DNA of 64,000 nucleotides from Planctomycetota bacterium (lineage in GTDB: Bacteria > Planctomycetota > B15-G4 > JADJEK01): positions 7,842-71,841 of the forward strand of contig JBPOIU010000019.1 in NCBI GenBank assembly GCA_052034255.1, given 5' to 3'. The notes below the pieces were generated by a model. The model was not told the origin of the DNA, did not search any database, and saw nothing but the letters and a program-made list of their open reading frames with translations. How positions within the stretch are numbered: the first letter of the stretch is position 1; every line of letters begins with the position of its first letter. A program made the position numbers and the translations under genes. Below are positions 1-64,000 of this stretch, piece by piece.

Positions 1-2806
<2,806 letters not shown>

Positions 2807-2842
2807 GGGAACGATCGAACGCTCGACGAGCGCGCGTGCCGA

Positions 2843-5836
2843 TCACGAGCCCAACACCCAACCGTCGCAGACGAACGATCCCCAGGTCCTGACCCCGTCA
2901 TGCAATTCGCCGCGCACCCGCGCATCCGCGAGCGAGTCGAGCTTCGCACGTCGCAACGCCATCGCCGGTGGCTCGCGGCGCGTCCAGACGCCTTCATAGA
3001 AGCGCCGCACGAACTCGGCCGTCGCGTCGTCCGGAATCGGCCAGAGCGAACCGATCACGTGCCTCGCACCGGCCTGTCGCAGCGACCGACGCAACCCGAG
3101 CACGCCCTCGCCGAGCGTCGGCGTTCCCGCTCCGGATGAACACGCAGCGAGGAACACCAAATCCGCAGCCCGAAGATCGAGCCAACTCGCGTCGAAGTCC
3201 GTCACCGACGAACACCCCTCGCCATCGACTTCGGGTGCCAGAACGAGACCTGAACGAGCGAACGCCGCGGACGTCCCTGAGCGGAAGAACCCATGGGTTG
3301 CCAGATGAACGAAGCGCCGGCCACCCACGGCCCCACGGAACATCGATGCGCACGCTCCGCGGCCGCTGAGAACGAGGCGCTCACCTGCGTCGGCGAACTC
3401 GCGCGCGTGCAACGCTTGAACTAGATCGACCTCGCGGCGCGTTCCGGAAAGAGCTCCCCACTCCCCCGCGTAGTCCACTTCGCCCACGATGAGTGCAGAA
3501 GGAGGCACGTCGTCACCGATCGGTGGCGGCGGCGGGGTGCCGAAGTCGGACACGAAACAGACTTCGATCGCTTCGACGAGATGTCGACCGTCGGCGAGCA
3601 GCAGCGCGTCGAGCGGCGCCGCTGCGAGTGCACCGTCGGGCGCGACGATCCAGCGGGTCGCGCCAGGCGCCGCGCGCAACAGCGGATCCACCAGTCGGGA
3701 TCCGAGAGCGCGAAGGCTCGCGGCCAGCGCATCTGGGCGCGGCGTTCCCACCGTGTCGCCGCCAGCGACCTGGACAGCCTTCCCCCGCGAACGATTCGAT
3801 CCGAACAGCTCGCCGATCCGAGCGACATCACCGTCGATCGCCACGGCATCGCCGAGTTCCACGGTCGTCACACCAGGCTCGTCCGAGCGCACCACGAACG
3901 CCACGTACTCATCGCGAAGACCGCTCGCAGTTTCCTCCGATCCCTCGCCGCGAGGAATCCAACGACGGATTCGCATGACGTCGACGGCGGCCGTTCCGCG
4001 AGGGAGCGACGCGCGCAGTCGCGCGACGTCGAGAACGTCGCTTGCGAGCTGCGGAGCCGCCGCCGCGAACTCCGCCTCGGCGCGCTCGACCTCCGTACGA
4101 CGCTGCTCCCGTTCGGCGGTCTCGTCTCGGCTGGTCCGGTCCGACCGCATCGCGGCAATCGCACTCCGTACCCGGGAGGCCTCGACCTTGGCCGCTCGAC
4201 GCGCGAGCTCTCCGGTCACGTCGCGCGTCATCGCTTCGCGTTCGATGGCGAGGCGGCGCACGACGCGACCCTTGAACGCGAGCGCCTGGTCGTACGCTCG
4301 CTCGATCGCCTCCGCGCGACCCACGCGCAGCGCGAACGCGATGCTCAGGTCGACGAGTTCGCGGTACTCCGCGACGATCTCCAGCCGTTCGCGCTCCGAT
4401 TGCGCGAGCATCGAGCGATCCAACACGGAATCGAGTGTGGCAAGGCTCGTCGACGCGCGGCGTGATGCGGCCTCGACCTGACCACACTCCGCGAGACCCA
4501 ACGCCACCGCACTCTCGAGCCGTGTCGAGAAGAAGCCCGGAGTGAACGTGCGCTCTTGCTCCAGAGCGCACTCCAGGTACTCGAGTGCATCATCCGGGCG
4601 ACCCAACGCTTGAGCGACTCGACCGAGCAGATGGGCGTGTGGATCAGGCCCTGCTTGGCGATCATCGGCGAACTCACACCAGCGCTCGAACAGTGCGCGG
4701 ACCTCGTCCATCGATCCGTCAGCGCGGTGGCGAGCCAGTGCGTCGGCGAGTGCGATCCCGACACCCCGCCGTGCTTCGTTCGGGATGTCCGGTCGTCGTT
4801 CGACCACAGCATATGCCCGCCGCATCGCGGCGACCGCTTCGTCGGAGCGACCTTCTCTTGCGAAACACAGCGATAAGGTCGTGAGCACGGCTGAAAACGC
4901 TAACGGTGCCTTCGACTCCCACGACTCGCCCACATCGTCGACCAAAGCTTGGACCAGCGACAGTGCTTCCGCATGCCGACCACGGAGCGAGAGTACCTGC
5001 GACACGACGAGGGTTGCGACTGCACGAGGAAAACACGGGGATGATCGGGCGGCGTTTCGCTCCGCGACCTCGAGGAAGAGATCGCCGCGCACGAGGTCGC
5101 CACGGTTGAACAGGTGCATCGCAATCGTGCTGGCGAAGCCACCGAACGGCTCGGCGGACACCGTGTCGACGGCGTGGTCGATCCCGATCTCTTGGAGGCA
5201 AACATCGATGTCGGTCCTGGTCTGGAAAATCGAGCCGGATCGTCCTTGATCGTCGAGCTCTTGCCAGAGTGCGACGAGACAGCCCGGCGCTTGCGCAATT
5301 TCCATGTACCGCCCCAGCTCGTCCGCACCTGGGCCGCCATCGGGAGCAGCAAACAGAAGTTCGTCGATTCCCCAGCCACGCATCGAGTCCCGCCACCGCA
5401 ACTCGGGAGCAAGATGCGCCCGATCGACGCGTACACGCGCGCCGCCGATCCCGCCTCCGCTCGCACCGACGAACAGCTTCATCCGCGTGGGCGCGGAGGC
5501 CACGTTCAATTCGAGCTTGGCCGTGTCGGATGCGGAATTCGCGATCGAGGCTCTTGTTGCTTTCCCGTCGTCATCGACGACAGCAACGCCCGCGGCATAC
5601 GAGAGCGCCATCACTTCGACGACGTAGACGCCAGGCTCCGCCACCAGCACTTCGACGACGCGGCCTCGCAGGGACGTCGCAGGACCACCTGGAAGTTCGA
5701 TGTTCAGCAGCGACGACGTCCGTGACACGACGATCGTCTTGGATCGCCCTGGCACAATCGATGGGTCGTCGACCGCGAACAGGAGGAATACACACAGCCA
5801 GACCTGTGCGAGGGTGCTCACGGAGCAACGCCTCAA
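2843..5836 (-). CDS. Exported CHAT-domain (caspase-like Cys/His protease) protein with TPR-like helical repeats
   Basis: The N-terminus is signal-peptide-like (MRRCSVSTLAQVWLCVFLLFAV). The C-terminal CHAT signature has a His box (FVHLATHGFF) and a Cys box (LVFLAACSSGAG). The central region is alpha-helical and repeat-rich, 997 aa in total. Confidence 0.8.
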   Translation of the reverse strand: MRRCSVSTLAQVWLCVFLLFAVDDPSIVPGRSKTIVVSRTSSLLNIELPGGPATSLRGRVVEVLVAEPGVYVVEVMALSYAAGVAVVDDDGKATRASIANSASDTAKLELNVASAPTRMKLFVGASGGGIGGARVRVDRAHLAPELRWRDSMRGWGIDELLFAAPDGGPGADELGRYMEIAQAPGCLVALWQELDDQGRSGSIFQTRTDIDVCLQEIGIDHAVDTVSAEPFGGFASTIAMHLFNRGDLVRGDLFLEVAERNAARSSPCFPRAVATLVVSQVLSLRGRHAEALSLVQALVDDVGESWESKAPLAFSAVLTTLSLCFAREGRSDEAVAAMRRAYAVVERRPDIPNEARRGVGIALADALARHRADGSMDEVRALFERWCEFADDRQAGPDPHAHLLGRVAQALGRPDDALEYLECALEQERTFTPGFFSTRLESAVALGLAECGQVEAASRRASTSLATLDSVLDRSMLAQSERERLEIVAEYRELVDLSIAFALRVGRAEAIERAYDQALAFKGRVVRRLAIEREAMTRDVTGELARRAAKVEASRVRSAIAAMRSDRTSRDETAEREQRRTEVERAEAEFAAAAPQLASDVLDVARLRASLPRGTAAVDVMRIRRWIPRGEGSEETASGLRDEYVAFVVRSDEPGVTTVELGDAVAIDGDVARIGELFGSNRSRGKAVQVAGGDTVGTPRPDALAASLRALGSRLVDPLLRAAPGATRWIVAPDGALAAAPLDALLLADGRHLVEAIEVCFVSDFGTPPPPPIGDDVPPSALIVGEVDYAGEWGALSGTRREVDLVQALHAREFADAGERLVLSGRGACASMFRGAVGGRRFVHLATHGFFRSGTSAAFARSGLVLAPEVDGEGCSSVTDFDASWLDLRAADLVFLAACSSGAGTPTLGEGVLGLRRSLRQAGARHVIGSLWPIPDDATAEFVRRFYEGVWTRREPPAMALRRAKLDSLADARVRGELHDGVRTWGSFVCDGWVLGS

Positions 5837-6879
5837 CGAGCTTCGGTGACGTTCGCTTCGACACGCTCTAAACGAAGGCGACGCGTGACCGCAAAACTCG
5901 TCGATTGACCGCCCGGCATACTCATCTCGCCCGAGACCGACTGATCAAGTTCCAGAGCGATGGGAAGACCGGTCGAGCAATCCACACGCTGAGTTCCGAG
6001 GAACGCCCCCCCGGTGACTCGCATGGTTTTCAGCAGGCGAAACGCGTCCTTCAAGTCAGGGACGAGCGGCGCCTCCGAGTCACTTTGTTCATGCTGCGCA
6101 TCCGTCGTTTCTTGCGGCCCAACTTCGCTCGAAACGTCGGCGTCACCGGCAAAGCCGATCGTCGCTATGCGGGTCGCTGCGTCGTAGCCCTCGATCGCCG
6201 CAGTGACCTCGACCGCGATCGCGGGGGTTCCGTTGCCGAGCGAAGGCAACATGCGCCGGCATGTCCATGGCTCGCCGATCGCTCGCGGACTCGGCGGCAG
6301 GATCGGCATGAGACATTGGAACTCGGTGTCCTTGACCTCCTCGATGAGTGCGCCACTCAGCGATCCCCAGTCGTCGATCAACTCCTCTCCGTAGAACTCT
6401 TGCAGTCCTTCGATGCTTCGGATTTGTCCGGTAGGAGCCACGACGCACGTCAAAGATCGATCGTCTGCGTGGCGGAGCATCGTCCTCACGAGCATCGACG
6501 CTGGCGCAGGCACGTTGGGATCGTCGTCGGATCGCGAGTCGAACTCAGCGTCGCGCATCAGCGTCGCCCGCACCTTTCCCGACGTGCGCTCGAAGACGAT
6601 GACGACCTTCGTCGCGCGTTCGACGTCGCTCGCATCACCCGCCTCAGGAGCCGCGCTCAGTCGCAGGCGCTGCTCGTAGTCGCACGAGGTATCCACCCGA
6701 AAACCCTGCCCATTCGGCATGTTCACGACGGAGGTCGTGGTGACCGAGCCCGTGTGCCGGAAGGACACTGGCTCTCGCGGTGGAACCAGCGAAATCGCGA
6801 TCGCGTCCTCGGGGGTCTCGTCGCCGACGACGGTGCCGACGATGCAGGTCACCGCGAGCAAGCACTTCACGATTCGCAT
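5833..6879 (-). CDS. Hypothetical secreted protein, translationally coupled (4-nt overlap) to the downstream CHAT protease gene
   Basis: The internal Met at 6879 is preceded by GGAG and followed by a signal peptide (MRIVKCLLAVTCIVGTVVG). Its stop overlaps the CHAT start at 5833..5836. The composition is protein-like and not Arg-rich. No family was recognised. Confidence 0.55.
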   Translation of the reverse strand: MRIVKCLLAVTCIVGTVVGDETPEDAIAISLVPPREPVSFRHTGSVTTTSVVNMPNGQGFRVDTSCDYEQRLRLSAAPEAGDASDVERATKVVIVFERTSGKVRATLMRDAEFDSRSDDDPNVPAPASMLVRTMLRHADDRSLTCVVAPTGQIRSIEGLQEFYGEELIDDWGSLSGALIEEVKDTEFQCLMPILPPSPRAIGEPWTCRRMLPSLGNGTPAIAVEVTAAIEGYDAATRIATIGFAGDADVSSEVGPQETTDAQHEQSDSEAPLVPDLKDAFRLLKTMRVTGGAFLGTQRVDCSTGLPIALELDQSVSGEMSMPGGQSTSFAVTRRLRLERVEANVTEAR

Positions 6880-7333
6880 GTTCTGCTCCGTTCGAAGTTC
6901 GCGCCACCGTGGCACAGTCGTTCGCGATGCGTTGCGGCACACTGCGTGATGATCGTGCTGAACGCGAAGTGCCGCCAACCGCACTCAGGAACCGTGTCGG
7001 ACTGTGCCACTGAAGCCCATTCTCTGCCTCACCGTGATCGATCGACGTCACGGGGGACTCCTGCTCCGCCGTAGGCCGCGAGAATCTCGCAGTTCGCGCG
7101 TTTGGACGCAAGCTCCCGCGCATGGACGTGGCCGCCGCGGACGACGATCCGTTTGCGGCGCGCATTCGAACCTCGCGTCACTGCACGCCGCAGCCGCCCC
7201 GCACCACGATTTCCGCGAACTCCTGCATCCACTCGCCGGCGCCCTTCGATCCTCCCGATGACGTGACTCGCGGCGCATGGCGTCGCTCGCGTCGAACTCG
7301 ATCCATCGATCACCCCCAAAGAAGGAATACCCC

Positions 7334-8257
7334 ATGTTCACGCTCGCCATCTTGATGGCGACGGCAGCGTTGCCGTCGGATTGCTCGTCCAAGCCCAACC
7401 TCGCTCCCGTCGTCCACGTCGCCGCGGCACAGCGCGCCGGTGACATCGTCGACACCGCCGTCGCGGCCGGTGACTTCTCGACGCTGGTCGCGGCGGTGAA
7501 GGCCGCGGACTTGGTCGGCACGCTGAAGTCGGAAGGTCCGTTCACCGTGTTCGCGCCGACCGATGCTGCGTTCGCCGCGTTACCAAAAGGCACGCTCGAG
7601 AGCCTGCTGAAGCCCGAGGCCAAGAACACCCTGACGTCGATCCTGACCTATCACGTCGTCGCCGGACGGTTCGACGCGGCGGCGGTGCTGGGCTCGCGCT
7701 CGCTCGCGACCGTGAACGGGCAGCGCCTCGACGTATCGAAGCGCGGCGACGTCGCGATGATCGACGGCGCGAAGATCGTGAAGACCGACATCGTGTGCTC
7801 GAACGGCATCATCCACGTCATCGACGCGGTCGTGATGCCGAGCATGGACTCGATCGTCGCGACGGCGTCGGCCGCCGGCAGCTTCCGCACGTTGCTCGCC
7901 GCGGCGACTGCGGCGGGCCTCGCCGAGACGCTCGGCAAGGACGGTCCGTTCACGGTGTTCGCGCCGACGGACGCTGCGTTCGGGGCGCTGCCGAAGGGCA
8001 CGGTCGAAGACCTGCTGAAGCCCGAGAACAAGGATCGCCTGGTCGCGATCCTGAAGCTCCACGTCGTCTCGGGCCGCGTCGACTCCGCGGCGGCCGTCGC
8101 AGCCGGTGAGGCGAAGACGCTGCAAGGCTCGACGCTGCGCATCACGAGCAAGGACGGCAACGTGATGGTCGGCGGCGCGACGGTCTCGTCGGCCGACCTC
8201 GACGCCAGCAACGGCATCATCCACGTCATCGATCAGGTGCTGTTGCCGCAGGCCTGA
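7334..8257 (+). CDS. Fasciclin (FAS1) domain protein, two tandem FAS1 domains, lipoprotein/secreted
   Basis: There is an RBS (AAGAAGGAA) before the ATG at 7334 and an N-terminal signal ([18 protein letters not shown]). Two FAS1 domains are present, the first spanning [24 protein letters not shown] and the second from the next [28 protein letters not shown] onward. Confidence 0.85.
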
Positions 8258-8275
8258 ACGGCGGACGGCGCCGCG

Positions 8276-8317
8276 CGACGACACGACCGGGCGAACACTC
8301 GTCCGGTCGTGTCGTCG
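8276..8317 (+). terminator. GC-rich hairpin (15-bp perfect stem, 12-nt loop) downstream of the fasciclin gene; candidate intrinsic terminator
   Basis: cgacgacacgaccgg gcgaacactcgt ccggtcgtgtcgtcg is read directly from the sequence and is followed by tgtt. The U-tract is weak. Confidence 0.35.
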
Positions 8318-8447
8318 TGTTCGCGCGAATCGCGCGCGGCGCGAAACCGCGGCGAGCGGCCGGCATCGCATCGGGTTCGAACTCGCGCGTGGACTTCGGG
8401 CGCACGGTCGCCTTGAATCCACGCTTCACCGACGAAAGGCGAACCCG

Positions 8448-8780
8448 ATGACGAACCACTATCACGACCCCGCCGACATGGGCTTGATGAAGCAGATGAA
8501 GGAACTCGCTCCGGTCGAGTTCAAGGCGTGGGTCGAACTCAACAAGATCTCGTCGCGCGAGGACGGCGCGATCCCGAAGAAGTACCGCGAGCTGATCTGC
8601 CTCGCGCTCGCACACGCGACGCAGTGCCCGTACTGTATCGAAGCGCACGCGAAAGGCGCGAAGGCCGCGGGAGCGACGCGCCAGGAAGTCGTCGAATCGA
8701 CCTTCCTCGCGGCATCGATGATGGCGGGCGGAGCGGCCGCGCACGGCGCGATGGCGCTGAAGCTGTTCGACCAGGCCTGA
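8448..8780 (+). CDS. Carboxymuconolactone decarboxylase / AhpD-like peroxidase-related family protein
   Basis: The 110-aa product has the AhpD-core CxxxH motif (CPYCIEAH) and an RBS (GAAAGG) upstream. Confidence 0.8.
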   Translation: MTNHYHDPADMGLMKQMKELAPVEFKAWVELNKISSREDGAIPKKYRELICLALAHATQCPYCIEAHAKGAKAAGATRQEVVESTFLAASMMAGGAAAHGAMALKLFDQA

Positions 8781-8785
8781 AAACG

Positions 8786-8831
8786 GGTCAGCCCCCGTGG
8801 CCTCGAACGACGGGGCGCACGGGGGCTGACC
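8786..8831. terminator. Hairpin between the convergent AhpD-like (+) and redoxin/cytochrome (-) genes; candidate bidirectional terminator
   Basis: ggtcagcccccgtg, an 18-nt loop, then cacgggggctgacc: a 14-bp perfect inverted repeat. Confidence 0.35.
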
Positions 8832-8834
8832 GCT

Positions 8835-10625
8835 TCAGTCGAGCTGCGTGCCGTTCTTCGCGTCGACGTCGAGCGCGAGGTCCTCGGCTTCTTCGACGTA
8901 GAAGAAGAAGCCGTACATCATCTCGTCCGTCGTCTGCCGGCCGAACTTCACGGTCGCGGACGGATCGGGATTGAACACGTTGAACGCCGAGTTGTCGAAG
9001 TGCGCCGTCACGTCGATGCGCGTGCCGGCGGGGAAGAACTTGCCTTCGCGCGGGTAGCGATAGGACTGCTGCCACTCGAAGTCGTAGTTCGGCACCACGA
9101 GCAGCGTCTCGCGCGCGCCGTCCGGCGTGTTCGCGACGAAAGTCATGTCGCGTCCGCGCAGATGCATGTGGACGAACACGCCGACCGCGCGCGAATCGGC
9201 CTTCAGCGTTCTCGACGCGTTCACGGCATGAGCTTCCGCACCCGGTGGGATCGCGAAGCGGAAGTCGGCGATCTGGTGGCAATGCAGCCGCTTGCGCACC
9301 TTCGTCTTCGGGAAGCGCAACGCGACCGAGACCTCGTCGACCTCGGGCTTGCCCGACGTCACGTAGTGGATCTCGGCGCCGAGGACCGAACCCGCCGGGA
9401 TCAACACCGCGGTCCCGGGATCGAGATCCATCGGATCGCCGCCGGGCACGAGGCCGGTGATGAAGTTCTCCATCTTGAACTTCTGGCCGAGCTCGTAGAA
9501 CGCGAGGTTGCAGTGGTGCAGGACGCGCGGGTTCGCGCCCTTGATCTCGACGGCCTCGACCCACGTGTCCTCGGTGAACAAGTGCGGGAACACCGTGTAG
9601 TGGTACGGGACGATCCCGCTCGCAGGCAACTCCGCGCGCCCGAGCTGAGTCAGCACGAGATCGGGCTCACCGATGCGCCATTCGCGTGGCGCGAACGTCG
9701 GCGCGGGCGGAGCGCGATCGAGGTCGCCGACCGGCGCGCCTTGCGCCGCGAACGCTTCGAGCGTCCGGATCTCGCGATCCTCGAGCCCGCGATGATTTGC
9801 GAAGTCCTCGCTGCCCGTCGTGCCGAACCATGGCGGCATGCGCTTCTGGCGCACGACCTCCGCGATCATCGCCGCGCGCTTCGCGACGTCCTCGTACGCG
9901 ACCAGCGCGAACGGTCCCTGCCCGCCGTCGTGATGACACTCGGCGCAATGACGATGCATGAGCGGCGCGACGTCCTGCGACCACGTCACCGGCGTCGCCG
10001 GCGGGGCCGGGCGCTCGAGCGTGAGCACGCATCCCTCGACCGGAGTCTCGGCCACGCGCACCTTCCCATTCGCGAGCACGTCGTCGATCGCCTCGCGCAA
10101 GTCCGCGCGCCCCGCACGCGCGGCCGTTCCCGTCACACGCGTGCTCGCGTCGACGCGACCGCGATAGCGCAGCGTCAGCGAACCATCGAGCACGACGACC
10201 TGCGGCGAGTGCGTGACTCCGAGGGCTCGCGCCGCCGCCATCTTCGGATCGTCGAGTACCGGCACGATCACGCCGTGCGCGAGCGCGAACGTCGCCGCAT
10301 CGGCGACCGTCTCGTTCGGATCGGCGTTCACGAGCGCGAACCGCACGCCGCGTTCGCGATACGTCGCCGCCAGCTCGGCGATGCGCGGCATGGCTTTGCC
10401 GGCCAGCGGACACTCGCACGTCGTGAACACGAGCACGAGCGCTCGGTCGACCGCGAACTCGTCGAGCGTCCGCGGCAAATAGCGCTGATCGAGCAGCGCG
10501 AACGGACCGGGCTTCGCGCCGATCGCGCAGGCGCGAGGCTCCTCGATCGACGCAGCGCCCGCGAGCGCCAGGGCCACGAACCACGAAACGCTCACGGCGA
10601 GGGCACGTCGCGCACGATCCACCAC
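8835..10625 (-). CDS. Exported multidomain redox protein: thioredoxin-like (redoxin) domain, mono-haem cytochrome c, and a copper type II ascorbate-dependent monooxygenase (PHM/DBH)-like C-terminal domain
   Basis: The signal peptide is followed by a redoxin motif (FTTCECPLAGKAMP), a CxxCH haem site (CAECHHDGG) and paired His clusters (LHHCNLAFYE, HMHLRGRD) as expected for PHM-type copper sites. Confidence 0.65.
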   Translation of the reverse strand: MVDRARRALAVSVSWFVALALAGAASIEEPRACAIGAKPGPFALLDQRYLPRTLDEFAVDRALVLVFTTCECPLAGKAMPRIAELAATYRERGVRFALVNADPNETVADAATFALAHGVIVPVLDDPKMAAARALGVTHSPQVVVLDGSLTLRYRGRVDASTRVTGTAARAGRADLREAIDDVLANGKVRVAETPVEGCVLTLERPAPPATPVTWSQDVAPLMHRHCAECHHDGGQGPFALVAYEDVAKRAAMIAEVVRQKRMPPWFGTTGSEDFANHRGLEDREIRTLEAFAAQGAPVGDLDRAPPAPTFAPREWRIGEPDLVLTQLGRAELPASGIVPYHYTVFPHLFTEDTWVEAVEIKGANPRVLHHCNLAFYELGQKFKMENFITGLVPGGDPMDLDPGTAVLIPAGSVLGAEIHYVTSGKPEVDEVSVALRFPKTKVRKRLHCHQIADFRFAIPPGAEAHAVNASRTLKADSRAVGVFVHMHLRGRDMTFVANTPDGARETLLVVPNYDFEWQQSYRYPREGKFFPAGTRIDVTAHFDNSAFNVFNPDPSATVKFGRQTTDEMMYGFFFYVEEAEDLALDVDAKNGTQLD

Positions 10626-11896
10626 AGTTCGCGCTCCTTGCGCACACCGAAAGCGACGGTCGAACCATCGCTCGAGAACACGGGCGGACCGGCGAAGTCG
10701 TAGGTCTCGTCACCGCCGACGCCGTCGACCACGATCGACCAGCGGTCGTCGTCGCGCGCAGCGTACGCGACGTGCGATCCATCGTGCGACAAGGTCAGTC
10801 CGGCGATGCGCTGGTGGCGCAGCTTGGCTTCAGTCCCCGCCACGACGACGAACCACGAACCGCCGCGCACGGAATCTTCGCCGAACCGCTGCGTGATCCA
10901 CTCGCGCTCGACCGTCGAGCCCTCGACCGCGACGTGCGCGAGGCGCTTGCCGTCGGCCGACCAGACCGGGCTGCAGACGAAGTCGAACCAGGACTTCGGT
11001 TGGGGGTCCGCGGTCGTCGCCACGCCGAGCTTCTCACCCCGACGGACCTTGTACCCCACGACCTTCCCGTCGGGCGAGAACACGGCGCAGCCGGCCGCAT
11101 CGAACGCGGTGCGGATCGGCGAGTCGTCGACGTACACCGTGAAGTTCTGTTCGGCGGGGCCCCCGTTCGCCTCGGCTGCGAGGCCTTCGTACGCGACGCG
11201 TTTCCCATCGCGCGAAAGGGCGACGCCCTGGACCAGACCGATTCCCTTCCCGAGCAACTGCTCTTTCTTGCCGACCTTCAGCGGGAACCAGCGCCCCGCC
11301 TTCATCGCGACCGCCGCGACGATCGATCCATCGGCGCTGATCGCGGGTGGGAACGCGGTCTCGGCATCCTGGAACTTGCCGCCGGTGTGGTTCCCGATCA
11401 CGAGTTGCACGTCGGACCGCCCGTACGCGCCGTCGTCACCGATCTTGGCTCCGGGTTGCGTCCAGTACGTGAATCCGCCTTGCGGCAGCGCCGCGATCTC
11501 ACCCATCCAATCGGTTGGCTTGGACAACCCGGTGTCGGAGTAGACCCACCACCGCTCCGTCGACTTCGTCAGCTGGTTGCCGACGCGGAATCCGACCGAC
11601 TTCCCGTTGGCCGAGAACACGGGCAGCCCCGCGAAGTCGTAACCCGCGGTCGACACGCTCGAATCGATCACGGGAATCGACTTCGCGCCCTTCCATGCCA
11701 CGTAGGCCACGCGCGCTCCGTCGGCGCTGAAGACCGGATGGACGCCCACACTGCGCGACGAGCCGTCTTGATGCGGCAATGGCGGCGACGCCAGCGACAA
11801 TGCGTCGGGAATCGTCGCAAGGAGTTTCGACTCCGATGCCGAAGCCCCCTCCATCGCGACGAACAGCGCGGCACAAGCCCACCACGAACCGTGCAT
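10592..11896 (-). CDS. Periplasmic PD40/TolB-like beta-propeller repeat protein
   Basis: A signal-like N-terminus is followed by repeated xFSxDGxxxAY blades (VFSADGARVAY, VFSPDGKVVGY, VWSADGKRLAHVA, LSHDGSHVAYAA, VFSSDGSTVAFG). It overlaps the downstream gene start by 34 nt. Confidence 0.65.
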   Translation of the reverse strand: MHGSWWACAALFVAMEGASASESKLLATIPDALSLASPPLPHQDGSSRSVGVHPVFSADGARVAYVAWKGAKSIPVIDSSVSTAGYDFAGLPVFSANGKSVGFRVGNQLTKSTERWWVYSDTGLSKPTDWMGEIAALPQGGFTYWTQPGAKIGDDGAYGRSDVQLVIGNHTGGKFQDAETAFPPAISADGSIVAAVAMKAGRWFPLKVGKKEQLLGKGIGLVQGVALSRDGKRVAYEGLAAEANGGPAEQNFTVYVDDSPIRTAFDAAGCAVFSPDGKVVGYKVRRGEKLGVATTADPQPKSWFDFVCSPVWSADGKRLAHVAVEGSTVEREWITQRFGEDSVRGGSWFVVVAGTEAKLRHQRIAGLTLSHDGSHVAYAARDDDRWSIVVDGVGGDETYDFAGPPVFSSDGSTVAFGVRKERELWWIVRDVPSP

Positions 11897-11958
11897 CGTC
11901 GCGTCTCCGATCCTGCGCTCGCCTGGTCCCGGTGGCCGAAGGGTAGACTCCTCGCCCC

Positions 11959-12411
11959 ATGAACGTCGATTCCTACTCTCCCGAACCCGGGTCCGATGTC
12001 GCGATCGGCGACGGTGAAGCGCACGTCCATTCGTTCCGCTTGCGCGGTTGGCGCTGGACGCTCGGCGTGCGCGATCCCGAAGTCCTGCGCGGCCGCATCC
12101 ACTTGACGACGCGGCGCTTCGTCGTCGGCATCTCCCGTCCCGAAGGCGACCAAGTCGTCAGCGTGCCGTGGAGCGACGTGATCGAGTTCGAATCGATCGA
12201 AGGCACGCGCGCGCTCGAAACGCTGCTCGGCGCCGAGGGGCACATGCTGCACGCGGTCACGAAGCAACCGCTGCTCGTCGAGCCCGATCAGGTGTTCTTG
12301 TTCGAGGTCGAACCGACGTCGGGCGCGCAGTCGGCGCAACGACCCGAGCATTGCGCACGCTTCATCGACATCACGGACGACCTCATGGTCGACGCGTTCG
12401 GCGAAGGGTGA
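11959..12411 (+). CDS. Hypothetical protein (150 aa)
   Basis: This is an ORF with protein-like composition and no recognisable motifs. It is convergent with the ABC ATPase gene. Confidence 0.35.
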   Translation: MNVDSYSPEPGSDVAIGDGEAHVHSFRLRGWRWTLGVRDPEVLRGRIHLTTRRFVVGISRPEGDQVVSVPWSDVIEFESIEGTRALETLLGAEGHMLHAVTKQPLLVEPDQVFLFEVEPTSGAQSAQRPEHCARFIDITDDLMVDAFGEG

Positions 12412-12450
12412 TTTCACGACGCCACGCCGCGTGAACCCGCACGGCCGTGT

Positions 12451-13209
12451 TCACACTTTGCGTTCCACTCCGAGGATCTTGAAGATCGCGTGCTTGCGGT
12501 CGCGGAACTCGTCGGTGTCGCAGTCGCGCGGGCGCGCCATCGGATTGTCGATGACGGAATGGATCGTCGCCGGACGGCGCGTCATGACCGCGACGCGGTC
12601 GGCGAGCTCGAGCGCTTCTTCGACGTCGTGCGTGACGAGGATGCAAGTCTTCTTCGTCTCGCGCCAGATGCGCACGATCTCGCGCCGCATCTCGATGCGC
12701 GTGAACGCGTCGAGCGCGCCGAACGGCTCGTCGAGGTAGAGCACGTCGGGATCGACGGCGAGCGCGCGCGCGAACTCGACGCGTTGCTTCATGCCGCCCG
12801 AGAGCTCGGCCGGGAACGACTTCTCGAAGCCTTCGAGCCCGACCAGCCGGATGAACTTCATCACGTGCTCGTGCTTCTTCTCGAAGTCGGGCTCGTCGAC
12901 GCCGAAGCCGATGTTGTCCCACACCGACATCCACGGAAAGATCCCGGTCTCCTGGAAGACGAACACGCGCTTCTTCGTCGGCTGGTCGACCTCGACGCCG
13001 TCGATCTGGATCGACCCGCGCGTGATGTGCTCGAACGCGGCCATGCAGTTCAGCAGCGTCGACTTGCCGCAACCCGACGGCCCGACGATCGCGAGGAACT
13101 CACCTTCGCGGACTTCGAGGTTCACGCCGTCGAGCACGTGGACGTCGCCCTTCTTCGTGCCGAAGGTCTTGTAGACGTCGCGGACCTGGATCTTCGTCGC
13201 CGCCGTCAT
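12451..13209 (-). CDS. ABC transporter ATP-binding protein, nitrate/sulfonate/taurine (SsuB/TauB) type
   Basis: Walker A (GPSGCGKST), the ABC signature (LSGGMKQRV) and Walker B (LYLDEPFGALD) are all present. There is an ATGA overlap with the permease gene. Confidence 0.9.
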   Translation of the reverse strand: MTAATKIQVRDVYKTFGTKKGDVHVLDGVNLEVREGEFLAIVGPSGCGKSTLLNCMAAFEHITRGSIQIDGVEVDQPTKKRVFVFQETGIFPWMSVWDNIGFGVDEPDFEKKHEHVMKFIRLVGLEGFEKSFPAELSGGMKQRVEFARALAVDPDVLYLDEPFGALDAFTRIEMRREIVRIWRETKKTCILVTHDVEEALELADRVAVMTRRPATIHSVIDNPMARPRDCDTDEFRDRKHAIFKILGVERKV

Positions 13210-14081
13210 CGCTGGTCCACTCCACGGCGCGCGAGCGTCGACGCCGTGATGCTCGAAATGCCGTAGTCGAGCGCGAGCCCGATCAGCCCGATGATCACCA
13301 TCGCCGCGGTCACCCAGTCCATGCGCAACATGTTGCGCGCATCGTTGACCTGGAAACCCAAGCCGGTCGAGACGCCGAGCATCTCCGCCGCGACGACGAC
13401 GACCCAGGCGATGCCGAGCGCGAGCCGCAACCCGGTGAGGATCTGCGGCATCGCCGCCGGCAGGATCACGCGGCGGAACAGATCGAGCCCCGTGACGCCG
13501 AAGTTCGCTGCCGAACGCAGGAACTTGCGTTCGATGGTCGCGACCGCGGCGGTGGTCGCGGTGACGATCGGGAAGAACGACGACAGGAAGATCAGGAAGA
13601 TCGCGGACTTGTCACTGGCATCGATCAGCCAGTTCGAGCCGCCGAACATCGTCACCGCGATCGCCAACCAGGCGATCGGCGAGATCGGACGCAGCCCCTG
13701 GACGACCGGGTTGAACAGCTTTCGCGTCAGCGGATACCAACCCATCAGGATGCCGAGCGGGATGCCGACGGCCGCGGCGATCGCGAAGCCCCACGCCACG
13801 CGGAACACCGACGCGACGACGTTCTTCCACAGCACGCCCTGCTCGAGGACTTCCACGAGCGCGAACCACGTCTGCGCGGGCGTCGGGATGTCGCTGATCT
13901 TGTTGCCCAGCGTGACGAGGTGCCACGCGAGGATGAACACGAGCCAGCCGATCGCGCCGTAGCCGAGCTTCGAGGACCACGCCGACTTGTCGGCGCGGGC
14001 CGCCGCTTCGATGTTCTTGGCGACTTCGATCCCGGCACGCGTTCCGGTGGCCACGGCGATTTGCGTTCGCACGTCGTTCAT
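13206..14081 (-). CDS. ABC transporter permease (SsuC/TauC-type, binding-protein-dependent transport inner membrane component)
   Basis: The true start is placed at Met 14081 (MNDVRTQ...), since the upstream 175 codons of the ORF are Arg/Gly-rich non-coding-like sequence. The product has multiple TM helices and an EAA-like loop, and the start overlaps the binding-protein gene stop in ATGA. Confidence 0.85.
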   Translation of the reverse strand: MNDVRTQIAVATGTRAGIEVAKNIEAAARADKSAWSSKLGYGAIGWLVFILAWHLVTLGNKISDIPTPAQTWFALVEVLEQGVLWKNVVASVFRVAWGFAIAAAVGIPLGILMGWYPLTRKLFNPVVQGLRPISPIAWLAIAVTMFGGSNWLIDASDKSAIFLIFLSSFFPIVTATTAAVATIERKFLRSAANFGVTGLDLFRRVILPAAMPQILTGLRLALGIAWVVVVAAEMLGVSTGLGFQVNDARNMLRMDWVTAAMVIIGLIGLALDYGISSITASTLARRGVDQR

Positions 14082-15091
14082 TTGCCCGCTCCTTGCTCCG
14101 CTGGCGCCTGCAACGGCATCGCTCGCACGTCGCCGAGTTGAAAGCGCGGATCGCAGTAGTCCTCGAACGTGAACGGGTCGTCCTTCGTGACCGGGCGATC
14201 GGCGAAGTACCCGAGCTTCTCGGCGTAGTGCTGGATCTCCTCGAGCTCGGCCCGGACGAGGTTCAGGTTCGTGTACTTCACGCGGTCGGGCGGCTTGCTG
14301 AGCACGAACTTCAACAGCTCGGGGTCCTGGTTGTAGTGCTCCTTGCGCGCGGCGATCAGCGCGGCCTGCATGCGGGACGTCCGTCCGAATCCGTCGGGGA
14401 TCACGACGTTGGAGTCGTCGTTCGCCGGCAGCCCACCCGCCGCCGCCTGCTCCGCGGTCATCACGCCGGCCATCAACCGTTCGTCCCCGCTGTCGATCCA
14501 CATGCCCGAGGCGCGAATGCCCGACACGAGTTCTTGCACCAGCGCGGGCTTCGTATCGATCAGGTCCTGAGTGACCACCAGCACGCACGAGATGAAGTTC
14601 GGCCACACGTCTTTCGTGAAGTAGAGCACGCGCCCGAAACCGTCGACTTGCGCCTTGGCCGCGAACGGCTCGCCGATGATGTACGCGTCGACTTCACCGG
14701 CCTTCAGCACGCCGGGATGCTCGGGGGGCGGATATTCGACGAGGGTCACGTCGTCGTCCTTCATGCCGAATTGCTCGATCAGCTTCTGGATCAGGATGCG
14801 CTGATTCGAGAACCGGCTCGGGATCGCGATCTTCTTGCCCTTCAGATCCGCGAACGTGTGATACGGCGAATCGGTCCGCACGATGATCGTCGTGCCGTCA
14901 CGATGGCCCAGGTGGACGATCTTGACCGGCCGCTTGCCGGTGCGCGCGACTTTCATCGCGAGGGGCGCGAGGATGAACGCGGCGTCGAGGTTCTTCGCGT
15001 TGATGTCTTCGATGACCGACGGGAAGCTCGTGTACCGCTTCGATTGGAACAGGGTGCCGCCGCTGGAGTGCTTGGTGACCCAACTGGTCAC
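14078..15091 (-). CDS. ABC transporter substrate-binding protein (NMT1/THI5-like, SsuA/TauA family) lacking its signal peptide because of an in-frame TGA upstream
   Basis: It is similar in character to sulfonate/nitrate-type binding proteins, but the ORF begins at GTG with no signal peptide. The signal-peptide-like 61-aa ORF 15107..15292 is in the same frame, separated only by TGA at 15107..15109 and five codons. Confidence 0.75.
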   Translation of the reverse strand: MTSWVTKHSSGGTLFQSKRYTSFPSVIEDINAKNLDAAFILAPLAMKVARTGKRPVKIVHLGHRDGTTIIVRTDSPYHTFADLKGKKIAIPSRFSNQRILIQKLIEQFGMKDDDVTLVEYPPPEHPGVLKAGEVDAYIIGEPFAAKAQVDGFGRVLYFTKDVWPNFISCVLVVTQDLIDTKPALVQELVSGIRASGMWIDSGDERLMAGVMTAEQAAAGGLPANDDSNVVIPDGFGRTSRMQAALIAARKEHYNQDPELLKFVLSKPPDRVKYTNLNLVRAELEEIQHYAEKLGYFADRPVTKDDPFTFEDYCDPRFQLGDVRAMPLQAPAEQGAGK

Positions 15092-15106
15092 CGGACAGGT
15101 GAGGTG

Positions 15107-15292
15107 TCACGTCACCGGAAGGTGAGCGACCGTCAGGGTCTCGCGGACGGTCTCGACGACCGCACCGCTCGCCGATTCCGTGCGTTGCGTGGCTTTCTTC
15201 TCGAACCAGCCCAGGTTCATCGTGCCGTGGGCGACGAGGAGGCCACCGAGCACGGTGAACGTGCCGAACATCAGCTTCAGCGCTTGGCTCAT
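15107..15292 (-). pseudogene. N-terminal (signal peptide) fragment of the ABC substrate-binding protein gene, cut off by an in-frame TGA inside a near-tandem duplication
   Basis: It encodes MSQALKLMFGTFTVLGGLLVAHG... (hydrophobic and signal-like). The frame is the same as CDS 14078..15091. On the + strand, ggtcaccggacaggtgag (15086..15103) and cgtcaccggaaggtgagc (15110..15127) are near-direct repeats flanking the stop codon. Confidence 0.5.
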
Positions 15293-15414
15293 GGCGTTCC
15301 AGGTTCCGACGCTGCCGACGCTCGAACGAGCGCCGCTCGAGCGTCGCCGAAGTCCCGGAGACTACCTCAGAAAACGTCCAGCGGGCGTGGTTCTTTTGGC
15401 GCCATATGCGTTGC

Positions 15415-18400
15415 CTATGGTGGACAGATCGTGAGCTGGAGCCCGTTCGAGAACGCCACGCCCTGGGCTTGATTCGCGTCCGGCGCCGCGGTCTGGACGA
15501 ACAACGACAAACCGGCGATGCCCGGGTCGTTCGGCAACTGCAGCTCGAACCCCGATTCGCCCTCGATCACGGGCAACACGATGAGCCCGATGAAGCCGAC
15601 CGGCCCGACCAGCAATTGCCCGCCGTAGAACGGCGTGGCGCCCGCGGTCGTCGACAAGAACATGCCGGCCACAGCCGCTCCGCCGAGGTTGAACGCCTCG
15701 ACCTCGAACAACCCACCCACGCGCGGATCCCCGTTGCCGACCAAGCCGAGCGTATGGCTCGGCGCCGCCACGAGTCCGAACGTGGTGAATCCGCATCCCG
15801 CCGGACACGATCCGCCGCCCGTCGGCACTTGCGCGTACGTGAGGATCAACCGCGGCGGTTGCCCCGACGCGACGTTGCGCGCGCTGCGCCATTGCGGGAA
15901 GACCGTCGGTGAGCCGTCGAATACCAAGCCGACATGATTGCCCGGGAGCCAGTCGGGTCGATCGACGACCGCTTGCACCAACGCCGCCAAGTCGGGTGTC
16001 GCGTACGTCGCACCGGGCAGCCACGTCGGGAACGTGTAACTGATCTGCTCGCTGGTCCAGGGCGCGAGTTGCGTGAGGGGCGTACTCGATCCGGCGACGA
16101 ACGCCGGAGCGTCACCGACATCGAACGCGCGCACGATCGCCTGCGGCGCTCCGTCTTGCTGTGCGCCCGCGACGAACTCGATCTTGGCCGACAGGATCGT
16201 CGCGCCGCTCGGCACGTTCAGCGCGAACCGCGCGCCGAGCTGCAACGGACTGAGCGTCGGTTGCTTGCCGACGCGCACGGTCGCCGGATCGGCGGCGTCG
16301 GCGTGTACGACACCGCTCGCGCTCTCGTATTGCGCGAGATCGGCGATCGCCGCGACCGGCACGTTCAGCGTCGTCGACGGCAGCAGCTGATACCGAGCGG
16401 TCAAATGCAGAGCGCCCTGCGGCGCGGTCACCGCATGCTGTCGCGCTCCACCGTCGCTCCAGCATTGGAAGGCGTACGCCTGCCCGCCGACCATCGCGAT
16501 CGCCGGGGCCTCGACGACGTGCGTGAAGCCGACGAGGCTCTCGAGCGCGGTCGGCGTCGGCGTGTTCTCCGCGTCGACCAGCAGCGGCAGACCGAATGGC
16601 TCGGTCTGGAGTCCCAACGCCGAATGTTCGGGCTCGAGTTCGACCTCGGTGGTCGTCGTGAGTCCGTCCGCGTCGGTGACGGTCAGCCGGATCACGTAAT
16701 GGGTGTCATCGGGACCATGCCCCGTCGCCGGCACGGTGAACTGACCCTGCGTCACGCCGGTCAGCGGCCCGAGGAACGGATGCTCGTGCTCGTGGTGATG
16801 CAGCATGACCTTCCACGAGAACGCGCTCGCGGGCAGCGTGCCGTCCTCGGCGTCGGTCGCGCTTCCGAGGAAGCGGATCGTGTCACCCGCAGCGTACGGC
16901 TGGCCCGGCAGCGGCGCGACGATCGACGGTACGGGCGGTGTCCCGACCGCGACGACGATCGGAGCCGACAGCGTCGTCGCGCTGCCGTCGCTGACCGCCA
17001 GTTGCGCGATCTTCAGGCCGTTCGCCGCGTAGGTGTGCAGCGGCTGCGGCAGGTTCGACGTGCCGCCGTCCCCGAACGTCCACGCATAGCTGAGCGGTTG
17101 CGGGCCGGCGTCGGGATCGAACGTCCCGGCGCTCGAGAATTGCACGGCCTGCGGTGCGGGCCCGCTGCCGCTCGCCGCGGACGCGAACACGACGGGAGCC
17201 GCGTTGCCGCCGCCCAACGCGCGGATGCGGTACAGCGCCGAGGCGTCGTTCCAACTGCCGATCGCGCCGCCGAACGTCAGGTAGTACAGCGCGCCATCCG
17301 GCCCGACGCGCATGTCGACGATCGTCCCGGCGTACGGCGGGTACAGGAACAACGGATCGGCGACGACGTCGCCGTTCGCGTCGAACACGAGCCGGCGCAT
17401 CCAGCGATTGACGAAGTCGCCGACGTAGAGGCAATCGCGGTAGCCGGCAGGGAATTGCGCCGCGCGCACGCGCGGCCCCATCGTGATCGAGCCCTGCGGC
17501 ACGAGCAGGTAGTACTCGGGATCGATGTGCTGATACGCGAAGTGCGGCTTCGCGAATCCTGAGCAATCGGCGAGGAAGCACTCGTCGGCTTCGGAATCCG
17601 GCCAGCCGAAGTTCGCGGCCGGCTGGACCAGGTTCGCTTCCTCCCACGACGTGAGATTGTTGCCGCCGACGTCGCCGATCCACATCTGCCCGGTCCGCGG
17701 ATCGACGCTCGAGCGAAACGGATTGCGCAGACCGTAGGCGAAGATCGCCGGCTTCGCGCCCGACGCTCCGACGAACGGATTGTCCGAAGGAACCGACCCG
17801 TCGTCGTTCAGGCGCAGCAGCTTGCCGTCGAACGCCGTCAGATCCTGTGCGCGCGTGGCGACGAAGTTGTCGCCGACGGTCACGTAGAGCTTGCCGTCCG
17901 CGCCGAACGCGAGCGCGCCGCCGTGATGGAAATCCGACGCCAGATGGTCGTTCTGCCAGATCAGCGTCTCGCTGAGCGGATCGACGCTCGCGCCCTGCAC
18001 CGTGAACCGCGCGACCCGGTCGCGCGGTTCGGAGGTCGTGTAGAACGCGTAGAGGTAGCCGTTCGTCACGAACTGCGGATGCGCCGCGAGGCCGACCAAT
18101 CCGCGCTCGCCGTTCGTCGTGTCGACGGCGATCTGCGCGAGCGGCGCCGCTTGCAGTTGGCCGTTCGCGTAGACCTTGATCGCTCCACCGCGTTCACCGA
18201 TCAGCAGCCGGCCGTCGGGCAGGAACTCGAGTACGGTCGGCTCGTTCAGGTTCGTCACCAATTGCGTGCGCTCGAACCCCGGCGGCAACCCGGTGTTCGA
18301 GACGACGGCAGTATGCGTCGCGTTCACCGCCCCGGACATCCACGTCGCCATCGCCGGCCCGCTGGCGATCGTGCCGGAGGGTGCGTTCGCGCCGCTCGTG

Positions 18401-19224
18401 TCGTGCGCGACGGTGCCGACACCCTCTTCGAGGCGATACGAACCGACGAGCCCCGGCGTCAGCGGCAACAGCACGCGATCGAGAGCTTCGAGCACTTGCA
18501 CATGCGAGCGCGCGACGCTCCAGATGCGGATCTCGTCGATGAAGCCGTTGAAGGCCGGGAACTGCGGCAGGTCGTGTTTCGCCGCGCCGATGACCAGGAA
18601 GCGCCCGAGAGCATCCTGCGCGCCGACGACGCCGCCGTCCGGATACGAGAGGTCCGCGGTCGACGCTCCCGCCATGCTGTGCACGTCGAGCGCGCCGTCG
18701 ACGTAGATCGCCTTCTCGCCACTGTCGCGCTCACGGACCACGGCGACGTGGTGCCACGCGCCATCGAGCACCAGCGTGTTGCCTTCCAACGTGTGCTCGT
18801 TGTCCGTCGCCGTTTGGCCACGCCCCGTGCCGAAGCGCACGAAGCCACCGGCGATCGACACCCCGAAGTCGGCGTCGCTGCCGCCGAGGATGTCGCGGTC
18901 GACGACGACGTTGCCGTTCATCCACGCGTTCGTCAGCAGATCGACGTCGCCCCCTGCGTTCGCGGTCGGGTTGTCGGCGAGGTTGCCCTTCACCCAAAAC
19001 TCGATCGTGAAGTCCCCGGCGCCGACGTCGATCGGCGTGTTCCCCGCGCTGCCCGCGACGTCGTCGTCGACCGGAATCTTGATGCGATCCCGTTGCGCGG
19101 TACCGGTGCCGAAGAAGCGGATCGAGAACGACGATGCGGACGATTGGGCCCACGAATCGCTCGCGCAGCAAAGCGCGAGCACCGCGACCGCAACCGACCT
19201 GCCGGCAGACAGGCCGAACGACAT
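15415..19224 (-). CDS. Very large exported multidomain protein: LamG/ConA-like lectin domain, PQQ-dependent sugar (glucose/sorbosone) dehydrogenase-like beta-propeller, PKD domain, and an uncharacterised ~500-aa C-terminal region
   Basis: The start is set at Met 19224 with a signal peptide (MSFGLSAGRSVAVAVLALCCASDSWAQS). The LamG-like motifs are FTIEFWVKG..LDGAWHHVAVV..YVDG. The GSDH motifs are GLVGLAAHPQF, HHGGALAFGADGKLYV and GLRNPF. The PKD motif is SYAWTFGDGGTS. Confidence 0.8.
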   Translation of the reverse strand: MSFGLSAGRSVAVAVLALCCASDSWAQSSASSFSIRFFGTGTAQRDRIKIPVDDDVAGSAGNTPIDVGAGDFTIEFWVKGNLADNPTANAGGDVDLLTNAWMNGNVVVDRDILGGSDADFGVSIAGGFVRFGTGRGQTATDNEHTLEGNTLVLDGAWHHVAVVRERDSGEKAIYVDGALDVHSMAGASTADLSYPDGGVVGAQDALGRFLVIGAAKHDLPQFPAFNGFIDEIRIWSVARSHVQVLEALDRVLLPLTPGLVGSYRLEEGVGTVAHDTSGANAPSGTIASGPAMATWMSGAVNATHTAVVSNTGLPPGFERTQLVTNLNEPTVLEFLPDGRLLIGERGGAIKVYANGQLQAAPLAQIAVDTTNGERGLVGLAAHPQFVTNGYLYAFYTTSEPRDRVARFTVQGASVDPLSETLIWQNDHLASDFHHGGALAFGADGKLYVTVGDNFVATRAQDLTAFDGKLLRLNDDGSVPSDNPFVGASGAKPAIFAYGLRNPFRSSVDPRTGQMWIGDVGGNNLTSWEEANLVQPAANFGWPDSEADECFLADCSGFAKPHFAYQHIDPEYYLLVPQGSITMGPRVRAAQFPAGYRDCLYVGDFVNRWMRRLVFDANGDVVADPLFLYPPYAGTIVDMRVGPDGALYYLTFGGAIGSWNDASALYRIRALGGGNAAPVVFASAASGSGPAPQAVQFSSAGTFDPDAGPQPLSYAWTFGDGGTSNLPQPLHTYAANGLKIAQLAVSDGSATTLSAPIVVAVGTPPVPSIVAPLPGQPYAAGDTIRFLGSATDAEDGTLPASAFSWKVMLHHHEHEHPFLGPLTGVTQGQFTVPATGHGPDDTHYVIRLTVTDADGLTTTTEVELEPEHSALGLQTEPFGLPLLVDAENTPTPTALESLVGFTHVVEAPAIAMVGGQAYAFQCWSDGGARQHAVTAPQGALHLTARYQLLPSTTLNVPVAAIADLAQYESASGVVHADAADPATVRVGKQPTLSPLQLGARFALNVPSGATILSAKIEFVAGAQQDGAPQAIVRAFDVGDAPAFVAGSSTPLTQLAPWTSEQISYTFPTWLPGATYATPDLAALVQAVVDRPDWLPGNHVGLVFDGSPTVFPQWRSARNVASGQPPRLILTYAQVPTGGGSCPAGCGFTTFGLVAAPSHTLGLVGNGDPRVGGLFEVEAFNLGGAAVAGMFLSTTAGATPFYGGQLLVGPVGFIGLIVLPVIEGESGFELQLPNDPGIAGLSLFVQTAAPDANQAQGVAFSNGLQLTICPP

Positions 19225-19455
19225 GGGGAACTCCAGGGGCGGGATACTGGAAGCGAACGGCCTGCGGGTCGAGTGCGGGCCGTTCGCCACGAATTCCTCT
19301 CGGAGGATGCCCGACCGTTCGCTCGCACGCCATGTGTTTCCTGCGGCGATCTGCGACCGCAGATCCATCGAAGCCGAGTGCCATGCTCACGGCCCCGCGC
19401 GCCGTGCGCGGATCGAGCGATTCGAGCCCACGCGCCCCGCCGAATTTTCCCCGAA

Positions 19456-20736
19456 TCAGGGGATCTCGACGAAGGTGTCGGTGCCAGCGCCCGTCGCGAC
19501 CGTGGATTCACCACCGACGACTACCTGGAAGAACGTGACTTCGTCGTCGGCCTTGCCGGCCTTGATCGACAGGTTCCCCGTGACGGAGACGGCGGAGACC
19601 GACACGTCGTTCTCCCCACCACCGAGCGAAAACAGCGCGCCGCCCTCCGCGTTGGACTCGGTGAACACGACGGTGTCCGGCGCTCCCTTGCACTTGACGA
19701 CGACGTCGCCGACGACATGGAGTCGGCTCAACCACGACCATGTCGACGTCTTCGACCGAATGTCGAGCCGCAGGTCGCCACCCACTTCGGTTGGGTGGAT
19801 GAACGACGTCAGCGTCTCGTCGGCGTTCGAAGTGAAACGCACGTCGTCACCGAACACGCAATGCACGACATCCAGTTTCGCGATCGGCCCTTTCGCTGCG
19901 TTGACGCGGATCGCCTGGCTCGCCGATGAGTTCAGGAGCGAGACGCTGAGGTTTGCCGGGCCGCGCAGGTCCACCGCCGAAGCGAACGCGGCCTGGTCGA
20001 TCGCGACGACCGCATTCGGGGCCGTCGCCGTGATCACGGTCGATCCAGCCACGGTCACTTCGCCGATCTTGATCGGCGCTGGTGACGCGCCCTTGAGTCT
20101 CAGGTGTCGGCCAACCGTCACTGCCTCGACGACCGATTCCCCAACCGCAGCCGCGGCGGGTGATTTCCCGAACCTCAGATCCAAGTCGCGCCCGACCGAC
20201 GTGGTCCGAACTCCGAAGTCCAAGCCGACCGCGCCGCTGTCCATTCGCACGTCTCGACCGATGTCGCATTTGGTGACCTCGATCTCGTCCCGATCCGCAC
20301 TCTTCAGCACACGCAGGTCCATGCCGATCGTCGCGTGGTGAACGTTCGCGGAGTCCGCACCGGCTCCAAGTCGCATGCGCAGACTTCGCTCCACGGCGCC
20401 GGCACAATCGAGATGATCGTCGCCACCGCCGAGGTCGACCACGACGTCTCGACCGACGCCTTGGAACGCGACCATGTGGACACCGTTGATCGAAGTCGTC
20501 GCCGCCCCCGCAGTCACGAACCACGCGTTCGAACTCGCGACGTGGACCATGAGCACGGAGTCCGCGTCGGCCCCTCCCGTCACCAACAAGTCGCCGCTCT
20601 TGTTGACCACGGCGCTCACCTCGCCGGCATTCAAGGGAGCCGCGAGCGCAAGAAGAAGCAGTCCGAGCGAGGCGTACCGCGCGGGGCTGCGCCGCTCGCA
20701 TCCAAGTTCCGTCGATCGATCCATCGCCGCCTCCAT
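19456..20736 (-). CDS. Secreted RTX-like beta-roll repeat protein (GGxGxD calcium-binding-type repeats), paralog A
   Basis: The signal peptide (MEAAMDRST..LGLLLLALAAPLNA) is followed by repeats such as DLGGGDDHLD, LGGGENDVSV and TGAGTDTFVEIP, plus GRDxR repeats. It is about 45-50% identical to the adjacent paralog, and the shared segment NAxETLTSFIHPT..STWSWLS is conserved. Confidence 0.65.
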   Translation of the reverse strand: MEAAMDRSTELGCERRSPARYASLGLLLLALAAPLNAGEVSAVVNKSGDLLVTGGADADSVLMVHVASSNAWFVTAGAATTSINGVHMVAFQGVGRDVVVDLGGGDDHLDCAGAVERSLRMRLGAGADSANVHHATIGMDLRVLKSADRDEIEVTKCDIGRDVRMDSGAVGLDFGVRTTSVGRDLDLRFGKSPAAAAVGESVVEAVTVGRHLRLKGASPAPIKIGEVTVAGSTVITATAPNAVVAIDQAAFASAVDLRGPANLSVSLLNSSASQAIRVNAAKGPIAKLDVVHCVFGDDVRFTSNADETLTSFIHPTEVGGDLRLDIRSKTSTWSWLSRLHVVGDVVVKCKGAPDTVVFTESNAEGGALFSLGGGENDVSVSAVSVTGNLSIKAGKADDEVTFFQVVVGGESTVATGAGTDTFVEIP

Positions 20737-20777
20737 GGCCGAGTGCACCGGTGCTTCAGGGCGCCAGTACGCGAAGA

Positions 20778-22031
20778 TCACGGGATCACCGTGAGGGTGT
20801 CGGTTCCGATGCCGGTCTTCACGATCGGCGAGCCGCCAAGTGCGACCTTGTAGAAGTAGACGTCGTCGTTGCCCTTGCCGGCACGAACGGCGAGATCGCC
20901 GTCGATGGTGACCGCGGACAGAGTGAACTCGTTGTCGCCGCCGCGCAGATCGAACGAAACGTCGCCACCGCAGGACGATTCCGTGTACGTCAGGCTGTCG
21001 ACGCCATTCTTCGTCCGAACGACGATCGCGCCACTGACGTCGAGCTTGCTGAGCCACGACCACGTCGAAGTCACTGAACGCAGATCCATGCGCAGATTGC
21101 CGTGGATCCAAGTCGGATGGATGAACGACGTCAGCGTCTCGGCCGCGTTCGACGTCCACAGCAAGTCCCCCCACACCTCGCTCAGGATGACGCCGAACGT
21201 CGCGACCTGCCCCTTGCCCGCGACGACGCGTGCGCGTCCCTCGATCTTGCTCTCGACGAGCGAAACCGACACGTCGCCCGTGCCACGAACGTCCAGGTTC
21301 GCATGGAACATCGACCCCGCGATCGCGATCGCGCTGAACGGCACGACCGCACGAATGTCGGCCTTGCCGTCCACGGTCGTGTTCGTCACCTCGATCGTCT
21401 TCGGTGACGCACCGACCAACGTGAGGTTGCGACCGATCGAGCTGTCCTCGAGTCGTGTCGACCCGAACGTCCCCAATGCCGAGGCGGTACCGAAACCGAT
21501 GGCCGCGTCGCGCTTGATCGTCGAAGTCCGGATCCGATAGGCGACTCCGGCCGCGCCACTCTTGACTCGCAAGTCGCGACCGACCGACATCCCGTCGAGC
21601 GCGAGAGAATCGCGATCCGCGCCCTTCTCGATGCGCACGTCCCGGCCGATCGTCGCGTTGTTGACGCCGAAGAAATCCTCGCCGGACCCCAACCTCACGC
21701 GCAGGTCACGTGGCGCGATGCCGGCGAAGTCGACGCGGTCGTCGCCTCCGCCCATGTCGAACACGACATCGCGCGCGACTCCGTAGAACGTGTCGGCCGT
21801 GAAGCCGTTGATCGTCGTCGGCGACAACGTCGACTGGATCGCCCAGTAGTTCCCGCCCGGCGAATAGAACACCGCGATGTCGTCGCGGACCTCCGAGCCC
21901 TTGACGACGAGGTCACCGGACTTCGACACGAACGCCTCGACGTCGGCAGCGCGGGCACTCGCACCCACCGACGCGATGAACGCGAACGCTGTTAGAGCAA
22001 GACCTTGCGACCGGAACTTCGAACCAAGCAT
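20778..22031 (-). CDS. Secreted RTX-like beta-roll repeat protein, paralog B (tandem duplicate of paralog A)
   Basis: The start at Met 22031 gives a signal peptide (MLGSKFRSQGLALTAFAFIASVGASARA). Repeat motifs include DMGGGDDRVDF, LRGGDNEFTL and TGIGTDTLTVIP, and the C-terminal third is collinear with paralog A. Confidence 0.65.
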   Translation of the reverse strand: MLGSKFRSQGLALTAFAFIASVGASARAADVEAFVSKSGDLVVKGSEVRDDIAVFYSPGGNYWAIQSTLSPTTINGFTADTFYGVARDVVFDMGGGDDRVDFAGIAPRDLRVRLGSGEDFFGVNNATIGRDVRIEKGADRDSLALDGMSVGRDLRVKSGAAGVAYRIRTSTIKRDAAIGFGTASALGTFGSTRLEDSSIGRNLTLVGASPKTIEVTNTTVDGKADIRAVVPFSAIAIAGSMFHANLDVRGTGDVSVSLVESKIEGRARVVAGKGQVATFGVILSEVWGDLLWTSNAAETLTSFIHPTWIHGNLRMDLRSVTSTWSWLSKLDVSGAIVVRTKNGVDSLTYTESSCGGDVSFDLRGGDNEFTLSAVTIDGDLAVRAGKGNDDVYFYKVALGGSPIVKTGIGTDTLTVIP

Positions 22032-22104
22032 GGGAGCCTCCTTCGCGTGGCCATCGACGCTCGACCGCGGACTCGCGGCAGGGGTCGGGACAAAGGTCGC
22101 CACG

Positions 22105-22149
22105 AGGAACGCAGCCTGGCCCCCCAACGAATTTCGCCCGATTTCGCCC
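22105..22149 (+). promoter_or_regulatory. Candidate ECF-type promoter (GGAAC, 17 nt, CGAA) followed by a tandem 10-bp direct repeat (ATTTCGCCC g ATTTCGCCC) upstream of the ECF sigma factor gene
   Basis: All motifs are read directly from the sequence: ggaac at 22105..22109, cgaa at 22127..22130, and atttcgccc at 22130..22138 and again at 22140..22148. The match to an ECF -35/-10 is loose and the function is an inference. Confidence 0.2.
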
Positions 22150-22233
22150 AAAGCCGCCTCGAACCCGTCCAGAGCGCAGTCGCTACTCTCGGCCCAGTTG
22201 CCGGTGCCTCGTTCTCCGGGCAGGATCGGGGCC

Positions 22234-22863
22234 ATGAGCGACGAGCCATCACCCGACCTCGAGGGATTGACGCGCGCCATCCAGGCGTGGACGGGCGGCG
22301 ACCCTGCCGCCGAACACGACGTGTTCTCACGCCTGCAGCAGGAGTTGCGAAGGATCGCGCGCGCTCAGCTCGGCGCGGAGGCGAACCGCCACACGCTGCA
22401 ACCCACGGCGCTCGTGCATGAAGCCTGGGTCAAACTGTTCCACACCGGCAACCCCGGCGTCGAAGGTCGATCGCATCTGGTCGGACTGATGGCGAAGGCG
22501 ATGCGATCGGTACTCGTCGACCACGCGCGTGCGAAGGCAGCCCAAAAGCGCGGCAGTTCGGCGCGGCCGTTGTCCCTCGATGCGACCGGGGTCGTTCGCT
22601 CCGACGACTCTGGCCTCACGGTCGAACCCGCCGACTTGCTCGTCGTCGACGAGACGATCGAGCGGCTGCGCGCGGTCGACGCAGAATTGGCTCAGGTCGT
22701 CGAACTGCGTTTCTGGGCCGGACTCACGAACGAGGACATCGCGTCCGCGCTACGCGTCCATCCACACACGGTCGAGCGTCGCTTCCAATTGGCACGGGCG
22801 TGGATGCAGCGCGAGCTGGATCGCGCGGCAACCCGCTCGCGTGACGACGGGCCGCGTGCATGA
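22234..22863 (+). CDS. ECF-family RNA polymerase sigma-70 factor
   Basis: The start is set at ATG 22234 (MSDEPSPDLEGL...). The sigma-2 region (LVHEAWVKLF) and sigma-4 region (ELRFWAGLTNEDIASALRVHPHTVERRFQLARAWM) are recognisable. The stop overlaps the kinase start in ATGA. Confidence 0.85.
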   Translation: MSDEPSPDLEGLTRAIQAWTGGDPAAEHDVFSRLQQELRRIARAQLGAEANRHTLQPTALVHEAWVKLFHTGNPGVEGRSHLVGLMAKAMRSVLVDHARAKAAQKRGSSARPLSLDATGVVRSDDSGLTVEPADLLVVDETIERLRAVDAELAQVVELRFWAGLTNEDIASALRVHPHTVERRFQLARAWMQRELDRAATRSRDDGPRA

Positions 22864-25800
22864 ACGATCGCTGGCACGACGTCCGCACGTGGTTCGAACG
22901 AGCCCTCGACCACCCCGCCACCGAGCGCGAAGCGTTCGTGAAGAGCCAATGCGGAGACGATCCAGGCTTGGTCGAAGAAGTCGTCGAGTTGCTGCGCGCG
23001 GCGGCGCGCGACTCGAGTCTGAGTGCTGCACTCGAATCCGGACCCTTGCGCGCACCGGCCGCACTCGCGATCGGCGATCGCGTCGGTCGGTATCGACTGG
23101 AACGCGTCCTCGGCCATGGCGGCATGGGAACCGTGTGGGCCGCGAGGCAGGACGCGCCCGATCGGTTGGTCGCGTTGAAGGTCTTGCACCACGCGCTCGC
23201 ACGACCCGAGGACGCGGCGCGATTCCGGTTCGAAGCCGAAGTGCTCGCACGGTTGCGCCATCCGAGCATCGCCCAGATCCACGAGGCGGGCCAACTCGAC
23301 GGCGGGCAGCCCTATTTCGCGCTCGAGTACGTCGACGGCGGCACGCCGCTGCATGCCTACGTGAAGTCGCACGCGCTCCCGCGCAGCGGACGTTTGGCGC
23401 TGCTCGCGACGATTTGCGACGCCGTCGCACACGGACACCAGCGCGGCGTGGTGCATCGGGACCTGAAGTCCGCAAACGTCCTCGTCGACTCCGCCGGATT
23501 TCCGAAGGTGATCGACTTCGGCATCGCCCGAGCGATCGACGTCGGCGCAGTCGATGCGCCGTCGTTCACGCGCACCGGCGAAGTCGTCGGCACGTTGTCG
23601 TCGATGGCCCCCGAGCAACTCGACACCGCGGTCGACGCGGTGGACGTGCGCACCGACGTCTACCAACTCGGTGTGATGCTCTACCAACTGCTGACGGATC
23701 GTCTGCCGATCGACCTCGCGGGCGCTTCGATCGTCGAAGCCGCGCGCCGCATCGAGACCGAGGACCCTGCGCCGCCGTCGACCTTGGTCCACGACGGACC
23801 CCGTGAACTCGATTGGATTGCCGCCCGCGCGCTCGCGAAGGACAAGGAGCGACGCTACGCATCGGCATCCGAGTTCGCGGCCGACCTGCGTCGGCATCTG
23901 GCCGGCGAAGCCGTGCTCGCCGCGCCGGACGGACTGGCGTACCGCGTTGCCGTGTTCACGCGGCGGCATCGGATCGGACTGATCGCGACGGCTGTCGCGA
24001 TGTTCGGCCTCGCGGGCGGACTCGTCGCCGCACTGCGCGCGCGCAGTAGCGAGTTCGATGCACGTGTGCGCGCCGAGTCGGCGTTGCGACGCGCACGCTC
24101 GGCGAACGCGTTCATGGTCGGCATTTTCTCGGCGGCCCGCCCCGACGAGAGCGGCCGCGACGTCCGCGTCCGCGACGTGTTGTCGGTCGCGGACCTCGAT
24201 CTCGCCCGCGGCTTCGATGGTCCACCGGAGGTAGAGACTGCCGCGCGTGCGACCCTCGGAGCATCGTGGCTCGCACTCGACATCGTCGACGCCGCCGAGC
24301 CGCACCTCGTGGCGGCGTATGAACTGCGCGAACGCACACTAGGCCCCGACGATCCCGAGACACTGGACTCGTTGCGCGACCTCGCGACACTGCGGAGCCG
24401 ACAGGGCCGCGCTCAGGAAGCTCGACGGCTGTTCGAGGAGTTGGTCGAACGCGGCACGCGTGTGCTCGGCTTGGACCATCCAGATCCCTGGCAGGCACGC
24501 GCCCACTTCGCAGTCGTGCTCCAGGCCTGTGGGGATTTGACGAACGCCGAGCGCGAAGCACGTGCGGCCAAAGACGCGCTCGCGCGTCTCGTCTCGGCCG
24601 CCGATGTGCGACGATCCGACGCCGAGCAAGCCCTGACTTCGATCCTCGAAGCGCGTGGCGACGACGGGGGCGCGATCGAACTCGCGCGCGCTTCGTACGA
24701 ACGCTTGCGGTCCGCCCTCGGTCCAACGCACCCGCGTTCGTTGTCCGCGGCCAACCAACTCGGCCGCCTGTCGATCGATGGCGGGCGCGTCGACGAAGGC
24801 GTCGCGCTGCTCGAGAACGCCCTGAAGGCGAGCGTCGAACGACTCGGAGCGGATCACGACATGACGCTGCGCGTCGAGGAGAGCCTACTCACCTCCCTGC
24901 GCCATTCCGCGCGCGCCGACGAAGCGGCTCGTCGGTTCGTCGACGTGATCGCGCGCCGGACGCGCAAGGACGGGGCCACCCATTACCGGACGCTGCAAGA
25001 CCGCGGCGTGCTAGGCACCTCGCTCGCACGACTGGGTCGAGTCGACGAAGCCCTCGGCGAACTCAACGAGGCGCACGCGCTCGCGGTGACCGCGCTCGGC
25101 GCCGACGATCCGATCACGCTACAGCTGGCGACGTGGCTCGCGCAGACGCGACTCGATTCCGGCGACGTCGACGGCGCGGAAGCAGACCTCCGTCGCGTGC
25201 TCGACTCGCCGGAAGCGATCCAGCACGCTACGGCGCCCCGCATGCTCGCGATCAAGGAGACCCTCGCGCTCGTGTTGCGCGATTCCGGTCGCGCGGCCGA
25301 CGGTGCCCCGTTGATGCGCGACGTGTTGGACGCGCGCAGGCGCGCACTCGGCGACGGCGCACTCGACACATTGCGTGCATTCTTGAATGCCTCCGGTCTC
25401 GAAGCGATGACCGGGAACCTCGAGGTCGCGACGCAGTACGCGCGATCCGCGCACTCGGGATTCCGCGCGATCTACGGCGGCGACCACGTCGCGGTCCTGG
25501 TGTCGACCCAAACGCTGGCAACGATCCTCGGTCGGCGCGGCGACTGGACCGCGGCGCTGCCGTTGCAAGAGGACGCGCTCGCGCTGTCGACACGACTGTT
25601 CGGCGACGAGCACCCGGCGGTTCATGACGCGGCCGGTGAGCTCGGGATGTCGCTGAGACGGGTCGAGCGGTTCGAAGAAGCGCGACCGCTGTTGTCCCGA
25701 GCAATGGTCTCCCGCGAGCGCGCGTTCGGTAGGGACAGCCCATGGAGTCGTTCGGCGCGAGCCGAATATGCCGCCTCCTGCCTCGACCTCGGTGACGTGG

Positions 25801-26084
25801 TCGGCGCCTTTGGCGCGATCGACGAACTCGCCGAGAACGACGACGAGCTCGTCGCTGTCGCACGCGCGTGGACGGCCGTCGACCGTTCGTCTGCTCCTGA
25901 GTTCACGTTCGGTTCGACCGTCGACGCGACCTCGCGCTTCGCGGCCCGGCTCGCCGGCGTCGTTGCACGCTCCGATTCACCAGAGCTCGGCAAGACGCTA
26001 CGCCTAGCCCTCCTCGCGCATGCCGCCACGATTGCGGCCCCCGCCGAGGCGATCGCCGAACTGGAAGCGCTGGCCGCGCCGTGA
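22860..26084 (+). CDS. Ser/Thr protein kinase with N-terminal ECF-partner extension and long C-terminal TPR repeat region (1074 aa)
   Basis: The N-terminus is WFERALDHPATEREAFVKSQCGDDPGLVEEVVELL, the motif typical of sigma-associated kinases. Hanks kinase motifs are present (GHGGMGTVWAA, ALK, HRDLKSANVLV, DFGIA, APE), and the C-terminal half is built of TPR repeats. Confidence 0.85.
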   Translation: MNDRWHDVRTWFERALDHPATEREAFVKSQCGDDPGLVEEVVELLRAAARDSSLSAALESGPLRAPAALAIGDRVGRYRLERVLGHGGMGTVWAARQDAPDRLVALKVLHHALARPEDAARFRFEAEVLARLRHPSIAQIHEAGQLDGGQPYFALEYVDGGTPLHAYVKSHALPRSGRLALLATICDAVAHGHQRGVVHRDLKSANVLVDSAGFPKVIDFGIARAIDVGAVDAPSFTRTGEVVGTLSSMAPEQLDTAVDAVDVRTDVYQLGVMLYQLLTDRLPIDLAGASIVEAARRIETEDPAPPSTLVHDGPRELDWIAARALAKDKERRYASASEFAADLRRHLAGEAVLAAPDGLAYRVAVFTRRHRIGLIATAVAMFGLAGGLVAALRARSSEFDARVRAESALRRARSANAFMVGIFSAARPDESGRDVRVRDVLSVADLDLARGFDGPPEVETAARATLGASWLALDIVDAAEPHLVAAYELRERTLGPDDPETLDSLRDLATLRSRQGRAQEARRLFEELVERGTRVLGLDHPDPWQARAHFAVVLQACGDLTNAEREARAAKDALARLVSAADVRRSDAEQALTSILEARGDDGGAIELARASYERLRSALGPTHPRSLSAANQLGRLSIDGGRVDEGVALLENALKASVERLGADHDMTLRVEESLLTSLRHSARADEAARRFVDVIARRTRKDGATHYRTLQDRGVLGTSLARLGRVDEALGELNEAHALAVTALGADDPITLQLATWLAQTRLDSGDVDGAEADLRRVLDSPEAIQHATAPRMLAIKETLALVLRDSGRAADGAPLMRDVLDARRRALGDGALDTLRAFLNASGLEAMTGNLEVATQYARSAHSGFRAIYGGDHVAVLVSTQTLATILGRRGDWTAALPLQEDALALSTRLFGDEHPAVHDAAGELGMSLRRVERFEEARPLLSRAMVSRERAFGRDSPWSRSARAEYAASCLDLGDVVGAFGAIDELAENDDELVAVARAWTAVDRSSAPEFTFGSTVDATSRFAARLAGVVARSDSPELGKTLRLALLAHAATIAAPAEAIAELEALAAP

Positions 26085-26147
26085 CGGGCGCAGTAGATCG
26101 CTCGTAGCTGAAGGCCCGACAGGAGTTTCGGCACGGATCCGACCGAT

Positions 26148-28868
26148 ATGTCGAACACGTCTGCCGACCTCGAGGATCGTCCGATGGCGGAACACGCCGA
26201 CGCCGAACGTGCCCGCCTCGCCGAGGACGAGGCCCGCACGAAGAACTGGAAACGCTTCGGGCCCTATTTGGCCGAGCGCCAATGGGGCACGGTCCGCGAG
26301 GACTACTCGAAGGACGGCGAGTGTTGGGACTACTTCCCGTTCGAACAGTCGCACACCCGCGCATACCGGTGGGGTGAGGACGGCCTGCTCGGCATCACCG
26401 ATCGGGAGTGTCGCCTGTGCTTCGCGGTCGCGCTGTGGAACGGCAAGGACCCGATCCTCAAAGAGCGTCTCTACGGCCTGAACGGCAAACAGGGCAACCA
26501 CGGCGAAGACGTCAAGGAGGTCTACTACTACCTCGACTCGACGCCGACCCATTCGTACATGCGCGCGCAGTACTCGTACCCGCACGCGGAGTTCCCGTAC
26601 GCGCGGTTGATCGACGAGAACGCGAAGCGCGATCGGGAGCAGCGCGAGTTCGAACTCACCGACACCGGCGTGTTCGCCGAGTCGCGGTACTTCGACGTGA
26701 TCGCCGAATACGCGAAGGCGAGCCCGGACGACGTGCTCATCCGATTGAACGTCGTCAACCGCGGCCCGGAGCGCGCACGCATCCATGTGCTGCCGCAATT
26801 GTGGTTCCGCAACACGTGGAGTTGGGGCGACACGTACGACGACACGCGCACGAAGCCCGCACTGCGCAAGATGAGCGCGCACACCGTGCTCGCCGAACAT
26901 CCGACGCTCGGCACGTTCCAGTGGTGCGTGGACTCCACGCAGGACGGCAAGACCGCGCCGCTGCTGTTCACCGAGAACGAATCGAATCTGCGCGCGTTGT
27001 TCTCGACCGAGAACGCTTCGCCGTACGTGAAGGACGCGTTCCACGGCGTCGTCGTCCATGGCGAGCATCAACGGGCGAACCCGCGCTCGCAGGGCACGAA
27101 ATGCGCCGCGTGGTTCGTTCTCGATCTCGAGCCCGGGGCGACCCAGGTGCTCCGAATGCGCTTGCGGCCAGCCGACGCGCGTGGCTGCGAAGCGTTCCAC
27201 GAGGACTTCGACACCACGTTCGCCGTGCGCGAAGCCGAGGCCGACGACTTCTTCGCCTCGATCCTGCCGGCGAACGAACGCCCGGAAGAACGACGCGTGG
27301 CGCGGCAGGCGTACGCGGGCTTGCTGTGGAGCAAGCAGTTCTATCACTACGTCGTCGCGGACTGGTTGGCGGGCGATCCCGCGCAGCCGAAGCCTCCCCC
27401 GCAGCGGTCCACGGGACGCAATGCCGACTGGCCGCATCTGTTCAACCGCGACGTCATCTCGATGCCGGACAAGTGGGAGTACCCGTGGTATGCGGCGTGG
27501 GACCTCGCGTTCCACACGATCCCGTTCGCGCGCATCGATCCCGCGTTCGCGAAGGACCAGCTGCTGCTGTTCCTGCGCGAGTGGTACATGCACCCGAACG
27601 GCCAGATCCCCGCGTACGAGTGGAACTTCTCGGACGTCAATCCACCGGTCCACGCTTGGGCCACGTGGCGCGTCTACAAGATGACCGCGAAGCGCGGCGA
27701 GCGCGATCGCGCATTCCTCGCACGCGTGTTCCAGAAACTGCTGATCAACTTCACTTGGTGGGTGAACCGCAAAGACCTGCATGGCAAGCACGTCTTCGCC
27801 GGCGGCTTCCTCGGTCTCGACAACATCGGCGTGTTCGATCGCAGCAAGCCGTTGCCGAAAGGCGGGCACCTCGAGCAGGCCGACGGCACGGCGTGGATGG
27901 CGTTCTATTGCCTGACGATGCTCGCGATCGCGCTCGAACTGGCGCAAGAAGACCCGGCCGCCGAAGACATGGCGTCGAAGTTCTTCGAGCACTTCGTCGC
28001 GATCGTCGACGCGATGAACACGCTGAACGGCTCCGGGCTGTGGGATTCGACCGACGGCTTCTACTACGACCTCATGCATTGCGACGGCCACGCGACTCCG
28101 ATCCGCGTGCGTTCGATGGTCGGACTGATCCCGTTGTTCGCGGCCGAGATCCTCGACGAGGACCACATCGCGAACCTCCACGGCTTCAAGAAACGCATGG
28201 CGTGGTTCCTGCGCCATCGTTCCGACCTCGCGCGCCACATCGCGTTCGCGGAGGCCGATGAGCGCAGCTCGGGCAAGCGTCGCCTGTTGGCCGTCGTGCC
28301 GAGAGCGCGCCTCGAGCGCATGCTGAAGTACTTGCTCGACGAGAACGAGTTCTTGTCGCCGTACGGCGTGCGCTCCCTGTCGAAGGTCCACGCGGACAAG
28401 CCGTTCGTCCTCGACGTCGACGGCGAACAACACCGCGTCGACTATCAACCGGGCGAGTCGAACTCGGGCCTGTTCGGCGGCAACTCGAATTGGCGCGGAC
28501 CGATCTGGTTCCCGCTGAACTACCTCCTGATCGAGGCGCTCGAGCGCCATCACCATTTCTACGGCGACGACTTGCAAGTCGAGTTCCCCACGGGCTCGGG
28601 TCGTAAAGCGACTCTGCTCGAGGTGTCCCGCGAACTCGGACGTCGCCTGACGCGCTTGTTCCTGCCCGACGAACACGGGGCTCGCCCATGCCACGGCGGC
28701 GATCCGCGTTACGCACGCGGTGGGACCGCGCAGGACCTCGTGTTGTTCCACGAGTACTTCCACGGCGACACCGGCGAGGGGCTCGGCGCGAGTCATCAAA
28801 CCGGGTGGACCGCGCTGGTCGTGAAATTGCTCGAGGATCGCGCGCACGACCGCGTGCCCCCGCGCTGA
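26148..28868 (+). CDS. Glycoside hydrolase family 63-like protein (mannosyl-/glucosylglycerate hydrolase or processing-glucosidase-like)
   Basis: The 906-aa product has an N-terminal WDYFPFEQSHTRAYRWGEDGL motif and an (alpha/alpha)6-barrel-like C-terminal half. The family call comes from recalled motif similarity, not from a search. Confidence 0.55.
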   Translation: MSNTSADLEDRPMAEHADAERARLAEDEARTKNWKRFGPYLAERQWGTVREDYSKDGECWDYFPFEQSHTRAYRWGEDGLLGITDRECRLCFAVALWNGKDPILKERLYGLNGKQGNHGEDVKEVYYYLDSTPTHSYMRAQYSYPHAEFPYARLIDENAKRDREQREFELTDTGVFAESRYFDVIAEYAKASPDDVLIRLNVVNRGPERARIHVLPQLWFRNTWSWGDTYDDTRTKPALRKMSAHTVLAEHPTLGTFQWCVDSTQDGKTAPLLFTENESNLRALFSTENASPYVKDAFHGVVVHGEHQRANPRSQGTKCAAWFVLDLEPGATQVLRMRLRPADARGCEAFHEDFDTTFAVREAEADDFFASILPANERPEERRVARQAYAGLLWSKQFYHYVVADWLAGDPAQPKPPPQRSTGRNADWPHLFNRDVISMPDKWEYPWYAAWDLAFHTIPFARIDPAFAKDQLLLFLREWYMHPNGQIPAYEWNFSDVNPPVHAWATWRVYKMTAKRGERDRAFLARVFQKLLINFTWWVNRKDLHGKHVFAGGFLGLDNIGVFDRSKPLPKGGHLEQADGTAWMAFYCLTMLAIALELAQEDPAAEDMASKFFEHFVAIVDAMNTLNGSGLWDSTDGFYYDLMHCDGHATPIRVRSMVGLIPLFAAEILDEDHIANLHGFKKRMAWFLRHRSDLARHIAFAEADERSSGKRRLLAVVPRARLERMLKYLLDENEFLSPYGVRSLSKVHADKPFVLDVDGEQHRVDYQPGESNSGLFGGNSNWRGPIWFPLNYLLIEALERHHHFYGDDLQVEFPTGSGRKATLLEVSRELGRRLTRLFLPDEHGARPCHGGDPRYARGGTAQDLVLFHEYFHGDTGEGLGASHQTGWTALVVKLLEDRAHDRVPPR

Positions 28869-29115
28869 TCCGCGGATTCCGCGCCGAACTCGCGCTCGCG
28901 GCCGAGCCATCGCCCGCGACCGCGCTCGCCGCGATGCAATTTCTACACGCGCACGCGGCGAGTGGGCGCGAACGACACGCTTCGGACGCATTTCCGGGCG
29001 CGAAACGGTGCCGGCGCACGGCACGCGAATCGCTCTACGGTTCTCCGAGCACGGGTGATGCCCTGCCGATCGAATCGATCGCCGTGGCATCCCCACCTGC
29101 CAAAGGAGAACTGCC

Positions 29116-29382
29116 ATGCGCAATCACCGAACGAATCGCAACCGAGTCGTCGATCCGAAGGAGCACTTCGTCGGAGCCGCGACTGCGGCACGCGAGAACG
29201 TGCTCGAGATGCGTGACGCCGCCAAGGACATGGCCCGCAGCCAACTCGAACGCTTGTCGGCCGAAGTCGCGTCCCTGCGCGACCGCGTGGTCGCGAACGT
29301 CGAACAGCGGCCCGTGAAGTCGGTCCTCGTCGCGTTGGGTGCGGGTTTGTTGCTCGGCGTGTTCCTGGGTCGGCGCGGCTGA
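29116..29382 (+). CDS. ElaB/YqjD/DUF883 family stress-response membrane-anchored protein
   Basis: A strong RBS (AAGGAGAA) precedes the start. The 88-aa product has an N-terminal coiled region and a C-terminal anchor (VLVALGAGLLLGVFLGRRG) typical of DUF883. Confidence 0.65.
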   Translation: MRNHRTNRNRVVDPKEHFVGAATAARENVLEMRDAAKDMARSQLERLSAEVASLRDRVVANVEQRPVKSVLVALGAGLLLGVFLGRRG

Positions 29383-29392
29383 TCGACCACGT

Positions 29393-29425
29393 CCGAGAAT
29401 CGTCGCGAACAGCGACGATTCTCGG
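29393..29425 (+). terminator. Perfect 14-bp inverted repeat (ccgagaatcgtcgc, loop gaaca, gcgacgattctcgg) immediately after the elaB-like stop codon
   Basis: Read directly from the sequence. No U-tract follows. Confidence 0.35.
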
Positions 29426-29589
29426 ACGGAGTCGATCCCGCACCAGGTGTCCGAGGCGACGGCAGTCGCCGCCCCGTTCAACAGGCACAGGTGTACGGCG
29501 TTGAATGACGCGAACAACCTGTGGATACGGCGGTCAAGACGTCGGTCGCTGCGCGACCGGGGCGCCGCCGGCGGCACCTTGTGCGTTCG

Positions 29590-29630
29590 GCCGTGAATCA
29601 ATCCCTCGAAGCGCGGGATTGATTCACGGC
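29590..29630 (+). promoter_or_regulatory. AT-richer 16-bp perfect palindrome (gccgtgaatcaatccc, 9 nt, gggattgattcacggc) in the intergenic region before the holin-like gene; operator or RNA hairpin candidate
   Basis: Read directly from the sequence. It stands out against a 70% GC background and lies 125 bp upstream of the ATG at 29755. Confidence 0.3.
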
Positions 29631-29754
29631 CTCGAACACTCGATCGCGGCGGAGCGAGCCGCGGACGGATACGTCGGCGGCCGCCCACGCCCGAGTGTCG
29701 GCGACGCGCCGGCGCGGCCGCCCCCACCTGCGGACGCGCAACGAGAGGTCAACC

Positions 29755-30192
29755 ATGAACGAGCCGAGTCCTGACCATCAGGAGTTCTCCCACTCCGCGC
29801 GTGCGGATGAACGAGCCGTGTTCGACCACCTCCAGGCGCTGGAACGCGACATCGCGACCGCCATTCGCGAAGCAGCAGTCCTCGCTTCGCTGCAAGTGGA
29901 TCGGGCACGTGTGTGGGCACGGGAATCGATGTGGACCCTCGGAATGGTCGCGGTCAGCGCGCTGGCGATCCTGGCGTTGGTCGTCCTCGCGATCGTGCGG
30001 ATCATGGCCGGGATCTGCGATGGACTGACGCAGTGGTTCGGGATGCCGTGGGCCGGCTCCCTCGGAGGCGGTCTCATCGGGCTCGGGATCGCGATCCTCG
30101 CCCTGCGCGGCGTGCGCCGCAGCATGTCCGAGGCGAACCTGCGCCGCATGCGCGAGAAGTACGACGGCACGCTCCCATCGACCAAGGAGTGA
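29755..30192 (+). CDS. Small membrane protein, phage-holin-family-like (two TM helices), typically found next to DUF883 genes
   Basis: An RBS (GAGAGG) precedes the ATG at 29755 (MNEPSPDHQEF...). Two hydrophobic helices are present (LGMVAVSALAILALVVLAIV, LGGGLIGLGIAILAL). Confidence 0.5.
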   Translation: MNEPSPDHQEFSHSARADERAVFDHLQALERDIATAIREAAVLASLQVDRARVWARESMWTLGMVAVSALAILALVVLAIVRIMAGICDGLTQWFGMPWAGSLGGGLIGLGIAILALRGVRRSMSEANLRRMREKYDGTLPSTKE

Positions 30193-30198
30193 ATCCGC

Positions 30199-30603
30199 AT
30201 GTCCAAGGCCGAACTCGAACTCCTCGACTTGCACGTCGCGCTCGCGAAGAAGCGGTTGCGCGATGCGCTGCGCGAAAGCGGTCACGCGTTGCGCTCCACG
30301 ATCGACCCATCGCCGTGGATCCGGGCGCATCCCGAGGGTTCGGTATGGACGACCTTCGCGATCGCGTGCTTCGCGGGGCGCCGACTGCGGCGTCGAGCAC
30401 CGCGTCCGCCGCGCCCCGAAGTCAGGGAAGCGCGATCGGATGACAAGTCGCGCGCGACGGCGACGCGGACGCCCTGGCGCGCCGCGCGCGTGGTGATGCG
30501 CTTCGCGCGCATGAGCGTGCGGCAGTGGCTCGTCGATCGACTTCTGGACGTCTGGAACGACAACCGCGACGTCGGCCGCCCGCGGAGCCCACGCGTCGCG
30601 TAG
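30199..30603 (+). CDS. Hypothetical protein (134 aa), third gene of the elaB/holin-like module
   Basis: A strong RBS (AAGGAG) lies 7 nt before the ATG, and the gene begins 6 nt after the preceding stop. It has one short hydrophobic segment (TTFAIACFAG). Confidence 0.5.
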   Translation: MSKAELELLDLHVALAKKRLRDALRESGHALRSTIDPSPWIRAHPEGSVWTTFAIACFAGRRLRRRAPRPPRPEVREARSDDKSRATATRTPWRAARVVMRFARMSVRQWLVDRLLDVWNDNRDVGRPRSPRVA

Positions 30604-30616
30604 AGTCCGCGCCGCC

Positions 30617-31837
30617 ATGCGCCATGGACTCCCGCTCGACCGAGCCACCGCCACCACCCAAGCGCCCGTCGCCTGCCCGCATTTCGGGCCGTGCGGCGGC
30701 TGTTCGCTGCTCGACGTGCGTTACTCGGAGGAAGTCGGGATGAAGGAAGCCGCGTTCGCGCGGCTCGTCCGCGGCTCCGACGCGTTGCGCAAAGCGAAGA
30801 TCCTCCCGCTGCTGCGCGCGCGCGAGCCGTTGTTCTATCGCACGTCGTTGAAAGTCCCGTTCGGTCGCCAGGACGGCGCCGTCGTCACCGGCTTCTTCAA
30901 ACGCCGCACGCACGCGATCGTCGACCTCACGGGTTGCGCGATCCAGGATCCGACGCTCACGGCGCTGTTGCTGGACGTGAAGCGCTTCGCCGCGGCGATC
31001 GGCGTCCCGATCTACGACGAGAGCACGCATCGCGGCGTGCTGCGGCATTTCCTCGCGCGCGTCGGTTCGGGCACGCGCGAGCTGCTCTGCGGATTCGTGG
31101 TCCGGGTGGGCGGCGACAAAGCGATTCGCGAGTTGGCTCAGGCGACGATGGAGGCGTGGGGCGACCGCGGCCTGGTCGGCGTCGTCGAGAACGTCAACGG
31201 CGCGCGCACGAACGTGATCCTCGGCGACGTCACGCACACGCTGCAAGGTCGCGGCCATCTCGAAGAGCACGCCGACGCGCTGCGTTCCCGCACGCCACTG
31301 GAGGCGTTCGTCCAAGTGAACGCCGCGCAAGCGAGCGCGCTCTATCGCGAAGTCGCGCGCCGACTCGCGCCGTTGGAAGGCAAGCGCATCGTCGACCTCT
31401 ACTCGGGATTCGGGCCGATCGCACTGCGCCTCGCTCACGCCGGCGCGCGCGTGGTCGCGATCGAGCGCAATGCGGTCGCGGCGCGCGAAGGCGAACGGGC
31501 CGCGGCGGACAACGGGCTCGCCGAGCGCGTGTCGTTCCTCGCGGCCGATGCCGAGCACGGGTTGCGCGCGACCGATGCCGACGGACTCGATGCGGTCGTC
31601 GTCGATCCGCCGCGCCGCGGGCTCGCGCCGGGGCTGATCGCCACGCTGAAGAGCCTGGCCTTCGCGCGCATGGTCTACGTGTCTTGCAACCCGGAGACGT
31701 TCGTCCGCGATCTCGAAGCCCTCGCGCCCGAGTTGCGCGTCACGGAACTGCGCCCCGTCGACCTCTTCCCGCGGACCGAGCACCTCGAGTCGATCGCGGT
31801 GCTCGAGCGCTTCGTGCCGCGCCGTCCCACGGCGTAG
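30617..31837 (+). CDS. Class I SAM-dependent RNA (uracil-5)-methyltransferase, RlmD/RumA (TrmA) family, with an N-terminal Fe-S Cys cluster
   Basis: A Cys cluster (CPHFGPCGGCS) is followed by an SAM-binding fold (VDLYSGFGPIAL) and a C-terminal catalytic region (VYVSCNPETFVRDL). Confidence 0.75.
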   Translation: MRHGLPLDRATATTQAPVACPHFGPCGGCSLLDVRYSEEVGMKEAAFARLVRGSDALRKAKILPLLRAREPLFYRTSLKVPFGRQDGAVVTGFFKRRTHAIVDLTGCAIQDPTLTALLLDVKRFAAAIGVPIYDESTHRGVLRHFLARVGSGTRELLCGFVVRVGGDKAIRELAQATMEAWGDRGLVGVVENVNGARTNVILGDVTHTLQGRGHLEEHADALRSRTPLEAFVQVNAAQASALYREVARRLAPLEGKRIVDLYSGFGPIALRLAHAGARVVAIERNAVAAREGERAAADNGLAERVSFLAADAEHGLRATDADGLDAVVVDPPRRGLAPGLIATLKSLAFARMVYVSCNPETFVRDLEALAPELRVTELRPVDLFPRTEHLESIAVLERFVPRRPTA

Positions 31838-31922
31838 CCCCGGTCCAGACTGCTCGCTCCGCAGCGAAGCCGACCTCGCGTTCGCGGGGTAGACTCCGGG
31901 CCCCTATTGCCGCCGAGCTCCC

Positions 31923-33509
31923 ATGGATCGCCTCCGCTCCGCCCTGATCGCCGCATGGTTCGCGTCCGCGGGCGGCGCGGTCGCGCACGGGCAGGCCACC
32001 GCGCCGGCTCCCCCCGAAAACCCGACGACCGCCGCCAAAGCCCTGCTCGGCAAGGCCTTGTTCTGGGACGAGCAGCTGTCGGCGACGCGCACGATGGCCT
32101 GCGGCACCTGCCACCGCTTCGACGCCGGTGGCGCGGATCCGCGCATCGGCATCCACCCGGGTTTCGACGGAGTGTTCGGCACCGCCGACGACGTGCGCGG
32201 CTCGCCGGGGGTCGTGGCGACCGATGCGACCGGCGTCTACCAGCTCGCCGCGCCGTTCCCGTTCGCCGAACAAGTGACGAAGCGGCGCGCACCGTCGGTG
32301 ATCGACGCCGCGTTCGCGCCCGCCTTGTTCTGGGACGGGCGTGCCGACGCGACGTTCGAGGATCCGCAGAGCGGTGCCGTCGTCGCGACCGGATTCGCGG
32401 CGTTGGAATCGCAGGCCGCGGGGCCGCCGGTGAACGCGCAGGAGATGGCGCATTTCGGCACCACATGGGCCGATGTCGCGGCGCGCATCGCGACAGCGAA
32501 ACCGTTGGCCCTCGCGCTCGACGTGCCGCCGCCGCTCGCGGGGTTCATCGCGGATCGCACGTACCCCGCCCTGTTTCGCGACGCCTTCGGGTCCGCGGAC
32601 GTCACGCCGCAGCGCATCGTGTTCGCGCTGGCGGCCTACGAGCGCACGTTGACGTCGTCCGATTCGCCGTTCGATCGCTACCTCGAAGGCGTGGACGGAG
32701 CCCTGACCGAGCTCGAGTCCGAAGGCCTCGCGGTGTTCGACGGCGCCGGCAAGTGCTTCCTGTGCCACTCCGGGCCGCAACTGACGAATCACGGCTTCTT
32801 CAACATCGGCGTGCGGCCCGCGGTCGAGGATCCGGGCCGGTTCCTCGTGACCGGAGTCGCCAGCGACTTCGGACGCTTCAAGTCGCCGACGATGCGCAAC
32901 GTGGCGTTGCGCGCACCGTACTTCCACGACGGCAGCGCCGCGACGCTGATGGACGTCATCGAGTTCTACGACCGCGGTGGCGACTTCCACGAACATCAGA
33001 GCGAGCTGATCGAACCCCTCGGCCTGACCGCGCAACAGAAGCTCGCGCTGGCGCAGTTCCTGACGACCGCCACGCTGGACCCGCGGCTCGCGACCGGGCT
33101 GCCGCCGTTCGACCGGCCGACGCTGTACAGCGAAACCGATCGCGTGCCGTCGATCGTCGCAGCCGGCACACCGGGGACCGGTGGAGTGATGCCGCGCCTC
33201 GTGGCCTTGGAGCCTCCGTTCGTCGGCAATCCGTCGTGCGCCCTGGCGCTCGCCGAAGGACTCGCGGCGGCACCGGCGTTCTTGTTCGCGACCGGAAGCG
33301 CCGGATCTCCGCCGTTGGCGCTGCTCCCGCTCGGGGTGCTCGCCGGTTCGGGTTCTGGCGGCTACATCAGCTTCACTGCCGCGATTCCCCGCGACCCGAC
33401 GCTGATCGGCACGGTGCTGCGCTTGCGCGGGATCGTCGTGGATGCCGGCGCGGTCGGCGGACTCGCGACGACTCCGACCGTGGAGTTCCGCTTCTTCGAC
33501 GTGCCGTGA
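31923..33509 (+). CDS. Di-haem cytochrome c peroxidase (CCP/MauG family) with an extra C-terminal domain
   Basis: It has a signal peptide and two CxxCH sites (CGTCH and CFLCH), with the CCP-family conserved spacing GFFNIGV. Confidence 0.8.
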
Positions 33510-33570
33510 CGGGCAGTCGAACGATGCGGCGCCGCGAGGGACTCGATCTGCCGTCCGTCGCGCGACGGGT

Positions 33571-34419
33571 TCAAGGCGCCTTGCGCGCGACCACGTAGGC
33601 GATCCAGACGCCCTCGTTCTCGAAGTGCGCGCGCCGTCGATAGACGCCGTCGCCCTCCTTCTGTTCCTCGTCCCAACCGTCGGTGTAGACCGCGCTCTCC
33701 GCGAATCCCGCTTCCGCGAGCGCATCGCGCAATTCGGCCAGGGTCCACAGCCGCCAGTCGTACGTGAACGCGCGCTTGAACGTGCGGCCGTCGCGCAACT
33801 CGAAATCGATGTGGCACAGGAAATCGTGCGAGATCGCGTCGAACCGCGCCTGGCGCCACAGGTAGGTGAAGCGCGGGACGCGCGTCCCATCCAGCAACGT
33901 CGTCGCGGCGATCGGCCGGCGGTCGGTGGACTCCTTCAACGCGTCCGTGCCGCCGAATGCGTCGAGCACGAACACGCCGCCTGGCTGCAGCGAACGCAAC
34001 GCGGCGCGGAAGTACGCCACGAGGTCGGCGCGACGCTTGAACACCCAATAGGAGAAGTTCAGCGCCGCGATGCACTCGACGCGCGGCTCCGTGACCTCGA
34101 GCACGTTCGCGTGCAGCAGACGCACGCGCGAGCGCGTCGCGACGTCGAGCGGCCGCACATTGCGCTTCACGGCCTGGGCGAGCACGTGCGCATCCAGATC
34201 GACGCCGATCGCGAGGTGCGAGCGGTCGCGCCGCGCGAACGCGCAGGCGATCGCCGCAGTCGCGCAGAAGTCCTCGCGCAGGATGCGCAGTGCCCGGCCG
34301 TTGCTGCGCTCGAACACCCGGGCGCAGAAGTCGAGGTCGGCATCGACGCACTGCACCGACGCCTCGTACAGCGCGTACTTGTCGACGCGCACACGCGCTT
34401 GGTTGGTCCGCTTCGCCAT
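33571..34419 (-). CDS. Class I SAM-dependent methyltransferase
   Basis: The start is set at Met 34419 (MAKRTNQ...), since the upstream ORF extension overlaps the kinase gene. Rossmann-like motif I (LRILREDFCATAAIACAFA) and motif II (GGVFVLD) are present. Confidence 0.65.
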   Translation of the reverse strand: MAKRTNQARVRVDKYALYEASVQCVDADLDFCARVFERSNGRALRILREDFCATAAIACAFARRDRSHLAIGVDLDAHVLAQAVKRNVRPLDVATRSRVRLLHANVLEVTEPRVECIAALNFSYWVFKRRADLVAYFRAALRSLQPGGVFVLDAFGGTDALKESTDRRPIAATTLLDGTRVPRFTYLWRQARFDAISHDFLCHIDFELRDGRTFKRAFTYDWRLWTLAELRDALAEAGFAESAVYTDGWDEEQKEGDGVYRRRAHFENEGVWIAYVVARKAP

Positions 34420-34490
34420 CGCCGCTCCGTCGTCTTCATCCGCAAGGGCGGAGGAAGGTAGCGACCGCGGCGCGATCCGCGAGCGGAAGT

Positions 34491-35759
34491 TCAGACCTGC
34501 GGTGAAACGTCGACGATGCGCAGCACGACCGCGCCAGGCGCGGTGCGCGCCGGCAGCGAGGGCAGCACCCGGCCCAGGATCAGCGGGTCGAGTTGGCGTC
34601 CTGCCGCATCGAACTCGTAGGCCGCCGCTTCGCCGCAGGCTCCGCCCTTGCGCTCCAGGCGCTCGACTTCTCCGCGCAAGCGGACGATCTCGGCGGCGCA
34701 CAACGTCAACGCCGAGCCGACGATCAACGCGACGCAGCCCGCGACCCGATGTTCGAAGAGGCCGCGCAGCCACCGGCCGACCAATGTCGGCGGGCTCCAT
34801 CCGAGCGGTTTGCCGTCGAGCCACCGCTTCAAGTCCGTCGCCATCGCGTCGACGCTCGGGTAGCGGTCGGCCTTGCGCTTCGCCAACGCTCGATCGAGGA
34901 TCCGCTCGAGTTCGCCGCGGAGCTTCGGATCGGAGCTGCCGATGCGCCGGGGCTTCGCATGCAGCACGACCTGCGCCGCCTCGTGGACCGAGACCGCGCC
35001 GACGTCGTAGGGCAGTGCTCCGGTCAGCAGCTCGAACAGCACGACGCCGAGCGCATAGAGGTCGCTGCGTGCGTCGACGTCTTCCGGTTTGCCGTCGCAC
35101 TGCTCCGGGCTCATGTACTGGAACGTCCCGAGCACTTGCCCGACCTCGGTCTGCGTGCCGTCGTTCTGCCGCAAGGCGGAGCGCGCGACGCCGAAGTCGA
35201 TCAGCTTCAGGCGGCCGTCCGCGTCCACGAGCAGGTTCGCGGGCTTGAGATCACGGTGGATGACGCCATTGCGGTGCGCGTAGCCGACCGCGTCGCAGGC
35301 AGCGAGGAACAGGCGCACGCGGTCGCGCACGTCGAGGGTCCGCAGTTTCGCGAACTCGGTGATGGGACGGCCGCCGCGGACCAACTCCATGACGAAGAAC
35401 GGCACCGGACCGAGATCGCCCGCGAGGCCGGTCGGCCGGTGCGTGCCCGCGTGATGGACGCGGGCGATGTGCGGATGATCGAGATCGGCGAGCAGCGTCG
35501 CTTCGCGCTCGAAGCGCGCGAGGACGGACCGGGACGCGAGACCGGTGCGCAGGACCTTCAACGCCACGGCGCGCCGTGGCTGGTCCTGCTCGGCTTCGAA
35601 CACGGTCCCCATGCCTCCGGTGCCGAGCAGGCCGACGATGCGGAAGCCGCCGATCGTCTCCGGAAGTGCGAACGGCAGCGACTCGTCGGCGGCGTCATGG
35701 ACCTCGGTGAGGTCCTTGAACGTCGACTTCGTCGCTTGTTTGTCCGCGAGCTGTTTCAT
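34491..35759 (-). CDS. Ser/Thr protein kinase with a C-terminal transmembrane segment
   Basis: Hanks kinase motifs are GTGGMGTVFEA, ALK, HRDLKPANLLV, DFGVA and SPE. A TM helix (VAGCVALIVGSALTLCAAEIV) is followed by a short C-terminal tail. Confidence 0.85.
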   Translation of the reverse strand: MKQLADKQATKSTFKDLTEVHDAADESLPFALPETIGGFRIVGLLGTGGMGTVFEAEQDQPRRAVALKVLRTGLASRSVLARFEREATLLADLDHPHIARVHHAGTHRPTGLAGDLGPVPFFVMELVRGGRPITEFAKLRTLDVRDRVRLFLAACDAVGYAHRNGVIHRDLKPANLLVDADGRLKLIDFGVARSALRQNDGTQTEVGQVLGTFQYMSPEQCDGKPEDVDARSDLYALGVVLFELLTGALPYDVGAVSVHEAAQVVLHAKPRRIGSSDPKLRGELERILDRALAKRKADRYPSVDAMATDLKRWLDGKPLGWSPPTLVGRWLRGLFEHRVAGCVALIVGSALTLCAAEIVRLRGEVERLERKGGACGEAAAYEFDAAGRQLDPLILGRVLPSLPARTAPGAVVLRIVDVSPQV

Positions 35760-35914
35760 GGGTCCTACGCCGGGCAGCGCCGACCTCGTCCGTTCAACGA
35801 ATCAGCCAGCCGCCCGTTTGGTCGCACTTCGAGCGATTTCCGTTCGCCTCTTTTGCGGTCGATTTGCGGTTCTTCGACCCCGGATCGGCCACGAATCGCC
35901 CCAAGGGCAGCGAT

Positions 35915-37198
35915 TCATGCGGTTTCCGACGGTGTCCCGCGTGCTTCCGGAGGTGTCCAACGCGAACGGTGGGCCAACACCCACAGCACCCCTGGAAGCA
36001 GCAACGACGCGCCAGAAACGACCGCCACCGATCGCGGGTTCCAGCCCCAATCGTCCAGGGCATGTCCCGTCGCGAGCATGGCGAGGCTGAACGTGACGGT
36101 GAACAGCGACAGCTCCGCCGAGAAAACCCGGCCTCGGAAGCGATCCTCGACCTTCCCCTGCAACAAGACCGTGCTGAAGACCCAGCTGACGCTGGAACCC
36201 AAATGGCCGAGCGCCAACAGCGCGCAGCCGATCCAGAAATTGCCCGCCTGCGCGAATGCGGTGAAGAACAGCGCGGCGACGAAGAAGCCCCACGCGATGA
36301 CCCGACGCATCGCGGCGCCGTCGCGGCCGCAGAGCATGCGACCCACGAAGGGGCCGACGCCGGTGCCGAGGGCGCGGGCGACGAACAGCAAACCGGTCCA
36401 CAGATCGATGCGATCGTCGGGCGGCAGGATGTCCTTCGCGAACACGTAAAGGAGCAGCAACGTGCCGCCGGACAGACCGAGACCGGCTTTGACCAGCACC
36501 AACGACAGCACGGCGCGATGGCCCGTGATGTAACGGAAGCCCTCGAACAGGTCGACGAAGCCGCTGGTCCAGCCACGCCCCGAGGTGGTGACCCGGGGCG
36601 CCGGCACGCGGCGGGCGACTTGGCTCACGCACAGCGCGGACAGCAGGAAGCTCGCCGAGTCGATCAGGAACGCCGGCGCGAGTCCGGCGAACTCGATCAC
36701 GATCCCGGCCAGCGCCGCGCCGATCGCCAGCATGACGGACCACGTCGCCGCGGACAGGGCATTGGCGGTCGCGAGCTGATCCGGGCGTACCAGGCTCGGG
36801 ATCAATGCGGTCTTCGCCGGCTCGAACAACGCGGTCAGCGCGACCTGCGCGGCGATCAGGGCATAGATCCCCATGACGTCGCCGCGGTCGTCGGCCCACA
36901 GGAAGGCCGGCACCAGCGCCGCCCGCAGGATGTCCGACAGCAGCAGGACGAAGCGGCGATCGACGCGATCGATCCACACGCCGGCCAACGGCGCGATGAC
37001 CAGATGCGGCAGCATCCGCAGCATCAGCGACAGCGCCTGCTCGGTGCCGGACGCTCCGAGCCGGTCGAGCAGCCGCATCACGGCGATCTGGTTGAACCAG
37101 TCGCCGGCCTGGCTGATCACCTGCCCGTACCAGAGGTAGCGGAACTCGCGGTTGCCGCGCAGCAACTCGGAGAACTCGCGGAAACCGGACTTCGCCAT
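35915..37198 (-). CDS. MFS transporter (EntS/macrolide-efflux-like)
   Basis: 12-TM topology with an MFS signature region (LLDRLGASG..., GVWIDRVDRR). Confidence 0.8.
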   Translation of the reverse strand: MAKSGFREFSELLRGNREFRYLWYGQVISQAGDWFNQIAVMRLLDRLGASGTEQALSLMLRMLPHLVIAPLAGVWIDRVDRRFVLLLSDILRAALVPAFLWADDRGDVMGIYALIAAQVALTALFEPAKTALIPSLVRPDQLATANALSAATWSVMLAIGAALAGIVIEFAGLAPAFLIDSASFLLSALCVSQVARRVPAPRVTTSGRGWTSGFVDLFEGFRYITGHRAVLSLVLVKAGLGLSGGTLLLLYVFAKDILPPDDRIDLWTGLLFVARALGTGVGPFVGRMLCGRDGAAMRRVIAWGFFVAALFFTAFAQAGNFWIGCALLALGHLGSSVSWVFSTVLLQGKVEDRFRGRVFSAELSLFTVTFSLAMLATGHALDDWGWNPRSVAVVSGASLLLPGVLWVLAHRSRWTPPEARGTPSETA

Positions 37199-37350
37199 GG
37201 ATGCTCGGGACGGAGACGAACGGCCAGGAGTCTATATCGAAGTTCACGATTCCGTTCTGCCGCGAGGCCGAGCGAGACGCGCGCGGGCGGTGGCGGACTT
37301 GTTCGATCGGCGGCTGGCCTCCGTCCGCCGCACCCGGTACGACGAGCGCC

Positions 37351-38118
37351 ATGAACGAACTCCTCCCCCACAAGCTCGCGTTCGTCACCGGAGCCACCAG
37401 CGGCATCGGCCGCGCCACCGTCCTGCGCTTCGTCCGGGAGGGCGCCCGCGTCGCCGCGGTCGGCCGCAACGCCGCTGCGCTCGAGGCCCTGGTCGCGGAA
37501 GCCGGTTCCCCCCATGTCGTGCCGATCGTCGCGGATCTCGCGCACGACGCGGCGCGCGCGGCCGCGGTCGACCGTGGCCGCCAGGAGCTCGGCGGCATCG
37601 ACGTCCTGGTCAACGCGGCCGGGATCTTGGAAGGTGGTTCGCTCGAAGCCACCGACCTCGCCCGCTTCGACCACAGCATGGACGTGAACCTGCGCGTCCC
37701 GTTCGACCTGATGCGGCGCCTGCTCCCGGACCTCATCGACCGCAAGGGCAACGTCGTCAACGTCTCCAGCGTCACGGGCACGCGGGCGTTCCCCGGCGTG
37801 CTCGCGTACTGCGTGTCGAAGGCGGCGCTCGATCAGCTCACGCGCTGCGCGGCGCTCGAGCTGGCCCCGCGCGGCGTCCGCGTGAACGCCGTCAACCCGG
37901 GCGTCGTGCGCACCGGGCTGCATCGCAACGGCGGCATGGGCGAGGACGCGTATCGCGCGTTCCTCGAGCGCAGCAAGGAAACGCATCCTCTCGGCCGCGT
38001 CGGCGAGCCGGAGGACGTCGCCGCACTGATCGCGTTCCTGGCGTCGGACCAGGCCGGCTGGATCACCGCGGCGACGATGCCGATCGATGGCGGCCGCGCG
38101 GAGACGTGCGCGCGGTAG
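37351..38118 (+). CDS. SDR family NAD(P)-dependent oxidoreductase (FabG-like)
   Basis: The start is ATG 37351. It has the TGATSGIGRA cofactor motif, NAAG, and the YCVSK catalytic Tyr/Lys. Confidence 0.85.
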   Translation: MNELLPHKLAFVTGATSGIGRATVLRFVREGARVAAVGRNAAALEALVAEAGSPHVVPIVADLAHDAARAAAVDRGRQELGGIDVLVNAAGILEGGSLEATDLARFDHSMDVNLRVPFDLMRRLLPDLIDRKGNVVNVSSVTGTRAFPGVLAYCVSKAALDQLTRCAALELAPRGVRVNAVNPGVVRTGLHRNGGMGEDAYRAFLERSKETHPLGRVGEPEDVAALIAFLASDQAGWITAATMPIDGGRAETCAR

Positions 38119-38120
38119 CC

Positions 38121-38594
38121 CTACTCCGCGAAGCGCATCGCGTGGATGCGAAGCCCCTTCGAGGTCGCGACGAACGTCAACTCGTGCATCTCGGCTTCGT
38201 CGCGCTTCGTGATCCAGTAGTCGCGCTTGCCAGCCACCGTGACCGACGCTCCGAGCTCACCGTCTTCGAGACAGTCGGCGCCGCACCACTCGCGATCGAG
38301 CGGCGGGCCGTCCTCGTTGACGGCCACGCGAACCGTCGAACCGTCCGCGGTCGAGAACGTCACTTCGACACGCGCGGCCGTGTTCGTGATCGTGCATGAC
38401 GAACCCTCGGCCGCGGCGCTCTCGATGTAGCCGTCGCCGTGGATCCACGCGCCTTCGAGGCGCACCAGGCCGATCTTCGGATCCGAGATTCCTTTGTGGA
38501 CGACCGGGGTTCCGGGCGTCATGGGTTCCTTGTTCGCGATGCGATCCGACCCGATACCGAGTACGAGATTCGCAGTGACGGGGCCGTCGCCCAT
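38121..38594 (-). CDS. Hypothetical protein (possible start at 38522)
   Basis: The composition is protein-like and not Arg-rich. No family was recognised. Confidence 0.35.
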   Translation of the reverse strand: MGDGPVTANLVLGIGSDRIANKEPMTPGTPVVHKGISDPKIGLVRLEGAWIHGDGYIESAAAEGSSCTITNTAARVEVTFSTADGSTVRVAVNEDGPPLDREWCGADCLEDGELGASVTVAGKRDYWITKRDEAEMHELTFVATSKGLRIHAMRFAE

Positions 38595-38755
38595 GATTTG
38601 CTCTCCAGGCTTGATCTCGATCGTCGCGCTCGAAGTGGCGGCAACCGCTCTGCAGTACCCGCGCGAAGGGCGCGGATCCTAGCAGCCCGAGGTCGGAGTC
38701 CGACCCGATTCGAGTCGCGGAGCACGCCGACCGACGTCGTCCCCGCGATGTCGGA

Positions 38756-40252
38756 TCACGGCGCGCTGAACACGCCTCCGGTCGCCTCCGACAGCTCGCG
38801 CAGGAACGCGCGCGCATCGTCCTTCTCGGCCAACGCCACCGTCGATACGGCGATCCCGCGCGTGCGATTCATGCGGCCGACGTGGTGCCTGATGCGCTGG
38901 AAGTATTGGAACTCGCCGGTCGACGGCGCCCCGTCCGACAACACGACGATCGTGTCCACGTCGTCGAACGCATACGCCGCGCGCAGGCCATCGAAGAGAT
39001 TGGTCTTGCCGCGCGCCTGCTGCCGCGCGAGGAACTTGTTCGCGTCCTCGAGCTTCGCCGGCGTAGCAGGGACGAGTTCCTTGGTCCACGCCGTCGCCGC
39101 ATCACCGAACACGACGATCGAGAATCGCGCGGTCGGCGGCAATGCGGCGACCGCGGTGGCGAATGCCGCACGCGCGGTGTCGAGACGCGGCTTGCCGCTG
39201 CGATCCACCTCGCGCATCGACCCTGAGAGGTCGAGCACGAAGACGACGCGATCGCTGGCGACCGGCAAGCCGTAGAACTTCACGGCGGAGCGCGGCTCGA
39301 TCGACTTGCCGCCCTTCGCCGGGATCGCGAACGTCGCGCCGTGGTGGGTCCACCACTCGCTCCAGGCTTTGACGTCGGGCGGGATCTCGAGTCCGGTGAG
39401 CTCCGACAGCGCGACGAAAGCCGCGGAGCGCACGCGTTCGCGCCGGTGCGCGAGCAAGCGCACGAGCGGTTCGAGGACGACCGCCTGCCGCAGGCGCGAC
39501 GCGTCCCGCAGCGCGCTCGCGAGCCGTACGTCGATCGTCTCGCCGTCCACGTGCGCACGCAGCACGTCGGCCACGTGCTCGGCGGCGAGCTCACGGTCGT
39601 TGAAGCCGAGCGAATGCAGTGCCTCGGCCGCGACCGCCCCATCGGCATCCCCGACCAACTCCGTGAGGATCGGGACCGCGTCGGCGCGGTACGCGCGCGA
39701 CAGGGCTTCCGCCGCGGCCGCACGCAGCAGCGAATCACCACCGGTGCGCGCGATCGCTTCGAGTGCGGGGCGCGCGTTCACCGGCTTGACGAAGCCCGCG
39801 GCCTCCACCGCAGCGAGCACGACGCTGGCATCGCGATCGGCGAGCGCGCGTTCGATCGCGTCCCCGGCGGCCGCATCGCCTCGTTCGCGCAGGATCTCGC
39901 ACGCCGTCGCGCGCACGGTCGCGTCCTTCGCGCCGAGTCCGTGGTCCACGACGGCGGCGGTCACGGCCGCATCCTTCGATCGACTGATCGCGGTGAACGC
40001 GATGTCGCGCACGCGCGTGCGCGGATCGCGAGCGGCGATCGGCAAGACCAGCGCAACCGCATCCGCGCCGCATTGCTCGACCGCCGCTTTGGCGGCATCG
40101 GCGCGCGCGTCGTCGTCGTTCGCCTTGAGGTCCTTCTTCAGTGCCGGCGGAACTTCGCCCGCCACGCACGTCGAACCCGGACTCTGCGAGAAACCCAACG
40201 AGAACCCCACCGCGCAGGCCATGGCCCACGCGCACGACACCAGCGATCTCAC
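38756..40252 (-). CDS. Exported HEAT-repeat (PBS-lyase-like) protein with a C-terminal von Willebrand factor A domain
   Basis: A signal peptide is followed by repeated Ala-rich helical pairs and a MIDAS motif (VFVLDLSGSM). Confidence 0.7.
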   Translation of the reverse strand: MRSLVSCAWAMACAVGFSLGFSQSPGSTCVAGEVPPALKKDLKANDDDARADAAKAAVEQCGADAVALVLPIAARDPRTRVRDIAFTAISRSKDAAVTAAVVDHGLGAKDATVRATACEILRERGDAAAGDAIERALADRDASVVLAAVEAAGFVKPVNARPALEAIARTGGDSLLRAAAAEALSRAYRADAVPILTELVGDADGAVAAEALHSLGFNDRELAAEHVADVLRAHVDGETIDVRLASALRDASRLRQAVVLEPLVRLLAHRRERVRSAAFVALSELTGLEIPPDVKAWSEWWTHHGATFAIPAKGGKSIEPRSAVKFYGLPVASDRVVFVLDLSGSMREVDRSGKPRLDTARAAFATAVAALPPTARFSIVVFGDAATAWTKELVPATPAKLEDANKFLARQQARGKTNLFDGLRAAYAFDDVDTIVVLSDGAPSTGEFQYFQRIRHHVGRMNRTRGIAVSTVALAEKDDARAFLRELSEATGGVFSAP

Positions 40253-40533
40253 CCGGAAGCCTCCTGTCGATGTGGCGAGGGCGACCGCGCGACGCGAGCC
40301 CCGCGGGATTGGACGCGTTCGGCGCTCGAGAGATACCGCGAGACGTCGTCGAGCAGCTCCATCAAACTCATGCGCGGCGGCGCGACGAAGATGCGCTTGC
40401 GACCGTCCTTCAATTCGACGTCGACGCGGCGCGCCAAGGTGTCATGGAACGGTTCGAGCACGAACGCGAACCGGGCGACGACCGGCGAACGCGACAACGC
40501 GAGGATGCGAGCGAGCGGATTGCGCGGATCCAT
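40249..40533 (-). CDS. Small hypothetical protein (94 aa) translationally coupled (ATGA) to the HEAT-VWA gene
   Basis: The stop overlaps the downstream start. No motifs were found. Confidence 0.3.
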   Translation of the reverse strand: MDPRNPLARILALSRSPVVARFAFVLEPFHDTLARRVDVELKDGRKRIFVAPPRMSLMELLDDVSRYLSSAERVQSRGARVARSPSPHRQEASG

Positions 40534-40718
40534 GGAGCTTCTCCGGGACCACTTCGCCCGCAGATCATGGAGAACGAGCCGGCCGACGGCTACCGGCGAG
40601 TCGCGTCATCCGCGGCGTTTCGGGTGGCCTGTCGCTCCGCTCGGAGAACGTGAATCAACTCGATGGACTCACGTTCTCGGCGTCACCCGGTGGTGCAGGG
40701 CGCCGGCAGTCGCCGCGT

Positions 40719-40934
40719 TCAGCGCGCTCCGTCCGGCGCCCCTTTGCGCGTCGAAGGTGATCGATTCGCGACCTCGGAGGACCGGGCTCGGTCCGGCTCG
40801 TCGTCGAACAACATGCGGATCGCCGGGGTCTCGAGGTCGTCGAACTGGCCAGCTCGCGCCGCGCGCACGTAGGCGACGAGCGCGGCCGCGACGAAGCACA
40901 GGGCCACGGGAACGACGACCCACAGGATCATCAT
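40719..40934 (-). CDS. ccoS: cbb3-type cytochrome oxidase maturation protein CcoS/FixS
   Basis: MMILWVVVPVALCFVAAALVAYVRAARAGQFDDLETPAIRMLFDDE matches the CcoS pattern of a TM helix followed by SGQYDDLEG...DDD. Confidence 0.7.
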   Translation of the reverse strand: MMILWVVVPVALCFVAAALVAYVRAARAGQFDDLETPAIRMLFDDEPDRARSSEVANRSPSTRKGAPDGAR

Positions 40935-43378
40935 GGCTCGTCTCCGAACGTGCGCGCGCGGAACGCCAGCGTCACCACCGTCAACGACGACAACGGCATC
41001 AACACCGCCGCGACCAGTGGATTGAGGACTCCGCTCATCGCCAACGCGACGTTGACGGCGTTGTACACGAGCGACGCGCGCAAGCAGCGCCGGATGGCGG
41101 CGAGCGTCCGCCGGGAACCATGTAGCAACTCGAGCAGCGGCTCGAGGCCGGGCTTCGCGAGATAGACGTCGGCGGCCTCCAGGCTCGCCTCGGCCCCACC
41201 GCTGACCGCGATGCCGACCGTCGCCGCGGCGAGCGCCGCCGCATCGTTGACGCCGTCGCCGACCATGAACACCCGGCGACCGTCCGCCAAGGCGGAGCGC
41301 ACGCGTTCCAATTTGCGTTCGGGCGAGGCCAAACCCTCGATCGCGCGCTCGTCGAGCCCGAGGTCGCGGCCGATCGCGAGCGCGACCGTCGGTTCGTCGC
41401 CCGAGAGCAGCAGCACTTCGTGGCCCATGCGGCGCAGCGCGGTGACCGCGGACTTCGCGTCCGGCCGCAAAGCATCGCCGAGGCCACCGACGGCTTCGGC
41501 CTTGCCGTCCTGCGCGCAGACCACGGGTGTCAAGCCACGCACCCGCACGCGCTCGATCGCTGCTTCGATCGCCGGCGGCAACGCGCCCATCGCCTGTCGG
41601 ACGTAGCGCGGCGAGCCGACACGCAACTCCACGCCGTCGACCGTGCCCGCGACACCGAAACCGGTTTCGACCTCACGGCGCGTCACGACACCGTTCGCAT
41701 CGCGCACTGCCTGGCGCAGCGCGACGGCGATCGGATGCTCGACGCCGGCTTCCAATGCGGCCGTGCGCTCCAGCAGGGCGGCCGGTCCGGTCCATTCGCA
41801 CAACTGCATCGAGCCCGTGGTCACCGTGCCGGTCTTGTCCAACACGACCAGCGCCGGCGCGCACAGCGCTTCGGCGACGTCGGCGCCTCGGATCAACACT
41901 CCGCGCTTGGCCGCGCGGCCGAGAGCTACCGTCACGGCGAGCGGAGTCGCCAGGCCCAGCGCACACGGGCAAGTGACGATCAGTAGCGCGACCGCATGTT
42001 CGACGGCCCGTTCCGGGGACTGGCTCCACCACAGCGCCGCCGTGATCCCCGCGAGCAACAAGACGACCAGCGTGAATCGACGCGCCATGCGGTCGACGGT
42101 GCGCACGATCGGCGACTTGGTCTCGGCCGCGGCGCGCACGGTCTCCATCAAGCGACCGACGCGCGTCTGCGTGCCCGACGCTTCGACGACGACGTCGACT
42201 TCGCCGCCCTGATTCCGCGATCCCGCCAGCACACGATCGCCGACGCCGAGTGTCCGCGGCTTCGATTCGCCGGTCAGGAACGCGACGTCGAACGAGCCGC
42301 TGCCGCGCGCGATCATGCCATCGACGGCGACGGTCTCGCCGTGACGCACGCGGATGCGATCTCCGCGCACCAGCGCTTCGATCGGCGTGTCGCGCTCGAC
42401 ATCGCCATCGAGCTTGCGTGCGGTCGCGTCGGTGACGGAGAACAACAGATCGACGGCATCGAGCGCATCGCGCGAGCGCTTCTCCTGCAAGAAGCGTCCG
42501 ACGAGCAACAAGAACACGACGACCGTCAACGACTCGAAGTAGGTGTCGCCACGGTCTTGGATCGTGTTCCAGGCGCCGAACGCGGTGCCGATCGTCAACG
42601 CGAGCGCGACCGGCAAATCCATGTGCGGCACGCGCGTGCGGATGGACGTCCACGCGCCCTGGAAGAACACGCGTCCGGGCCAAGCCAGCGCCAGCAACGT
42701 GAAGCCGAGCGACACCGCGCGCAGCAGGAGGCGCGTCGTCGAGTCCATGCCCTCGAGATGACCGCCGTACAGCGCGAACGCGAACAGCATCGTGTTGCCC
42801 GCGCACGCGCCGGCGACGCCGAGATCGATCACGTGCTTCCGGGCACGCGCCCGCCGCGCGGTTTGCCGCGCGGCGCCACGATTCGCGTGCGGCGGATAGC
42901 CGAGGCCGTCCAGCGTCCGAGCAATCGTCGACAGCGCGACGCCGTCGCCGTCGTAGCGCAAGGTCGCGCGGCCGGACACGCGATCCAGGCGAGCATCGAG
43001 CACCCCGGGCAGGATCCGGGGCAAGCGCTCCACGAGCCACACGCACGCCGCGCAATGGACGCCCTCGAGAGCGAGGACGACTTCACGGCTACCGTCGGCG
43101 CAACGCGTCACGTGCTCCGCGGCGAACGTCTCGTGATCGAGGTTTTCGAAGCTCTTGCCGCTCACGATCGCCGGGCGTCGCGCCTGCTCATCGCCTTGCA
43201 GCTCGTAGTAGCGATCGAGCTCCAACGCATGGATCGTCGCGAACACCGTCGCGCAGCCGGGGCAACAGAAGGACGGCTTGCCGTCGCCCGCGATGCGAGC
43301 GCGGGGCACGTCGAGTCCACAGTGCGCGCAGGCGACGGTCGCCGGCGGAGTCAGCGTCGCGCCACGATCAATGGCCAT
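40931..43378 (-). CDS. ccoI: Copper-translocating P1B-type ATPase CcoI/FixI
   Basis: The start is at Met 43378. It has N-terminal Cys pairs (CAHCG, CCPGC), a metal-binding GVHCAACV motif, and the P-type ATPase motifs CPCALGLATP, DKTGTVT and GDGVNDA. Confidence 0.9.
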   Translation of the reverse strand: MAIDRGATLTPPATVACAHCGLDVPRARIAGDGKPSFCCPGCATVFATIHALELDRYYELQGDEQARRPAIVSGKSFENLDHETFAAEHVTRCADGSREVVLALEGVHCAACVWLVERLPRILPGVLDARLDRVSGRATLRYDGDGVALSTIARTLDGLGYPPHANRGAARQTARRARARKHVIDLGVAGACAGNTMLFAFALYGGHLEGMDSTTRLLLRAVSLGFTLLALAWPGRVFFQGAWTSIRTRVPHMDLPVALALTIGTAFGAWNTIQDRGDTYFESLTVVVFLLLVGRFLQEKRSRDALDAVDLLFSVTDATARKLDGDVERDTPIEALVRGDRIRVRHGETVAVDGMIARGSGSFDVAFLTGESKPRTLGVGDRVLAGSRNQGGEVDVVVEASGTQTRVGRLMETVRAAAETKSPIVRTVDRMARRFTLVVLLLAGITAALWWSQSPERAVEHAVALLIVTCPCALGLATPLAVTVALGRAAKRGVLIRGADVAEALCAPALVVLDKTGTVTTGSMQLCEWTGPAALLERTAALEAGVEHPIAVALRQAVRDANGVVTRREVETGFGVAGTVDGVELRVGSPRYVRQAMGALPPAIEAAIERVRVRGLTPVVCAQDGKAEAVGGLGDALRPDAKSAVTALRRMGHEVLLLSGDEPTVALAIGRDLGLDERAIEGLASPERKLERVRSALADGRRVFMVGDGVNDAAALAAATVGIAVSGGAEASLEAADVYLAKPGLEPLLELLHGSRRTLAAIRRCLRASLVYNAVNVALAMSGVLNPLVAAVLMPLSSLTVVTLAFRARTFGDEP

Positions 43379-44093
43379 GGCAGCACGCTGGAACCACGTG
43401 CTCGGGAGCCACGGCCGAAGGCGCTGTCTGCGTCGTGGCCTCGAGTGCCTCGGCGCGACGCAACACGCCCCACAAGCTGACGACCGCGAGGATCGCGACC
43501 GCGATGCGCGGCACACGCTGATCGAGGCGCGAGCGCAACGAGCCCGCGCAGATCCCAGCGGCGACGAGCGCGGGCAACGTGCCGGCGAAGAACGCGACCA
43601 TCACGCCGGCCGCCGCCAGCGGCGAGCCGGTACCGGCAGCGACGACGACGAACGCCCACAGGAAGCCGCACGGCAACAGCGCCGAGAGCGCGCCGAACCC
43701 GAATGCACGCGCGTTCAGCGACATCCGCGCGAGCTCTTCACGCAGCGGCGCGACGAGATGTTCGAGCGGAGCCAGCAGCCGTCGCATCGGATCGAAGCGC
43801 AACCCGACTTGCAGCGCACCCTTCGCCAGCACCGTGGCGACGAGCAGTCCGACCGCGAACCACAGAGCGCCGCGCTGGATGCCGATGCTCCACGCACCGG
43901 CATCGACGGCGTTGCCGAGGGCTCCGGCGAGTGCTCCGAGCGAGGCGTAGCTGACGAGGCGACCGAGCTGGTAGAGGGCGATCCGTCCCTTGCGTTTCGA
44001 CGCCGACACCCAGACCAACGGGCCGCACATCGCCGCGCAATGCAGCGAGCCCGCGAAACCAGCACCGAGCGTCGACAACAGCAACGCGTTCAT
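43368..44093 (-). CDS. DsbD_2/TauE-SafE-like integral membrane protein (HCxxMCGP motif) embedded in the cco assembly operon
   Basis: The start is at Met 44093 (ATGA overlap with ccoH). It has SLHCAAMCGP, multiple TM helices and a C-terminal CCHGH. Confidence 0.55.
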   Translation of the reverse strand: MNALLLSTLGAGFAGSLHCAAMCGPLVWVSASKRKGRIALYQLGRLVSYASLGALAGALGNAVDAGAWSIGIQRGALWFAVGLLVATVLAKGALQVGLRFDPMRRLLAPLEHLVAPLREELARMSLNARAFGFGALSALLPCGFLWAFVVVAAGTGSPLAAAGVMVAFFAGTLPALVAAGICAGSLRSRLDQRVPRIAVAILAVVSLWGVLRRAEALEATTQTAPSAVAPEHVVPACCHGH

Positions 44094-44593
44094 CGATCGC
44101 CTCGCGCGGCACCGAGCTCTCGGCGCAAGGTCGCGGTGAAACGCTCGCCGGAGCGCTCCGCGACGAGCCGCACTTCCCACAGTCCCGGCCGCGGCTCATG
44201 CAGCGCGGCGACGTAGTCACCGGTCGTGGTGCGCGTCGCCTCGCCGGTCTCGATGCGGCTCGCGCGAGCGATCGCGCAGGCCTCGAACGAGATCGCCGCG
44301 TCGTCGATCGGTTGGCCGCCGCGGTCCTTCAGCACCACCTTCAGTTGGCCGCTCGCGCCGCCAAGGACCGGTGCGACCAACTCGGCGTCCGCGCTCCAAC
44401 CGAGACGTTCGTTGTCGGCGCGCTGGCGCGCGACGTCGTTCCATTGCGCGGCCTTGCGCTCGTAGTCGCGCTCGACGGAGAACGACGGATCGCCGGTCGC
44501 GTAGGCCAACAGGATCACTTGCATCGTGATGCAGAACACGAGCATCCCGACCACGACACCCACCCAAACGCGACGCGCGACGACGGGCTTCAT
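44090..44593 (-). CDS. ccoH: FixH/CcoH family cbb3 oxidase assembly protein
   Basis: It has an N-terminal TM helix and a soluble domain of about 120 aa, and is positioned between ccoG and ccoI with 4-nt overlaps. Confidence 0.65.
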   Translation of the reverse strand: MKPVVARRVWVGVVVGMLVFCITMQVILLAYATGDPSFSVERDYERKAAQWNDVARQRADNERLGWSADAELVAPVLGGASGQLKVVLKDRGGQPIDDAAISFEACAIARASRIETGEATRTTTGDYVAALHEPRPGLWEVRLVAERSGERFTATLRRELGAARGDR

Positions 44594-45990
44594 GGCTTCT
44601 TCTCCGAACCACCGGCGAACAGCGGGCCGAGCACCGTGTGCACGGCGTCGAACACCACCGCGTCGCCGTGCTTCGCGCTCACGCGCACCAGCGCTCGACC
44701 GTTGTCGAAGCGTTCGCGCGGCACGATCAGCGTGGCATTGACTTCGACGTACCCGCGACCCGCGATGTGTTGGGTGCCGTCGGCGGTGAGCAGCGACACA
44801 CCCGGCTCGGGCTGCAGCACGAGGTCGATCGCCGCATCGGCGCGGTTCTCGATCCGGATCGTCGCCGGAGTCGAGATCGAGCCGTCCGCCAACACCGTGA
44901 ACTGCGCACCGCGCGTGCGCAGGAACTCGACCGCGAGCGTCGAGCGCTTCGCCAGCGCCGTGACCAGACCGCTCAGCACGATCGCGATCAGCAACGGATA
45001 GAGCACGATGCGCGGGCGCAGCGTTCTCTTCGGCTTACCGGCAAGCGTCGCTTGGGTCGCGTAACGGATCAGGCCGCGCGGCCGCTCGATCTTGTCCATC
45101 ACGGCGTCGCACGCGTCGATGCACTGCGCGCAGCCCACGCATTCCATTTGCAGACCGGCGCGGATGTCGATGCCGGTCGGACAAGTCTGCACACACAGCT
45201 TGCAGTCGATGCAGTCGCCATGCGTTCGCGTCGCGCCGGTCTCGAGCTTGCCTCGCGGTTCACCACGCGCGACGTCGTAACCGATGACCAGCGAGTGCTC
45301 GTCGAGCAGCACCGATTGGAGCCGACCGTACGGGCACATCAGCGTGCACATTTGTTCGCGCACGTACGCGAAGTCGATGAACATCGCCAACGTGGTGATC
45401 GCGACCACCGCGAACGCCGCCGGATGTTCCGCCGGCGACGTCGTGATCCAGCGCGACAGGCGCTCGGTACCGACGAAGTACGCCAGGAACACGTTCGCGA
45501 TCACGAACGACAGCGCGAGGTAGACGACGAAGCGCAGCACGCGGCGCCATGCCGGCGCGCCTTCGCGCCCATGCTTGCCCTCGATCAGCCGCTGCAGCGG
45601 TCGATAGATCAACTCGAGGTACACGGTCTGCGGGCACGCGTAGCCGCACCACACCCGACCGAGCAGCGCCGTGAACCAGAAGATCCCGAGGAAGATGCCG
45701 ACGACCAGCAGCGCGAGCAGCAGCGTCTCGGTCGCGAAGAACGTCGTCCCGAAGAACGTGAATTCACGGTTCATCAGGTCGAGGAACAGCGCCGGCTTGC
45801 CCCCGATCCGCACGAACGGCAGCGCCGCGAACAATGCGATCAACGCCCAACCGATCACGCGACGGCGGTTCAGGAACCGACCGGGTGACAGCTTCGGGTC
45901 GATCCAGCGCCGCGAACCGTCCTGGTTCAGCGTGGACAACACCCGTTCGGGCGTCGGCAGCATGTGCGGGGGTTGTGGCGCCATGTTCAT
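44590..45990 (-). CDS. ccoG: cbb3 oxidase accessory 4Fe-4S ferredoxin CcoG/FixG
   Basis: Two ferredoxin Cys clusters are present (CGYACPQ, and the CxxCxxCxxxCP pair CKLCVQTCP/CVGCAQCIDAC), with N-terminal TM helices and a C-terminal Ig-like domain. Confidence 0.9.
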   Translation of the reverse strand: MNMAPQPPHMLPTPERVLSTLNQDGSRRWIDPKLSPGRFLNRRRVIGWALIALFAALPFVRIGGKPALFLDLMNREFTFFGTTFFATETLLLALLVVGIFLGIFWFTALLGRVWCGYACPQTVYLELIYRPLQRLIEGKHGREGAPAWRRVLRFVVYLALSFVIANVFLAYFVGTERLSRWITTSPAEHPAAFAVVAITTLAMFIDFAYVREQMCTLMCPYGRLQSVLLDEHSLVIGYDVARGEPRGKLETGATRTHGDCIDCKLCVQTCPTGIDIRAGLQMECVGCAQCIDACDAVMDKIERPRGLIRYATQATLAGKPKRTLRPRIVLYPLLIAIVLSGLVTALAKRSTLAVEFLRTRGAQFTVLADGSISTPATIRIENRADAAIDLVLQPEPGVSLLTADGTQHIAGRGYVEVNATLIVPRERFDNGRALVRVSAKHGDAVVFDAVHTVLGPLFAGGSEKKP

Positions 45991-46009
45991 CGGTCGTCGA
46001 CCTTGGCGG

Positions 46010-46594
46010 TCAGGGATTGGCGGCGAACGGCGCGATCGCGTCGCCCTGCGGTTCCTTGCCGGGCTTCGGCGATTGCGCGAGCTTCGTCACGTACGACGCC
46101 AGCAGCACGATCTGCGTGTCCGTCAGTTGGTCCTTCCAGGTCGGCATGCCCTTCAGCACGACGCCGTCTTGAATGACCTTCGCGATGTCGGTGACGGCCT
46201 TGACGTTGATCCAGCGATCGTCGGTCAAGTTCGGCCCGACCATGCCCGTGCCGTCCGCGCGATGGCATTGCGCGCACTTGGACCGGAATAGGCTCGCCAT
46301 CCCGGCCATTGCCACCGCGTCGTCGCGGTACTTCAGAATCGTCGGCGCGTCCGGCGCGAGCTTGCCGTAGGTCGCGAGCAGCTGGTTCGCGTGATCGGCG
46401 ACCTCGGCTTCGTACGCCTGGTCGAGCGAAGGTCCTTCACCGAAGTGGTAGTAGACCGTGTACGGGAACGCGAACAGGATGGTCAGCCAGAACGTCCACA
46501 CCCACCAACCGGGCAGCGGGTTGTCGTACTCCTGGATGCCGTCGTAGTTGTGGTCGAGGACCGACGACGGATCGGAACCATGAACTTCGCTCAT
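46010..46594 (-). CDS. ccoP: cbb3-type cytochrome c oxidase subunit III CcoP, short monohaem form
   Basis: The FixP N-terminal domain motif (NYDGIQEYDNPLPGWW) is present with a single CAQCH haem site. Confidence 0.8.
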   Translation of the reverse strand: MSEVHGSDPSSVLDHNYDGIQEYDNPLPGWWVWTFWLTILFAFPYTVYYHFGEGPSLDQAYEAEVADHANQLLATYGKLAPDAPTILKYRDDAVAMAGMASLFRSKCAQCHRADGTGMVGPNLTDDRWINVKAVTDIAKVIQDGVVLKGMPTWKDQLTDTQIVLLASYVTKLAQSPKPGKEPQGDAIAPFAANP

Positions 46595-46800
46595 GACGTC
46601 TCTCCAGGCTGCCGCGACGGGGAGCGCGGCTCGAACACTCGATCGTCGTCCAACGGCATGTTTCCGCGCGTCTCGTAGAGCTCACGCCGCCCGAGCATCA
46701 GCCGCACGAGCACGCCGAGGAACAGCGCGAGGAACACGAACAGCGCGACCTGCTTCAGCGCGAGCACCGACTCGGAGAACTGGATCTCAGCGAGAACCAT
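46591..46800 (-). CDS. ccoQ: Small membrane protein, CcoQ-like cbb3 oxidase subunit
   Basis: The 69-aa product has a single TM helix and is coupled by 4-nt overlap between ccoNO and ccoP. Confidence 0.45.
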   Translation of the reverse strand: MVLAEIQFSESVLALKQVALFVFLALFLGVLVRLMLGRRELYETRGNMPLDDDRVFEPRSPSRQPGETS

Positions 46801-49066
46801 GGTCGGCCTCCGGCTTGGCGTCCGTGCTCTGCGCCTGCGATGCGTCGGCGGGCAGCGGCTTCGCGATGTCCGTGCCGAGGCGCAACAGGTAGGCGACGAG
46901 AGCGATGATCTTCTTGTGCTCGATGCCGCTGTCCTTGAACGTCGCGTCCTCGGCGACGAGCTTGTCGAACACGGCCTTCGCCTGCGCGCGCGCGCTGACT
47001 TCGGCCTTGCCGATCACGTCGGCGTAGGGCACGCCGATCTTCGACATCGCGACGACCTTGCCCTCGATCGCGGCGAAGTCGAGCTCGTCTCGCAGCAGCC
47101 ACGGATACGCCGGCATGATCGTGCCCGGGCTCGTGTCCGAGGGTCGATTCAAGTGACGCACGTGCCACGACACGGACGAGTTCGTTTGGCCGATGCGCGC
47201 GAGGTCGGGACCGATGCGGCGCGAACCCCACAGGAACGGGTGGTCGTAGACCGACTCACCGGCCTTGCTGTATTCGCCGTAGCGTTCGGTTTCGTGGCGC
47301 ATCGGCCGCACCATCTGCGAGTGGCACGACACGCAACCTTCTGCGATGTAGACATCGCGGCCCGCGAGTTCGAGCGGCGTCCACGGCGTCACCGTGGCGA
47401 TCGTCGGCACGTTCGACTTCACGATGAACGTCGGGATGATCTCGAACAACGAGGCGGTGACGACCGAGATCACGACCCAGATCGTGAACTTCAGCGGCAA
47501 GCCTTCGAACGAGCGGTGCCACTTGGCCTGGAACAGCACGTCGAGCGACTTCGCGACGTCCGCGACCGCGGTCAGATCCGATGCGGGCGTCGGCGCCGGT
47601 CGCCACGCGCGATCGAGGGCCGGAGCCTGATGCTCCTGCTCCGTGTACGTCGCCGGGCGACGCGCCCACGTCATCAGCAGGTTCACGAGGCACATCACCG
47701 CGCCGACCACGTACAGCGAACCGCCGAACGCGCGCAGCCAGTACATCGGCATCAGCTTGCGCACGGTCTCGATGAAGTCGGGGTACATCAACGAGCCCGA
47801 CGCGTCGAATGCGCGCCACATCAGACCCTGCGTCAAACCCGCGACGTAGATCGGGATCAGATAGAAGACGATGCCGATCGTGCCGAGCCAGAAGTGGGCG
47901 TTGACCCAACCTGGCTTGGCGACGGTCTGCGTCTGGAACAGCCGCGGCGCGAGCCAGTACAGCATGCCGAACGACATGAACCCGACCCAGCCGAGCGCGC
48001 CGCCGTGCACGTGCGCGATGGTCCAGTCGGTGTAGTGCGACAGCGAGTTCACGCTCTTCACCGACATCATCGGACCCTCGAAGGTCGACATGCCGTAGAA
48101 GGTGATCGCGACCACGTAGAACTTCAGGATCGGGTCCTGCGCGACCTTGTGCCACGCGCCGCGCAGCGTCAGCAGGCCGTTCAGCATGCCGCCCCACGAC
48201 GGCATCCACAGCATCACCGAGAACAGCATGCCGAGCGTGCTGAGCCACGCCGGGCACGACGTGTAGTGCAGGTGGTGCGGGCCGGCGAAGATGTAGATGA
48301 AGACCAGCGACCAGAAGTGCAGGATCGACAGCTTGTAGGAGAACACCGGGCGCTCGGCGGCCTTCGGCAGGAAGTAGTACATGAGGCCGAGGAACGGTGT
48401 GGTCAGGAAGAACGCCACGGCGTTGTGGCCGTACCACCACTGCATGAAGGCGTCCTGGACGCCGCTGTAGATCGAGTAGCTCTTCGTCCAGGTCACGGGG
48501 ATCGCGAGGCTGTTGAAGATGTGCAGCACGGCGATCGCGATCAGCGTCGCGATGTAGAACCACACGGCGACGTAGAGGTGCTGCTCGCGCCGCTTCGCGA
48601 CCGTGCCGAAGTAGTTGATCGCGAACGCCACCCAAACCAGCGCGATCGCGATGTCGATCGGCCACTCGAGTTCGGCGTATTCCTTCGAGGACGTGATGCC
48701 GGCCGGCAGTGTGATCGCGGCGGCCACGATGATCAGTTGCCAGCCCCAGAAGTGCACGCGCCCGAGCATGTCGCTGAACATGCGCGCCTTCAGCAGACGC
48801 TGCGACGAGTAGTACATGGCCGCGAAGATCGCGTTGCCCGCGAACGCGAAGATCACCGCGTTCGTGTGCAGCGGACGAAGGCGGCCGAAGCTCAACCAAG
48901 GAGTGTCGAAGTTGAGCGCGGGTACTGCGAGCTGCAGGGCGATGAAGACGCCGGCGAGCATGCCGACGACTCCCCAGACCGCGGTCGCGAAGACGAACTT
49001 TCGAACGATGTCGTCGTCGTAGCGGAACGACTCCATCCGGCTGGCGGACGCTGTGGACACCGGCAT
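46787..49066 (-). CDS. ccoNO: Fused cbb3-type cytochrome c oxidase subunits I and II (CcoNO)
   Basis: The start is at Met 49066. The N-terminal ~480 aa is a 12-TM haem-copper oxidase with His ligands (HNAVAFF, HHLHYT, HVHGGALGW). The C-terminal ~200 aa is CcoO-like with CVSCHSQ. Confidence 0.9.
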   Translation of the reverse strand: MPVSTASASRMESFRYDDDIVRKFVFATAVWGVVGMLAGVFIALQLAVPALNFDTPWLSFGRLRPLHTNAVIFAFAGNAIFAAMYYSSQRLLKARMFSDMLGRVHFWGWQLIIVAAAITLPAGITSSKEYAELEWPIDIAIALVWVAFAINYFGTVAKRREQHLYVAVWFYIATLIAIAVLHIFNSLAIPVTWTKSYSIYSGVQDAFMQWWYGHNAVAFFLTTPFLGLMYYFLPKAAERPVFSYKLSILHFWSLVFIYIFAGPHHLHYTSCPAWLSTLGMLFSVMLWMPSWGGMLNGLLTLRGAWHKVAQDPILKFYVVAITFYGMSTFEGPMMSVKSVNSLSHYTDWTIAHVHGGALGWVGFMSFGMLYWLAPRLFQTQTVAKPGWVNAHFWLGTIGIVFYLIPIYVAGLTQGLMWRAFDASGSLMYPDFIETVRKLMPMYWLRAFGGSLYVVGAVMCLVNLLMTWARRPATYTEQEHQAPALDRAWRPAPTPASDLTAVADVAKSLDVLFQAKWHRSFEGLPLKFTIWVVISVVTASLFEIIPTFIVKSNVPTIATVTPWTPLELAGRDVYIAEGCVSCHSQMVRPMRHETERYGEYSKAGESVYDHPFLWGSRRIGPDLARIGQTNSSVSWHVRHLNRPSDTSPGTIMPAYPWLLRDELDFAAIEGKVVAMSKIGVPYADVIGKAEVSARAQAKAVFDKLVAEDATFKDSGIEHKKIIALVAYLLRLGTDIAKPLPADASQAQSTDAKPEADHGSR

Positions 49067-49474
49067 GCTCCGATCCCGAAACGGTGGAGGAACGAGAAGA
49101 GAACCGGGTCGAGCAACCTCCATGCCCGGTGCGGAGGATGCCGCAGACGGCCTCCATTGGGCCGTTCGCGGCTCGAAATCGCGGCGCGATGTCGCAGGTT
49201 CCCGCAGCCAGCGCGTGTTCGTTCCCAAAGGCAACGGGAAATCCGCCCCGACTTCAGATCGGTGCGCGAGAGCGAGGTCGACGGAAGTTTTTGAATCAGC
49301 GCGTCGCGCGAGCCGTGCGCGTGCCGGGATCGAAACACGAAGCGCGGGTCGCGGGAGACGAGTCCAGGACGTGTGCGCCGAACATCGCGAGTCTCCGCGC
49401 CGCAGCGTCGTCAGGTCCAAGCGCGCCGAGAAGTTTGCATCCCGCGCTCAGGAGCTCTTCCAGCCCCCCGCCCA

Positions 49475-49578
49475 CCTGCTCTCCCTGCACCCTGCTCTCC
49501 CTGCACCCTGCACCCCTCGTCCCCTGCCTCCCTGTTTCGTTCATCCAACCAGGTCTGCCGGGAGGCAGGGGACGAGGG
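49475..49578. repeat. Pyrimidine-rich 16-nt tandem repeat (cctgctctccctgcac x2 plus a partial copy) immediately followed by a 19-bp perfect inverted repeat with a 27-nt loop, in the kdpE-ccoNO intergenic region
   Basis: Read directly from the sequence. The repeats are at 49475..49506, stem 1 (ccctcgtcccctgcctccc) is at 49514..49532, and stem 2 (gggaggcaggggacgaggg) is at 49560..49578. Confidence 0.5.
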
Positions 49579-49658
49579 ATGCAGCGCGCAGTGGAAACAG
49601 GGATTCACGACGTCAGGCCTCGCGCGGTCTCGGCCGCTCGAGCCTGACTCGAGGTTCC

Positions 49659-50360
49659 TTACCGCTCCGCATCCCCCATCAATCGGTACCCCACCCCCGG
49701 CTCCGTGCGCAGCACCTTCGGCCGTGCCGGGTCGTGCTCCAACTTGTGCCTCAACTGCGCCATGTAGACGCGTAGGTAATGCGTTTCCCCGGCCGCCGCC
49801 GGGCCCCACACTTCCTTCAGCAGCTGCCGATGCGTCGCGACCTTGCCGGGAATGCGCGCGAGTGCGGCGAGCAGCTTGAACTCGGTCGGCGTCAACTGCA
49901 CGTCCGCTTCCGCTCGCGTCACCCTGTGATGTTCGAGATCGATCACGACGTCGCCGCACCGCACGATCGGCGCGACCGCGGCCGGCGCAGCCGCGTGCCG
50001 CAGCGCGACCCGAATGCGCGCGAGCAACTCGCCGGTCGCGAACGGCTTGGTGACGTAATCATCGGCGCCGGCATCGAGCAGCACGACCTTCTCGTCTTCA
50101 CGCCCGCGCGCGGACAGCACGACGATTGGCGCGCGGCTCCACTCCCGTAACCCGCGGACGACGTCGATGCCATCTCCGTCGGGCAACCCCAAGTCCAACA
50201 GCACGACGTCCGGATTCCACGACCGCGCGAGCGCGAGTGCATCGCGGACGCCGCCGGCCTCGACGATCCGTAGTCCCTCCGCGACCAGCGTCGTGCGTAA
50301 CAGCTGCCGAAGCGGCGCGTCGTCCTCCACGATCAACGCCAGCGCGCCGGGCGGGCTCAC
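49659..50360 (-). CDS. kdpE: Two-component response regulator KdpE (OmpR family)
   Basis: The GTG start at 50360 overlaps the kdpD stop in GTGA. It has a receiver domain (LIVEDDAPL...DVVLLDLGLPDGDG) and a winged-helix domain (LTPTEFKLL...GVGYRL). Confidence 0.85.
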   Translation of the reverse strand: MSPPGALALIVEDDAPLRQLLRTTLVAEGLRIVEAGGVRDALALARSWNPDVVLLDLGLPDGDGIDVVRGLREWSRAPIVVLSARGREDEKVVLLDAGADDYVTKPFATGELLARIRVALRHAAAPAAVAPIVRCGDVVIDLEHHRVTRAEADVQLTPTEFKLLAALARIPGKVATHRQLLKEVWGPAAAGETHYLRVYMAQLRHKLEHDPARPKVLRTEPGVGYRLMGDAER

Positions 50361-53071
50361 GGAGCACGCTCCGCCGCACCTTCGGCGATCACCTGCGGCG
50401 GCGTCGCCGGCAGCGGCAACGTGAAGGCGAGAATGGCCCCGCCGCCGTCGCGCGCACGCGCTTCGATGGCGCCGCCATGCGCGTGCACGATGCCCCGGCA
50501 GATCGTGAGCCCGAGCCCGCTCCCGCTTCGCGACGCGTCGCCACGCACGAACTTGTCGAACACGCGCGGCGCCACGTCCGCGGCGATCCCCGGCCCGCGA
50601 TCCCGCACCTCGACGACGAGCTCCGCGTCCCTCCGCCATGCCGAGACCTCGATCGGATCGCGCGACGCGCCGTGCCGCGAAGCGTTTTCCAACAGGTTCG
50701 TCAGCACTTGCTCGATCAGCAACACGTCCATCGACACGAGCGGCAGGGCCTCCGCGACATCGACCTCCACCAGGACTCCCGGAGCGAAGCGCTCGAACCG
50801 CGTCAGCGCGCAGCCGATCACTTCCTCGATCGACGACCACTCGCGATGCAGCTCGAGCGTCCCCGACTCGAGCCGCGTCATGTGCAGCAGGTTGCCGACC
50901 AACCGATTCAGTCGCTCCGCCTCCTCGTGGATCAACCGCAAGAGCTCCGCGCGCGCATCCTCGCGCAACGCGTTGCCGTCGATCAGCGACGTCGCGGCGC
51001 CCGTGATCGCGGCGAGCGGAGTCCGCAGGTCGTGGGACACCGAACTCAGCAACGCATTGCGCACTTCTTCACGATCGGCACGGCGCAGCGCATTCGCGGC
51101 ATCCTCTGCGAGCACGGCCCGCCCGAACGCCGTCGCGATCGGATGGATGAAGGCGTCGAGCTCCTTCTCGAGCGCGAGGTCGCGCATCCGCGAGGGATCG
51201 GCCGGCAACAGCGCCACCACGCCGAGCGCGCGCCCCGCCGTCGCCAACGGATGGAACGACGCCCGCGCGCCGGGCAGCGTGTCCGCCCCGATTCCCGCGC
51301 GCTGCTCCAGATCGAGTACCCAGGCCGCGACGCTCGCATCGCGCTCGTCGAGGTCGAACGCATGAGGGTGCCGCAGCGCGACGAGCTTGCGCTCCGCGTC
51401 GGCGAGCAACAGGCACACGCGGACGTCGAACGCCGACGCGAGATGACGCGCGGCGACGTCCGCGATCGCGTCGCGATCCGGAGCTTCGGCGAGCGCGCGC
51501 GTCAAGGAATACAGGGCAGCCGTGCGCCGCTCGCGAACGCGCGCGTCCTCGGCCTGCGCCCGGACCGAGTCGGCGAGCCCACTGACGACGAGCGCTGCGC
51601 CGAACATCACGCAAAACGTCACCACGTACTTCGCGTCGTCGACCGCGAACGTGAAGTACGGCGGCACGAAACAGAAGTCGAACGCCGCGACCGACGCGAC
51701 GGACGCGAGCAATGCGGGATTGCGGCCGTAGCGCATCGCCACGCCGACGATCGCCACCAGGAACAGCATCGCGAGATCGGACGGCTCGAGCACGGAGCGC
51801 AATCCGAAATCGACCGCCGTGACTACGCCCACGGCTCCGAGCGCGGCGATCCACGACCCCGCCGGCGTCGCCGCGCGCCGGGAATGCGGCCGGGCGCGCG
51901 AGCGGCGCTGCTGCTCCTCGGAATCGCCGGCGATCGCGAGGACGTCGATGGCTCCGCTGCCGCGCACGATCCGATCGAGCAACGATCCGAACACGACGTC
52001 GCGCCACCGCGCATGCGCCGGCTTGCCCATCACCAAACGCGTGACGTTCTCCGCGCGCGCGTGGTCGAGCACGACGGCGGCGACGTCGTCGCCGGTGAGC
52101 CGCACGACTTCCGCTCCGAGCCGTTCGGCGAGCCGCAGCGGTTCGGCGACGCGCGCGCGGTCGCGCTCGGAGAGCGGCGCGCCCAACACTTCGACATGCA
52201 CGACCGTGAAGCGCGCCTTGAGTCCTGCGGCGAGGCGAGCTCCGCCGCGCACGAGGTCCTTCGCGAACGCTCCGCCTCCGATCGCGACGAGCACGTGCTC
52301 CGCCGCTGGCCACGCGCGTTCGATGCCTTGGTCGCGGCGCCATTCGAGGACGTCGGCATCGACGTGCTCGGCCGTCCGCCGCAACGCGAGTTCGCGCAAC
52401 GCCAACAGGTTGCCGCGCTTGAAGAAGTTCGTCTCCGCGCGCGCCGCCTGCTCGCGCGGATACACGCGTCCCTCGCGCAGGCGCGTCAGCAGCGCGTCGG
52501 GTGGCAGATCCACGAGCTCGACCTCATCGGCACGTTGCAGCACGTGGTCGGGAACGGTCTCGCGCACGCGCACGCCCGTGATCTGCGTGACGACGTCGTT
52601 CAAGCTCTCCACGTGCTGGACGTTCAGCGTGGTCCAGACGTCGATGCCGGCCTCGAGCAGCTCGAGCACGTCCTGCCAGCGCTTGAGATGGCGCGCATCC
52701 GGTGCGTTGGTGTGCGCGAGTTCGTCGACCAACACGACGTCCGGAGCGCGCGCGAGCGCTCGATCGAGATCGAACTCGTCGAGCACGTGGTCGCGATGCG
52801 CGACGCGGCGGCGTGCGAGCAACTCGATGCCTTCGAGTTGGGCGCCGGTCTCCGCGCGTCCGTGCGTCTCGATCACGCCGGCGACGACGTCGCGTCCCTC
52901 GGCGCGCGCGCGCCGGGCCGCCGCCAGCATCGCGTAGGTCTTGCCGACCCCCGGAGCAGCACCGAGGAAGATCTTCAGCCGCCCGCGATGGGAACGCTCC
53001 ACCTCGGCGCGCGCGTCTTCGAGGACCGCATCGCGCGGCTCTTCGCCCGGGGCCGAAGTCGGTTCGGTCAT
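50357..53071 (-). CDS. kdpD: Sensor histidine kinase KdpD
   Basis: The KdpD N-terminal domain has a Walker A (GAAPGVGKTYAM), followed by a USP-like domain, TM helices, a GAF domain, an H-box (SHDLRTPL) and an HATPase domain (GSGLGLTICRGIV). Confidence 0.9.
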   Translation of the reverse strand: MTEPTSAPGEEPRDAVLEDARAEVERSHRGRLKIFLGAAPGVGKTYAMLAAARRARAEGRDVVAGVIETHGRAETGAQLEGIELLARRRVAHRDHVLDEFDLDRALARAPDVVLVDELAHTNAPDARHLKRWQDVLELLEAGIDVWTTLNVQHVESLNDVVTQITGVRVRETVPDHVLQRADEVELVDLPPDALLTRLREGRVYPREQAARAETNFFKRGNLLALRELALRRTAEHVDADVLEWRRDQGIERAWPAAEHVLVAIGGGAFAKDLVRGGARLAAGLKARFTVVHVEVLGAPLSERDRARVAEPLRLAERLGAEVVRLTGDDVAAVVLDHARAENVTRLVMGKPAHARWRDVVFGSLLDRIVRGSGAIDVLAIAGDSEEQQRRSRARPHSRRAATPAGSWIAALGAVGVVTAVDFGLRSVLEPSDLAMLFLVAIVGVAMRYGRNPALLASVASVAAFDFCFVPPYFTFAVDDAKYVVTFCVMFGAALVVSGLADSVRAQAEDARVRERRTAALYSLTRALAEAPDRDAIADVAARHLASAFDVRVCLLLADAERKLVALRHPHAFDLDERDASVAAWVLDLEQRAGIGADTLPGARASFHPLATAGRALGVVALLPADPSRMRDLALEKELDAFIHPIATAFGRAVLAEDAANALRRADREEVRNALLSSVSHDLRTPLAAITGAATSLIDGNALREDARAELLRLIHEEAERLNRLVGNLLHMTRLESGTLELHREWSSIEEVIGCALTRFERFAPGVLVEVDVAEALPLVSMDVLLIEQVLTNLLENASRHGASRDPIEVSAWRRDAELVVEVRDRGPGIAADVAPRVFDKFVRGDASRSGSGLGLTICRGIVHAHGGAIEARARDGGGAILAFTLPLPATPPQVIAEGAAERAP

Positions 53072-54609
53072 CGCGTGTTTCCGTCACCCACCGGCGCGGG
53101 GCCGCTTTCGATGCGATCGTGCAGTGCGGGCGGGACCAGTGTACGCCAGGTGCTCGTGTCCCTCGCGTCACGCAGTCGCGGCGTCACCAGGACGATCACG
53201 CGGCTCGTGCGCTGCGTCGTCACCTCGCGCCGGAACAACCCGCCGAGCAGCGGGATGCTGCGTAGCAGGAAGACGCCGGTCTCTTCGCGCAGCGTCCGGC
53301 AGCGCTCGTACGTCCCGAGCAGGACGGTTCTGTCGGACGCCAAGTTCACGACCGACCGCGTCTGCGAGGTCGCCACGACCGGCGTCCGCGCGTCCCCGGC
53401 GAGATCGACGACGCTGGTGACGATCACGTCGACGTCGGCCGTGATCGACTGCGTCGCGATGAACGGGCGGATCATGAGTTCGATCCCTTCGATCACCCGT
53501 TCCGCAGCATTCTGCTCCACGACGCGGCGGTCCGTGAGATCGCCCGTGGGCGTTTCGATCGGCGACGCCGGCACGGTGCGCACGGCTCGGAACACGGCGG
53601 GCGTCGCGGTGGCCGCGGCTTTGGCTCCGTTCGACAGCGCGCCCGGGTTGTCCTCCGCGTTGATCGAGAGGATCCGCGATTGCGTGACCACCTCCGCCTT
53701 GCCCTCTCGCGCGAGGTACGACAAGAAATCCGCCAGGACGGCCGCGTCGAGCCGTACCACCGAGTCGATGGTCGTCCCTTGCCCGTCCCCGGCGACGTCG
53801 AACAGCGTGAACGAGCCCGAGATCCCGCGCTTCCACGCCTCCCAGTCCACGCCCAGATCCGAGCCGACTTCGTCGTCGACTTCGTAGATCGCCAGTTCGA
53901 ACTCGGCTTGCAGCGGCGGCCGATCGAACGACTCGAGCGCGGCGAGGTCGTCGGCGATGTCGGACGGATTCTCCGACATGTAGATCGTGTTCAGCGCCGG
54001 ATCGGCGAACGGCGCGACGTAGAACTGGCCGACGTTCCCGAGCTCGGTGCCGATCAGGATGGCCTTCAGCTCTCCGGCGGTCCGGTGTTTGCCGACGTAG
54101 CGCGTCGCGGCCAGCTGGCCCGCCGCATTCGCGTTCCCGGTGCCATCGTGGAACTGGAAACCAGGGATGTCGATTTGCGCGATCGTCGCGTCGATGCCCG
54201 GAATCATGAAGTTCGGCGCCGTCACGAACACGAACTGAACGGGCGATCCCGCTCCGTCTTTCAAGTCCTGGCGCCCCATCACTTCGACGATGCCGCCTTC
54301 GTATGCGAGCGCGCGCAGCAAGTACGACTGCACGTCGATCGCATTGGCGTGCCGCAGCGCGTACGTCCGCAGCACGTAATCGTTCTTCGCCAGACCGGGC
54401 GTCGTACCGGCGTTCGAGCCGTTCGGATTCGGATTGCGCGCGCGCAGGTCCTCGGCGCGTCGCAGCAGGATGTCCTCGCTCGTGCCCGGTGCCGTCGGGA
54501 CGTGGACGCGCACTTCGGGATCGATGGTCGCGGGCTCCTGGCGTGCCTCCGCCGCGACCGACATACCGAGAACCAGCCCCGCGATCAGGACCCCACCCAC
54601 CGTCTTCAT
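53068..54609 (-). CDS. Secretin-domain outer-membrane protein (type II/III secretion / pilus secretin family) embedded in the kdp operon between kdpC and kdpD
   Basis: A signal peptide ([22 protein letters not shown]) is followed by the C-terminal secretin signature TVLLGTYE...GVFLLRSIPLLGGLFRREVTTQRTSRVIVLVTPRL. There are ATGA overlaps with kdpC upstream and kdpD downstream. Confidence 0.7.
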   Translation of the reverse strand: MKTVGGVLIAGLVLGMSVAAEARQEPATIDPEVRVHVPTAPGTSEDILLRRAEDLRARNPNPNGSNAGTTPGLAKNDYVLRTYALRHANAIDVQSYLLRALAYEGGIVEVMGRQDLKDGAGSPVQFVFVTAPNFMIPGIDATIAQIDIPGFQFHDGTGNANAAGQLAATRYVGKHRTAGELKAILIGTELGNVGQFYVAPFADPALNTIYMSENPSDIADDLAALESFDRPPLQAEFELAIYEVDDEVGSDLGVDWEAWKRGISGSFTLFDVAGDGQGTTIDSVVRLDAAVLADFLSYLAREGKAEVVTQSRILSINAEDNPGALSNGAKAAATATPAVFRAVRTVPASPIETPTGDLTDRRVVEQNAAERVIEGIELMIRPFIATQSITADVDVIVTSVVDLAGDARTPVVATSQTRSVVNLASDRTVLLGTYERCRTLREETGVFLLRSIPLLGGLFRREVTTQRTSRVIVLVTPRLRDARDTSTWRTLVPPALHDRIESGPAPVGDGNTR

Positions 54610-55157
54610 TGCATGCTCTCCAACGCGAGATTGAGCTTCAGCACGTTCACACGCGGCTCACCGAGCCATCCGAACGTGCGCGGCTCGATGTGTTCGACGA
54701 CCAGCGCCGCGAGCTTCGACGCGTCGATCCCGCGCGCGCGCGCCACGCGCTCGACCTGCGCCAACGCTCCGGCCGGGGTCACGTGCGGGTCGAGGCCACT
54801 GCCCGACGCCGTCACGAGGTCCACGGGCGCGGGCGTCCGCAGTTCGAGGCGCCCCGCACGAGCGAGCACTTGCTCGAGCAACGCCGGATTGCGCGGTCCG
54901 AGGTTCGATCCCGACGAGGAGGCCGCGTTCCACGGCGGACTCGTCGCCGACGGTCGCGGCCAGAACCACTGCGGCTGCGTGAACGATTGCGCGATCCACT
55001 CCGACCCCACGACGACGCCGTCGTGCGCGAGCGGACTTCCCGCGGCGCGCGTCGGGAACAGCAGGCGCGCGATCGCCGTGACCGTGAGCGGATAAGCGAT
55101 TCCGAACAGCGCCGTCGACACCAACAGCACGGCGAACGCACGACGGATCGTGTTCAT
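54606..55157 (-). CDS. kdpC: Potassium-transporting ATPase subunit C
   Basis: The 183-aa product has an N-terminal TM helix, a KdpC-family motif ([17 protein letters not shown]) and 4-nt overlaps with its neighbours. Confidence 0.85.
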
Positions 55158-57247
55158 GGCGCGCTCCCTCCATCGAAGCCCAACGCGGCGAGCAGTAGAT
55201 CGATCAGCTTGATGCCGAGGAACGGCGCGATCAGCCCACCCACGCCGTACACGAGCAGGTGGTGCGACAACGTCGCAGCGGCGGGACGCGCCTTGTACGC
55301 GACTCCGCGCAGAGCCAGCGGAATCAGCGCGATCAGGATCAGCGCGTTGAACACGACGGCCGACAGGATCGCGCTGTGCGGCGATCCGAGCTGCATCACG
55401 TCGAGCACGCCCAGTTGCGGGTATGTGGTCGCGAATGCCGCGGGCAGGATCGCGAAGTACTTCGCGACGTCGTTCGCGATCGAGAACGTCGTCAGCGCTC
55501 CACGCGTCATCAGCAGTTGTTTGCCGATCTCGACCACGTCGAGCAGCTTGGTCGGATCCGAATCGAGATCGACCATGTTGCCGGCTTCCTTGGCGGCCTG
55601 CGTACCGGTGTTCATCGCGACGGCCACGTCCGCCCGCGCCAGCGCGGGCGCGTCGTTCGTGCCGTCCCCGGTCATCGCGACCAGATTGCCGGCATCCTGG
55701 TACCTGCGGATCAGATCGAGCTTCGCCTCCGGAGTCGCCTGCGCCAGGAAATCGTCGACGCCGGCTTCGGCCGCGATCGCGGCGGCGGTCAGCGGATTAT
55801 CCCCCGTGACCATGACGGTCTTGATGCCGATGCCGCGCATCGCGGCGAAGCGTTCGCGGATGCCGCCTTTGACGACGTCCTTCAGATGCACGACGCCGAG
55901 CGCGCGCGCGCCTTCGGCGACGACGAGCGGAGTCCCACCCGAGCGCGCGATGCGCGTCACCGTGTCGCGAATCGGCGCACCGAACGAACCGCCGTTCGCG
56001 GCGACCAGAGCTTCGATCGCGTCGGCGGCACCCTTGCGGATCGAGCGGCCATCGACGTCGACTCCGCTGACGCGTGTCGTCGCGGAGAACGGGATGAAGC
56101 GCGCTCCGAGCGCGGCGACGTCACGCTGCCGCAGCCCGAATCGCTCCTTCGCGAGCACGACGATGCTGCGACCCTCCGGGGTTTCGTCGGCGAGCGACGC
56201 CAACTGCGCCGCGTCCGCCAGTCGCGCGGCATCCACGCCCGGTCCCGGCAGCAGGTCGACGGCCTGCCGATTGCCGAACGTGATCGTTCCGGTCTTGTCG
56301 AGCAGCAGCACATCGATGTCGCCGGCGGCCTCGACCGCCTTGCCCGACGTCGCGATGACGTTCACGCGCAGCAAGCGATCCATGCCGGCGATGCCGATCG
56401 CCGACAACAGCCCGCCGATGGTCGTCGGGATCAGACAGACGAGCAGCGCGACCAGCGTCGCCAGCGGCACCGCGGATCCCGCACCCGCGACGTCCGCCGC
56501 GTAGCGCGAGAACGGTTCCAGCGTCGCGGTCGCGAGCAGGAACACGAGCGTCAGTCCGGCGAGCAGCACGTCCAGCGCGATCTCGTTCGGCGTCTTGCGC
56601 CGCGTCGAACCCTCGACGAGCGCGATCATGCGGTCGAGGAACGTCCCGCCGGCGACCGCGGTGATGCGGACGACGATCCAATCCGACAGCACGCGCGTTC
56701 CGCCGGTCACGGAGCTGCGATCCCCGCCGCTCTCGCGGATGACGGGAGCGCTCTCGCCCGTGATCGCGCTCTCGTCGACCGAGGCGACGCCTTCGACGAC
56801 TTCGCCATCCGATGGGATCACGTCTCCGGCGCGCACCAACACGTGCTCGCCGATGCGCAGTTGCGCGGCGGAGATTTCGGCGACCTCGGCGTCGGGTCTC
56901 GGCTGCGTCAGTCGGCGCGCGACGAGTTCGCGCCGCGTCGCGCGCAACGACGCCGCCTGCGCCTTGCCGCGGCCTTCGGCGAACGCCTCGGCGAGCGCCG
57001 CGAACCATACGGTCACCCACAGACACGCCGCGATGGTGCCTTCGAACCAAGCGGCGGTCGCGCCCTTCTGCCACGTCGCTTCGATCCACAACCACGTCGT
57101 GAACGCGCTGCCGACCCACACCACGAACATCACCGGATTGCGTGCGACGCGGCGCGGATCCAGCTTGCGTAGGGAATCCGCGAGGACGGGACGCAACCCG
57201 GATCCCCACATGGACGGGCGCTTGCGATCAACGGCCGCATGCGACAT
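55154..57247 (-). CDS. kdpB: Potassium-transporting P-type ATPase subunit B
   Basis: The start is at Met 57247. The P-type ATPase motifs are [17 protein letters not shown] and [10 protein letters not shown]. Confidence 0.9.
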
Positions 57248-57334
57248 GGCGTACTCCTCGGCGATTGCGTTCGAGCTCCGCGCACGCGTCGCTCGTCGAC
57301 ACACGTCGACGCACGACGGCGGGGAGCGATCCGG

Positions 57335-59059
57335 TCAACGGGTGAACAACTGGAAGTGCTCGGCGATCGGGCCGAGCATCAATGCCGGCACGAACGTCAG
57401 CGCTCCGACGAGCACTACGATCGCGATCAAGAACGACGTGAACAGCGGGCCGTGCGTCGGCAGCGTGCCCGGACCCGGAGCGCTCGGCTTCTTCGCCGCC
57501 AGGGCGCCGGCGAGCGCCAGCACCGGGATCAAGACGCCGAAGCGACCGATCCACATGCAGATGCCGAGCGCGAGATCGAAGAACGGCGTGTTCGCGGCGA
57601 GTCCGCCGAACGCGCTGCCGTTGTTGCCGGAGGCCGACGAGAACGCGTAGAGGATCTCGCTGAAGCCATGCGCTCCAGGATTGGCGACGCCCTGCCTGCC
57701 GGCGTCCAACGACGTCGCGCACGCGGTCCCGACCAGAATCGCCGCGGACGGCAACAGGATGCCGAGGATCGCCACTTTGGTTTCGAACGCCTCGATCTTC
57801 TTGCCCAGGTACTCGGGCGTTCGCCCCACCATCAGGCCGGCGACGAACACGGCGAGGATCACGAACAACAACATCCCGTAGATGCCGGAGCCGACGCCGC
57901 CGAACACGATTTCACCGAGCTGGATCAGCATCAGCGGGATCGCTCCCGCGAGCGGCAACAGCGAGTCGTGCATGCCGTTCACCGAGCCGTTGCTCGCAGC
58001 CGTGGTCGCCACCGCCCACGCAGCCGTGTCGATCGTGCCGAAGCGCGTCTCCTTCCCTTCAGGGTTCCCCCCGGGTTGGCGGTCCGTGGCGCGCGCGTCG
58101 ATCCGCGTGGTGTCGAAACGCGGGTTGGCGCGATTCTCGGCGATGACCGTCGCGAACAGCGCGAGCAAGAACGGGATCGCCATGGCCGCGAACAGCGTCC
58201 GGCCTTGCCGGGGATCGCGCACCATGCGGCCGAACGTGAAACACAGCGCCGCCGGCAGCAGCAGGATCGACAGCCACTCGAGCAAGTTCGACAGCGGAGT
58301 CGGGTTCTCGAGCGGATGGGCGGAGTTCGCGTTGAAGAAGCCGCCGCCGTTGGTGCCGAGTTGCTTGATCGCGACTTGGGACGCCACCGGGCCGACCGGG
58401 ATGAACGCGCCCGCGGAGTCCCCTTCGAGCGGGGCCGCGACGAAGCCCGACTCCAGCGTCTGCGGCACGCCCTGCGCGACCAACGCGACGCCGAGCACGA
58501 GCGAGAGCGGCAGCAAGACCTGCACGCTCGCTCGAATGACGTCGGCGTAGAAGTTGCCGATCGACTTCGCTCCGCGCCGCTCGAGCGCGCGGAACAACGC
58601 GATCGCGACCGCGATGCCGACCGCGGCGGACAGGAAGTTCTGCGTTCCGAGCCCGACCGCCTGCACGAAGTTGGTCAAGGAGCTCTCGCCGCCGTAGGCC
58701 TGCCAGTTCGTGTTGGTGATGAAGCTCAATGCCGTGTTGAACGCGAGCTCGGGCGCGACGGCGGCGAAGCCGCGGTCGTTCCACGGCAGCACGTGTTGCA
58801 GCCGCAGCAGTCCGTAGAGCACCAGCGCCCCGACCGCGTGGAACGCCAGCGCGTCGAGCGCGTAGCGGCGCCAGCCGCTTTCTTGCAGCGGGTGGATCCG
58901 CAACAGCCGCAGGAGCGCGCGTTCGAGTGGGCCGAAGATGCGCGACGTCCACGTCGGTTCGTCGCCGAAGATGCGCGCGATCCAATGTCCGACGGGCGCC
59001 GCGAGCGCGAACAACGCGAGCACGGGAACGAGGAGGCGAATGACGTCCATGCCGCTCAT
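57335..59059 (-). CDS. kdpA: Potassium-transporting ATPase subunit A
   Basis: The 574-aa polytopic product has KdpA selectivity-filter-like motifs (NTNWQAYGGE, TNGGGFFNANSAHP, SGNNGSAFGG). Confidence 0.9.
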   Translation of the reverse strand: MSGMDVIRLLVPVLALFALAAPVGHWIARIFGDEPTWTSRIFGPLERALLRLLRIHPLQESGWRRYALDALAFHAVGALVLYGLLRLQHVLPWNDRGFAAVAPELAFNTALSFITNTNWQAYGGESSLTNFVQAVGLGTQNFLSAAVGIAVAIALFRALERRGAKSIGNFYADVIRASVQVLLPLSLVLGVALVAQGVPQTLESGFVAAPLEGDSAGAFIPVGPVASQVAIKQLGTNGGGFFNANSAHPLENPTPLSNLLEWLSILLLPAALCFTFGRMVRDPRQGRTLFAAMAIPFLLALFATVIAENRANPRFDTTRIDARATDRQPGGNPEGKETRFGTIDTAAWAVATTAASNGSVNGMHDSLLPLAGAIPLMLIQLGEIVFGGVGSGIYGMLLFVILAVFVAGLMVGRTPEYLGKKIEAFETKVAILGILLPSAAILVGTACATSLDAGRQGVANPGAHGFSEILYAFSSASGNNGSAFGGLAANTPFFDLALGICMWIGRFGVLIPVLALAGALAAKKPSAPGPGTLPTHGPLFTSFLIAIVVLVGALTFVPALMLGPIAEHFQLFTR

Positions 59060-59148
59060 GCGAAACGCTCCGGGTCGACGATCGCGACGACGAGGTATGC
59101 GGTCAGTGCCACGACGAGCACCAGGGCGATCACGGCGTCGACGTTCAT
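59056..59148 (-). CDS. kdpF: Potassium-transporting ATPase subunit F (30 aa)
   Basis: The hand translation MNVDAVIALVLVVALTAYLVVAIVDPERFA follows the pattern of E. coli KdpF (..LLGYLVYALINAEAF). The stop overlaps the kdpA start in ATGA and GGAG lies upstream. Confidence 0.7.
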   Translation of the reverse strand: MNVDAVIALVLVVALTAYLVVAIVDPERFA

Positions 59149-59234
59149 GGCTGACTCCGCTTCGCGGGTCGCGCGACGAGCAGTGCGAGCGCCCCGAACA
59201 GTCCGATCAGCAATGCGAGACAGAGCAGGTCCAT
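59145..59234 (-). CDS. Additional 29-aa hydrophobic micro-ORF directly upstream of kdpF, overlapping its start in ATGA; second KdpF-like or leader peptide
   Basis: The hand translation is MDLLCLALLIGLFGALALLVARPAKRSQP. An RBS (GGAGGA) lies 6 nt before the ATG. Confidence 0.4.
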   Translation of the reverse strand: MDLLCLALLIGLFGALALLVARPAKRSQP

Positions 59235-59335
59235 CGAATCCTCCGCGTGCGACGCGGGAGGAGTTCTAGGCCGATCGACCTCAAGGCGGCATCAAGACTG
59301 GATGGCGACCGGCGGCGGCGCAGCGCGCGTTCGCG

Positions 59336-62300
59336 CTACATCTGTGCCTTCAACACCTTGCGTGCTTCCCGAACCACCGCGGCGTTGAACATGTCGACAT
59401 CGAGGAACAGCCGACGCTTCTCGGAATCCTCGAACTCCGCGGCGCGCTCGAGCACGAGGTCGAATGCGCGCGCCAGGTACTCCGCCGCCTCTTCCTTGCG
59501 CTTCAGCTTCTTCAAGCAGCGGTAGTGGACGAACAGGGTCTCCGCGGCGCGCTTCTTGCCGGCGCGACCGGACTCGACGAACTTCAATCCCTTGCGGCTG
59601 ACCGCCAGCGCGAACTGCGGCGCATCGGCGGCCAGGTGCGCGAAGGCGAGCACGGTGTACGCGTACGCCTCCTGGCGTTCGAGGCCGAGTTGCTGCGCGC
59701 GCTTGACCGCGGCACTGGCGTGCACGACGGCCTTCGCGGGATCGCGCGCACTCCATTGCCGAGCCGAGTAGGTCAGCGCCAACGCGATGTGCGAGTAGAC
59801 CTCGTACGCCGGATCGTCGTCCCCCGCCAGTCCGGCGATGGCTTGTTCGAGGCGCGTGATCGCGACGTCGTACTCGCGGCGCCGCAGCGCGAGGTCTCCC
59901 TGCAGGTATTGGCAGCGCGCGAGTTGGACTTGGTCCGAGCATGCGGTCGCGACGTGCTCGGCGACGTCGACGGCTTTCGCGCCGCGCGCGACGTCGCCGA
60001 TCTCGCGGTACGCACGCGCGATGTGGAAGAACGCGCGACTGCGCCCGCGATCGTCCTCGAGTTCCTCGAACGACTTCAACGCTTCCTTGAACGTTCGTAG
60101 CGCTTCCTGCGCGCGGTCCGTCGACAGCAGGTATTGACCGAGCAGCAGCATGCCGAACGCGCGGCCGGTTTCGTCGCCGGCCTTGCGCGCGAGTTCGTCC
60201 GCCTGGCGCAGCACGTTCTCGCAGTCCGGGTCGCCGAGGAAGCGCTGGACTTCGGCCTTCACGCGCAACGCCGCGGCTTCGAGCGACGGATCGCCGGATT
60301 CGATCGCGGCCATGCGCGCGCGCTCGGCGTGATGGACCGCGGCGAACGTGCGCGCCGTCACGGCGTTGAAGCGCGCGAGCATCACTTCGGATTCGGCGAT
60401 CTCCGCGGCACGGCCGAGGTCGTGCGCCGCGCGCGCCGCGACCACCAGACTGTCGCCCTGCGCCTCCCGATGCCCGAGGTGACCCGCGATCGACGCGCGC
60501 ACCTGATGCAGCGCGAACACGTCCTCCGGAGCCAATGGCGCTCCGCTTGCCGCGGCTTTCTCGGCGTGCTGCACGGCGGTGTTCGCGAGCCGCTCGGCGC
60601 GCTCGTGCTGGTTGCGCGCGACGAGGAACTTCGCCGCGCCGACGAGGTAGCGCGCCGCCGGGCCGTGCTCTTCGGCGATGGAATAGTGCACACCCGCTTC
60701 GTAGGCGGCCCGTGTCGCCTCGTGCGCATGCGCGGCCTCTTTCGCCAACATCTGCGCGACGCGGAGGTGGTGCTTCTGCTTCGCCGCGGGCTGCAGGCGC
60801 GCGTAGACCTGTTCGCGCAACATGTGGTGATCGAAGCGGTATGCCTGGTCGAACGCGCGGATCATGCGATAGCGATCGACGAGGCGCGACACGATCTGCG
60901 ACGCCGCCGTGAAATCGAGGCCGAGTCCCTCGACGACCGGCTCGATCTTGAAGCGCGGTCCGAACACCGACGCGAACTCGAGGAAGGCGCGGGCTTGCGG
61001 ATCGACGTCCTCGAGGCGCCGGGACAGCAGTTCCGCGATCGAGTTCGGGATCGGCAGCTGCCGCAGATGCGACGGTTGCGGATCGTGCAGGCGGCCGCGG
61101 CGTTCGAGGTCCTCGATCAGCGCGAACAGGAACGCCGGATTGCCTTCACTGGCCGAATGGAGGCGTTCGGCGAGCGGTTTCTCGACCCGACGCGGGACAC
61201 CGAGGTCGCGCACGATGCCGGCGACCGCGGGACCGCTCAGGCGATCGAGCCCGACCCACACCGCTTCCCGTACTCCCTGCACGACCTTCAGGAACTCGGT
61301 GTGGGGATGCGTCGGATCGACCACGTCGGCTCCCGACGTGCGCACCGTGAACACCAACGCGATCGGGAACATCGCGACCGAGCGCACCAGCGATTCGAGG
61401 ACCTTCAACGCCGCGGCGTCCGCGAACTGCAGGTTCTCGAGCACCAGGATCAGCGCGGTTTTGATCGACAACGTGCGGATGACTTCGGCGTACAGCGCCG
61501 GGATCGCGTCCTTCGGCAGTTGCGACAACGCCTGCTCGGGCTCGCGATCGTCGATCAGCGCGGCGAACGCTTCGGCGAACACGCGGCGCTCGATCAAGTG
61601 CTCGCGCAACGACTCGATGAGCTTCTCCCGGCGCTGCTCGCGCGGAAGCGTCTTGAGCTCGAACGCGAACAGCAACGCTTCGTTCAACGCGAAGTACGGC
61701 AGCGGCGTCGCGACGTCGAGGAAGCGCGAGACGACCGCATTGGTCGGGAACGCGCCGACTTCGGCTTCTTCGAGCGCGGCGTCGACGAGGCGCGTCTTCC
61801 CCGCTCCGGCCTCGCCGGCGACGACGACGACGCGCCCGCTGCGGCCGATCGTCGCCGTGCGCAATGCGTCGACGATCGTCTCCAGCTCGCGCTCGCGGCC
61901 GTGGACGCGCGTGACGCGCGTGACCTTCAGTTGACGGCGCGCCTTGGACAGCCGCTCGATGCCGGTCTCCCCGGCGACGTATTGGCGCCACCACTCGGAG
62001 CGCTCGCGTTCGGTCAGGATGTCGGCGACGCGGCGCGCGGGCCTCAACCGGAACTCGGGTTTCTTCTCGAGCAGAGCCGAGACCACGCGCTCCAAGAGGT
62101 ACGTCACGCCGGGCGCGGTGCGCGACAACGGCGGCGCGACGAGGTTCGCGTGCGCGTGCATCGTCGTCTTCAGGTCGTCGCCGTGGAACGGGTTCTTGCC
62201 GCTCGCCATCTCGTAGAGGAGCACGCCGAGCGCGTAGAGATCGGCTTCGGGGCCGACGTCGAAGCCTTCGAGCTGCTCGGGCGCGGCGTACGCGATGCTG

Positions 62301-62851
62301 CCGAGGAACGTGCCCGGCAGCGAGATCTCGGTCCTCGGCTCGAGGAGACGCGAAAGCCCGAGATCGGCGATCACGGCGTGGCCGTCGTCCTCGACGAAGA
62401 CGTTCGCGGGCTTGATGTCGCGATGCACGGCTCCGGCGTCGTGGATCGCCGCCAAGCCATCGGCGATCTCGTGGCCGAGCTGCAGCACGCGCTCGATCGG
62501 CAGCGTCTTGGCTTCGTCGAGCACGCTGCGCAGCGTCTTGCCGCGCAGGCGCTGCATCGCCATGAAATGCACCTCGACGCCGCTGTGGGTCTCGGCGCCG
62601 ACGTCGTGGATGCGCATGACGCGCGGGTGACGCAACTTCTGACCGATTCCGCCCTCGCGCTCGAAGCGCTTCACGAGGTCCGGATTCGCGAGATGCGGAT
62701 GGAGGATCTTCAGCGCGACCTCGGCGTCGGCGCGCAAGCCGCGCTTCGCCTTCACCACGCGCGCCAAATAGACGGTGCCCATGCCGCCTTCACCGAGCTT
62801 CTCGATCACCCGGTAATTGCCGATTTGGCGGTCCTGGAAGGCGGTCGTCAT
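59336..62851 (-). CDS. Giant Ser/Thr protein kinase with AAA/STAND-type ATPase and TPR domains
   Basis: The start is at Met 62851. The N-terminal kinase motifs are GEGGMGTVYLA, ALK, HRDIKPANVFV, DLGLS and APE. An AAA Walker A (GEAGAGKTRL) follows, and the rest is a long helical TPR-like region. The product is 1171 aa. Confidence 0.85.
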   Translation of the reverse strand: MTTAFQDRQIGNYRVIEKLGEGGMGTVYLARVVKAKRGLRADAEVALKILHPHLANPDLVKRFEREGGIGQKLRHPRVMRIHDVGAETHSGVEVHFMAMQRLRGKTLRSVLDEAKTLPIERVLQLGHEIADGLAAIHDAGAVHRDIKPANVFVEDDGHAVIADLGLSRLLEPRTEISLPGTFLGSIAYAAPEQLEGFDVGPEADLYALGVLLYEMASGKNPFHGDDLKTTMHAHANLVAPPLSRTAPGVTYLLERVVSALLEKKPEFRLRPARRVADILTERERSEWWRQYVAGETGIERLSKARRQLKVTRVTRVHGRERELETIVDALRTATIGRSGRVVVVAGEAGAGKTRLVDAALEEAEVGAFPTNAVVSRFLDVATPLPYFALNEALLFAFELKTLPREQRREKLIESLREHLIERRVFAEAFAALIDDREPEQALSQLPKDAIPALYAEVIRTLSIKTALILVLENLQFADAAALKVLESLVRSVAMFPIALVFTVRTSGADVVDPTHPHTEFLKVVQGVREAVWVGLDRLSGPAVAGIVRDLGVPRRVEKPLAERLHSASEGNPAFLFALIEDLERRGRLHDPQPSHLRQLPIPNSIAELLSRRLEDVDPQARAFLEFASVFGPRFKIEPVVEGLGLDFTAASQIVSRLVDRYRMIRAFDQAYRFDHHMLREQVYARLQPAAKQKHHLRVAQMLAKEAAHAHEATRAAYEAGVHYSIAEEHGPAARYLVGAAKFLVARNQHERAERLANTAVQHAEKAAASGAPLAPEDVFALHQVRASIAGHLGHREAQGDSLVVAARAAHDLGRAAEIAESEVMLARFNAVTARTFAAVHHAERARMAAIESGDPSLEAAALRVKAEVQRFLGDPDCENVLRQADELARKAGDETGRAFGMLLLGQYLLSTDRAQEALRTFKEALKSFEELEDDRGRSRAFFHIARAYREIGDVARGAKAVDVAEHVATACSDQVQLARCQYLQGDLALRRREYDVAITRLEQAIAGLAGDDDPAYEVYSHIALALTYSARQWSARDPAKAVVHASAAVKRAQQLGLERQEAYAYTVLAFAHLAADAPQFALAVSRKGLKFVESGRAGKKRAAETLFVHYRCLKKLKRKEEAAEYLARAFDLVLERAAEFEDSEKRRLFLDVDMFNAAVVREARKVLKAQM

Positions 62852-63058
62852 GGCTCCTGCGCGCACCCGCGTTCCTTGCGGGTCGGAAAAGGCGGGATTA
62901 TAGTCCGCCCGCTTCGCGCTCCTTCCGCTCCTTTCGTCTCGCGAATGGTCTCGCGAGCGTCGCGTCGTGAGGGACGCGATGCCGCTGGCGCGCACATCGC
63001 GCGCTGGCCGATGACGCCGGGCATTCCGATGCCCGGTGTCCGTCCGAGGGGCCCGCCG

Positions 63059-64000
63059 TGATCCGCTTCCACAACACGCTGTCGCGCAAGCTCGAGGACT
63101 TCGTGCCGATCGTGGCCGGCAAGGCCGGCATGTACAACTGCGGCCCGACCGTCTACTCGAGCCAGCACATCGGCAACTACCGCGCGTACGGTTTCACGGA
63201 TCTGTTGCGGCGGTTCCTCGATCTGCGCGGGTTCCAGGTGACGCAGGTGATGAACATCACCGACGTCGGCCATCTGCGCGACGAGGTCCACGACGCCGGC
63301 GAGGACAAGCTCGAGGCCGCGGCGCGCAAGGCGAAGGTCGATCCGCAACAACTCGCGGCGATGTACACGCAGGAGTTCTTCGACGGACTCGACCTGCTGC
63401 GCGTGAAGCGCGCGCATCACTACCCGCGCGCGACGCAGCACGTGCCGCAGATGATCGAGATCATCCAAGGGCTGCTCGACAAGGGCATCGCGTACCGCGT
63501 CGGCGACGAGGTCTACTACGACGTCGCGCGCTTCCCGAACTACGGCGCGCTGTCGGGCAATCGCGGCGACGAACTCGAGGCCGGCGCGTCGGAACGCGTC
63601 GCCGACGAGGTCATGGCGAAGAAGCGCCATCCACGCGATTTCGCGTTGTGGAAGTCCGATCCGCACCACATCCAGCAATGGGATGCGCCGTGGGGTCGAG
63701 GCTTCCCGGGCTGGCACATCGAGTGCTCGGCGATGTCGCGTACGTACCTCGGCGACACGTTCGACATCCACACCGGCGGCGAGAACAACATCTTCCCGCA
63801 CCACGAATGCGAGATCGCGCAGAGCGAGGGCTTCACGGGCAAGCGCTTCGTGAACGTCTGGTTGCACGCCGCGCACCTCAATCTCGAGGGCGAGAAGATG
63901 GCGAAGTCCGAGGGCAACGTGCTGTACCCGAAGGACTTGGTCGCGCAGGGCGTGTCGCCGGTCGCGATCCGTTGGTACTTGCAGTCGGTGCATTACCGGC
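63059..64000 (+). CDS. cysS: Cysteine--tRNA ligase, 5' portion (continues beyond the window)
   Basis: The GTG start at 63059 gives VIRFHNTLSRKLEDFVPIVAGKAGMYNCGPTVYSSQHIGNYR, which is collinear with the CysS N-terminus (HIGH-type motif HIGN) and carries the zinc-binding CxxC..H..E region (HIECSAM, HHECE). Confidence 0.85.

Follow-up and report, generated by a model that had tools for sequence, protein, structure and literature searches.

The two genes described here, which are located on the minus strand of a 64,000-nucleotide stretch of DNA from a Planctomycetota bacterium (hereafter the window), constitute an accessory, self-contained two-gene operon that strains acquire or lose as a whole. 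The first gene codes for a divergent relative of the DUF6263 family (the partner) and the second for a caspase-like protease composed of an N-domain, a TPR region and a CHAT domain, both of which are predicted to be exported. We tentatively favour a reading in which this accessory module operates in the cell envelope, where the variable partner and the N-domain would be matched to each other and provide a conserved protease with an interface for recognition or regulation. Both open reading frames were recovered where the original prediction had placed them, and their features are compiled in Table 1.

Table 1. Coordinates of the two-gene cassette and its features within the window.
Feature	Position (nt)	Strand	Basis
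Two-gene cassette, 4351 bp	2842..7192	.	blastn against L026-L029, junction sequences, gene maps
N-domain-TPR-CHAT protease gene, predicted exported	2843..5836	-	ORF, Pfam, fold matches to Csx29, DdvA and separase
CHAT domain, aa 706-992	2861..3721	-	Pfam, alignments; His848 at nt 3293-3295, Cys899 at nt 3140-3142
TPR/helical-repeat region, aa ~209-600	4037..5212	-	TPR_12, KLC-type profile match, AF2
Hypervariable block core: mature partner and CHAT N-domain	5200..6780	.	per-100-bp differences, dS/dN, allele identity matrices
N-domain of CHAT protein, aa ~23-208	5213..5770	-	mainly beta by sequence pattern
Signal-peptide-like N-terminus of CHAT protein	5771..5836	-	hydrophobicity, KD11 3.0
Partner gene, 348 aa, predicted exported, divergent DUF6263 relative	5833..6879	-	hhalign, homologues, AF2
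Disordered acidic loop of partner, aa 251-279	6043..6129	-	pLDDT <50; acidic insert in relatives
Signal-peptide-like N-terminus of partner, aa 1-19	6823..6879	-	identical in 4/4 alleles
Upstream region in cassette, 313 bp, presumed promoter	6880..7192	-	junction sequences

The protease comprises 997 residues if translated from the TTG at position 5836 and 992 residues from the GTG at 5821, the start used in the NCBI, Logan and JGI gene calls. The proposed 4-nt overlap of both genes (TTGA) is thus found only with the former start, whereas the latter leaves a gap of 11 nt past the partner stop; the hydrophobic N-terminus is kept with either. The 997-residue translation contains both RRFVHLATHGFF and DLVFLAACSSGAG. 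Its CHAT domain is recognized by Pfam with 160.6 bits (cut-off 24, E 7e-47), and His848 and Cys899 are invariant in five lineages that share 24-42% identity, as well as in 21 TPR-CHAT proteins. The His and Cys boxes are, at the level of sequence, intact as had been claimed. The long TPR or helical region is likewise real, as it contains one match to Pfam TPR_12 (31.6 bits, cut-off 30.1), is all-helical in the AF2 model and, in a profile of the protein's own family, matches TPRs of the kinesin-light-chain type in the PDB (aa 261-463, E 1.7e-11). The preceding N-domain, for which a Pfam search gave no match and where pLDDT falls below 50 (aa 1-203), is retained as a domain across lineages.

Foldseek searches with the CHAT protein have identified Csx29 of the type III-E CRISPR 'Craspase' as the best fold match (8eey_B, E 9e-15, TMq 0.44), followed by the periplasmic TPR-CHAT region of DdvA from Myxococcus (E 1e-12), which has the highest sequence identity among the leading matches (16%), and by separase (E 4e-11 to 3e-07). 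DdvA, whose periplasmic TPR-CHAT region has a solved structure, offers a precedent for an exported TPR-CHAT protein and has been proposed to act as site-1 protease (PMC11506125). In both proteins, an extracytoplasmic scaffold or TPR region is combined with a CHAT domain containing a His-Cys dyad over about 900 residues. Conversely, the window protein contains neither the cytoplasmic zinc anti-sigma domain nor the internal TM helix of DdvA but stands alone, with a short hydrophobic segment at its N-terminus, it carries an extra N-domain of about 180 residues and is accompanied by a dedicated DUF6263 partner gene, and the global TM-score is low (0.24-0.26) with no sequence-level PDB match. Csx29 is also a TPR-CHAT protease encoded beside a dedicated small-protein gene, whose product Csx30 it binds and cleaves. 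It is cytoplasmic and activated by the RNA-guided Cas7-11, in contrast to the window locus, where cas genes and a CRISPR array are absent from the vicinity and PADLOC defence models match neither protein, and the partner is unrelated to Csx30 and predicted to be exported. Separase shares the helical-repeat region and the CHAT-type caspase-like domain but is eukaryotic, nuclear or cytoplasmic, and far larger; its control by the tightly bound pseudo-substrate securin may serve as an analogy for the window pair, although securin is disordered and, unlike the partner as modelled, is no beta-barrel.

The case for export is based on inspection, with a single N-terminal hydrophobic segment ending in a small-x-A site as hallmark. 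In the CHAT protein, the N-terminal stretch MRRCSVSTLAQVWLCVFLLFA, followed by VDD, is the only TM-like segment, and a second stretch with KD19>1.6 (aa 60-88) falls into predicted beta-strands of the N-domain. Segments ending in small-x-A are also found in the homologues of L005, L009, L013 and L015, and in L023, where the start codon is ambiguous, a lipobox-like VLGC hints at export. The partner starts with MRIVKCLLAVTCIVGTVVG, followed by DE, and all of its DUF6263 relatives show a signal peptide or lipobox N-terminus. The signal-peptide-like N-termini assigned to both proteins in the original prediction were thus borne out, and both proteins are predicted to enter the cell envelope. Since the CHAT N-termini are devoid of a clear positively charged n-region except with the TTG start, the segment could alternatively be an uncleaved membrane anchor. 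An exported CHAT protein is less unusual than had been thought, in light of DdvA (PMC11506125) and of the closest TPR-CHAT relatives beyond the window clade, about 12 out of 19 of which begin with a signal-peptide-like segment.

The partner gene starts with the ATG at 6879, with a GGAG sequence located 7-10 nt upstream, and we consider it a real gene because homologues are present in six lineages and because dN/dS among its alleles is 0.33-0.48. Contrary to the initial view that it belongs to no recognized family, comparison of profiles by hhalign identifies it as a distant relative of DUF6263 (probability 99.7%, E 1.4e-25, 295 columns), an uncharacterized exported bacterial family with the same size and N-terminal signal peptide, although its score against the Pfam model (PF19777, 14.9 bits) is below the gathering cut-off of 26.7. 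The partner family is tiny, as a search of 1.84 billion representatives gave 16 matches at E<=1e-3, and a search of the literature collection available found no paper mentioning DUF6263. In the AF2 model (pLDDT 78.5, pTM 0.76), the partner adopts a beta-barrel-plus-helix fold, where long antiparallel strands surround a helix as in the N-barrels of the lipid-transfer proteins lipovitellin, ApoB and MTP (E ~2e-6) and, with weaker scores (to 5e-3), in LolA3 and LmcA. With TM-scores of 0.27-0.40 and identities of 8-11%, this predicted resemblance would be architectural only. The acidic loop, at whose position relatives also carry an acidic insert, would be a candidate protease-accessible segment.

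The genes are paired well beyond the window. In six lineages, all of which were found starting from the partner and not from the CHAT side, a partner gene at 20-30% identity is followed in constant order by a CHAT gene of about 1000 codons, with a spacing of 2-45 nt or a 4-nt overlap, and P0005, P0006, P0012, P0013 and P0016 are each directly upstream of an N-domain-TPR-CHAT protein of about 990-1005 residues. The original prediction had been staked on a partner conserved beside CHAT homologues and on an unsubstituted dyad, and as both were found, it stands on these two points. The strict conservation of the pair down to such low identity argues for a specific relationship. Conversely, none of three canonical DUF6263 genes examined is linked to CHAT, and compared to these members the link appears to be limited to the divergent branch. 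Other DUF6263 genes neighbour lipid-active hydrolases, either PAF-AH-like or GDSL lipase/MBOAT.

The accessory character of the pair is manifested in its presence or absence among strains that are ~99.5% identical. In L026-L029, window positions 1-2841 are joined directly to 7193-12000 at 99.0-99.5% identity in blastn comparisons, whereas the intervening sequence is missing. The 4351-bp indel starts 1 nt beyond the CHAT stop codon and ends 313 nt upstream of the partner ATG, with a boundary that is ambiguous by 4 bp due to the sequence GCCG at both ends. The GC3 of the pair is 0.73-0.74 compared to 0.83-0.93 in the genes alongside, and a promoter search in the upstream region of the cassette identified none. 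Where present, the mature partner and the N-domain exist as four discrete, old alleles of 79-84% nucleotide identity. In this hotspot, dS reaches 0.35-0.5, while the flanking sequence of these strains shows 0.02-0.05, with a recombination edge at nt ~5200 (aa ~207) at the end of the N-domain, except for allele C, where the block reaches ~4500. The CHAT domain is conserved while mature partner and N-domain, and sometimes the TPRs, vary together, although alleles A and B differ far less in the N-domain (91.6% identity) than in the partner (84%). A dN/dS below 1 in the hotspot (about 0.4) gives no proof of positive selection; the block pattern could have arisen solely through recombination with a diverged population, and the co-variation may reflect mere physical adjacency within one recombination tract.

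In our preferred explanation, a beta-barrel protein of the DUF6263 type and a TPR-CHAT cysteine protease would be placed in the cell envelope, the latter resembling separase, Craspase and DdvA but equipped with an additional N-terminal domain. The partner would bind the N-domain or TPR part of the protease, and together these would provide a conserved proteolytic effector with its specificity or regulatory module, be it a sensor, a gatekeeper or a pseudo-substrate, in analogy to the pairs of securin with separase and Csx30 with Csx29. Activation would then lead to the cleavage of the partner, of another envelope protein, or of both. The role suggested in the original prediction, either a protease with its substrate or inhibitor or a unit for periplasmic processing, would be plausible. 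Where an ECF sigma factor and a transmembrane anti-sigma factor adjoin the pair, the target would probably be the periplasmic domain of the anti-sigma factor.

This genomic context could also imply a split version of DdvA signalling, which we consider unlikely, where the exported TPR-CHAT protein would be a stand-alone site-1 protease that clips a transmembrane anti-sigma factor in its periplasmic domain to free an ECF sigma factor, with the partner as signal receptor and the sigma/anti-sigma pair of the window organism encoded elsewhere. In L013, L014 and L015, which represent two lineages of the family, a divergent ECF sigma gene resides beside the pair, accompanied in L013 and L014 by the gene for a 302-residue protein whose N-terminus is anti-sigma-like and which contains one TM helix and an outer domain of ~210 residues; the corresponding ORF of L015 is interrupted by the contig end. 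One canonical DUF6263 gene adjoins an ECF sigma and a zf-HC2 anti-sigma gene, and the likeness to DdvA, itself proposed to be self-cleaving, points in the same direction. Conversely, no sigma or anti-sigma gene adjoins the pair in the window clade, L005 and L009, the nearest ECF sigma factor in the window (21877-22863) is of a kinase-linked type and 15 kb away, the gain or loss of the cassette carries no regulator gene, and a search for an ECF-type promoter motif shared by the pair loci found none. The pair might equally be the target of the sigma factor instead of its activator.

Alternatively, the partner might be an envelope barrel that carries lipids or ligands and is no more than a substrate for maturation by the protease, or both might merely share an operon without any role in regulation or recognition, with the polymorphism as neutral debris of recombination. 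We regard this as rather improbable, although it would agree with the modelled resemblance to lipid-binding barrels, the long disordered loop, the hydrolases beside other DUF6263 genes and a dN/dS below 1. The TM-scores of the closer fold matches are low (0.36-0.40), the conserved pairing speaks for specificity, and neutrality is hard to square with four equidistant alleles, sharply delimited at the borders of domains and signal peptide, in strains that are otherwise ~99% identical.

Even less probable is a secreted CHAT effector directed against competitors or prey, with the partner as cognate periplasmic inhibitor or chaperone and the alleles as the product of an arms race. Effector-immunity loci typically show such a presence/absence polymorphism, an atypical GC3 and discrete alleles that co-vary, and both proteins look exported, but the conserved catalytic domain behind a variable N-terminus is the reverse of polymorphic toxins, the putative immunity gene is upstream, neither secretion-system genes nor recognizable delivery domains are found nearby, and PADLOC and plasmid searches gave no match. 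Finally, a CHAT protein acting inside the cell as in other CHAT systems, whose N-terminal stretch would be a membrane anchor with cytoplasmic bulk or a start-codon artefact, is highly improbable, since an n-region that is weak or absent in L005, L009 and L013, as well as in the window protein if the GTG start is used, is opposed by a hydrophobic segment, small-x-A site and acidic residues conserved in five of six lineages, by a co-transcribed partner family that uniformly bears signal peptides and by canonical signal peptides in many close TPR-CHAT relatives.

The tentative assignment as an envelope module with a matched interface between partner and N-domain thus extends the original prediction by two properties, the optional character of the cassette and the strong polymorphism of its front half, and the allele pattern suggests frequency-dependent selection imposed from outside by a variable agent, for instance a phage or competitor.

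The two genes of the cassette constitute a tightly linked conserved pair which, as judged from their sequences, encodes a TPR-CHAT protease with intact catalytic residues and a predicted DUF6263-type β-barrel. The larger protein (997 residues if initiated at a TTG) is matched by the Pfam CHAT profile PF12770 with 160.6 bits (cut-off 24, E 7.2e-47) between residues 706 and 992, a region that spans the model from end to end (287/289 positions). Both the His and Cys motifs quoted in the original prediction, RRFVHLATHGFF and DLVFLAACSSGAG, are present in this protein, and the proposed integrity of the active site is borne out by His848 (HLATHG) and Cys899 (LAACSSG), which are invariant in five family lineages and 21 TPR-CHAT proteins, as seen in an alignment with 19 generic TPR-CHAT proteins. 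The underlying family alignment, in which the window protein is joined by the proteins encoded next to the partner in four other lineages (24-42% identity), further contains an invariant, family-specific LAFKGRVxRR motif in the helical scaffold.

In this scaffold, a TPR_12 match is marginal (31.6 vs a cut-off of 30.1), and the family profile matches kinesin-light-chain-type TPR proteins over residues 261-463 (E 1.7e-11). The AF2 model of the protein (mean pLDDT 69) is good from residue ~205 on and fails for residues 1-203. In Foldseek searches with this model, the top PDB match was Csx29 of Craspase (E 9e-15, TMq 0.44), and the periplasmic TPR-CHAT region of the Myxococcus anti-sigma factor DdvA (E 1e-12; its 16% identity being the highest among the top fold matches) and separases were also among the best, with moderate TM-scores of 0.24-0.44 and E-values of 1e-8 to 9e-15 for the three kinds of proteins. 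The protein shows the separase/Craspase/DdvA-type architecture, with a TPR/helical region N-terminal to the CHAT domain and a matching overall fold. We found no sequence-level relatives of the CHAT domain in the PDB, and searches of the protein word index with CHAT alignments returned only the window clade and generic TPR-CHAT proteins. Residues ~23-208 form a separate N-domain, kept as such in all lineages, which in five lineages has no Pfam match even at E≤10. By eye it resembles a PPC domain (PF04151), an identity that we rejected in light of the missing Pfam match and an hhalign probability of 1.5% against a PPC protein.

The second open reading frame, located directly upstream, has its usable start at the ATG at 6879, which is preceded by GGAG. 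A search of the protein word index with this partner yielded only three variants of ~77% identity, and when 1.84 billion representative proteins were searched exhaustively with a profile, 16 matches reached E≤1e-3, only three of them strong; the weak full-length matches are themselves assigned to DUF6263 by Pfam. The partner itself scores below the gathering threshold of this family (PF19777; 14.9 vs 26.7 bits, E 0.022, residues 94-164 only), while hhalign relates its clade to canonical DUF6263 proteins over 295 columns with a probability of 99.7% (E 1.4e-25). Taken together, these comparisons identify the partner at the sequence level as a divergent member of the DUF6263 superfamily, so that the initial view that it matches no recognised family needs correction. 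An NCBIfam search gave no match and a literature search found no paper mentioning DUF6263. In the AF2 model of the partner (pLDDT 78.5, pTM 0.76), long strands run antiparallel, a helix of 30 residues covers aa 159-190, and an acidic loop at aa 251-279 is disordered. Its best PDB matches are the N-terminal β-barrels of lipovitellin, ApoB and MTP (E ~2e-6, TMq 0.36-0.40), with LolA3 and LmcA as weaker matches, and this likeness of the model to large lipid-transfer-protein barrels and the other matches is architectural only. A viral fold library returned only meaningless low-TM matches.

The expectation that the pairing would be conserved elsewhere was confirmed in five further lineages (P0005, P0006, P0012, P0013 and P0016), where partners of 20-30% identity are each found directly upstream of a gene of the N-domain-TPR-CHAT family encoding 990-1005 residues where complete, with spacings ranging from a 4-nt overlap to 44 nt. 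All six paired lineages were reached from the partner side. Profile scans of GTDB genomes and JGI metagenomes with alignments of the partner and the CHAT N-terminal part gave no match confirmed by tblastn, and none of three canonical DUF6263 genes examined resides next to a CHAT gene. The neighbours of these three genes (listed in the table) hint at a role of the whole DUF6263 family alongside envelope hydrolases and/or ECF signalling. At three loci (L013, L014 and L015), a divergent ECF sigma gene flanks the partner-CHAT pair; in L013 and L014 the gene after it encodes 302 residues, comprising an N-terminus that resembles anti-sigma factors, a single TM helix and an outer domain of ~210 aa, and in L015 the contig ends within the corresponding reading frame. 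Upstream of the pair in L013 we observe genes for an S41 peptidase and for a protein of 1152 aa with CarboxypepD_reg repeats; with the genes that follow the pair (see table), they make up a protease-rich envelope neighbourhood. Searches for promoter, terminator and ECF-promoter motifs revealed nothing above background and no shared motif.

Signal-peptide-like N-termini had been proposed for both proteins; they are seen by manual inspection and their equivalents are conserved in homologues. The partner starts with MRIVK followed by a 13-residue h-region and VVG preceding DE, reading MRIVKCLLAVTCIVGTVVG followed by DE, and the N-termini of all partner and DUF6263 relatives examined are signal-peptide-like or lipobox-like. 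The CHAT protein starts, under either of two start codons, with a strongly hydrophobic stretch (...LAQVWLCVFLLFA followed by VDD; h-region KD11 3.0, ending in LFA), which is its only TM-like segment, a second hydrophobic stretch at residues 60-88 being located in predicted β-strands of the N-domain. The CHAT proteins of five of the six lineages begin with a short hydrophobic segment that has a small-x-A end and is followed by acidic or polar residues. In the P0016 lineage (L023), the CHAT-family gene seems to have been called from a start that is too far downstream, and the upstream frame reads ...RLRGPLCALLGVLGC followed by ARPPEE, with a lipobox-like VLGC, which suggests a lipoprotein version of this protease; no canonical start codon was located. 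TPR-CHAT proteins that look exported are not rare in sequence space: outside the window clade, a signal-peptide-like start is seen in ~12 of the 19 closest relatives of this type. The predicted 4-nt overlap between stop and start (TTGA) holds if the CHAT protein is initiated at the TTG at 5836 but not with the GTG at 5821 used in every public gene call (992 aa), which is located 11 nt past the partner stop.

Features of the cassette, its neighbourhood and related loci (L-numbers denote other loci examined)
Feature	Location	Strand	Description
DnaE2-type Pol III alpha	window 20..2806	+	convergent neighbour of cassette
Mutasome pair upstream of cassette	window 20-2806; L025 1-3359; L026 3092-7714	+ (window)	ImuB-like (IMS) gene and DnaE2-type error-prone Pol III alpha
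Split dnaE2 of one cassette-less strain	L031 4615-7714		436-aa and 258-aa pieces, 92-aa reverse ORF between
Cassette	window 2842..7192		4351 bp
CHAT gene	window 2843..5836	-	997 aa from TTG
Partner gene	window 5833..6879	-	348 aa; full ORF 5833..6984
Two-domain fasciclin gene	window 7334..8257	+	divergent neighbour of cassette; called start 7277 (326 aa) or 7334 (307 aa)
Duplication in fasciclin gene	window 7445-8248	+	direct, ~71-73% identical, 408-nt spacing; matches the gene's two FAS1 domains
AhpC/redoxin-cytochrome c fusion	window 8835-10625	-	596 aa; N-terminal AhpC/redoxin, weak cytochrome c (cbb3-type) signal, long C-terminal part without family; overlaps next gene (PD40 beta-propeller) by 34 nt
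Laminin_G_3 protein	window 15415-19368	-	1317 aa, also with PKD and glucose/sorbosone dehydrogenase domains; in relatives, neighbours carry dockerins (L001 14795-14903)
ECF sigma-kinase pair	window 21877-26084	+	PF07638 sigma with ~130-aa N-terminal extension, 4-nt overlap with 1074-aa Ser/Thr kinase with many TPR_12/TPR_10 repeats; planctomycete-style pairing, 15 kb from cassette
CHAT-family start, P0016 lineage	L023 1380-1460		upstream frame lipobox-like
Genes following pair, P0012 lineage	L013 10109-11290; 11471-11923	-; -	exported two-PPC-domain protein; PEGA-domain protein
Canonical DUF6263 gene 1 of 3	L021 4246-7286		after divergent ECF sigma and zf-HC2/HEAT anti-sigma, before PAF-AH-like hydrolase
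Canonical DUF6263 gene 2 of 3	L016 832-7068		near sigma-like protein and FGE-sulfatase kinase
Canonical DUF6263 gene 3 of 3	L035 762-4593		adjoins GDSL lipase and MBOAT gene

The two genes are passed on, lost and diversified together. A look-up of the CMD protein encoded in the window identified sister strains (L026-L032) in which dnaE2 is directly followed by the fasciclin gene, and places where the pair is carried (L025 and five similar ones, L033 and L034). In blastn comparisons with L026-L029, exactly the segment defining the cassette is absent, with flanks that are 99.0-99.5% identical. The indel begins 1 nt beyond the CHAT stop codon, its other edge is 313 nt ahead of the partner ATG, and it is bounded only by a 4-bp GCCG repeat. 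This microhomology aside, there is no integrase or transposase, and neither the partner nor the N-terminal part of the CHAT protein matched a plasmid, so that we rejected integration of a mobile element. The composition of the cassette is atypical, since the GC3 of both genes is 0.73-0.74 vs 0.83-0.93 in neighbouring genes. Further neighbours include a CMD/AhpD gene and the AhpC/redoxin-cytochrome c fusion, and the products of neighbouring genes share at least 90% identity with proteins from MAGs labelled 'Planctomycetota bacterium', a phylum with which the ECF sigma-kinase pair (see table) is in keeping. In one cassette-less strain dnaE2 is split, which could reflect a disruption or an assembly problem.

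Variability is concentrated in the partner and in the front part of the protease, ahead of its catalytic domain. Inside a single block, 10-40 substitutions per 100 bp separate strains whose flanks are ~99.5% identical. This block begins at nt ~6780, just past the partner signal peptide, and ends at nt ~5200 (compared to L001) or ~4500 (compared to L019). It therefore covers the mature partner and the CHAT N-domain, and in one allele also most TPRs, with the edge at ~5200 corresponding to residue ~207 and thus to the end of the N-domain. The protease varies in its N-terminal third and is conserved in its catalytic C-terminus, at 99% between alleles A and B. The partner occurs in four discrete alleles, A (window, L025, L034), B (L001-L004), C (L019) and D (L020), which are roughly equidistant at 79-84% nucleotide identity; identical copies of A, and likewise of B, occur in several samples, and C and D are each found on a single contig. 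Within the block, dS amounts to 0.35-0.5 and dN to 0.13-0.19 (dN/dS 0.33-0.48), compared to a dS of 0.02-0.05 in flanking genes of the same strains, from which we infer old alleles brought by homologous recombination into a near-clonal background rather than recent hypermutation. The co-variation of partner and N-domain may reflect their mere adjacency in one recombination tract. We also considered a diversity-generating retroelement, which we rejected in view of a divergence extending over 1.6-2.3 kb, the high dS, the lack of a repeat of the variable block in the 64-kb window and of a reverse transcriptase among annotated neighbours. As the alleles look old and recombined, the mutasome pair adjoining the locus is probably a coincidence.

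To our knowledge, bacterial CHAT proteases are known almost entirely from cytoplasmic defence systems, and DdvA is the only periplasmic one that we know to have been studied, its signal and substrate not being known. The present pair appears to differ from what has been described in its dedicated DUF6263-like partner, the extra N-domain and the presence/absence and multi-allele behaviour of the cassette. It has no match among the PADLOC defence models for either protein, and we thus rejected a known defence system. Unlike in type III-E Craspase (Cas7-11, Csx29 and Csx30), there are no cas genes within ~25 kb of the cassette and, whereas the Craspase protein is cytoplasmic, the CHAT N-terminus looks signal-peptide-like. 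A literature search combining 'TPR-CHAT' and 'periplasmic' found only the paper on DdvA (PMC11506125), a periplasmic TPR-CHAT protein that has been solved, which is devoid of a three-helix active-site insert and for which its authors postulate a 'periplasmic component' (PMC11506125). In DdvA, an N-terminal cytoplasmic zinc anti-sigma domain and a TM helix precede the TPR-CHAT region, whereas here only ~22 residues precede the presumed extracytoplasmic part and there is no anti-sigma domain. Similarly, DdvA-type systems have a cognate ECF sigma gene adjacent, whereas the cassette in the window neighbours dnaE2 and the fasciclin gene, and a separate sigma gene adjoins the pair in L013, L014 and L015 only, with the anti-sigma-like gene beside it in L013 and L014.

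We propose that both proteins would have their site of action in the periplasm or the extracellular space, where the partner may bind the N-domain/TPR part of the protease, and that the partner and this part would jointly determine how a conserved proteolytic effector is regulated or what it recognises as its target. By analogy, the securin-separase and Csx30-Csx29 pairs may serve as mechanistic models and DdvA as a model for location. A role as site-1 protease is attractive in two lineages due to their ECF sigma and anti-sigma neighbours, but the cassette in the window contains no regulator gene. That the locus instead represents a split DdvA-like signalling system appears unlikely. Simple processing of the partner as substrate, with the latter being a lipid-carrier-like barrel, is unlikely; its modelled fold recalls such barrels in architecture. 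We regard an effector-inhibitor pair as very unlikely; polymorphic toxin-immunity systems combine a variable C-terminal toxin with a co-varying downstream immunity gene, whereas here the N-terminal third varies, the catalytic C-terminus is conserved and the partner is located upstream. That the CHAT protein is not exported at all is highly improbable, with an n-region that depends on the start codon chosen and a hydrophobic stretch that does not. Beyond the proposed joint control of the protease by partner and N-domain, the cassette might, in a speculative extension that we deem quite unlikely, be a periplasmic surveillance module reminiscent of innate immunity, in which the hypervariable unit of DUF6263 barrel and protease N-domain/TPRs, its alleles held by frequency-dependent selection, would sense envelope-invading phage or competitor proteins and free the conserved caspase-like CHAT effector outside the cytoplasm, with some lineages wired to ECF sigma factors via anti-sigma cleavage. 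The dN/dS of the block is below one.

The locus offers a simpler and genetically compact system, where an exported-looking TPR-CHAT protein with intact active site is combined with a dedicated partner of an uncharacterised exported family, and it comes with natural 'experiments', namely strains that carry or lack the cassette and, for the presumed interface, four sets of alleles that have diverged deeply. Were the surveillance function true, it would make the cassette a counterpart of DdvA that stands alone and is gated by a partner, supplying the 'periplasmic component' postulated for the latter. If the partner neither gates nor is cut by the protease, the locus would be an accessory envelope operon with allele turnover in an uncultured planctomycete. 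If it does either, this would define a first function for DUF6263 and the first defined substrate or regulator for envelope caspase-like proteolysis, and it would make extracytoplasmic sensing by TPR-CHAT modules directly testable.

Follow-up and report, generated by a model that had tools for sequence, protein, structure and literature searches.

Tandem predicted beta-solenoid paralogs with Sec-type leaders, RTX-like by analogy only, encoded divergently from an ECF sigma factor-kinase operon in a Planctomycetota bacterium

Two adjacent minus-strand genes in a 64-kb stretch of planctomycete DNA (the whole stretch analysed, hereafter the window) encode tandem paralogs, designated A and B, which carry Sec-type leaders and are confidently predicted to fold as beta-solenoids. 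They lie divergently from an operon for an ECF sigma factor and a Ser/Thr kinase. The explanation that best accounts for the whole is that A and B are a Sec-exported solenoid pair serving as the local output of the adjacent sigma-kinase module, and we give it about an even chance of being correct. Planctomycetes possess dozens of ECF sigma factors, many of which are paired with Ser/Thr kinases, and to our knowledge a target gene or promoter is known for almost none of them.

Organization and export signals of the two paralogs

Gene B, the promoter-proximal paralog (20778..22031, minus strand), encodes a protein of 417 aa, and gene A, the distal paralog (19456..20724, minus strand), encodes one of 422 aa. 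The best start of B is the ATG at 22031, preceded by the ribosome-binding site AAGGAGG (22037..22043, minus strand; GGAGGCTCCCATG is invariant across the window and loci L001 and L003), and its stop is at 20778. The best start of A, the ATG at 20724 with GGAGG on its 5' side, is located 53 nt downstream of B, and its stop is at 19456. The interval considered in the sequence-only reading (19456-22233) has as its right edge the start of a JGI call (P0001; 485 aa, beginning MAPILPG) that, if used, would abut the sigma start. Because P0001 is over-extended and the orthologs of B start at the position equivalent to 22031 (P0002 and P0003, from NCBI and Logan; both 417 aa, equal in length to B and 76 and 74% identical to it, respectively), this interval includes the 202-nt divergent intergenic region.

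BLASTP aligned A with B over 414 aa at 43% identity and with 6 gaps (E 6e-114), in agreement with the earlier claim that they are tandem collinear paralogs, and no third copy was found within the window. With the second member of the syntenic L001 pair, A shares 63% identity. Every motif string quoted in the sequence-only reading was recovered, namely DLGGGDDHLD and TGAGTDTFVEIP in A, LRGGDNEFTL and TGIGTDTLTVIP in B, and ETLTSFIHPT...STWSWLS in both, and the C-terminal ends of A and B are VEIP and TVIP, respectively.

Judged from sequence features alone, both proteins carry Sec-type signal peptides, as had been claimed. The leader of B comprises aa 1-28 (MLGSKFRSQGLALTAFAFIASVGASARA, followed by ADV; 21948..22031, minus strand) and that of A comprises aa 1-33 (ending in LGLLLLALAAPLNA, followed by GEV; 20626..20724, minus strand). 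Each N-terminus contains a basic n-region and the strongest hydrophobic window of the protein, the cleavage motifs being LNA/GEV in A and ARA/ADV (an AxA-type site) in B, and inspection of the two leaders revealed no lipobox Cys. The N-termini of both AlphaFold models are disordered (pLDDT below 50 in the leader of B). The mature proteins are acidic, with a pI of about 5. Among 149 representatives of the family to which A and B belong (described below), 101 have a mature N-terminus of the form (A/G)(G/A)(D/N/E)V, and in 61 an LExR-type leader directly precedes the same G(D/N)V mature start. Some relatives thus resemble the Planctomycete extracellular proteins of PF07595 in carrying an LExR leader, and 2 of 43 family members match that model, whereas A and B use a classical Sec signal peptide and gave no match to it. 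These leaders and matches place the family, as far as sequence can indicate, among planctomycete extracellular proteins.

The adjacent sigma factor, kinase and downstream gene

The ECF sigma factor divergent from B (209 aa; 22234..22863, plus strand) was assigned to PF07638 (Pfam E 9e-47). In its sigma2.2 region, QPTA (Q56-A59, including T58; 22399-22410, plus strand) occupies the place of DAED, and both QPTA and HTLQPTALVHEAW are invariant in five orthologs. The last 4 nt of the sigma gene, its stop included, are shared with the start of a gene for a Hanks-type Ser/Thr kinase (1,074 aa; 22860..26084, plus strand; Pfam Pkinase, TPR_12 and TPR_10), and no anti-sigma gene is present between the two. 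The kinase contains a predicted single transmembrane helix at about aa 372-392 (23973-24035, plus strand; hydropathy peak 2.19), and the part C-terminal to it consists of about 680 aa of TPR repeats. The Pfam assignments of the two proteins confirm the earlier description of an ECF sigma and Ser/Thr kinase operon from which the pair diverges.

In ECF43 sigma factors, the DAED of sigma2.2 is replaced by a QTTA phospho-switch with a conserved Thr (PMC13147305, PMC8999054), and the Q-x-T-A of the window sigma factor (QPTA, for the QTTA consensus) matches this type of switch in sequence. As in EcfP/PknT of Vibrio parahaemolyticus and EcfK/PknS of Xanthomonas citri, the sigma factor is translationally coupled to a transmembrane Ser/Thr kinase without an anti-sigma factor. 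In contrast, the known outputs of EcfP and EcfK are polymyxin-resistance genes and T6SS, not secreted solenoids, and phosphorylation in the present system is putative. Other STK-linked groups, ECF59-62 and ECF217, are found in planctomycetes as well (PMC7826278), and the likeness to ECF43 lies here in the motif and the kinase pairing.

A gene encoding a 1,317-aa protein with LamG, glucose-sorbosone dehydrogenase (GSDH) and PKD domains according to Pfam (15415..19368, minus strand) follows A in the same orientation after 87 nt, and the same order is found in L001. Neither a terminator-like site nor a second copy of the motif described below was found between A and this gene, which is possibly co-transcribed with A and B. 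The more distant loci L006 and L008 lack it.

Conserved gene order and a promoter-like motif

The divergent arrangement of the sigma-kinase operon and a solenoid gene recurs in other MAGs, at loci L001/L002, L003-L005, L006 and L008, and a Pkinase and TPR kinase follows the PF07638 sigma gene also in L001, L003, L006 and L008. In L006 and L008 the sigma factor is 63% identical and the solenoid only 27-30% identical to those of the window; in L008, another family gene lies next to the opposite end of the operon. Since family genes were found near only one (L049) of 80 other PF07638 loci, the sigma-solenoid link is clade-specific, and inherited gene order could partly explain it.

A bipartite promoter-like element, GAAATTC-GTT-GGGGGG-N15-CGTGGC (22098..22135, minus strand), is present upstream of B, its 3' end being separated from the ATG by 66 nt. 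The element, a weak version of a family motif, GGAWTCC-N3-GGGGG-N16-CGTGAC (or GGAWTCC-N24-CGTGAC), is positionally homologous in alignment to strong copies in L001 and L003. The motif, which was first spotted by eye and formalised afterwards, occurs 25-70 nt upstream of 11 family-gene starts in several genomes, including some genes that do not adjoin any sigma gene (two each in L009, L094 and L010), and GGAWTCC-N24-CGTGAC has no match in 2.2 million background positions drawn from 80 unrelated PF07638-sigma loci. When the distant clade supplies the training set of the matrix, the sites of L001 and L003 score above all background; the window copy is degenerate (GAAATTC and CGTGGC), and its score of -4.2 with the cross-clade matrix does not exceed that of about 3,800 background positions. 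The G-rich -35-like region of the motif is unlike the classical ECF GGAAC boxes. Most of the scattered paralogs (L093 and L095) lack the motif. No copy was found on the sigma strand, and there is thus no sign of autoregulation.

The suggestion in the sequence-only reading that A and B are regulon targets of the operon gains support from the recurrence of the divergent arrangement at 27-30% solenoid identity and from the shared motif, and is weakened by the poor copy in the window. It is conceivable, although unlikely, that A and B are ordinary neighbours of the operon, the gene order being inherited lineage synteny and the motif a lineage promoter of another sigma factor, with no functional tie to the ECF sigma factor or the kinase. 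The scarcity of family genes near other PF07638 loci, the orthology of the sigma factors at all linked loci, the weakness of the window copy and the occurrence of the motif before family genes far from any sigma gene are all in keeping with such a history. However, the exact divergent arrangement was retained while the solenoid fell to 27-30% identity, which argues for selection, and the motif, absent from the 2.2 million control positions, is bipartite with fixed spacing and has a CGT-containing -10-like box as in ECF promoters.

Predicted fold and structural analogues

AlphaFold2 predicted A as a beta-solenoid (pLDDT 90.6, pTM 0.86) and B as an all-beta solenoid (pLDDT 90.1, pTM 0.87). Both thus belong, by confident prediction and not by a solved structure, to the class of beta-solenoids with about 15 coils, and the earlier expectation of a repeat solenoid rather than an enzyme fold holds at this level (pLDDT 90-91). 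In B, an N-terminal cap domain (aa 29-88; 21768..21947, minus strand) bears the signature GDVxAxVxxGxLxxxG...TT(I/V)NG, with beta strands at pLDDT above 95, and its residues T72, N75 and G76 are invariant or nearly so in a 43-sequence alignment. The solenoid body comprises aa 89-417 in B (about 15 coils of about 22 aa; 20781..21767, minus strand), as delimited by the period of 22 and the DSSP pattern, and aa 94-422 in A (15 coils; 19459..20445, minus strand), as delimited by a DSSP coil table. The coils of A measure 21-23 aa (modal 22), with one of 27 aa and the last, C-terminal coil shortened to 16 aa. Autocorrelation peaks at 22, 44 and 66 indicate a repeat period of 22 residues, and the repeat spacing in the DNA is 66 nt. 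Each coil is composed of a short strand, a GxGxD-type loop, a long kinked strand and a tight G(R/G)D turn; one turn of the solenoid contains three strands.

The GxGxD-type loops number five per protein and are found solely in the two coils at the N-terminal end of the body and the three at its C-terminal end (B, 21738-21752, 21675-21689, 20928-20942, 20865-20879 and 20799-20813; A, 20416-20430, 20353-20367, 19609-19623, 19543-19557 and 19477-19491; all minus strand); Ca2+-type loops are absent from the central 8-10 coils. The near-invariant columns of the family correspond to Gly, Asp and Asn in these terminal loops. By analogy with RTX-like solenoids, the loops are probable Ca2+ sites that would stabilise both ends of the rod outside the cytoplasm. 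The best-conserved stretch between A and B is the block ETLTSFIHPT...STWSWLS (aa 298-328 of B, two stacked coils, 21048..21140; aa 303-333 of A, coils 10 and 11, 19726..19818; both minus strand). This block does not make up a domain of its own, as the segment consists of strands of coils 10 and 11. By register, its F, H, W and W are proposed to line one face, and this aromatic patch, identical in A and B, is a candidate ligand site.

The analogy of the models to solved folds is loose, all Foldseek E-values being above 1e-3 and TM at most 0.52. The best analogue, particularly of B, appears to be region IV (RIV) of MpAFP/MpIBP, the ice adhesin of Marinomonas primoryensis. B matched the Ca2+-bound structure (3p4g_B) with a probability of 0.99, TM of 0.41/0.52 and rmsd of 5.4 A over 316 columns, at an E-value of only 0.05-0.06 and 15% identity, and A matched 3P4G more weakly (TM 0.23-0.38, E 0.08-0.9). 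RIV is a Ca2+-bound beta-helix called RTX-like by its authors, with the repeat consensus xGTGNDxuxuGGxuxGxux of 19-21 residues (PMC3492233). A and B share with it the xGxGxD-u-x-u loop, one to a coil (e.g. AGKGNDDVYF and TGIGTDTLTV), and the form of a rod of 13-15 coils with a probable extracellular location. Their coils are of 22 rather than 19-21 residues, however, and only 5 of 15, the terminal ones, have a Ca2+ loop, whereas RIV has one in every coil; moreover, RIV is a domain of a 1.5-MDa adhesin (RTX-type according to its authors). A and B, in contrast, are Sec substrates of 40 kDa that stand alone and have an N-terminal cap. The passengers of autotransporters and TPS systems (Hap, 3SYJ; UpaB, 6BEA; EtpA), which are surface adhesins, likewise form long, right-handed solenoids with three faces and some 20-25 residues per coil, and B matched them at Foldseek E-values of 0.035-0.037, but TM does not exceed 0.28, A and B are much shorter and lack a beta-barrel translocator domain or TpsB partner, and GxGxD loops are not a trait of these passengers.

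A three-strand coil of 22 residues is typical of right-handed parallel beta-helices, and A and B might instead be beta-helix carbohydrate-active enzymes or glycan binders (pectate-lyase-, tailspike- or PL6-like) that act with the GH63-like and LamG/GSDH/PKD neighbours on extracellular polysaccharide. This is distinctly unlikely. Carbohydrate-related genes do adjoin A and B but are not kept in the distant loci L006 and L008, and the conserved Trp/Phe/His block could serve as a sugar platform, but no conserved catalytic-type acidic/basic cluster was identified. The weak Foldseek matches to enzymes, among them tailspike depolymerases, PL3/PL6 lyases and GH28, all have E above 0.1 and TM of at most 0.30; Pfam Beta_helix, Pectate_lyase and Pel9A do not match A or B, and the profile search of PDB sequences reached a pectinesterase at E 0.69 only.

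A proposed pathway

If A and B are the output of the sigma-kinase module, the transmembrane kinase would sense an envelope or extracellular cue via its large TPR domain and would phosphorylate the intrinsically inactive ECF sigma factor at T58 of QPTA. The holoenzyme of this sigma factor and RNA polymerase would fire the bipartite promoter upstream of B; we infer both the promoter function of the element and its use by this sigma factor. B and A, possibly together with the downstream LamG/GSDH/PKD protein, would be made as one transcript and exported, and outside the cell the rods would probably serve as a scaffold or in binding, at the surface or in the periplasm. The envelope-stress and surface-layer adhesin roles offered for the pair in the sequence-only reading are putative.

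The solenoids could alternatively be part of the sensor, instead of or besides the output, binding the kinase at its extracytoplasmic TPR domain and acting as a co-receptor, ligand carrier or feedback inhibitor. Their linkage to the kinase operon outlasts divergence to 27-30% identity, family genes are located at both ends of the operon in L008/L010, and the TPR region of about 680 aa, a protein-protein interaction module, follows a single transmembrane helix; in addition, ECF neighbourhoods typically encode regulators (PMC7826278). We nevertheless regard this as quite improbable: at 27-30% versus 63% identity, the solenoids have diverged far more rapidly than the sigma factor, an unusual pace for an obligate partner, many solenoid paralogs are unlinked to any kinase, and the extracytoplasmic placement of the TPR side is an assumption of the sensor reading itself. 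It is a long shot that the solenoids are a hitherto unrecognised, dedicated effector class of a planctomycete phospho-activated ECF sigma factor, forming a defined regulon of secreted, Ca2+-capped 22-mer rods under GGAWTCC-N3-G5-N16-CGTGAC that feed back on the extracellular TPR domain of the kinase via the invariant aromatic patch. If true, this would constitute a self-contained 'secrete-and-sense' surface circuit.

Relationship to RTX proteins

RTX repeats have a period of 9 residues, with 18 per turn and two Ca2+ loops per coil, and type-1 secretion (T1SS) involves a C-terminal signal without an N-terminal leader and linked ABC/MFP genes. A and B resemble RTX proteins (PF00353; CyaA blocks, PDB 7USL chain C) in having turns rich in Gly and Asp that precede a short hydrophobic strand, an acidic character, a probable extracellular destination and a parallel beta-solenoid, and CyaA RTX751 is the lowest-E Foldseek match for both models (E 0.024 and 0.0029), with a TM of only 0.17. 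In contrast, A and B have a period of 22 with one loop per coil, not two, and an N-terminal Sec leader in place of a C-terminal T1SS signal, and none of the immediate neighbours (sigma, kinase, GH63-like, LamG/GSDH/PKD and NMT1-type binding protein genes) is of T1SS type. PF00353 (HemolysinCabind) gave no match to A or B at a cutoff as loose as E<=10, and none to the 43 family members at E<=0.01; searches of Pfam, NCBIfam, PHROGs and PDB sequences with A and B gave no match, and the family profile found no RTX chain among PDB sequences. The strict nonapeptide GGxGxDxUx, searched as a regular expression, occurs 0 times in each protein, and there is no nonapeptide tandem.

The GGxGxD beta-roll motifs of the sequence-only reading therefore stand as GxGxD-type loops but not as RTX nonapeptides, and its proposal of RTX/hemolysin-type repeat membership failed on the lack of a PF00353 match, the period of 22 and the Sec leader. 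It is highly improbable that A and B are genuine members of the RTX family, with beta-rolls of hemolysin-type Ca2+-binding nonapeptides like those of toxins, proteases and S-layer proteins secreted by the type-1 route; their membership in the RTX family is essentially refuted, and the term 'RTX-like' survives for them only as a structural analogy.

The solenoid family and its significance

The family comprises 216 representative clusters, 23 of them at E<=1e-10 and all named 'hypothetical'; its named members are of Planctomycetota origin, and the family is apparently based in this phylum. It diverges rapidly and tends to form paralogs. A and B, which score 317 and 353 bits, respectively, with the family HMM, can be aligned over their full length with 41 relatives, with invariant or nearly invariant columns in the cap and the terminal loops, and a C-terminal Pro is found in 46 of the 149 representatives. 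As defined here, this unnamed family would be recognised by a leader, a G(D/N/E)V...TT(V/I)NG cap, 22-residue coils and a terminal GxGxD coil that often ends in Pro, and A and B show all of these features.

These proteins constitute a family of unannotated secreted beta-solenoids without a Pfam or NCBIfam model, which merits a model of its own against mislabelling or neglect, and which extends the 'RTX-like' theme of Ca2+-loop solenoids to a 22-residue, Sec-exported form. The locus itself offers a concrete, conserved sigma-kinase-target triad with a candidate promoter, by which one planctomycete phospho-sigma pathway is made directly testable.

Gene organization and export signals

Genes A and B lie in tandem on the minus strand. 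The most plausible start of gene B is the ATG at 22031, which is preceded by AAGGAGG and opens a 417-aa reading frame ending at 20778 (stop included). Gene A (ATG at 20724, stop at 19456; 422 aa), preceded by GGAGG, begins 53 nt downstream of B. The JGI call for B (P0001; 485 aa, beginning with MAPILPG) is over-long, adding 68 codons that span the entire intergenic region (22032–22235) up to the start of the neighbouring ECF sigma factor gene. In other assemblies the B orthologs have 417 aa, with starts equivalent to 22031, and this position, with its conserved GGAGGCTCCCATG, is the credible start. The interval proposed in the sequence-only reading (19456–22233) contains both genes, and its right end corresponds to that of P0001. 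Long antisense ORFs, numerous in the vicinity of the locus, are the usual artefact of a G+C content of 65–70%.

The proposal that A and B are tandem collinear paralogs was borne out by their alignment, which is collinear from end to end (43% identity, 63% positives, 6 gaps, E 6e-114). The 64-kb window contains no third copy. Because orthologs are closer (76% identity for B and 63% for A) than the two paralogs are to one another, the duplication is older than the split from the lineage of L001, a locus from another assembly. In each protein the N-terminus combines a basic stretch with the most strongly hydrophobic window of the chain, ends in an AxA-type site (LNA|GEV in A and ARA|ADV in B), and lacks a lipobox cysteine, in agreement with the Sec signals predicted earlier. 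The two N-termini are also the sole disordered parts of the predicted structures. The mature proteins are acidic (pI ~5.0) and end in EIP (A) and VIP (B), and all peptide strings quoted in the sequence-only reading were found in the two proteins.

Linkage to the sigma factor–kinase operon

As the sequence-only reading stated, the pair is divergent from an ECF sigma factor–Ser/Thr kinase operon. The sigma factor gene (22234–22863, plus strand; 209 aa; PF07638, E 9e-47) is separated from B by 202 nt, and its stop overlaps by 4 nt the start of a Hanks-type kinase gene (22860–26084, plus strand; 1074 aa). In the kinase, one transmembrane helix (about residues 372–392; 23973–24035, plus strand) precedes ~680 residues of TPR repeats. 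The identical divergent arrangement occurs in the fetched loci L001/L002 and L003–L005, where the B proteins are 74–76% identical, and is kept in L006 and L008, where the sigma factor is 63% identical and the adjacent solenoid just 27–30%. The L008 contig carries an extra family gene at the opposite end of its sigma–kinase–kinase operon.

As controls, 80 other PF07638 loci, with sigma factors 36–46% identical, were collected by a sigma-alignment scan of genome contigs. Family genes were found within 9 kb in only one of these (L049), so it is with this particular orthogroup of sigma factors, not with PF07638 generally, that the family is associated.

Other genes were noted near family members. 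A 1317-aa LamG/glucose-sorbosone-dehydrogenase (GSDH)/PKD protein is encoded 87 nt downstream of A (15415–19368, minus strand) and a GH63/MGH1-like glycoside hydrolase downstream of the kinase (26148–28868, plus strand); both genes are syntenic in L001 and missing from the distant L006 and L008. ExbB/ExbD-type genes lie near family members in two unrelated loci (L006, 11863–12955; L009, 3960–4427). In L009 the promoter-like motif described below begins 13 nt past the ExbD stop. The proximity of these genes may be coincidental.

A promoter-like element upstream of family genes

Comparison of the regions upstream of family genes brought out a two-part motif of constant spacing, GGAWTCC-N3-GGGGG-N16-CGTGAC (i.e. 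GGAWTCC-N24-CGTGAC), often followed by TTC, with its 3′ end 25–70 nt ahead of the start codon. Sites are present in L001 (9896–9931), L003 (5659–5694), and L008 (5940–5976), in degenerate form in L006, upstream of array genes 1 and 3 of L009 (4440–4476 and 7462–7498), and upstream of two genes each in L010 (about 4165–4200 and 5937–5974) and L094 (genes at 1684 and 2973). No such motif precedes the L093 and L095 paralogs. Across the 80 unrelated sigma loci, which supplied 2.2 million control positions, regular-expression forms of the motif matched nowhere, and with a matrix trained on the distant clade alone, the L001 and L003 sites outrank every control position. The copy in the window (GAAATTC GTT GGGGGG N15 CGTGGC; 22135–22098, minus strand) is positionally homologous to these two sites and is a weak match, scoring −4.2 with the same matrix, a value equalled by ~3,800 control positions.

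The element is laid out like an ECF promoter, with constant spacing and a −10-like box that contains CGT, and adjacency suggests that the neighbouring ECF sigma factor is the one that uses it. Several motif sites adjoin no sigma gene, and no copy was found on the sigma strand, where it was sought as a sign of autoregulation. The GGATTCC half is close to a palindrome, a property of possible relevance in a divergent intergenic region. Regulation of A and B by the sigma factor, as proposed from the sequence, is plausible in view of the divergent synteny and the upstream motif, both of which are conserved, but the weak copy in the window detracts from it. Given that the linked loci all fall within a single sigma orthogroup and that the window itself has a weak copy of the motif, it is also possible that the solenoid genes accompany the sigma–kinase pair through coincidental, inherited synteny.

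A second conserved block, CGGCAACYGGGCCG, lies near the sigma factor start and is recorded on the minus strand as CGGCAACTGGGCCG (22180–22200), ~35–50 nt from the sigma ATG. Its GCAAC-N1-2-GGG form is common to the window, L001, and L003 and is looser in L006 and L008; it may be part of the promoter or 5′ UTR of the sigma operon itself. A sigma-70 promoter scan of 19200–22400 yielded nothing, and the three terminator-like matches in this region all lie within the coding regions of A and B. No Rfam family reached its gathering score anywhere in the window (1–64000).

A putative phospho-switch in the sigma factor

Region sigma2.2 of ECF sigma factors usually carries an acidic DAED/DxxD motif. 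In the window's sigma factor, this is replaced by QPTA (Q56–A59; 22399–22410, plus strand), within HTLQPTALVHEAW, which is invariant in five orthologs. ECF43 sigma factors have the consensus QTTA at this site, the second Thr of which is phosphorylated by the partner Hanks kinase, providing the negative charge needed for binding to core RNA polymerase, as shown for EcfP/PknT and EcfK/PknS (PMC13147305, PMC8999054). The QPTA motif resembles QTTA at the same place, suggesting an ECF43-style phospho-switch with T58 as the putative phosphorylated residue. Kinase-linked ECF groups typically have no anti-sigma factors (PMC7826278), and none is encoded at the window locus. As a less probable alternative, the solenoid proteins could themselves interact with the TPR domain of the kinase, as a co-sensor or a feedback ligand, which, if true, would be the most interesting outcome.

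Predicted fold and comparison with RTX proteins

AlphaFold2 models built with a 43-sequence alignment are confident and all-beta (pLDDT 90.6 and pTM 0.86 for A; 90.1 and 0.87 for B), supporting the repeat solenoid predicted from the sequence. When cut at the predicted strands, model A consists of a 60-residue N-terminal cap and 15 coils, 14 of 21–23 residues (one has 27) and a short final coil of 16. Each coil runs from a short strand, typically (L/V)R(V/L)xx, through a 4–6-residue loop into a long strand kinked into two and then a three-residue tight turn, G-(R/G)-D, which corresponds to the GRDxR repeat recognized earlier. The GxGxD loop form is confined to coils 1, 2, 13, 14, and 15 in each paralog, and the Gly, Asp, and Asn columns of these loops are invariant or nearly so in the whole family alignment. 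The shared segment ETLTSFIHPT...STWSWLS is present in both paralogs, as had been noted, and is where they are most conserved. It is not a separate domain but forms the long strands of neighbouring coils 10 and 11. By register, its F, H, W, and W occupy alternate positions on two stacked strands; they would therefore make up an exposed patch of aromatic residues, a possible site of ligand binding.

In Foldseek searches against the PDB, neither model had a match at E ≤ 1e-3. The lowest E-values were to the CyaA RTX block (0.024 for A and 0.0029 for B), with a TM-score of just 0.17, and the best geometric match was between model B and 3P4G chain B (probability 0.99, TM 0.41/0.52, rmsd 5.4 Å over 316 columns, 15% identity, E 0.06); autotransporter passengers and tailspikes scored lower. 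3P4G is region IV of the Marinomonas primoryensis ice adhesin, a Ca2+-bound right-handed beta-helix that its authors call RTX-like, with repeats of 19–21 residues (xGTGNDxuxuGGxuxGxux; PMC3492233). The turns of A and B resemble such Ca2+ loops in style, whereas their coil length differs. The modelled fold is a beta-solenoid with Ca2+-loop-like turns, for which homology to solved or curated families is not demonstrable. An ice-binding role, raised solely by the analogy to 3P4G, is not favoured, as most Ca2+ loops have been lost. A beta-helix enzyme or binder acting on glycans is possible, but has neither catalytic nor HMM support.

As a family label, the RTX assignment of the sequence-only reading did not hold. 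Scans of A and B against Pfam (to E = 10), NCBIfam, and PHROGs gave no relevant match, HemolysinCabind matched none of 43 family members, and when the family profile was run against all PDB chain sequences, many RTX proteins among them, no hit fell below E 0.6. The GGxGxD-type motifs stood in so far as GxGxD loops occur in five coils per paralog, but the strict nonapeptide GGxGxDxUx is found in neither protein. BLOSUM autocorrelation, with peaks at lags 22, 44, and 66, gives an internal period of 22 residues, and repeats are spaced 66 nt at the DNA level. RTX proteins use type-1 secretion, and an N-terminal Sec leader follows the opposite logic. Genuine RTX-family membership is thus essentially excluded.

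Distribution and features of the solenoid family

When 1.84 billion cluster representatives were searched exhaustively with HMMER, 216 family proteins passed E ≤ 1e-3 and 23 of them passed E ≤ 1e-10; their length is mostly 350–550 aa. The source names seen were all 'hypothetical protein', and the organisms named were Planctomycetes or Pirellulales MAGs. Members have in common the cap signature G(D/N)VxAxVxxGxLxxxG...TT(V/I)NG, 22-residue coils, and a last coil with GxGxD; like A and B, 46 of 149 representatives end in Pro. In 61 of the 149 (P0005–P0153), an LExR-type (LExLExR) 'Planctomycete extracellular' leader replaces the classical Sec signal peptide; the two leader types are interchangeable, both abutting the same G(D/N)V mature start. 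Pfam scans of the 43 relatives gave just sporadic unrelated matches apart from PF07595, in 2 of the 43.

Tandem arrays are the rule: L009 and L094 each have three copies, and the window, L001, L012, and L049 have two apiece. The family has undergone massive expansion in the MAGs GCA_964493525.1 and GCA_964580365.1, which carry many scattered copies, at least 16 among the contigs examined (L009, L093, L094, L095, L010, and L012), often in tandems of two or three. The 90% identity cluster of the family protein P0019, otherwise a planctomycete solenoid, includes a 46-aa record, MDK6765222.1 ('transcriptional regulator, partial [Klebsiella aerogenes]'), which is probably due to contamination or mis-binning.

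Proposed regulation and function

On the basis of sequence hallmarks, we propose that the TPR domain of the membrane kinase would sense a cue, that the kinase would phosphorylate T58 of the sigma factor, and that the resulting holoenzyme would fire the promoter upstream of B. B and A would then be produced, possibly together with the LamG/GSDH/PKD protein, because the same gene order is found in L001 and no terminator or second motif intervenes. The two proteins would be exported by Sec, and their terminal GxGxD coils would bind Ca2+ outside the cytoplasm, locking the rod. The rods may serve as scaffold or binding proteins at the cell surface or in the periplasm, and the invariant aromatic block is a candidate binding site. 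That they diverge rapidly compared with the sigma factor and have been duplicated repeatedly is consistent with exposed surface proteins. A and B represent an unannotated family of putatively Sec-exported beta-solenoids with 22-residue coils and RTX-like loops, tied to a putatively kinase-activated ECF sigma factor in planctomycetes.

What the first reader, a model, noticed from the sequence alone, without database searches (positions are those of the whole stretch)
53068..54609. Secretin-family outer-membrane gene embedded in the kdp operon between kdpC and kdpD
A 513-aa protein with a Sec signal peptide and a clear C-terminal secretin signature (GVFLLRSIPLLGGLFRREVTTQRTSRVIVLVTPRL) sits between kdpC and kdpD. 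Its start overlaps the kdpC stop and its stop overlaps the kdpD start, both in ATGA. No pilus, T2SS or T3SS partner genes are present anywhere in the window. Secretins normally act as gated outer-membrane channels for secretion machines. Strict translational coupling inside kdpFABC-X-DE instead suggests an outer-membrane component of high-affinity K+ uptake, for example an outer-membrane conduit or a turgor-linked function. I do not know of such a component being described for Kdp.
Basis: partly seen in the sequence, partly recalled or inferred. Interest (0 to 1): 0.7.

Follow-up and report, generated by a model that had tools for sequence, protein, structure and literature searches.

The report
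Orphan secretin conserved inside kdp operon
A pore-forming outer-membrane protein of the secretin family, normally part of protein-secretion or pilus machines, sits without any such machine inside the high-affinity potassium-uptake (kdp) operon of a planctomycete. It stays next to kdp in distant relatives despite gene reshuffling, so it probably serves potassium uptake, most likely as an outer-membrane channel.

Summary
A 513-aa ORF on the minus strand (53068-54609) has a signal peptide and a Pfam Secretin domain (57 bits; cutoff 27.5). It lies between kdpC and kdpD with ATGA overlaps at both ends. No T2SS, T4P or T3SS gene scored in 39 window ORFs.

It is a short secretin: two small N-domains plus a canonical barrel with the gate hinge motifs. 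It lacks an N0 domain and an S-domain. It scores far below every NCBIfam secretin subfamily cutoff.

About 23 orthologues were found. The identifiable ones come from Phycisphaeraceae/Planctomycetota and Sumerlaeota MAGs. The clade containing the window protein is next to kdp in 6 of 7 distinct loci, in four gene orders:
- kdpC-Sec-kdpD
- kdpC-Sec-x-kdpD
- kdpB-x-Sec-kdpC
- Sec divergent from kdpFABCDE

In the divergent loci, Sec carries the same direct-repeat box plus -10 element as the kdpF promoter.

Sister-clade paralogues lie elsewhere (one is amt-glnK-Sec) and have no adjacent secretion machine.

The functional link to Kdp is well supported. Its role as a K+-starvation-induced outer-membrane conduit is inferred, not shown. 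I found no description of it in the literature. Verdict: new variant of a known kind, interest about 0.65.

The parts
59281..59296 (-). Direct-repeat box CTTGATGCCGCCTTGA (CTTGA-N6-CTTGA, 11-bp period), followed 12 nt later by the -10-like TAGAAC. Putative KdpE site and promoter of the operon.
   Evidence: It is the only match in the 64-kb window (expected 0.09). The same architecture precedes kdpF in L001, L003, L010 and L011, and also precedes the divergent secretin gene in L010 and L011. Binding by KdpE is inferred, not shown.
59145..59234 (-). 29-aa hydrophobic leader ORF (MDLLCLALLIGLFGALALLVARPAKRSQP), ATGA-coupled to kdpF.
   Evidence: Read from the sequence. A comparable 32-aa ORF precedes kdpF in L003. 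Whether it is translated is unknown.
59056..59148 (-). kdpF (30 aa), ATGA-coupled to kdpA.
   Evidence: Read from the sequence. The equivalent ORF in L003 hits Pfam Potass_KdpF.
57335..59059 (-). kdpA
   Evidence: Pfam KdpA, E=3.1e-227.
55154..57304 (-). kdpB (P-type ATPase subunit). The true start may lie a little downstream of the listed GTG.
   Evidence: Pfam E1-E2_ATPase plus Hydrolase. tblastn matches to orthologues begin around residues 18-37.
54606..55157 (-). kdpC
   Evidence: Pfam KdpC, E=4e-66.
53068..54609 (-). Short orphan secretin, 513 aa. Layout: signal peptide 1-22; conserved but unstructured N-tail 44-76, including the clade-specific RNPNPNGSNAG insert; N-domain 77-147; N3-like domain 169-229; secretin double-barrel core 230-480; variable tail 481-513.
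53170..53922 (-). Secretin core (residues 230-480). It contains the LGVDW motif, the gate-hinge G375/P382 (EGIELMIRPFI), the GATE2 LLG (G432) and IPLLGGLF.
   Evidence: The family profile aligns with ExeD/GspD residues 199-483. Conserved columns are listed. The model has pLDDT 84-95 over most barrel strands.
50357..53071 (-). kdpD sensor kinase
   Evidence: Pfam KdpD, Usp, DUF4118, GAF_3, HisKA and HATPase_c.
49659..50360 (-). kdpE response regulator. The GTG start overlaps the kdpD stop (GTGA).
   Evidence: NCBIfam KdpE NF007820, E=1.2e-81, 273 bits, below its 325-bit cutoff. Junction read.

Best explanation
The gene encodes a machine-independent short secretin that multimerises in the outer membrane. 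It is expressed together with KdpFABC from the K+-starvation (KdpD/KdpE) promoter. Its most likely job is to raise outer-membrane permeability to K+ when external K+ is scarce, so that diffusion into the periplasm does not limit the micromolar-affinity Kdp pump. This would be a functional analogue of starvation-induced channels such as PhoE or OprP, built from a secretin scaffold. Shown: secretin identity and fold; embedding and overlap coupling in the kdp operon; conservation of the kdp linkage through rearrangements; a shared promoter box. Inferred: co-transcription; KdpE control; outer-membrane location; multimeric pore; ion passage through the retained gate or a partly open state; and any contact of the conserved N-tail with the Kdp complex.
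For: Identity:
- Pfam Secretin is above threshold.
- All 40 Foldseek PDB hits with E<=1e-3 are secretins.
- The gate-hinge Gly/Pro, GATE2 LLG and IPxLGxLF motifs are conserved.

Independence from a machine:
- No STN/N0 hit at E<=0.01 and only two small N-domains.
- No S-domain.
- No partner genes in the 64-kb window.
- No adjacent partner genes at about 16 distinct loci of the ~23-member family.

Link to Kdp:
- 4-nt overlaps on both sides. The same kdpC/Sec ATGA plus SD is present in L001 and L026.
- In an NJ tree the kdp-linked copies form one clade.
- 6 of 7 distinct loci of that clade are next to kdp, in four arrangements. Their Kdp proteins are only 44-66% identical, which indicates deep divergence.
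- The same MAGs carry a second paralogue away from kdp: L010+L015 and L011+L018.
- In L010 and L011 the monocistronic, divergent Sec gene has its own CTTGA-N6-NTTGA-N12-TAnnnT element, identical in layout to the kdpF promoter. That composite motif occurs 6 times in 324 kb on both strands, 5 of them at these promoters.

Solute-channel theme in relatives: amt-glnK-Sec, corC-corC-x-Sec, corA inside the L003 kdp cluster, and a GH31/MFS sugar locus next to a sister-family member.
Against: - There is no functional datum of any kind.
- The gate motifs are retained, so the resting channel may be closed. Whether a closed secretin gate passes enough K+ is not established here.
- Secretins characterised so far all serve macromolecule export or uptake machines (my knowledge).
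- One clade member (L025) is not by kdp and lies 7-10 kb from PilM_2/T2SSK-like genes.
- One sister-family member is followed by a T2SSE ATPase.
- Neighbours of the sister clade are mostly unrelated to transport: HSP90, PrsW, glycosyltransferases.
- All genomes are MAGs or contigs, so secretion machines elsewhere in the genome cannot be excluded, and the porin inventory is unknown.
- The KdpE assignment of the box rests on position and conservation only.
Confidence: 0.45

Rival explanations
1. It is a conventional secretin. It is the outer-membrane pore of a T2SS, T4P or Tad-like machine encoded elsewhere in the genome. Its position in kdp reflects regulatory piggy-backing (secretion or piliation switched on by K+ or osmotic stress), not ion transport.
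For: The gate elements are canonical. A sister-family member is followed by MshEN/T2SSE. L025 has PilM_2/T2SSK-like genes within 10 kb. Planctomycete secretion genes are often scattered (my knowledge).
Against: There is no N0/STN domain, which in studied secretins contacts the inner-membrane platform. There is no S-domain. No partner genes occur in 64 kb of the window or adjacent to the gene in the other loci. Genomes carry several such short paralogues, plus longer conventional secretins such as the 799-aa one in L027. All NCBIfam subfamily scores are 4-6 fold below cutoff.
Confidence: 0.15
2. It is a trans-envelope partner. The secretin docks through its conserved, unstructured N-tail (residues 44-76, with the clade-specific RNPNPNGSNAG insert) and its N-domains onto the periplasmic face of KdpFABC (for example KdpC). 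This would form a continuous K+ path from the medium to KdpA.
For: The N-tail is strongly conserved yet has low pLDDT, as expected of a binding motif. The 11-residue insert is present in all 14 members of the kdp-linked clade and absent in the sister clade. The gene is always next to or near kdpC in the co-directional arrangements.
Against: The stoichiometries do not match: a 12-15-mer ring against a 1:1:1:1 pump. The divergent, monocistronic arrangement in L010 and L011 shows that tight co-translation is not required. No interaction evidence exists. P0013 keeps the insert but is not by kdp.
Confidence: 0.12
3. It has an envelope or turgor role. The ring acts in envelope adaptation during K+ limitation or osmotic upshift, for example as a periplasmic solute release valve or an outer membrane-to-wall brace. 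It would not be an uptake channel.
For: Kdp systems respond to turgor and osmotic cues in model bacteria (established knowledge). Sister-clade neighbours include stress-type genes, HSP90 and PrsW.
Against: No peptidoglycan-binding domain (AMIN, LysM, OmpA) was detected. The hypothesis makes no specific prediction that explains the amt-glnK and corC/corA contexts.
Confidence: 0.13
4. The adjacency is incidental: a lineage-specific insertion kept by descent, with no functional connection to K+ uptake.
For: The family is rare and confined to a few uncultured lineages. One clade member has left kdp.
Against: Adjacency survives at least three rearrangements between genomes whose Kdp proteins are only 44-66% identical. 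The divergent copies carry the kdp-type promoter box. The overlap coupling is conserved.
Confidence: 0.05

Closest known systems
T2SS secretins GspD/PulD/ExeD/XcpQ
   Different: It has no N0 and only one further N-domain. It has no S-domain or pilotin site. TIGR02517 scores 55 bits against a 351-bit cutoff. There are no gsp genes nearby. It lies in an ion-pump operon.
Filamentous-phage pIV (f1), the minimal secretin
   Different: pIV has an N0 domain and works with phage pI/pXI to extrude virions. No phage genes are present here.
Type IV pilus/competence secretins PilQ/HofQ
   Different: TIGR02515 scores 48 bits against a 284-bit cutoff. There are no AMIN or N0 domains and no pilMNOP genes.
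Starvation-induced outer-membrane channels (PhoE of E. coli, OprP/OprO of Pseudomonas)
   Same: This is the proposed logic, not homology. A dedicated outer-membrane channel is co-regulated by the two-component system that switches on the high-affinity inner-membrane transporter for the same scarce ion.
   Different: Those are trimeric 16-strand beta-barrel porins. This is a secretin-fold multimer. Ion selectivity here is untested.
Canonical kdpFABC-kdpDE operons (E. coli and others)
   Same: The gene set, the order F-A-B-C-D-E, the overlap coupling and an upstream direct-repeat site with 11-bp periodicity (suited to an OmpR-family regulator) are all present.
   Different: An extra outer-membrane gene lies between kdpC and kdpD. 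There is an extra 29-aa leader ORF. The box sequence (CTTGA repeats) is unlike the T-rich E. coli KdpE site (my knowledge).

Membership tests
Secretin superfamily (Pfam PF00263) | C-terminal secretin domain scoring above the curated threshold | tested here: met
   57.3 bits against 27.5, E=1.9e-15, residues 334-479.
Secretin superfamily (Pfam PF00263) | Secretin barrel fold | tested here: met
Secretin superfamily (Pfam PF00263) | Periplasmic gate elements (GATE1 hinge Gly in VGxxLxVxP, GATE2 Gly, IPxLGxLF) | tested here: met
   G375 and P382 align with the GspD hinge motif. G375 is >=90% conserved and P382 invariant across 70 sequences. G432 is >=90% conserved in the 23-member family. The IPxLGxLF motif keeps P453 and F459 invariant within the family and >=90% conserved across 70 sequences.
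Secretin superfamily (Pfam PF00263) | Ring-building N-domain (Secretin_N/N3) before the barrel | tested here: inconclusive
   Pfam Secretin_N scores 19.4 bits, below the 28.2 cutoff. However, the model shows two beta-alpha-beta-beta-alpha domains, and the profile aligns with the ExeD N3 domain.
Secretin superfamily (Pfam PF00263) | Homo-oligomeric (12-15-mer) outer-membrane ring | not testable with these tools
   Only monomer prediction is available.
T2SS secretin GspD | Equivalog HMM TIGR02517 above cutoff | tested here: not met
   55.1 bits against 351.
T2SS secretin GspD | N0-N1-N2-N3 periplasmic domains and a C-terminal S-domain | tested here: not met
   No STN/N0 hit at E<=0.01. The model has two N-domains only. 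About 30 variable residues follow the barrel.
T2SS secretin GspD | Encoded with gspC-M genes | tested here: not met
   None in the 64-kb window, nor adjacent to the gene in any locus of the ~23-member family. The rest of the genome is not available.
T4P secretin PilQ | TIGR02515 above cutoff; AMIN/N0 domains; pilMNOP neighbours | tested here: not met
   48.5 bits against 284. No AMIN hit. No pil genes in the window.
T3SS secretin SctC | TIGR02516 above cutoff; injectisome genes | tested here: not met
   59.4 bits against 238. No sct genes in the window.
kdp operon (accessory member) | Same strand, no intergenic gap, translational coupling with kdp genes | tested here: met
   ATGA overlaps at both ends plus an SD.
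kdp operon (accessory member) | Linkage conserved across divergent genomes | tested here: met
   6 of 7 distinct clade loci are kdp-linked, in four arrangements.
kdp operon (accessory member) | Controlled by KdpD/KdpE and induced by K+ limitation | tested here: inconclusive
   A shared CTTGA-N6-NTTGA-N12-TAnnnT element precedes kdpF and the divergent Sec genes. No binding or expression data exist.
Classical porins (PhoE/OprP type) | Trimeric 16/18-strand beta-barrel porin fold or family HMM | tested here: not met
   No porin Pfam hit, and the fold is secretin. The resemblance is in proposed role only.

The most novel reading that the evidence does not exclude
Phycisphaerae and Sumerlaeota have turned the secretin scaffold into a family of stand-alone, substrate-dedicated outer-membrane solute channels, in effect 'secretin porins'. 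Paralogues are wired to different uptake systems: the kdp-linked clade for K+, an amt-glnK-linked copy for NH4+, and others beside corC/corA or sugar-utilisation genes. The kdp copy is switched on by KdpE. This would be the first secretin whose physiological substrate is an inorganic ion, and the first dedicated outer-membrane component of Kdp-type K+ uptake.
Probability: 0.3. Interest if true: 0.85.

Novelty: new variant of a known kind. Interest (0 to 1): 0.65.

Why it matters
Secretins are regarded as gated exits or entrances for folded proteins, pili, phage and DNA, always attached to an inner-membrane machine. A secretin that is conserved in, and apparently co-regulated with, a K+ pump operon would extend the family to small-solute uptake. 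It would also add an outer-membrane step to the Kdp pathway, which is usually described as purely inner-membrane. It bears on how planctomycete-type and Sumerlaeota envelopes, whose porin repertoire is poorly known, admit nutrients. Finally, it gives a compact (~500 aa), pilotin-independent secretin for structural and electrophysiological work.

Tried and rejected
- **Metagenome scan.** The metagenome-contig scan with the family profile gave only 3 further loci, none kdp-linked and one a duplicate. The synteny survey therefore rests on about 19 distinct loci.
- **Plasmid collection.** tblastn found only SctC-like or unnamed secretins at about 24% identity.
- **Literature.** Seven full-text searches were run. 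Six combined secretin, kdp, porin, Planctomycetes and outer-membrane terms, and one searched 'orphan secretin'. None returned a relevant description. One apparent hit was the word 'secreting'.
- **Promoter and terminator scan.** The sigma-70 and terminator scan of 49.3-59.5 kb found no promoter-like sites, and terminator-like sites at the shuffled expectation (5 against 5.0). It gives no support for, and no evidence against, an internal transcription unit.
- **RNA elements.** Rfam and tRNA scans of the window were empty, so there is no riboswitch upstream of kdp.
- **First structure model.** The model from 23 sequences was poor (pLDDT 59.8). It was replaced by a 70-sequence model (pLDDT 77.9).
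- **Recent horizontal insertion.** Rejected: the codon-position GC matches the neighbours, and the linkage is conserved in distant relatives.
- **Lipoprotein or self-piloting secretin.** Rejected: no Cys lipobox in the signal peptide.


Full report
**1. Observation**

The ORF exists as described, on the minus strand: 53068..54609, ATG start, 513 aa. The quoted C-terminal peptide is residues 445-479.

Pfam gives Secretin PF00263 at 57.3 bits (cutoff 27.5, E=1.9e-15) over residues 334-479. Secretin_N is sub-threshold.

The minus-strand neighbours are:
- kdpA (57335-59059)
- kdpB (55154-57304)
- kdpC (54606-55157)
- kdpD (50357-53071)
- kdpE (49659-50360)

All have strong Pfam or NCBIfam matches. 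A 30-aa kdpF and an extra 29-aa hydrophobic ORF precede kdpA, each ATGA-coupled to the next gene.

The kdpC/Sec and Sec/kdpD junctions are both ATGA, and GGAGAG lies 7 nt before the Sec start. kdpB/kdpC and kdpD/kdpE overlap in the same way. Codon-position GC of the ORF (0.68/0.48/0.87) matches its neighbours.

Pfam scans of 39 window ORFs found no secretion-system or pilus family. Downstream of kdpE lies a cbb3 oxidase cluster (fused ccoNO, ccoP, ccoG, ccoH, ccoI). Upstream lies a large Ser/Thr kinase.

**2. Anatomy of the protein**

A first AlphaFold model from 23 sequences was poor (pLDDT 59.8). A second from 70 sequences reached pLDDT 77.9 and pTM 0.67. It shows:
- a signal-peptide helix (4-19)
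- an unstructured stretch to residue 76
- two beta-alpha-beta-beta-alpha N-domains (78-146 and 168-228)
- a run of long strands (234-480) typical of the secretin double barrel

A family profile aligns with ExeD residues 199-483, that is N3 plus the barrel. Family G375/P382 sit on the GspD hinge motif VGxxLxVTPxI. LGVDW, the GATE2 LLG and IPLLGGLF are conserved.

There is no STN/N0 hit at E<=0.01 and no S-domain; only about 30 variable residues follow the barrel. All NCBIfam secretin subfamily models score 4-6 fold below their cutoffs.

The protein is therefore a bona fide secretin. It is a short one, and it lacks the parts that in studied systems contact the inner-membrane platform (N0) and the pilotin (S-domain). 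That last statement rests on established knowledge of T2SS and T3SS secretins.

Two family-specific features stand out:
- A conserved but low-confidence N-tail (residues 44-76).
- A conserved loop at 317-337 with invariant N317, E319, D320, G323, G328 and P337, placed just before the first gate strand.

**3. Relatives and their genomic settings**

The 5.8-billion-protein search found only 23 orthologues at 38-100% identity in the alignment. An exhaustive profile search found fewer than ten 50%-identity clusters at that level. It also found a larger sister family of ~500-aa secretins.

In the GTDB species-representative scan, the 12 loci found came from Phycisphaeraceae/Planctomycetota, Sumerlaeota/Sumerlaeia and one unclassified bacterial MAG. 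The metagenome scan added three loci.

An NJ tree splits the family into two clades:
- A clade holding the window protein: P0002-P0014, 46-77% identity in the alignment.
- A sister clade: P0015-P0023, 38-43% identity.

Every member of the first clade carries an 11-residue insert (RNPNPNGSNAG in the window) in the N-tail. The sister clade lacks it.

Gene contexts in the first clade:

| Locus | Arrangement |
|---|---|
| window, L001 | kdpFABC-Sec-kdpDE |
| L026 | kdpABC-Sec-(122-aa ORF)-kdpDE |
| L003/L004 | kdpFAB-(115-aa ORF)-Sec-kdpC-corA-kdpD/E |
| L010, L011 | Sec alone, divergent from kdpFABCDE, with a convergent gene on its other side |
| L025 | not next to kdp |

That makes six of seven distinct loci kdp-linked, in four gene orders. 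Their Kdp proteins are only 44-66% identical to the window's. This is deep divergence with repeated rearrangement, not a single inherited block.

Two MAGs carry both a kdp-linked copy and a sister-clade copy elsewhere (L010+L015, L011+L018), so the two clades are paralogues.

Sister-clade neighbours are varied:
- amt-glnK-Sec
- corC-corC-x-Sec
- HSP90-Sec, twice
- an ABC ATPase, twice; PrsW downstream, twice; glycosyltransferases
- a longer 799-aa secretin nearby

None has an adjacent secretion or pilus gene set.

Three members of the more distant sister family were sampled:
- a row of three short secretins
- a GH31/MFS/AraC sugar locus
- one case followed by a T2SSE ATPase

**4. Regulation**

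Upstream of the window's leader ORF lies CTTGATGCCGCCTTGA, two CTTGA half-sites 11 bp apart. A -10-like TAGAAC follows 12 nt later. It is the only such site in the window, against 0.09 expected.

The same layout precedes kdpF in L001, L003, L010 and L011.

In L010 and L011 the ~215-bp region between kdpF and the divergent Sec gene holds the element in both orientations. One copy points to kdpF. The other (CTTGAGACGACATTGA-N12-TAGGTT in L010; GCTGACGGCGACTTGA-N12-TAGCTT in L011) points to Sec, about 40 nt before its start.

A strict composite pattern occurs six times in 324 kb searched on both strands. Five of those are at these promoters.

An 11-bp direct repeat overlapping the -35 position is the usual format for OmpR/PhoB-family activators such as KdpE (established knowledge). 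I infer KdpE control of both kdpFABC and Sec. This has not been shown.

No sigma-70 consensus, significant terminator or Rfam element was found inside the operon.

**5. Most likely mechanism**

The evidence shows a stand-alone secretin whose expression is tied to the K+-starvation regulon.

The simplest role that explains the coupling is a K+-limitation-induced outer-membrane channel. It would keep periplasmic K+ from becoming limiting for a micromolar-affinity pump. This is the same logic as PhoE or OprP for phosphate.

The reading fits the lack of machine-contact domains. It fits the paralogue next to amt-glnK, since NH4+ resembles K+ in size. It also fits the corA/corC contexts.

How ions pass is open. 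They could pass through the small aperture of a closed gate, or through a gate altered by the family-specific acidic loop 317-337 and the variable GATE1 tip 347-370.

I put this reading at about 0.45. The rivals are:
- a docked trans-envelope complex via the N-tail (0.12)
- a conventional secretin for a machine encoded elsewhere, merely K+-regulated (0.15)
- an envelope or turgor role (0.13)
- incidental adjacency (0.05)

**6. Comparison with what is known, and novelty**

By fold and motifs it belongs to the secretin superfamily. It fails the tested defining features of GspD, PilQ and SctC: HMM cutoffs, N0/AMIN/S domains and partner genes.

In size and simplicity it is nearest to phage pIV. 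In proposed role it is nearest to starvation-inducible porins, to which it is not homologous.

Six full-text searches combining secretin, kdp, porin, Planctomycetes and outer-membrane terms found no description of a secretin in a kdp operon, nor of a dedicated outer-membrane component of Kdp.

I rate it a new variant of a known kind. The link to Kdp is solid. The function is a testable hypothesis in lineages so far known only from MAGs.

Noticed in passing
window 59145-59234 (-): An extra 29-aa hydrophobic ORF is ATGA-coupled to kdpF, which is itself ATGA-coupled to kdpA. L003 has a comparable 32-aa ORF before kdpF (L003 5332-5430). It could be a second KdpF-like peptide or a leader.
   Followed up: partly
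window 46787-49420 (-) and 40931-46594 (-): Directly downstream of kdpE is a cbb3 oxidase cluster. ccoN and ccoO are fused in one 877-aa ORF (COX1 plus FixO). It is followed by ccoP, ccoG, ccoH and a ccoI-type P-type ATPase.
   Followed up: partly
L007 8019-11569: An ammonium transporter and P-II (glnK) are followed 150 bp later, on the same strand, by a sister-clade secretin (44% identical). This is a second case of this secretin family sitting beside a cation-uptake system.
   Followed up: partly
L028 3514-8626: Three short secretin paralogues (536, 454 and 541 aa) lie side by side with no secretion-system genes around them.
   Followed up: no
L003 12374-16001: A corA gene sits between kdpC and kdpD. 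KdpD also appears split: the N-terminal KdpD domain matches at 13357-14112, and a separate DUF4118-HisKA-HATPase gene lies at 14178-16001.
   Followed up: no
L026 5036-5404; L003 9628-9975: Small unannotated membrane-anchored ORFs (122 and 115 aa, unrelated to each other by eye) lie next to the secretin inside two kdp clusters. The window has no counterpart.
   Followed up: no
window 22860-26084 (+), 34491-35759 (-), 59336-62995 (-): There are three Ser/Thr protein kinases, two of them very large with TPR and AAA_16 modules. One lies immediately upstream of the kdp promoter. A CHAT-TPR protein is at 2843-5836 (-).
   Followed up: no
L029 776-8536: In the same Sumerlaeia MAG as L020, a sister-family short secretin sits just downstream of a GH31 glycosidase. 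An AraC-type regulator and an MFS sugar transporter lie beyond it. The arrangement resembles a sugar-utilisation locus with its own outer-membrane channel.
   Followed up: no
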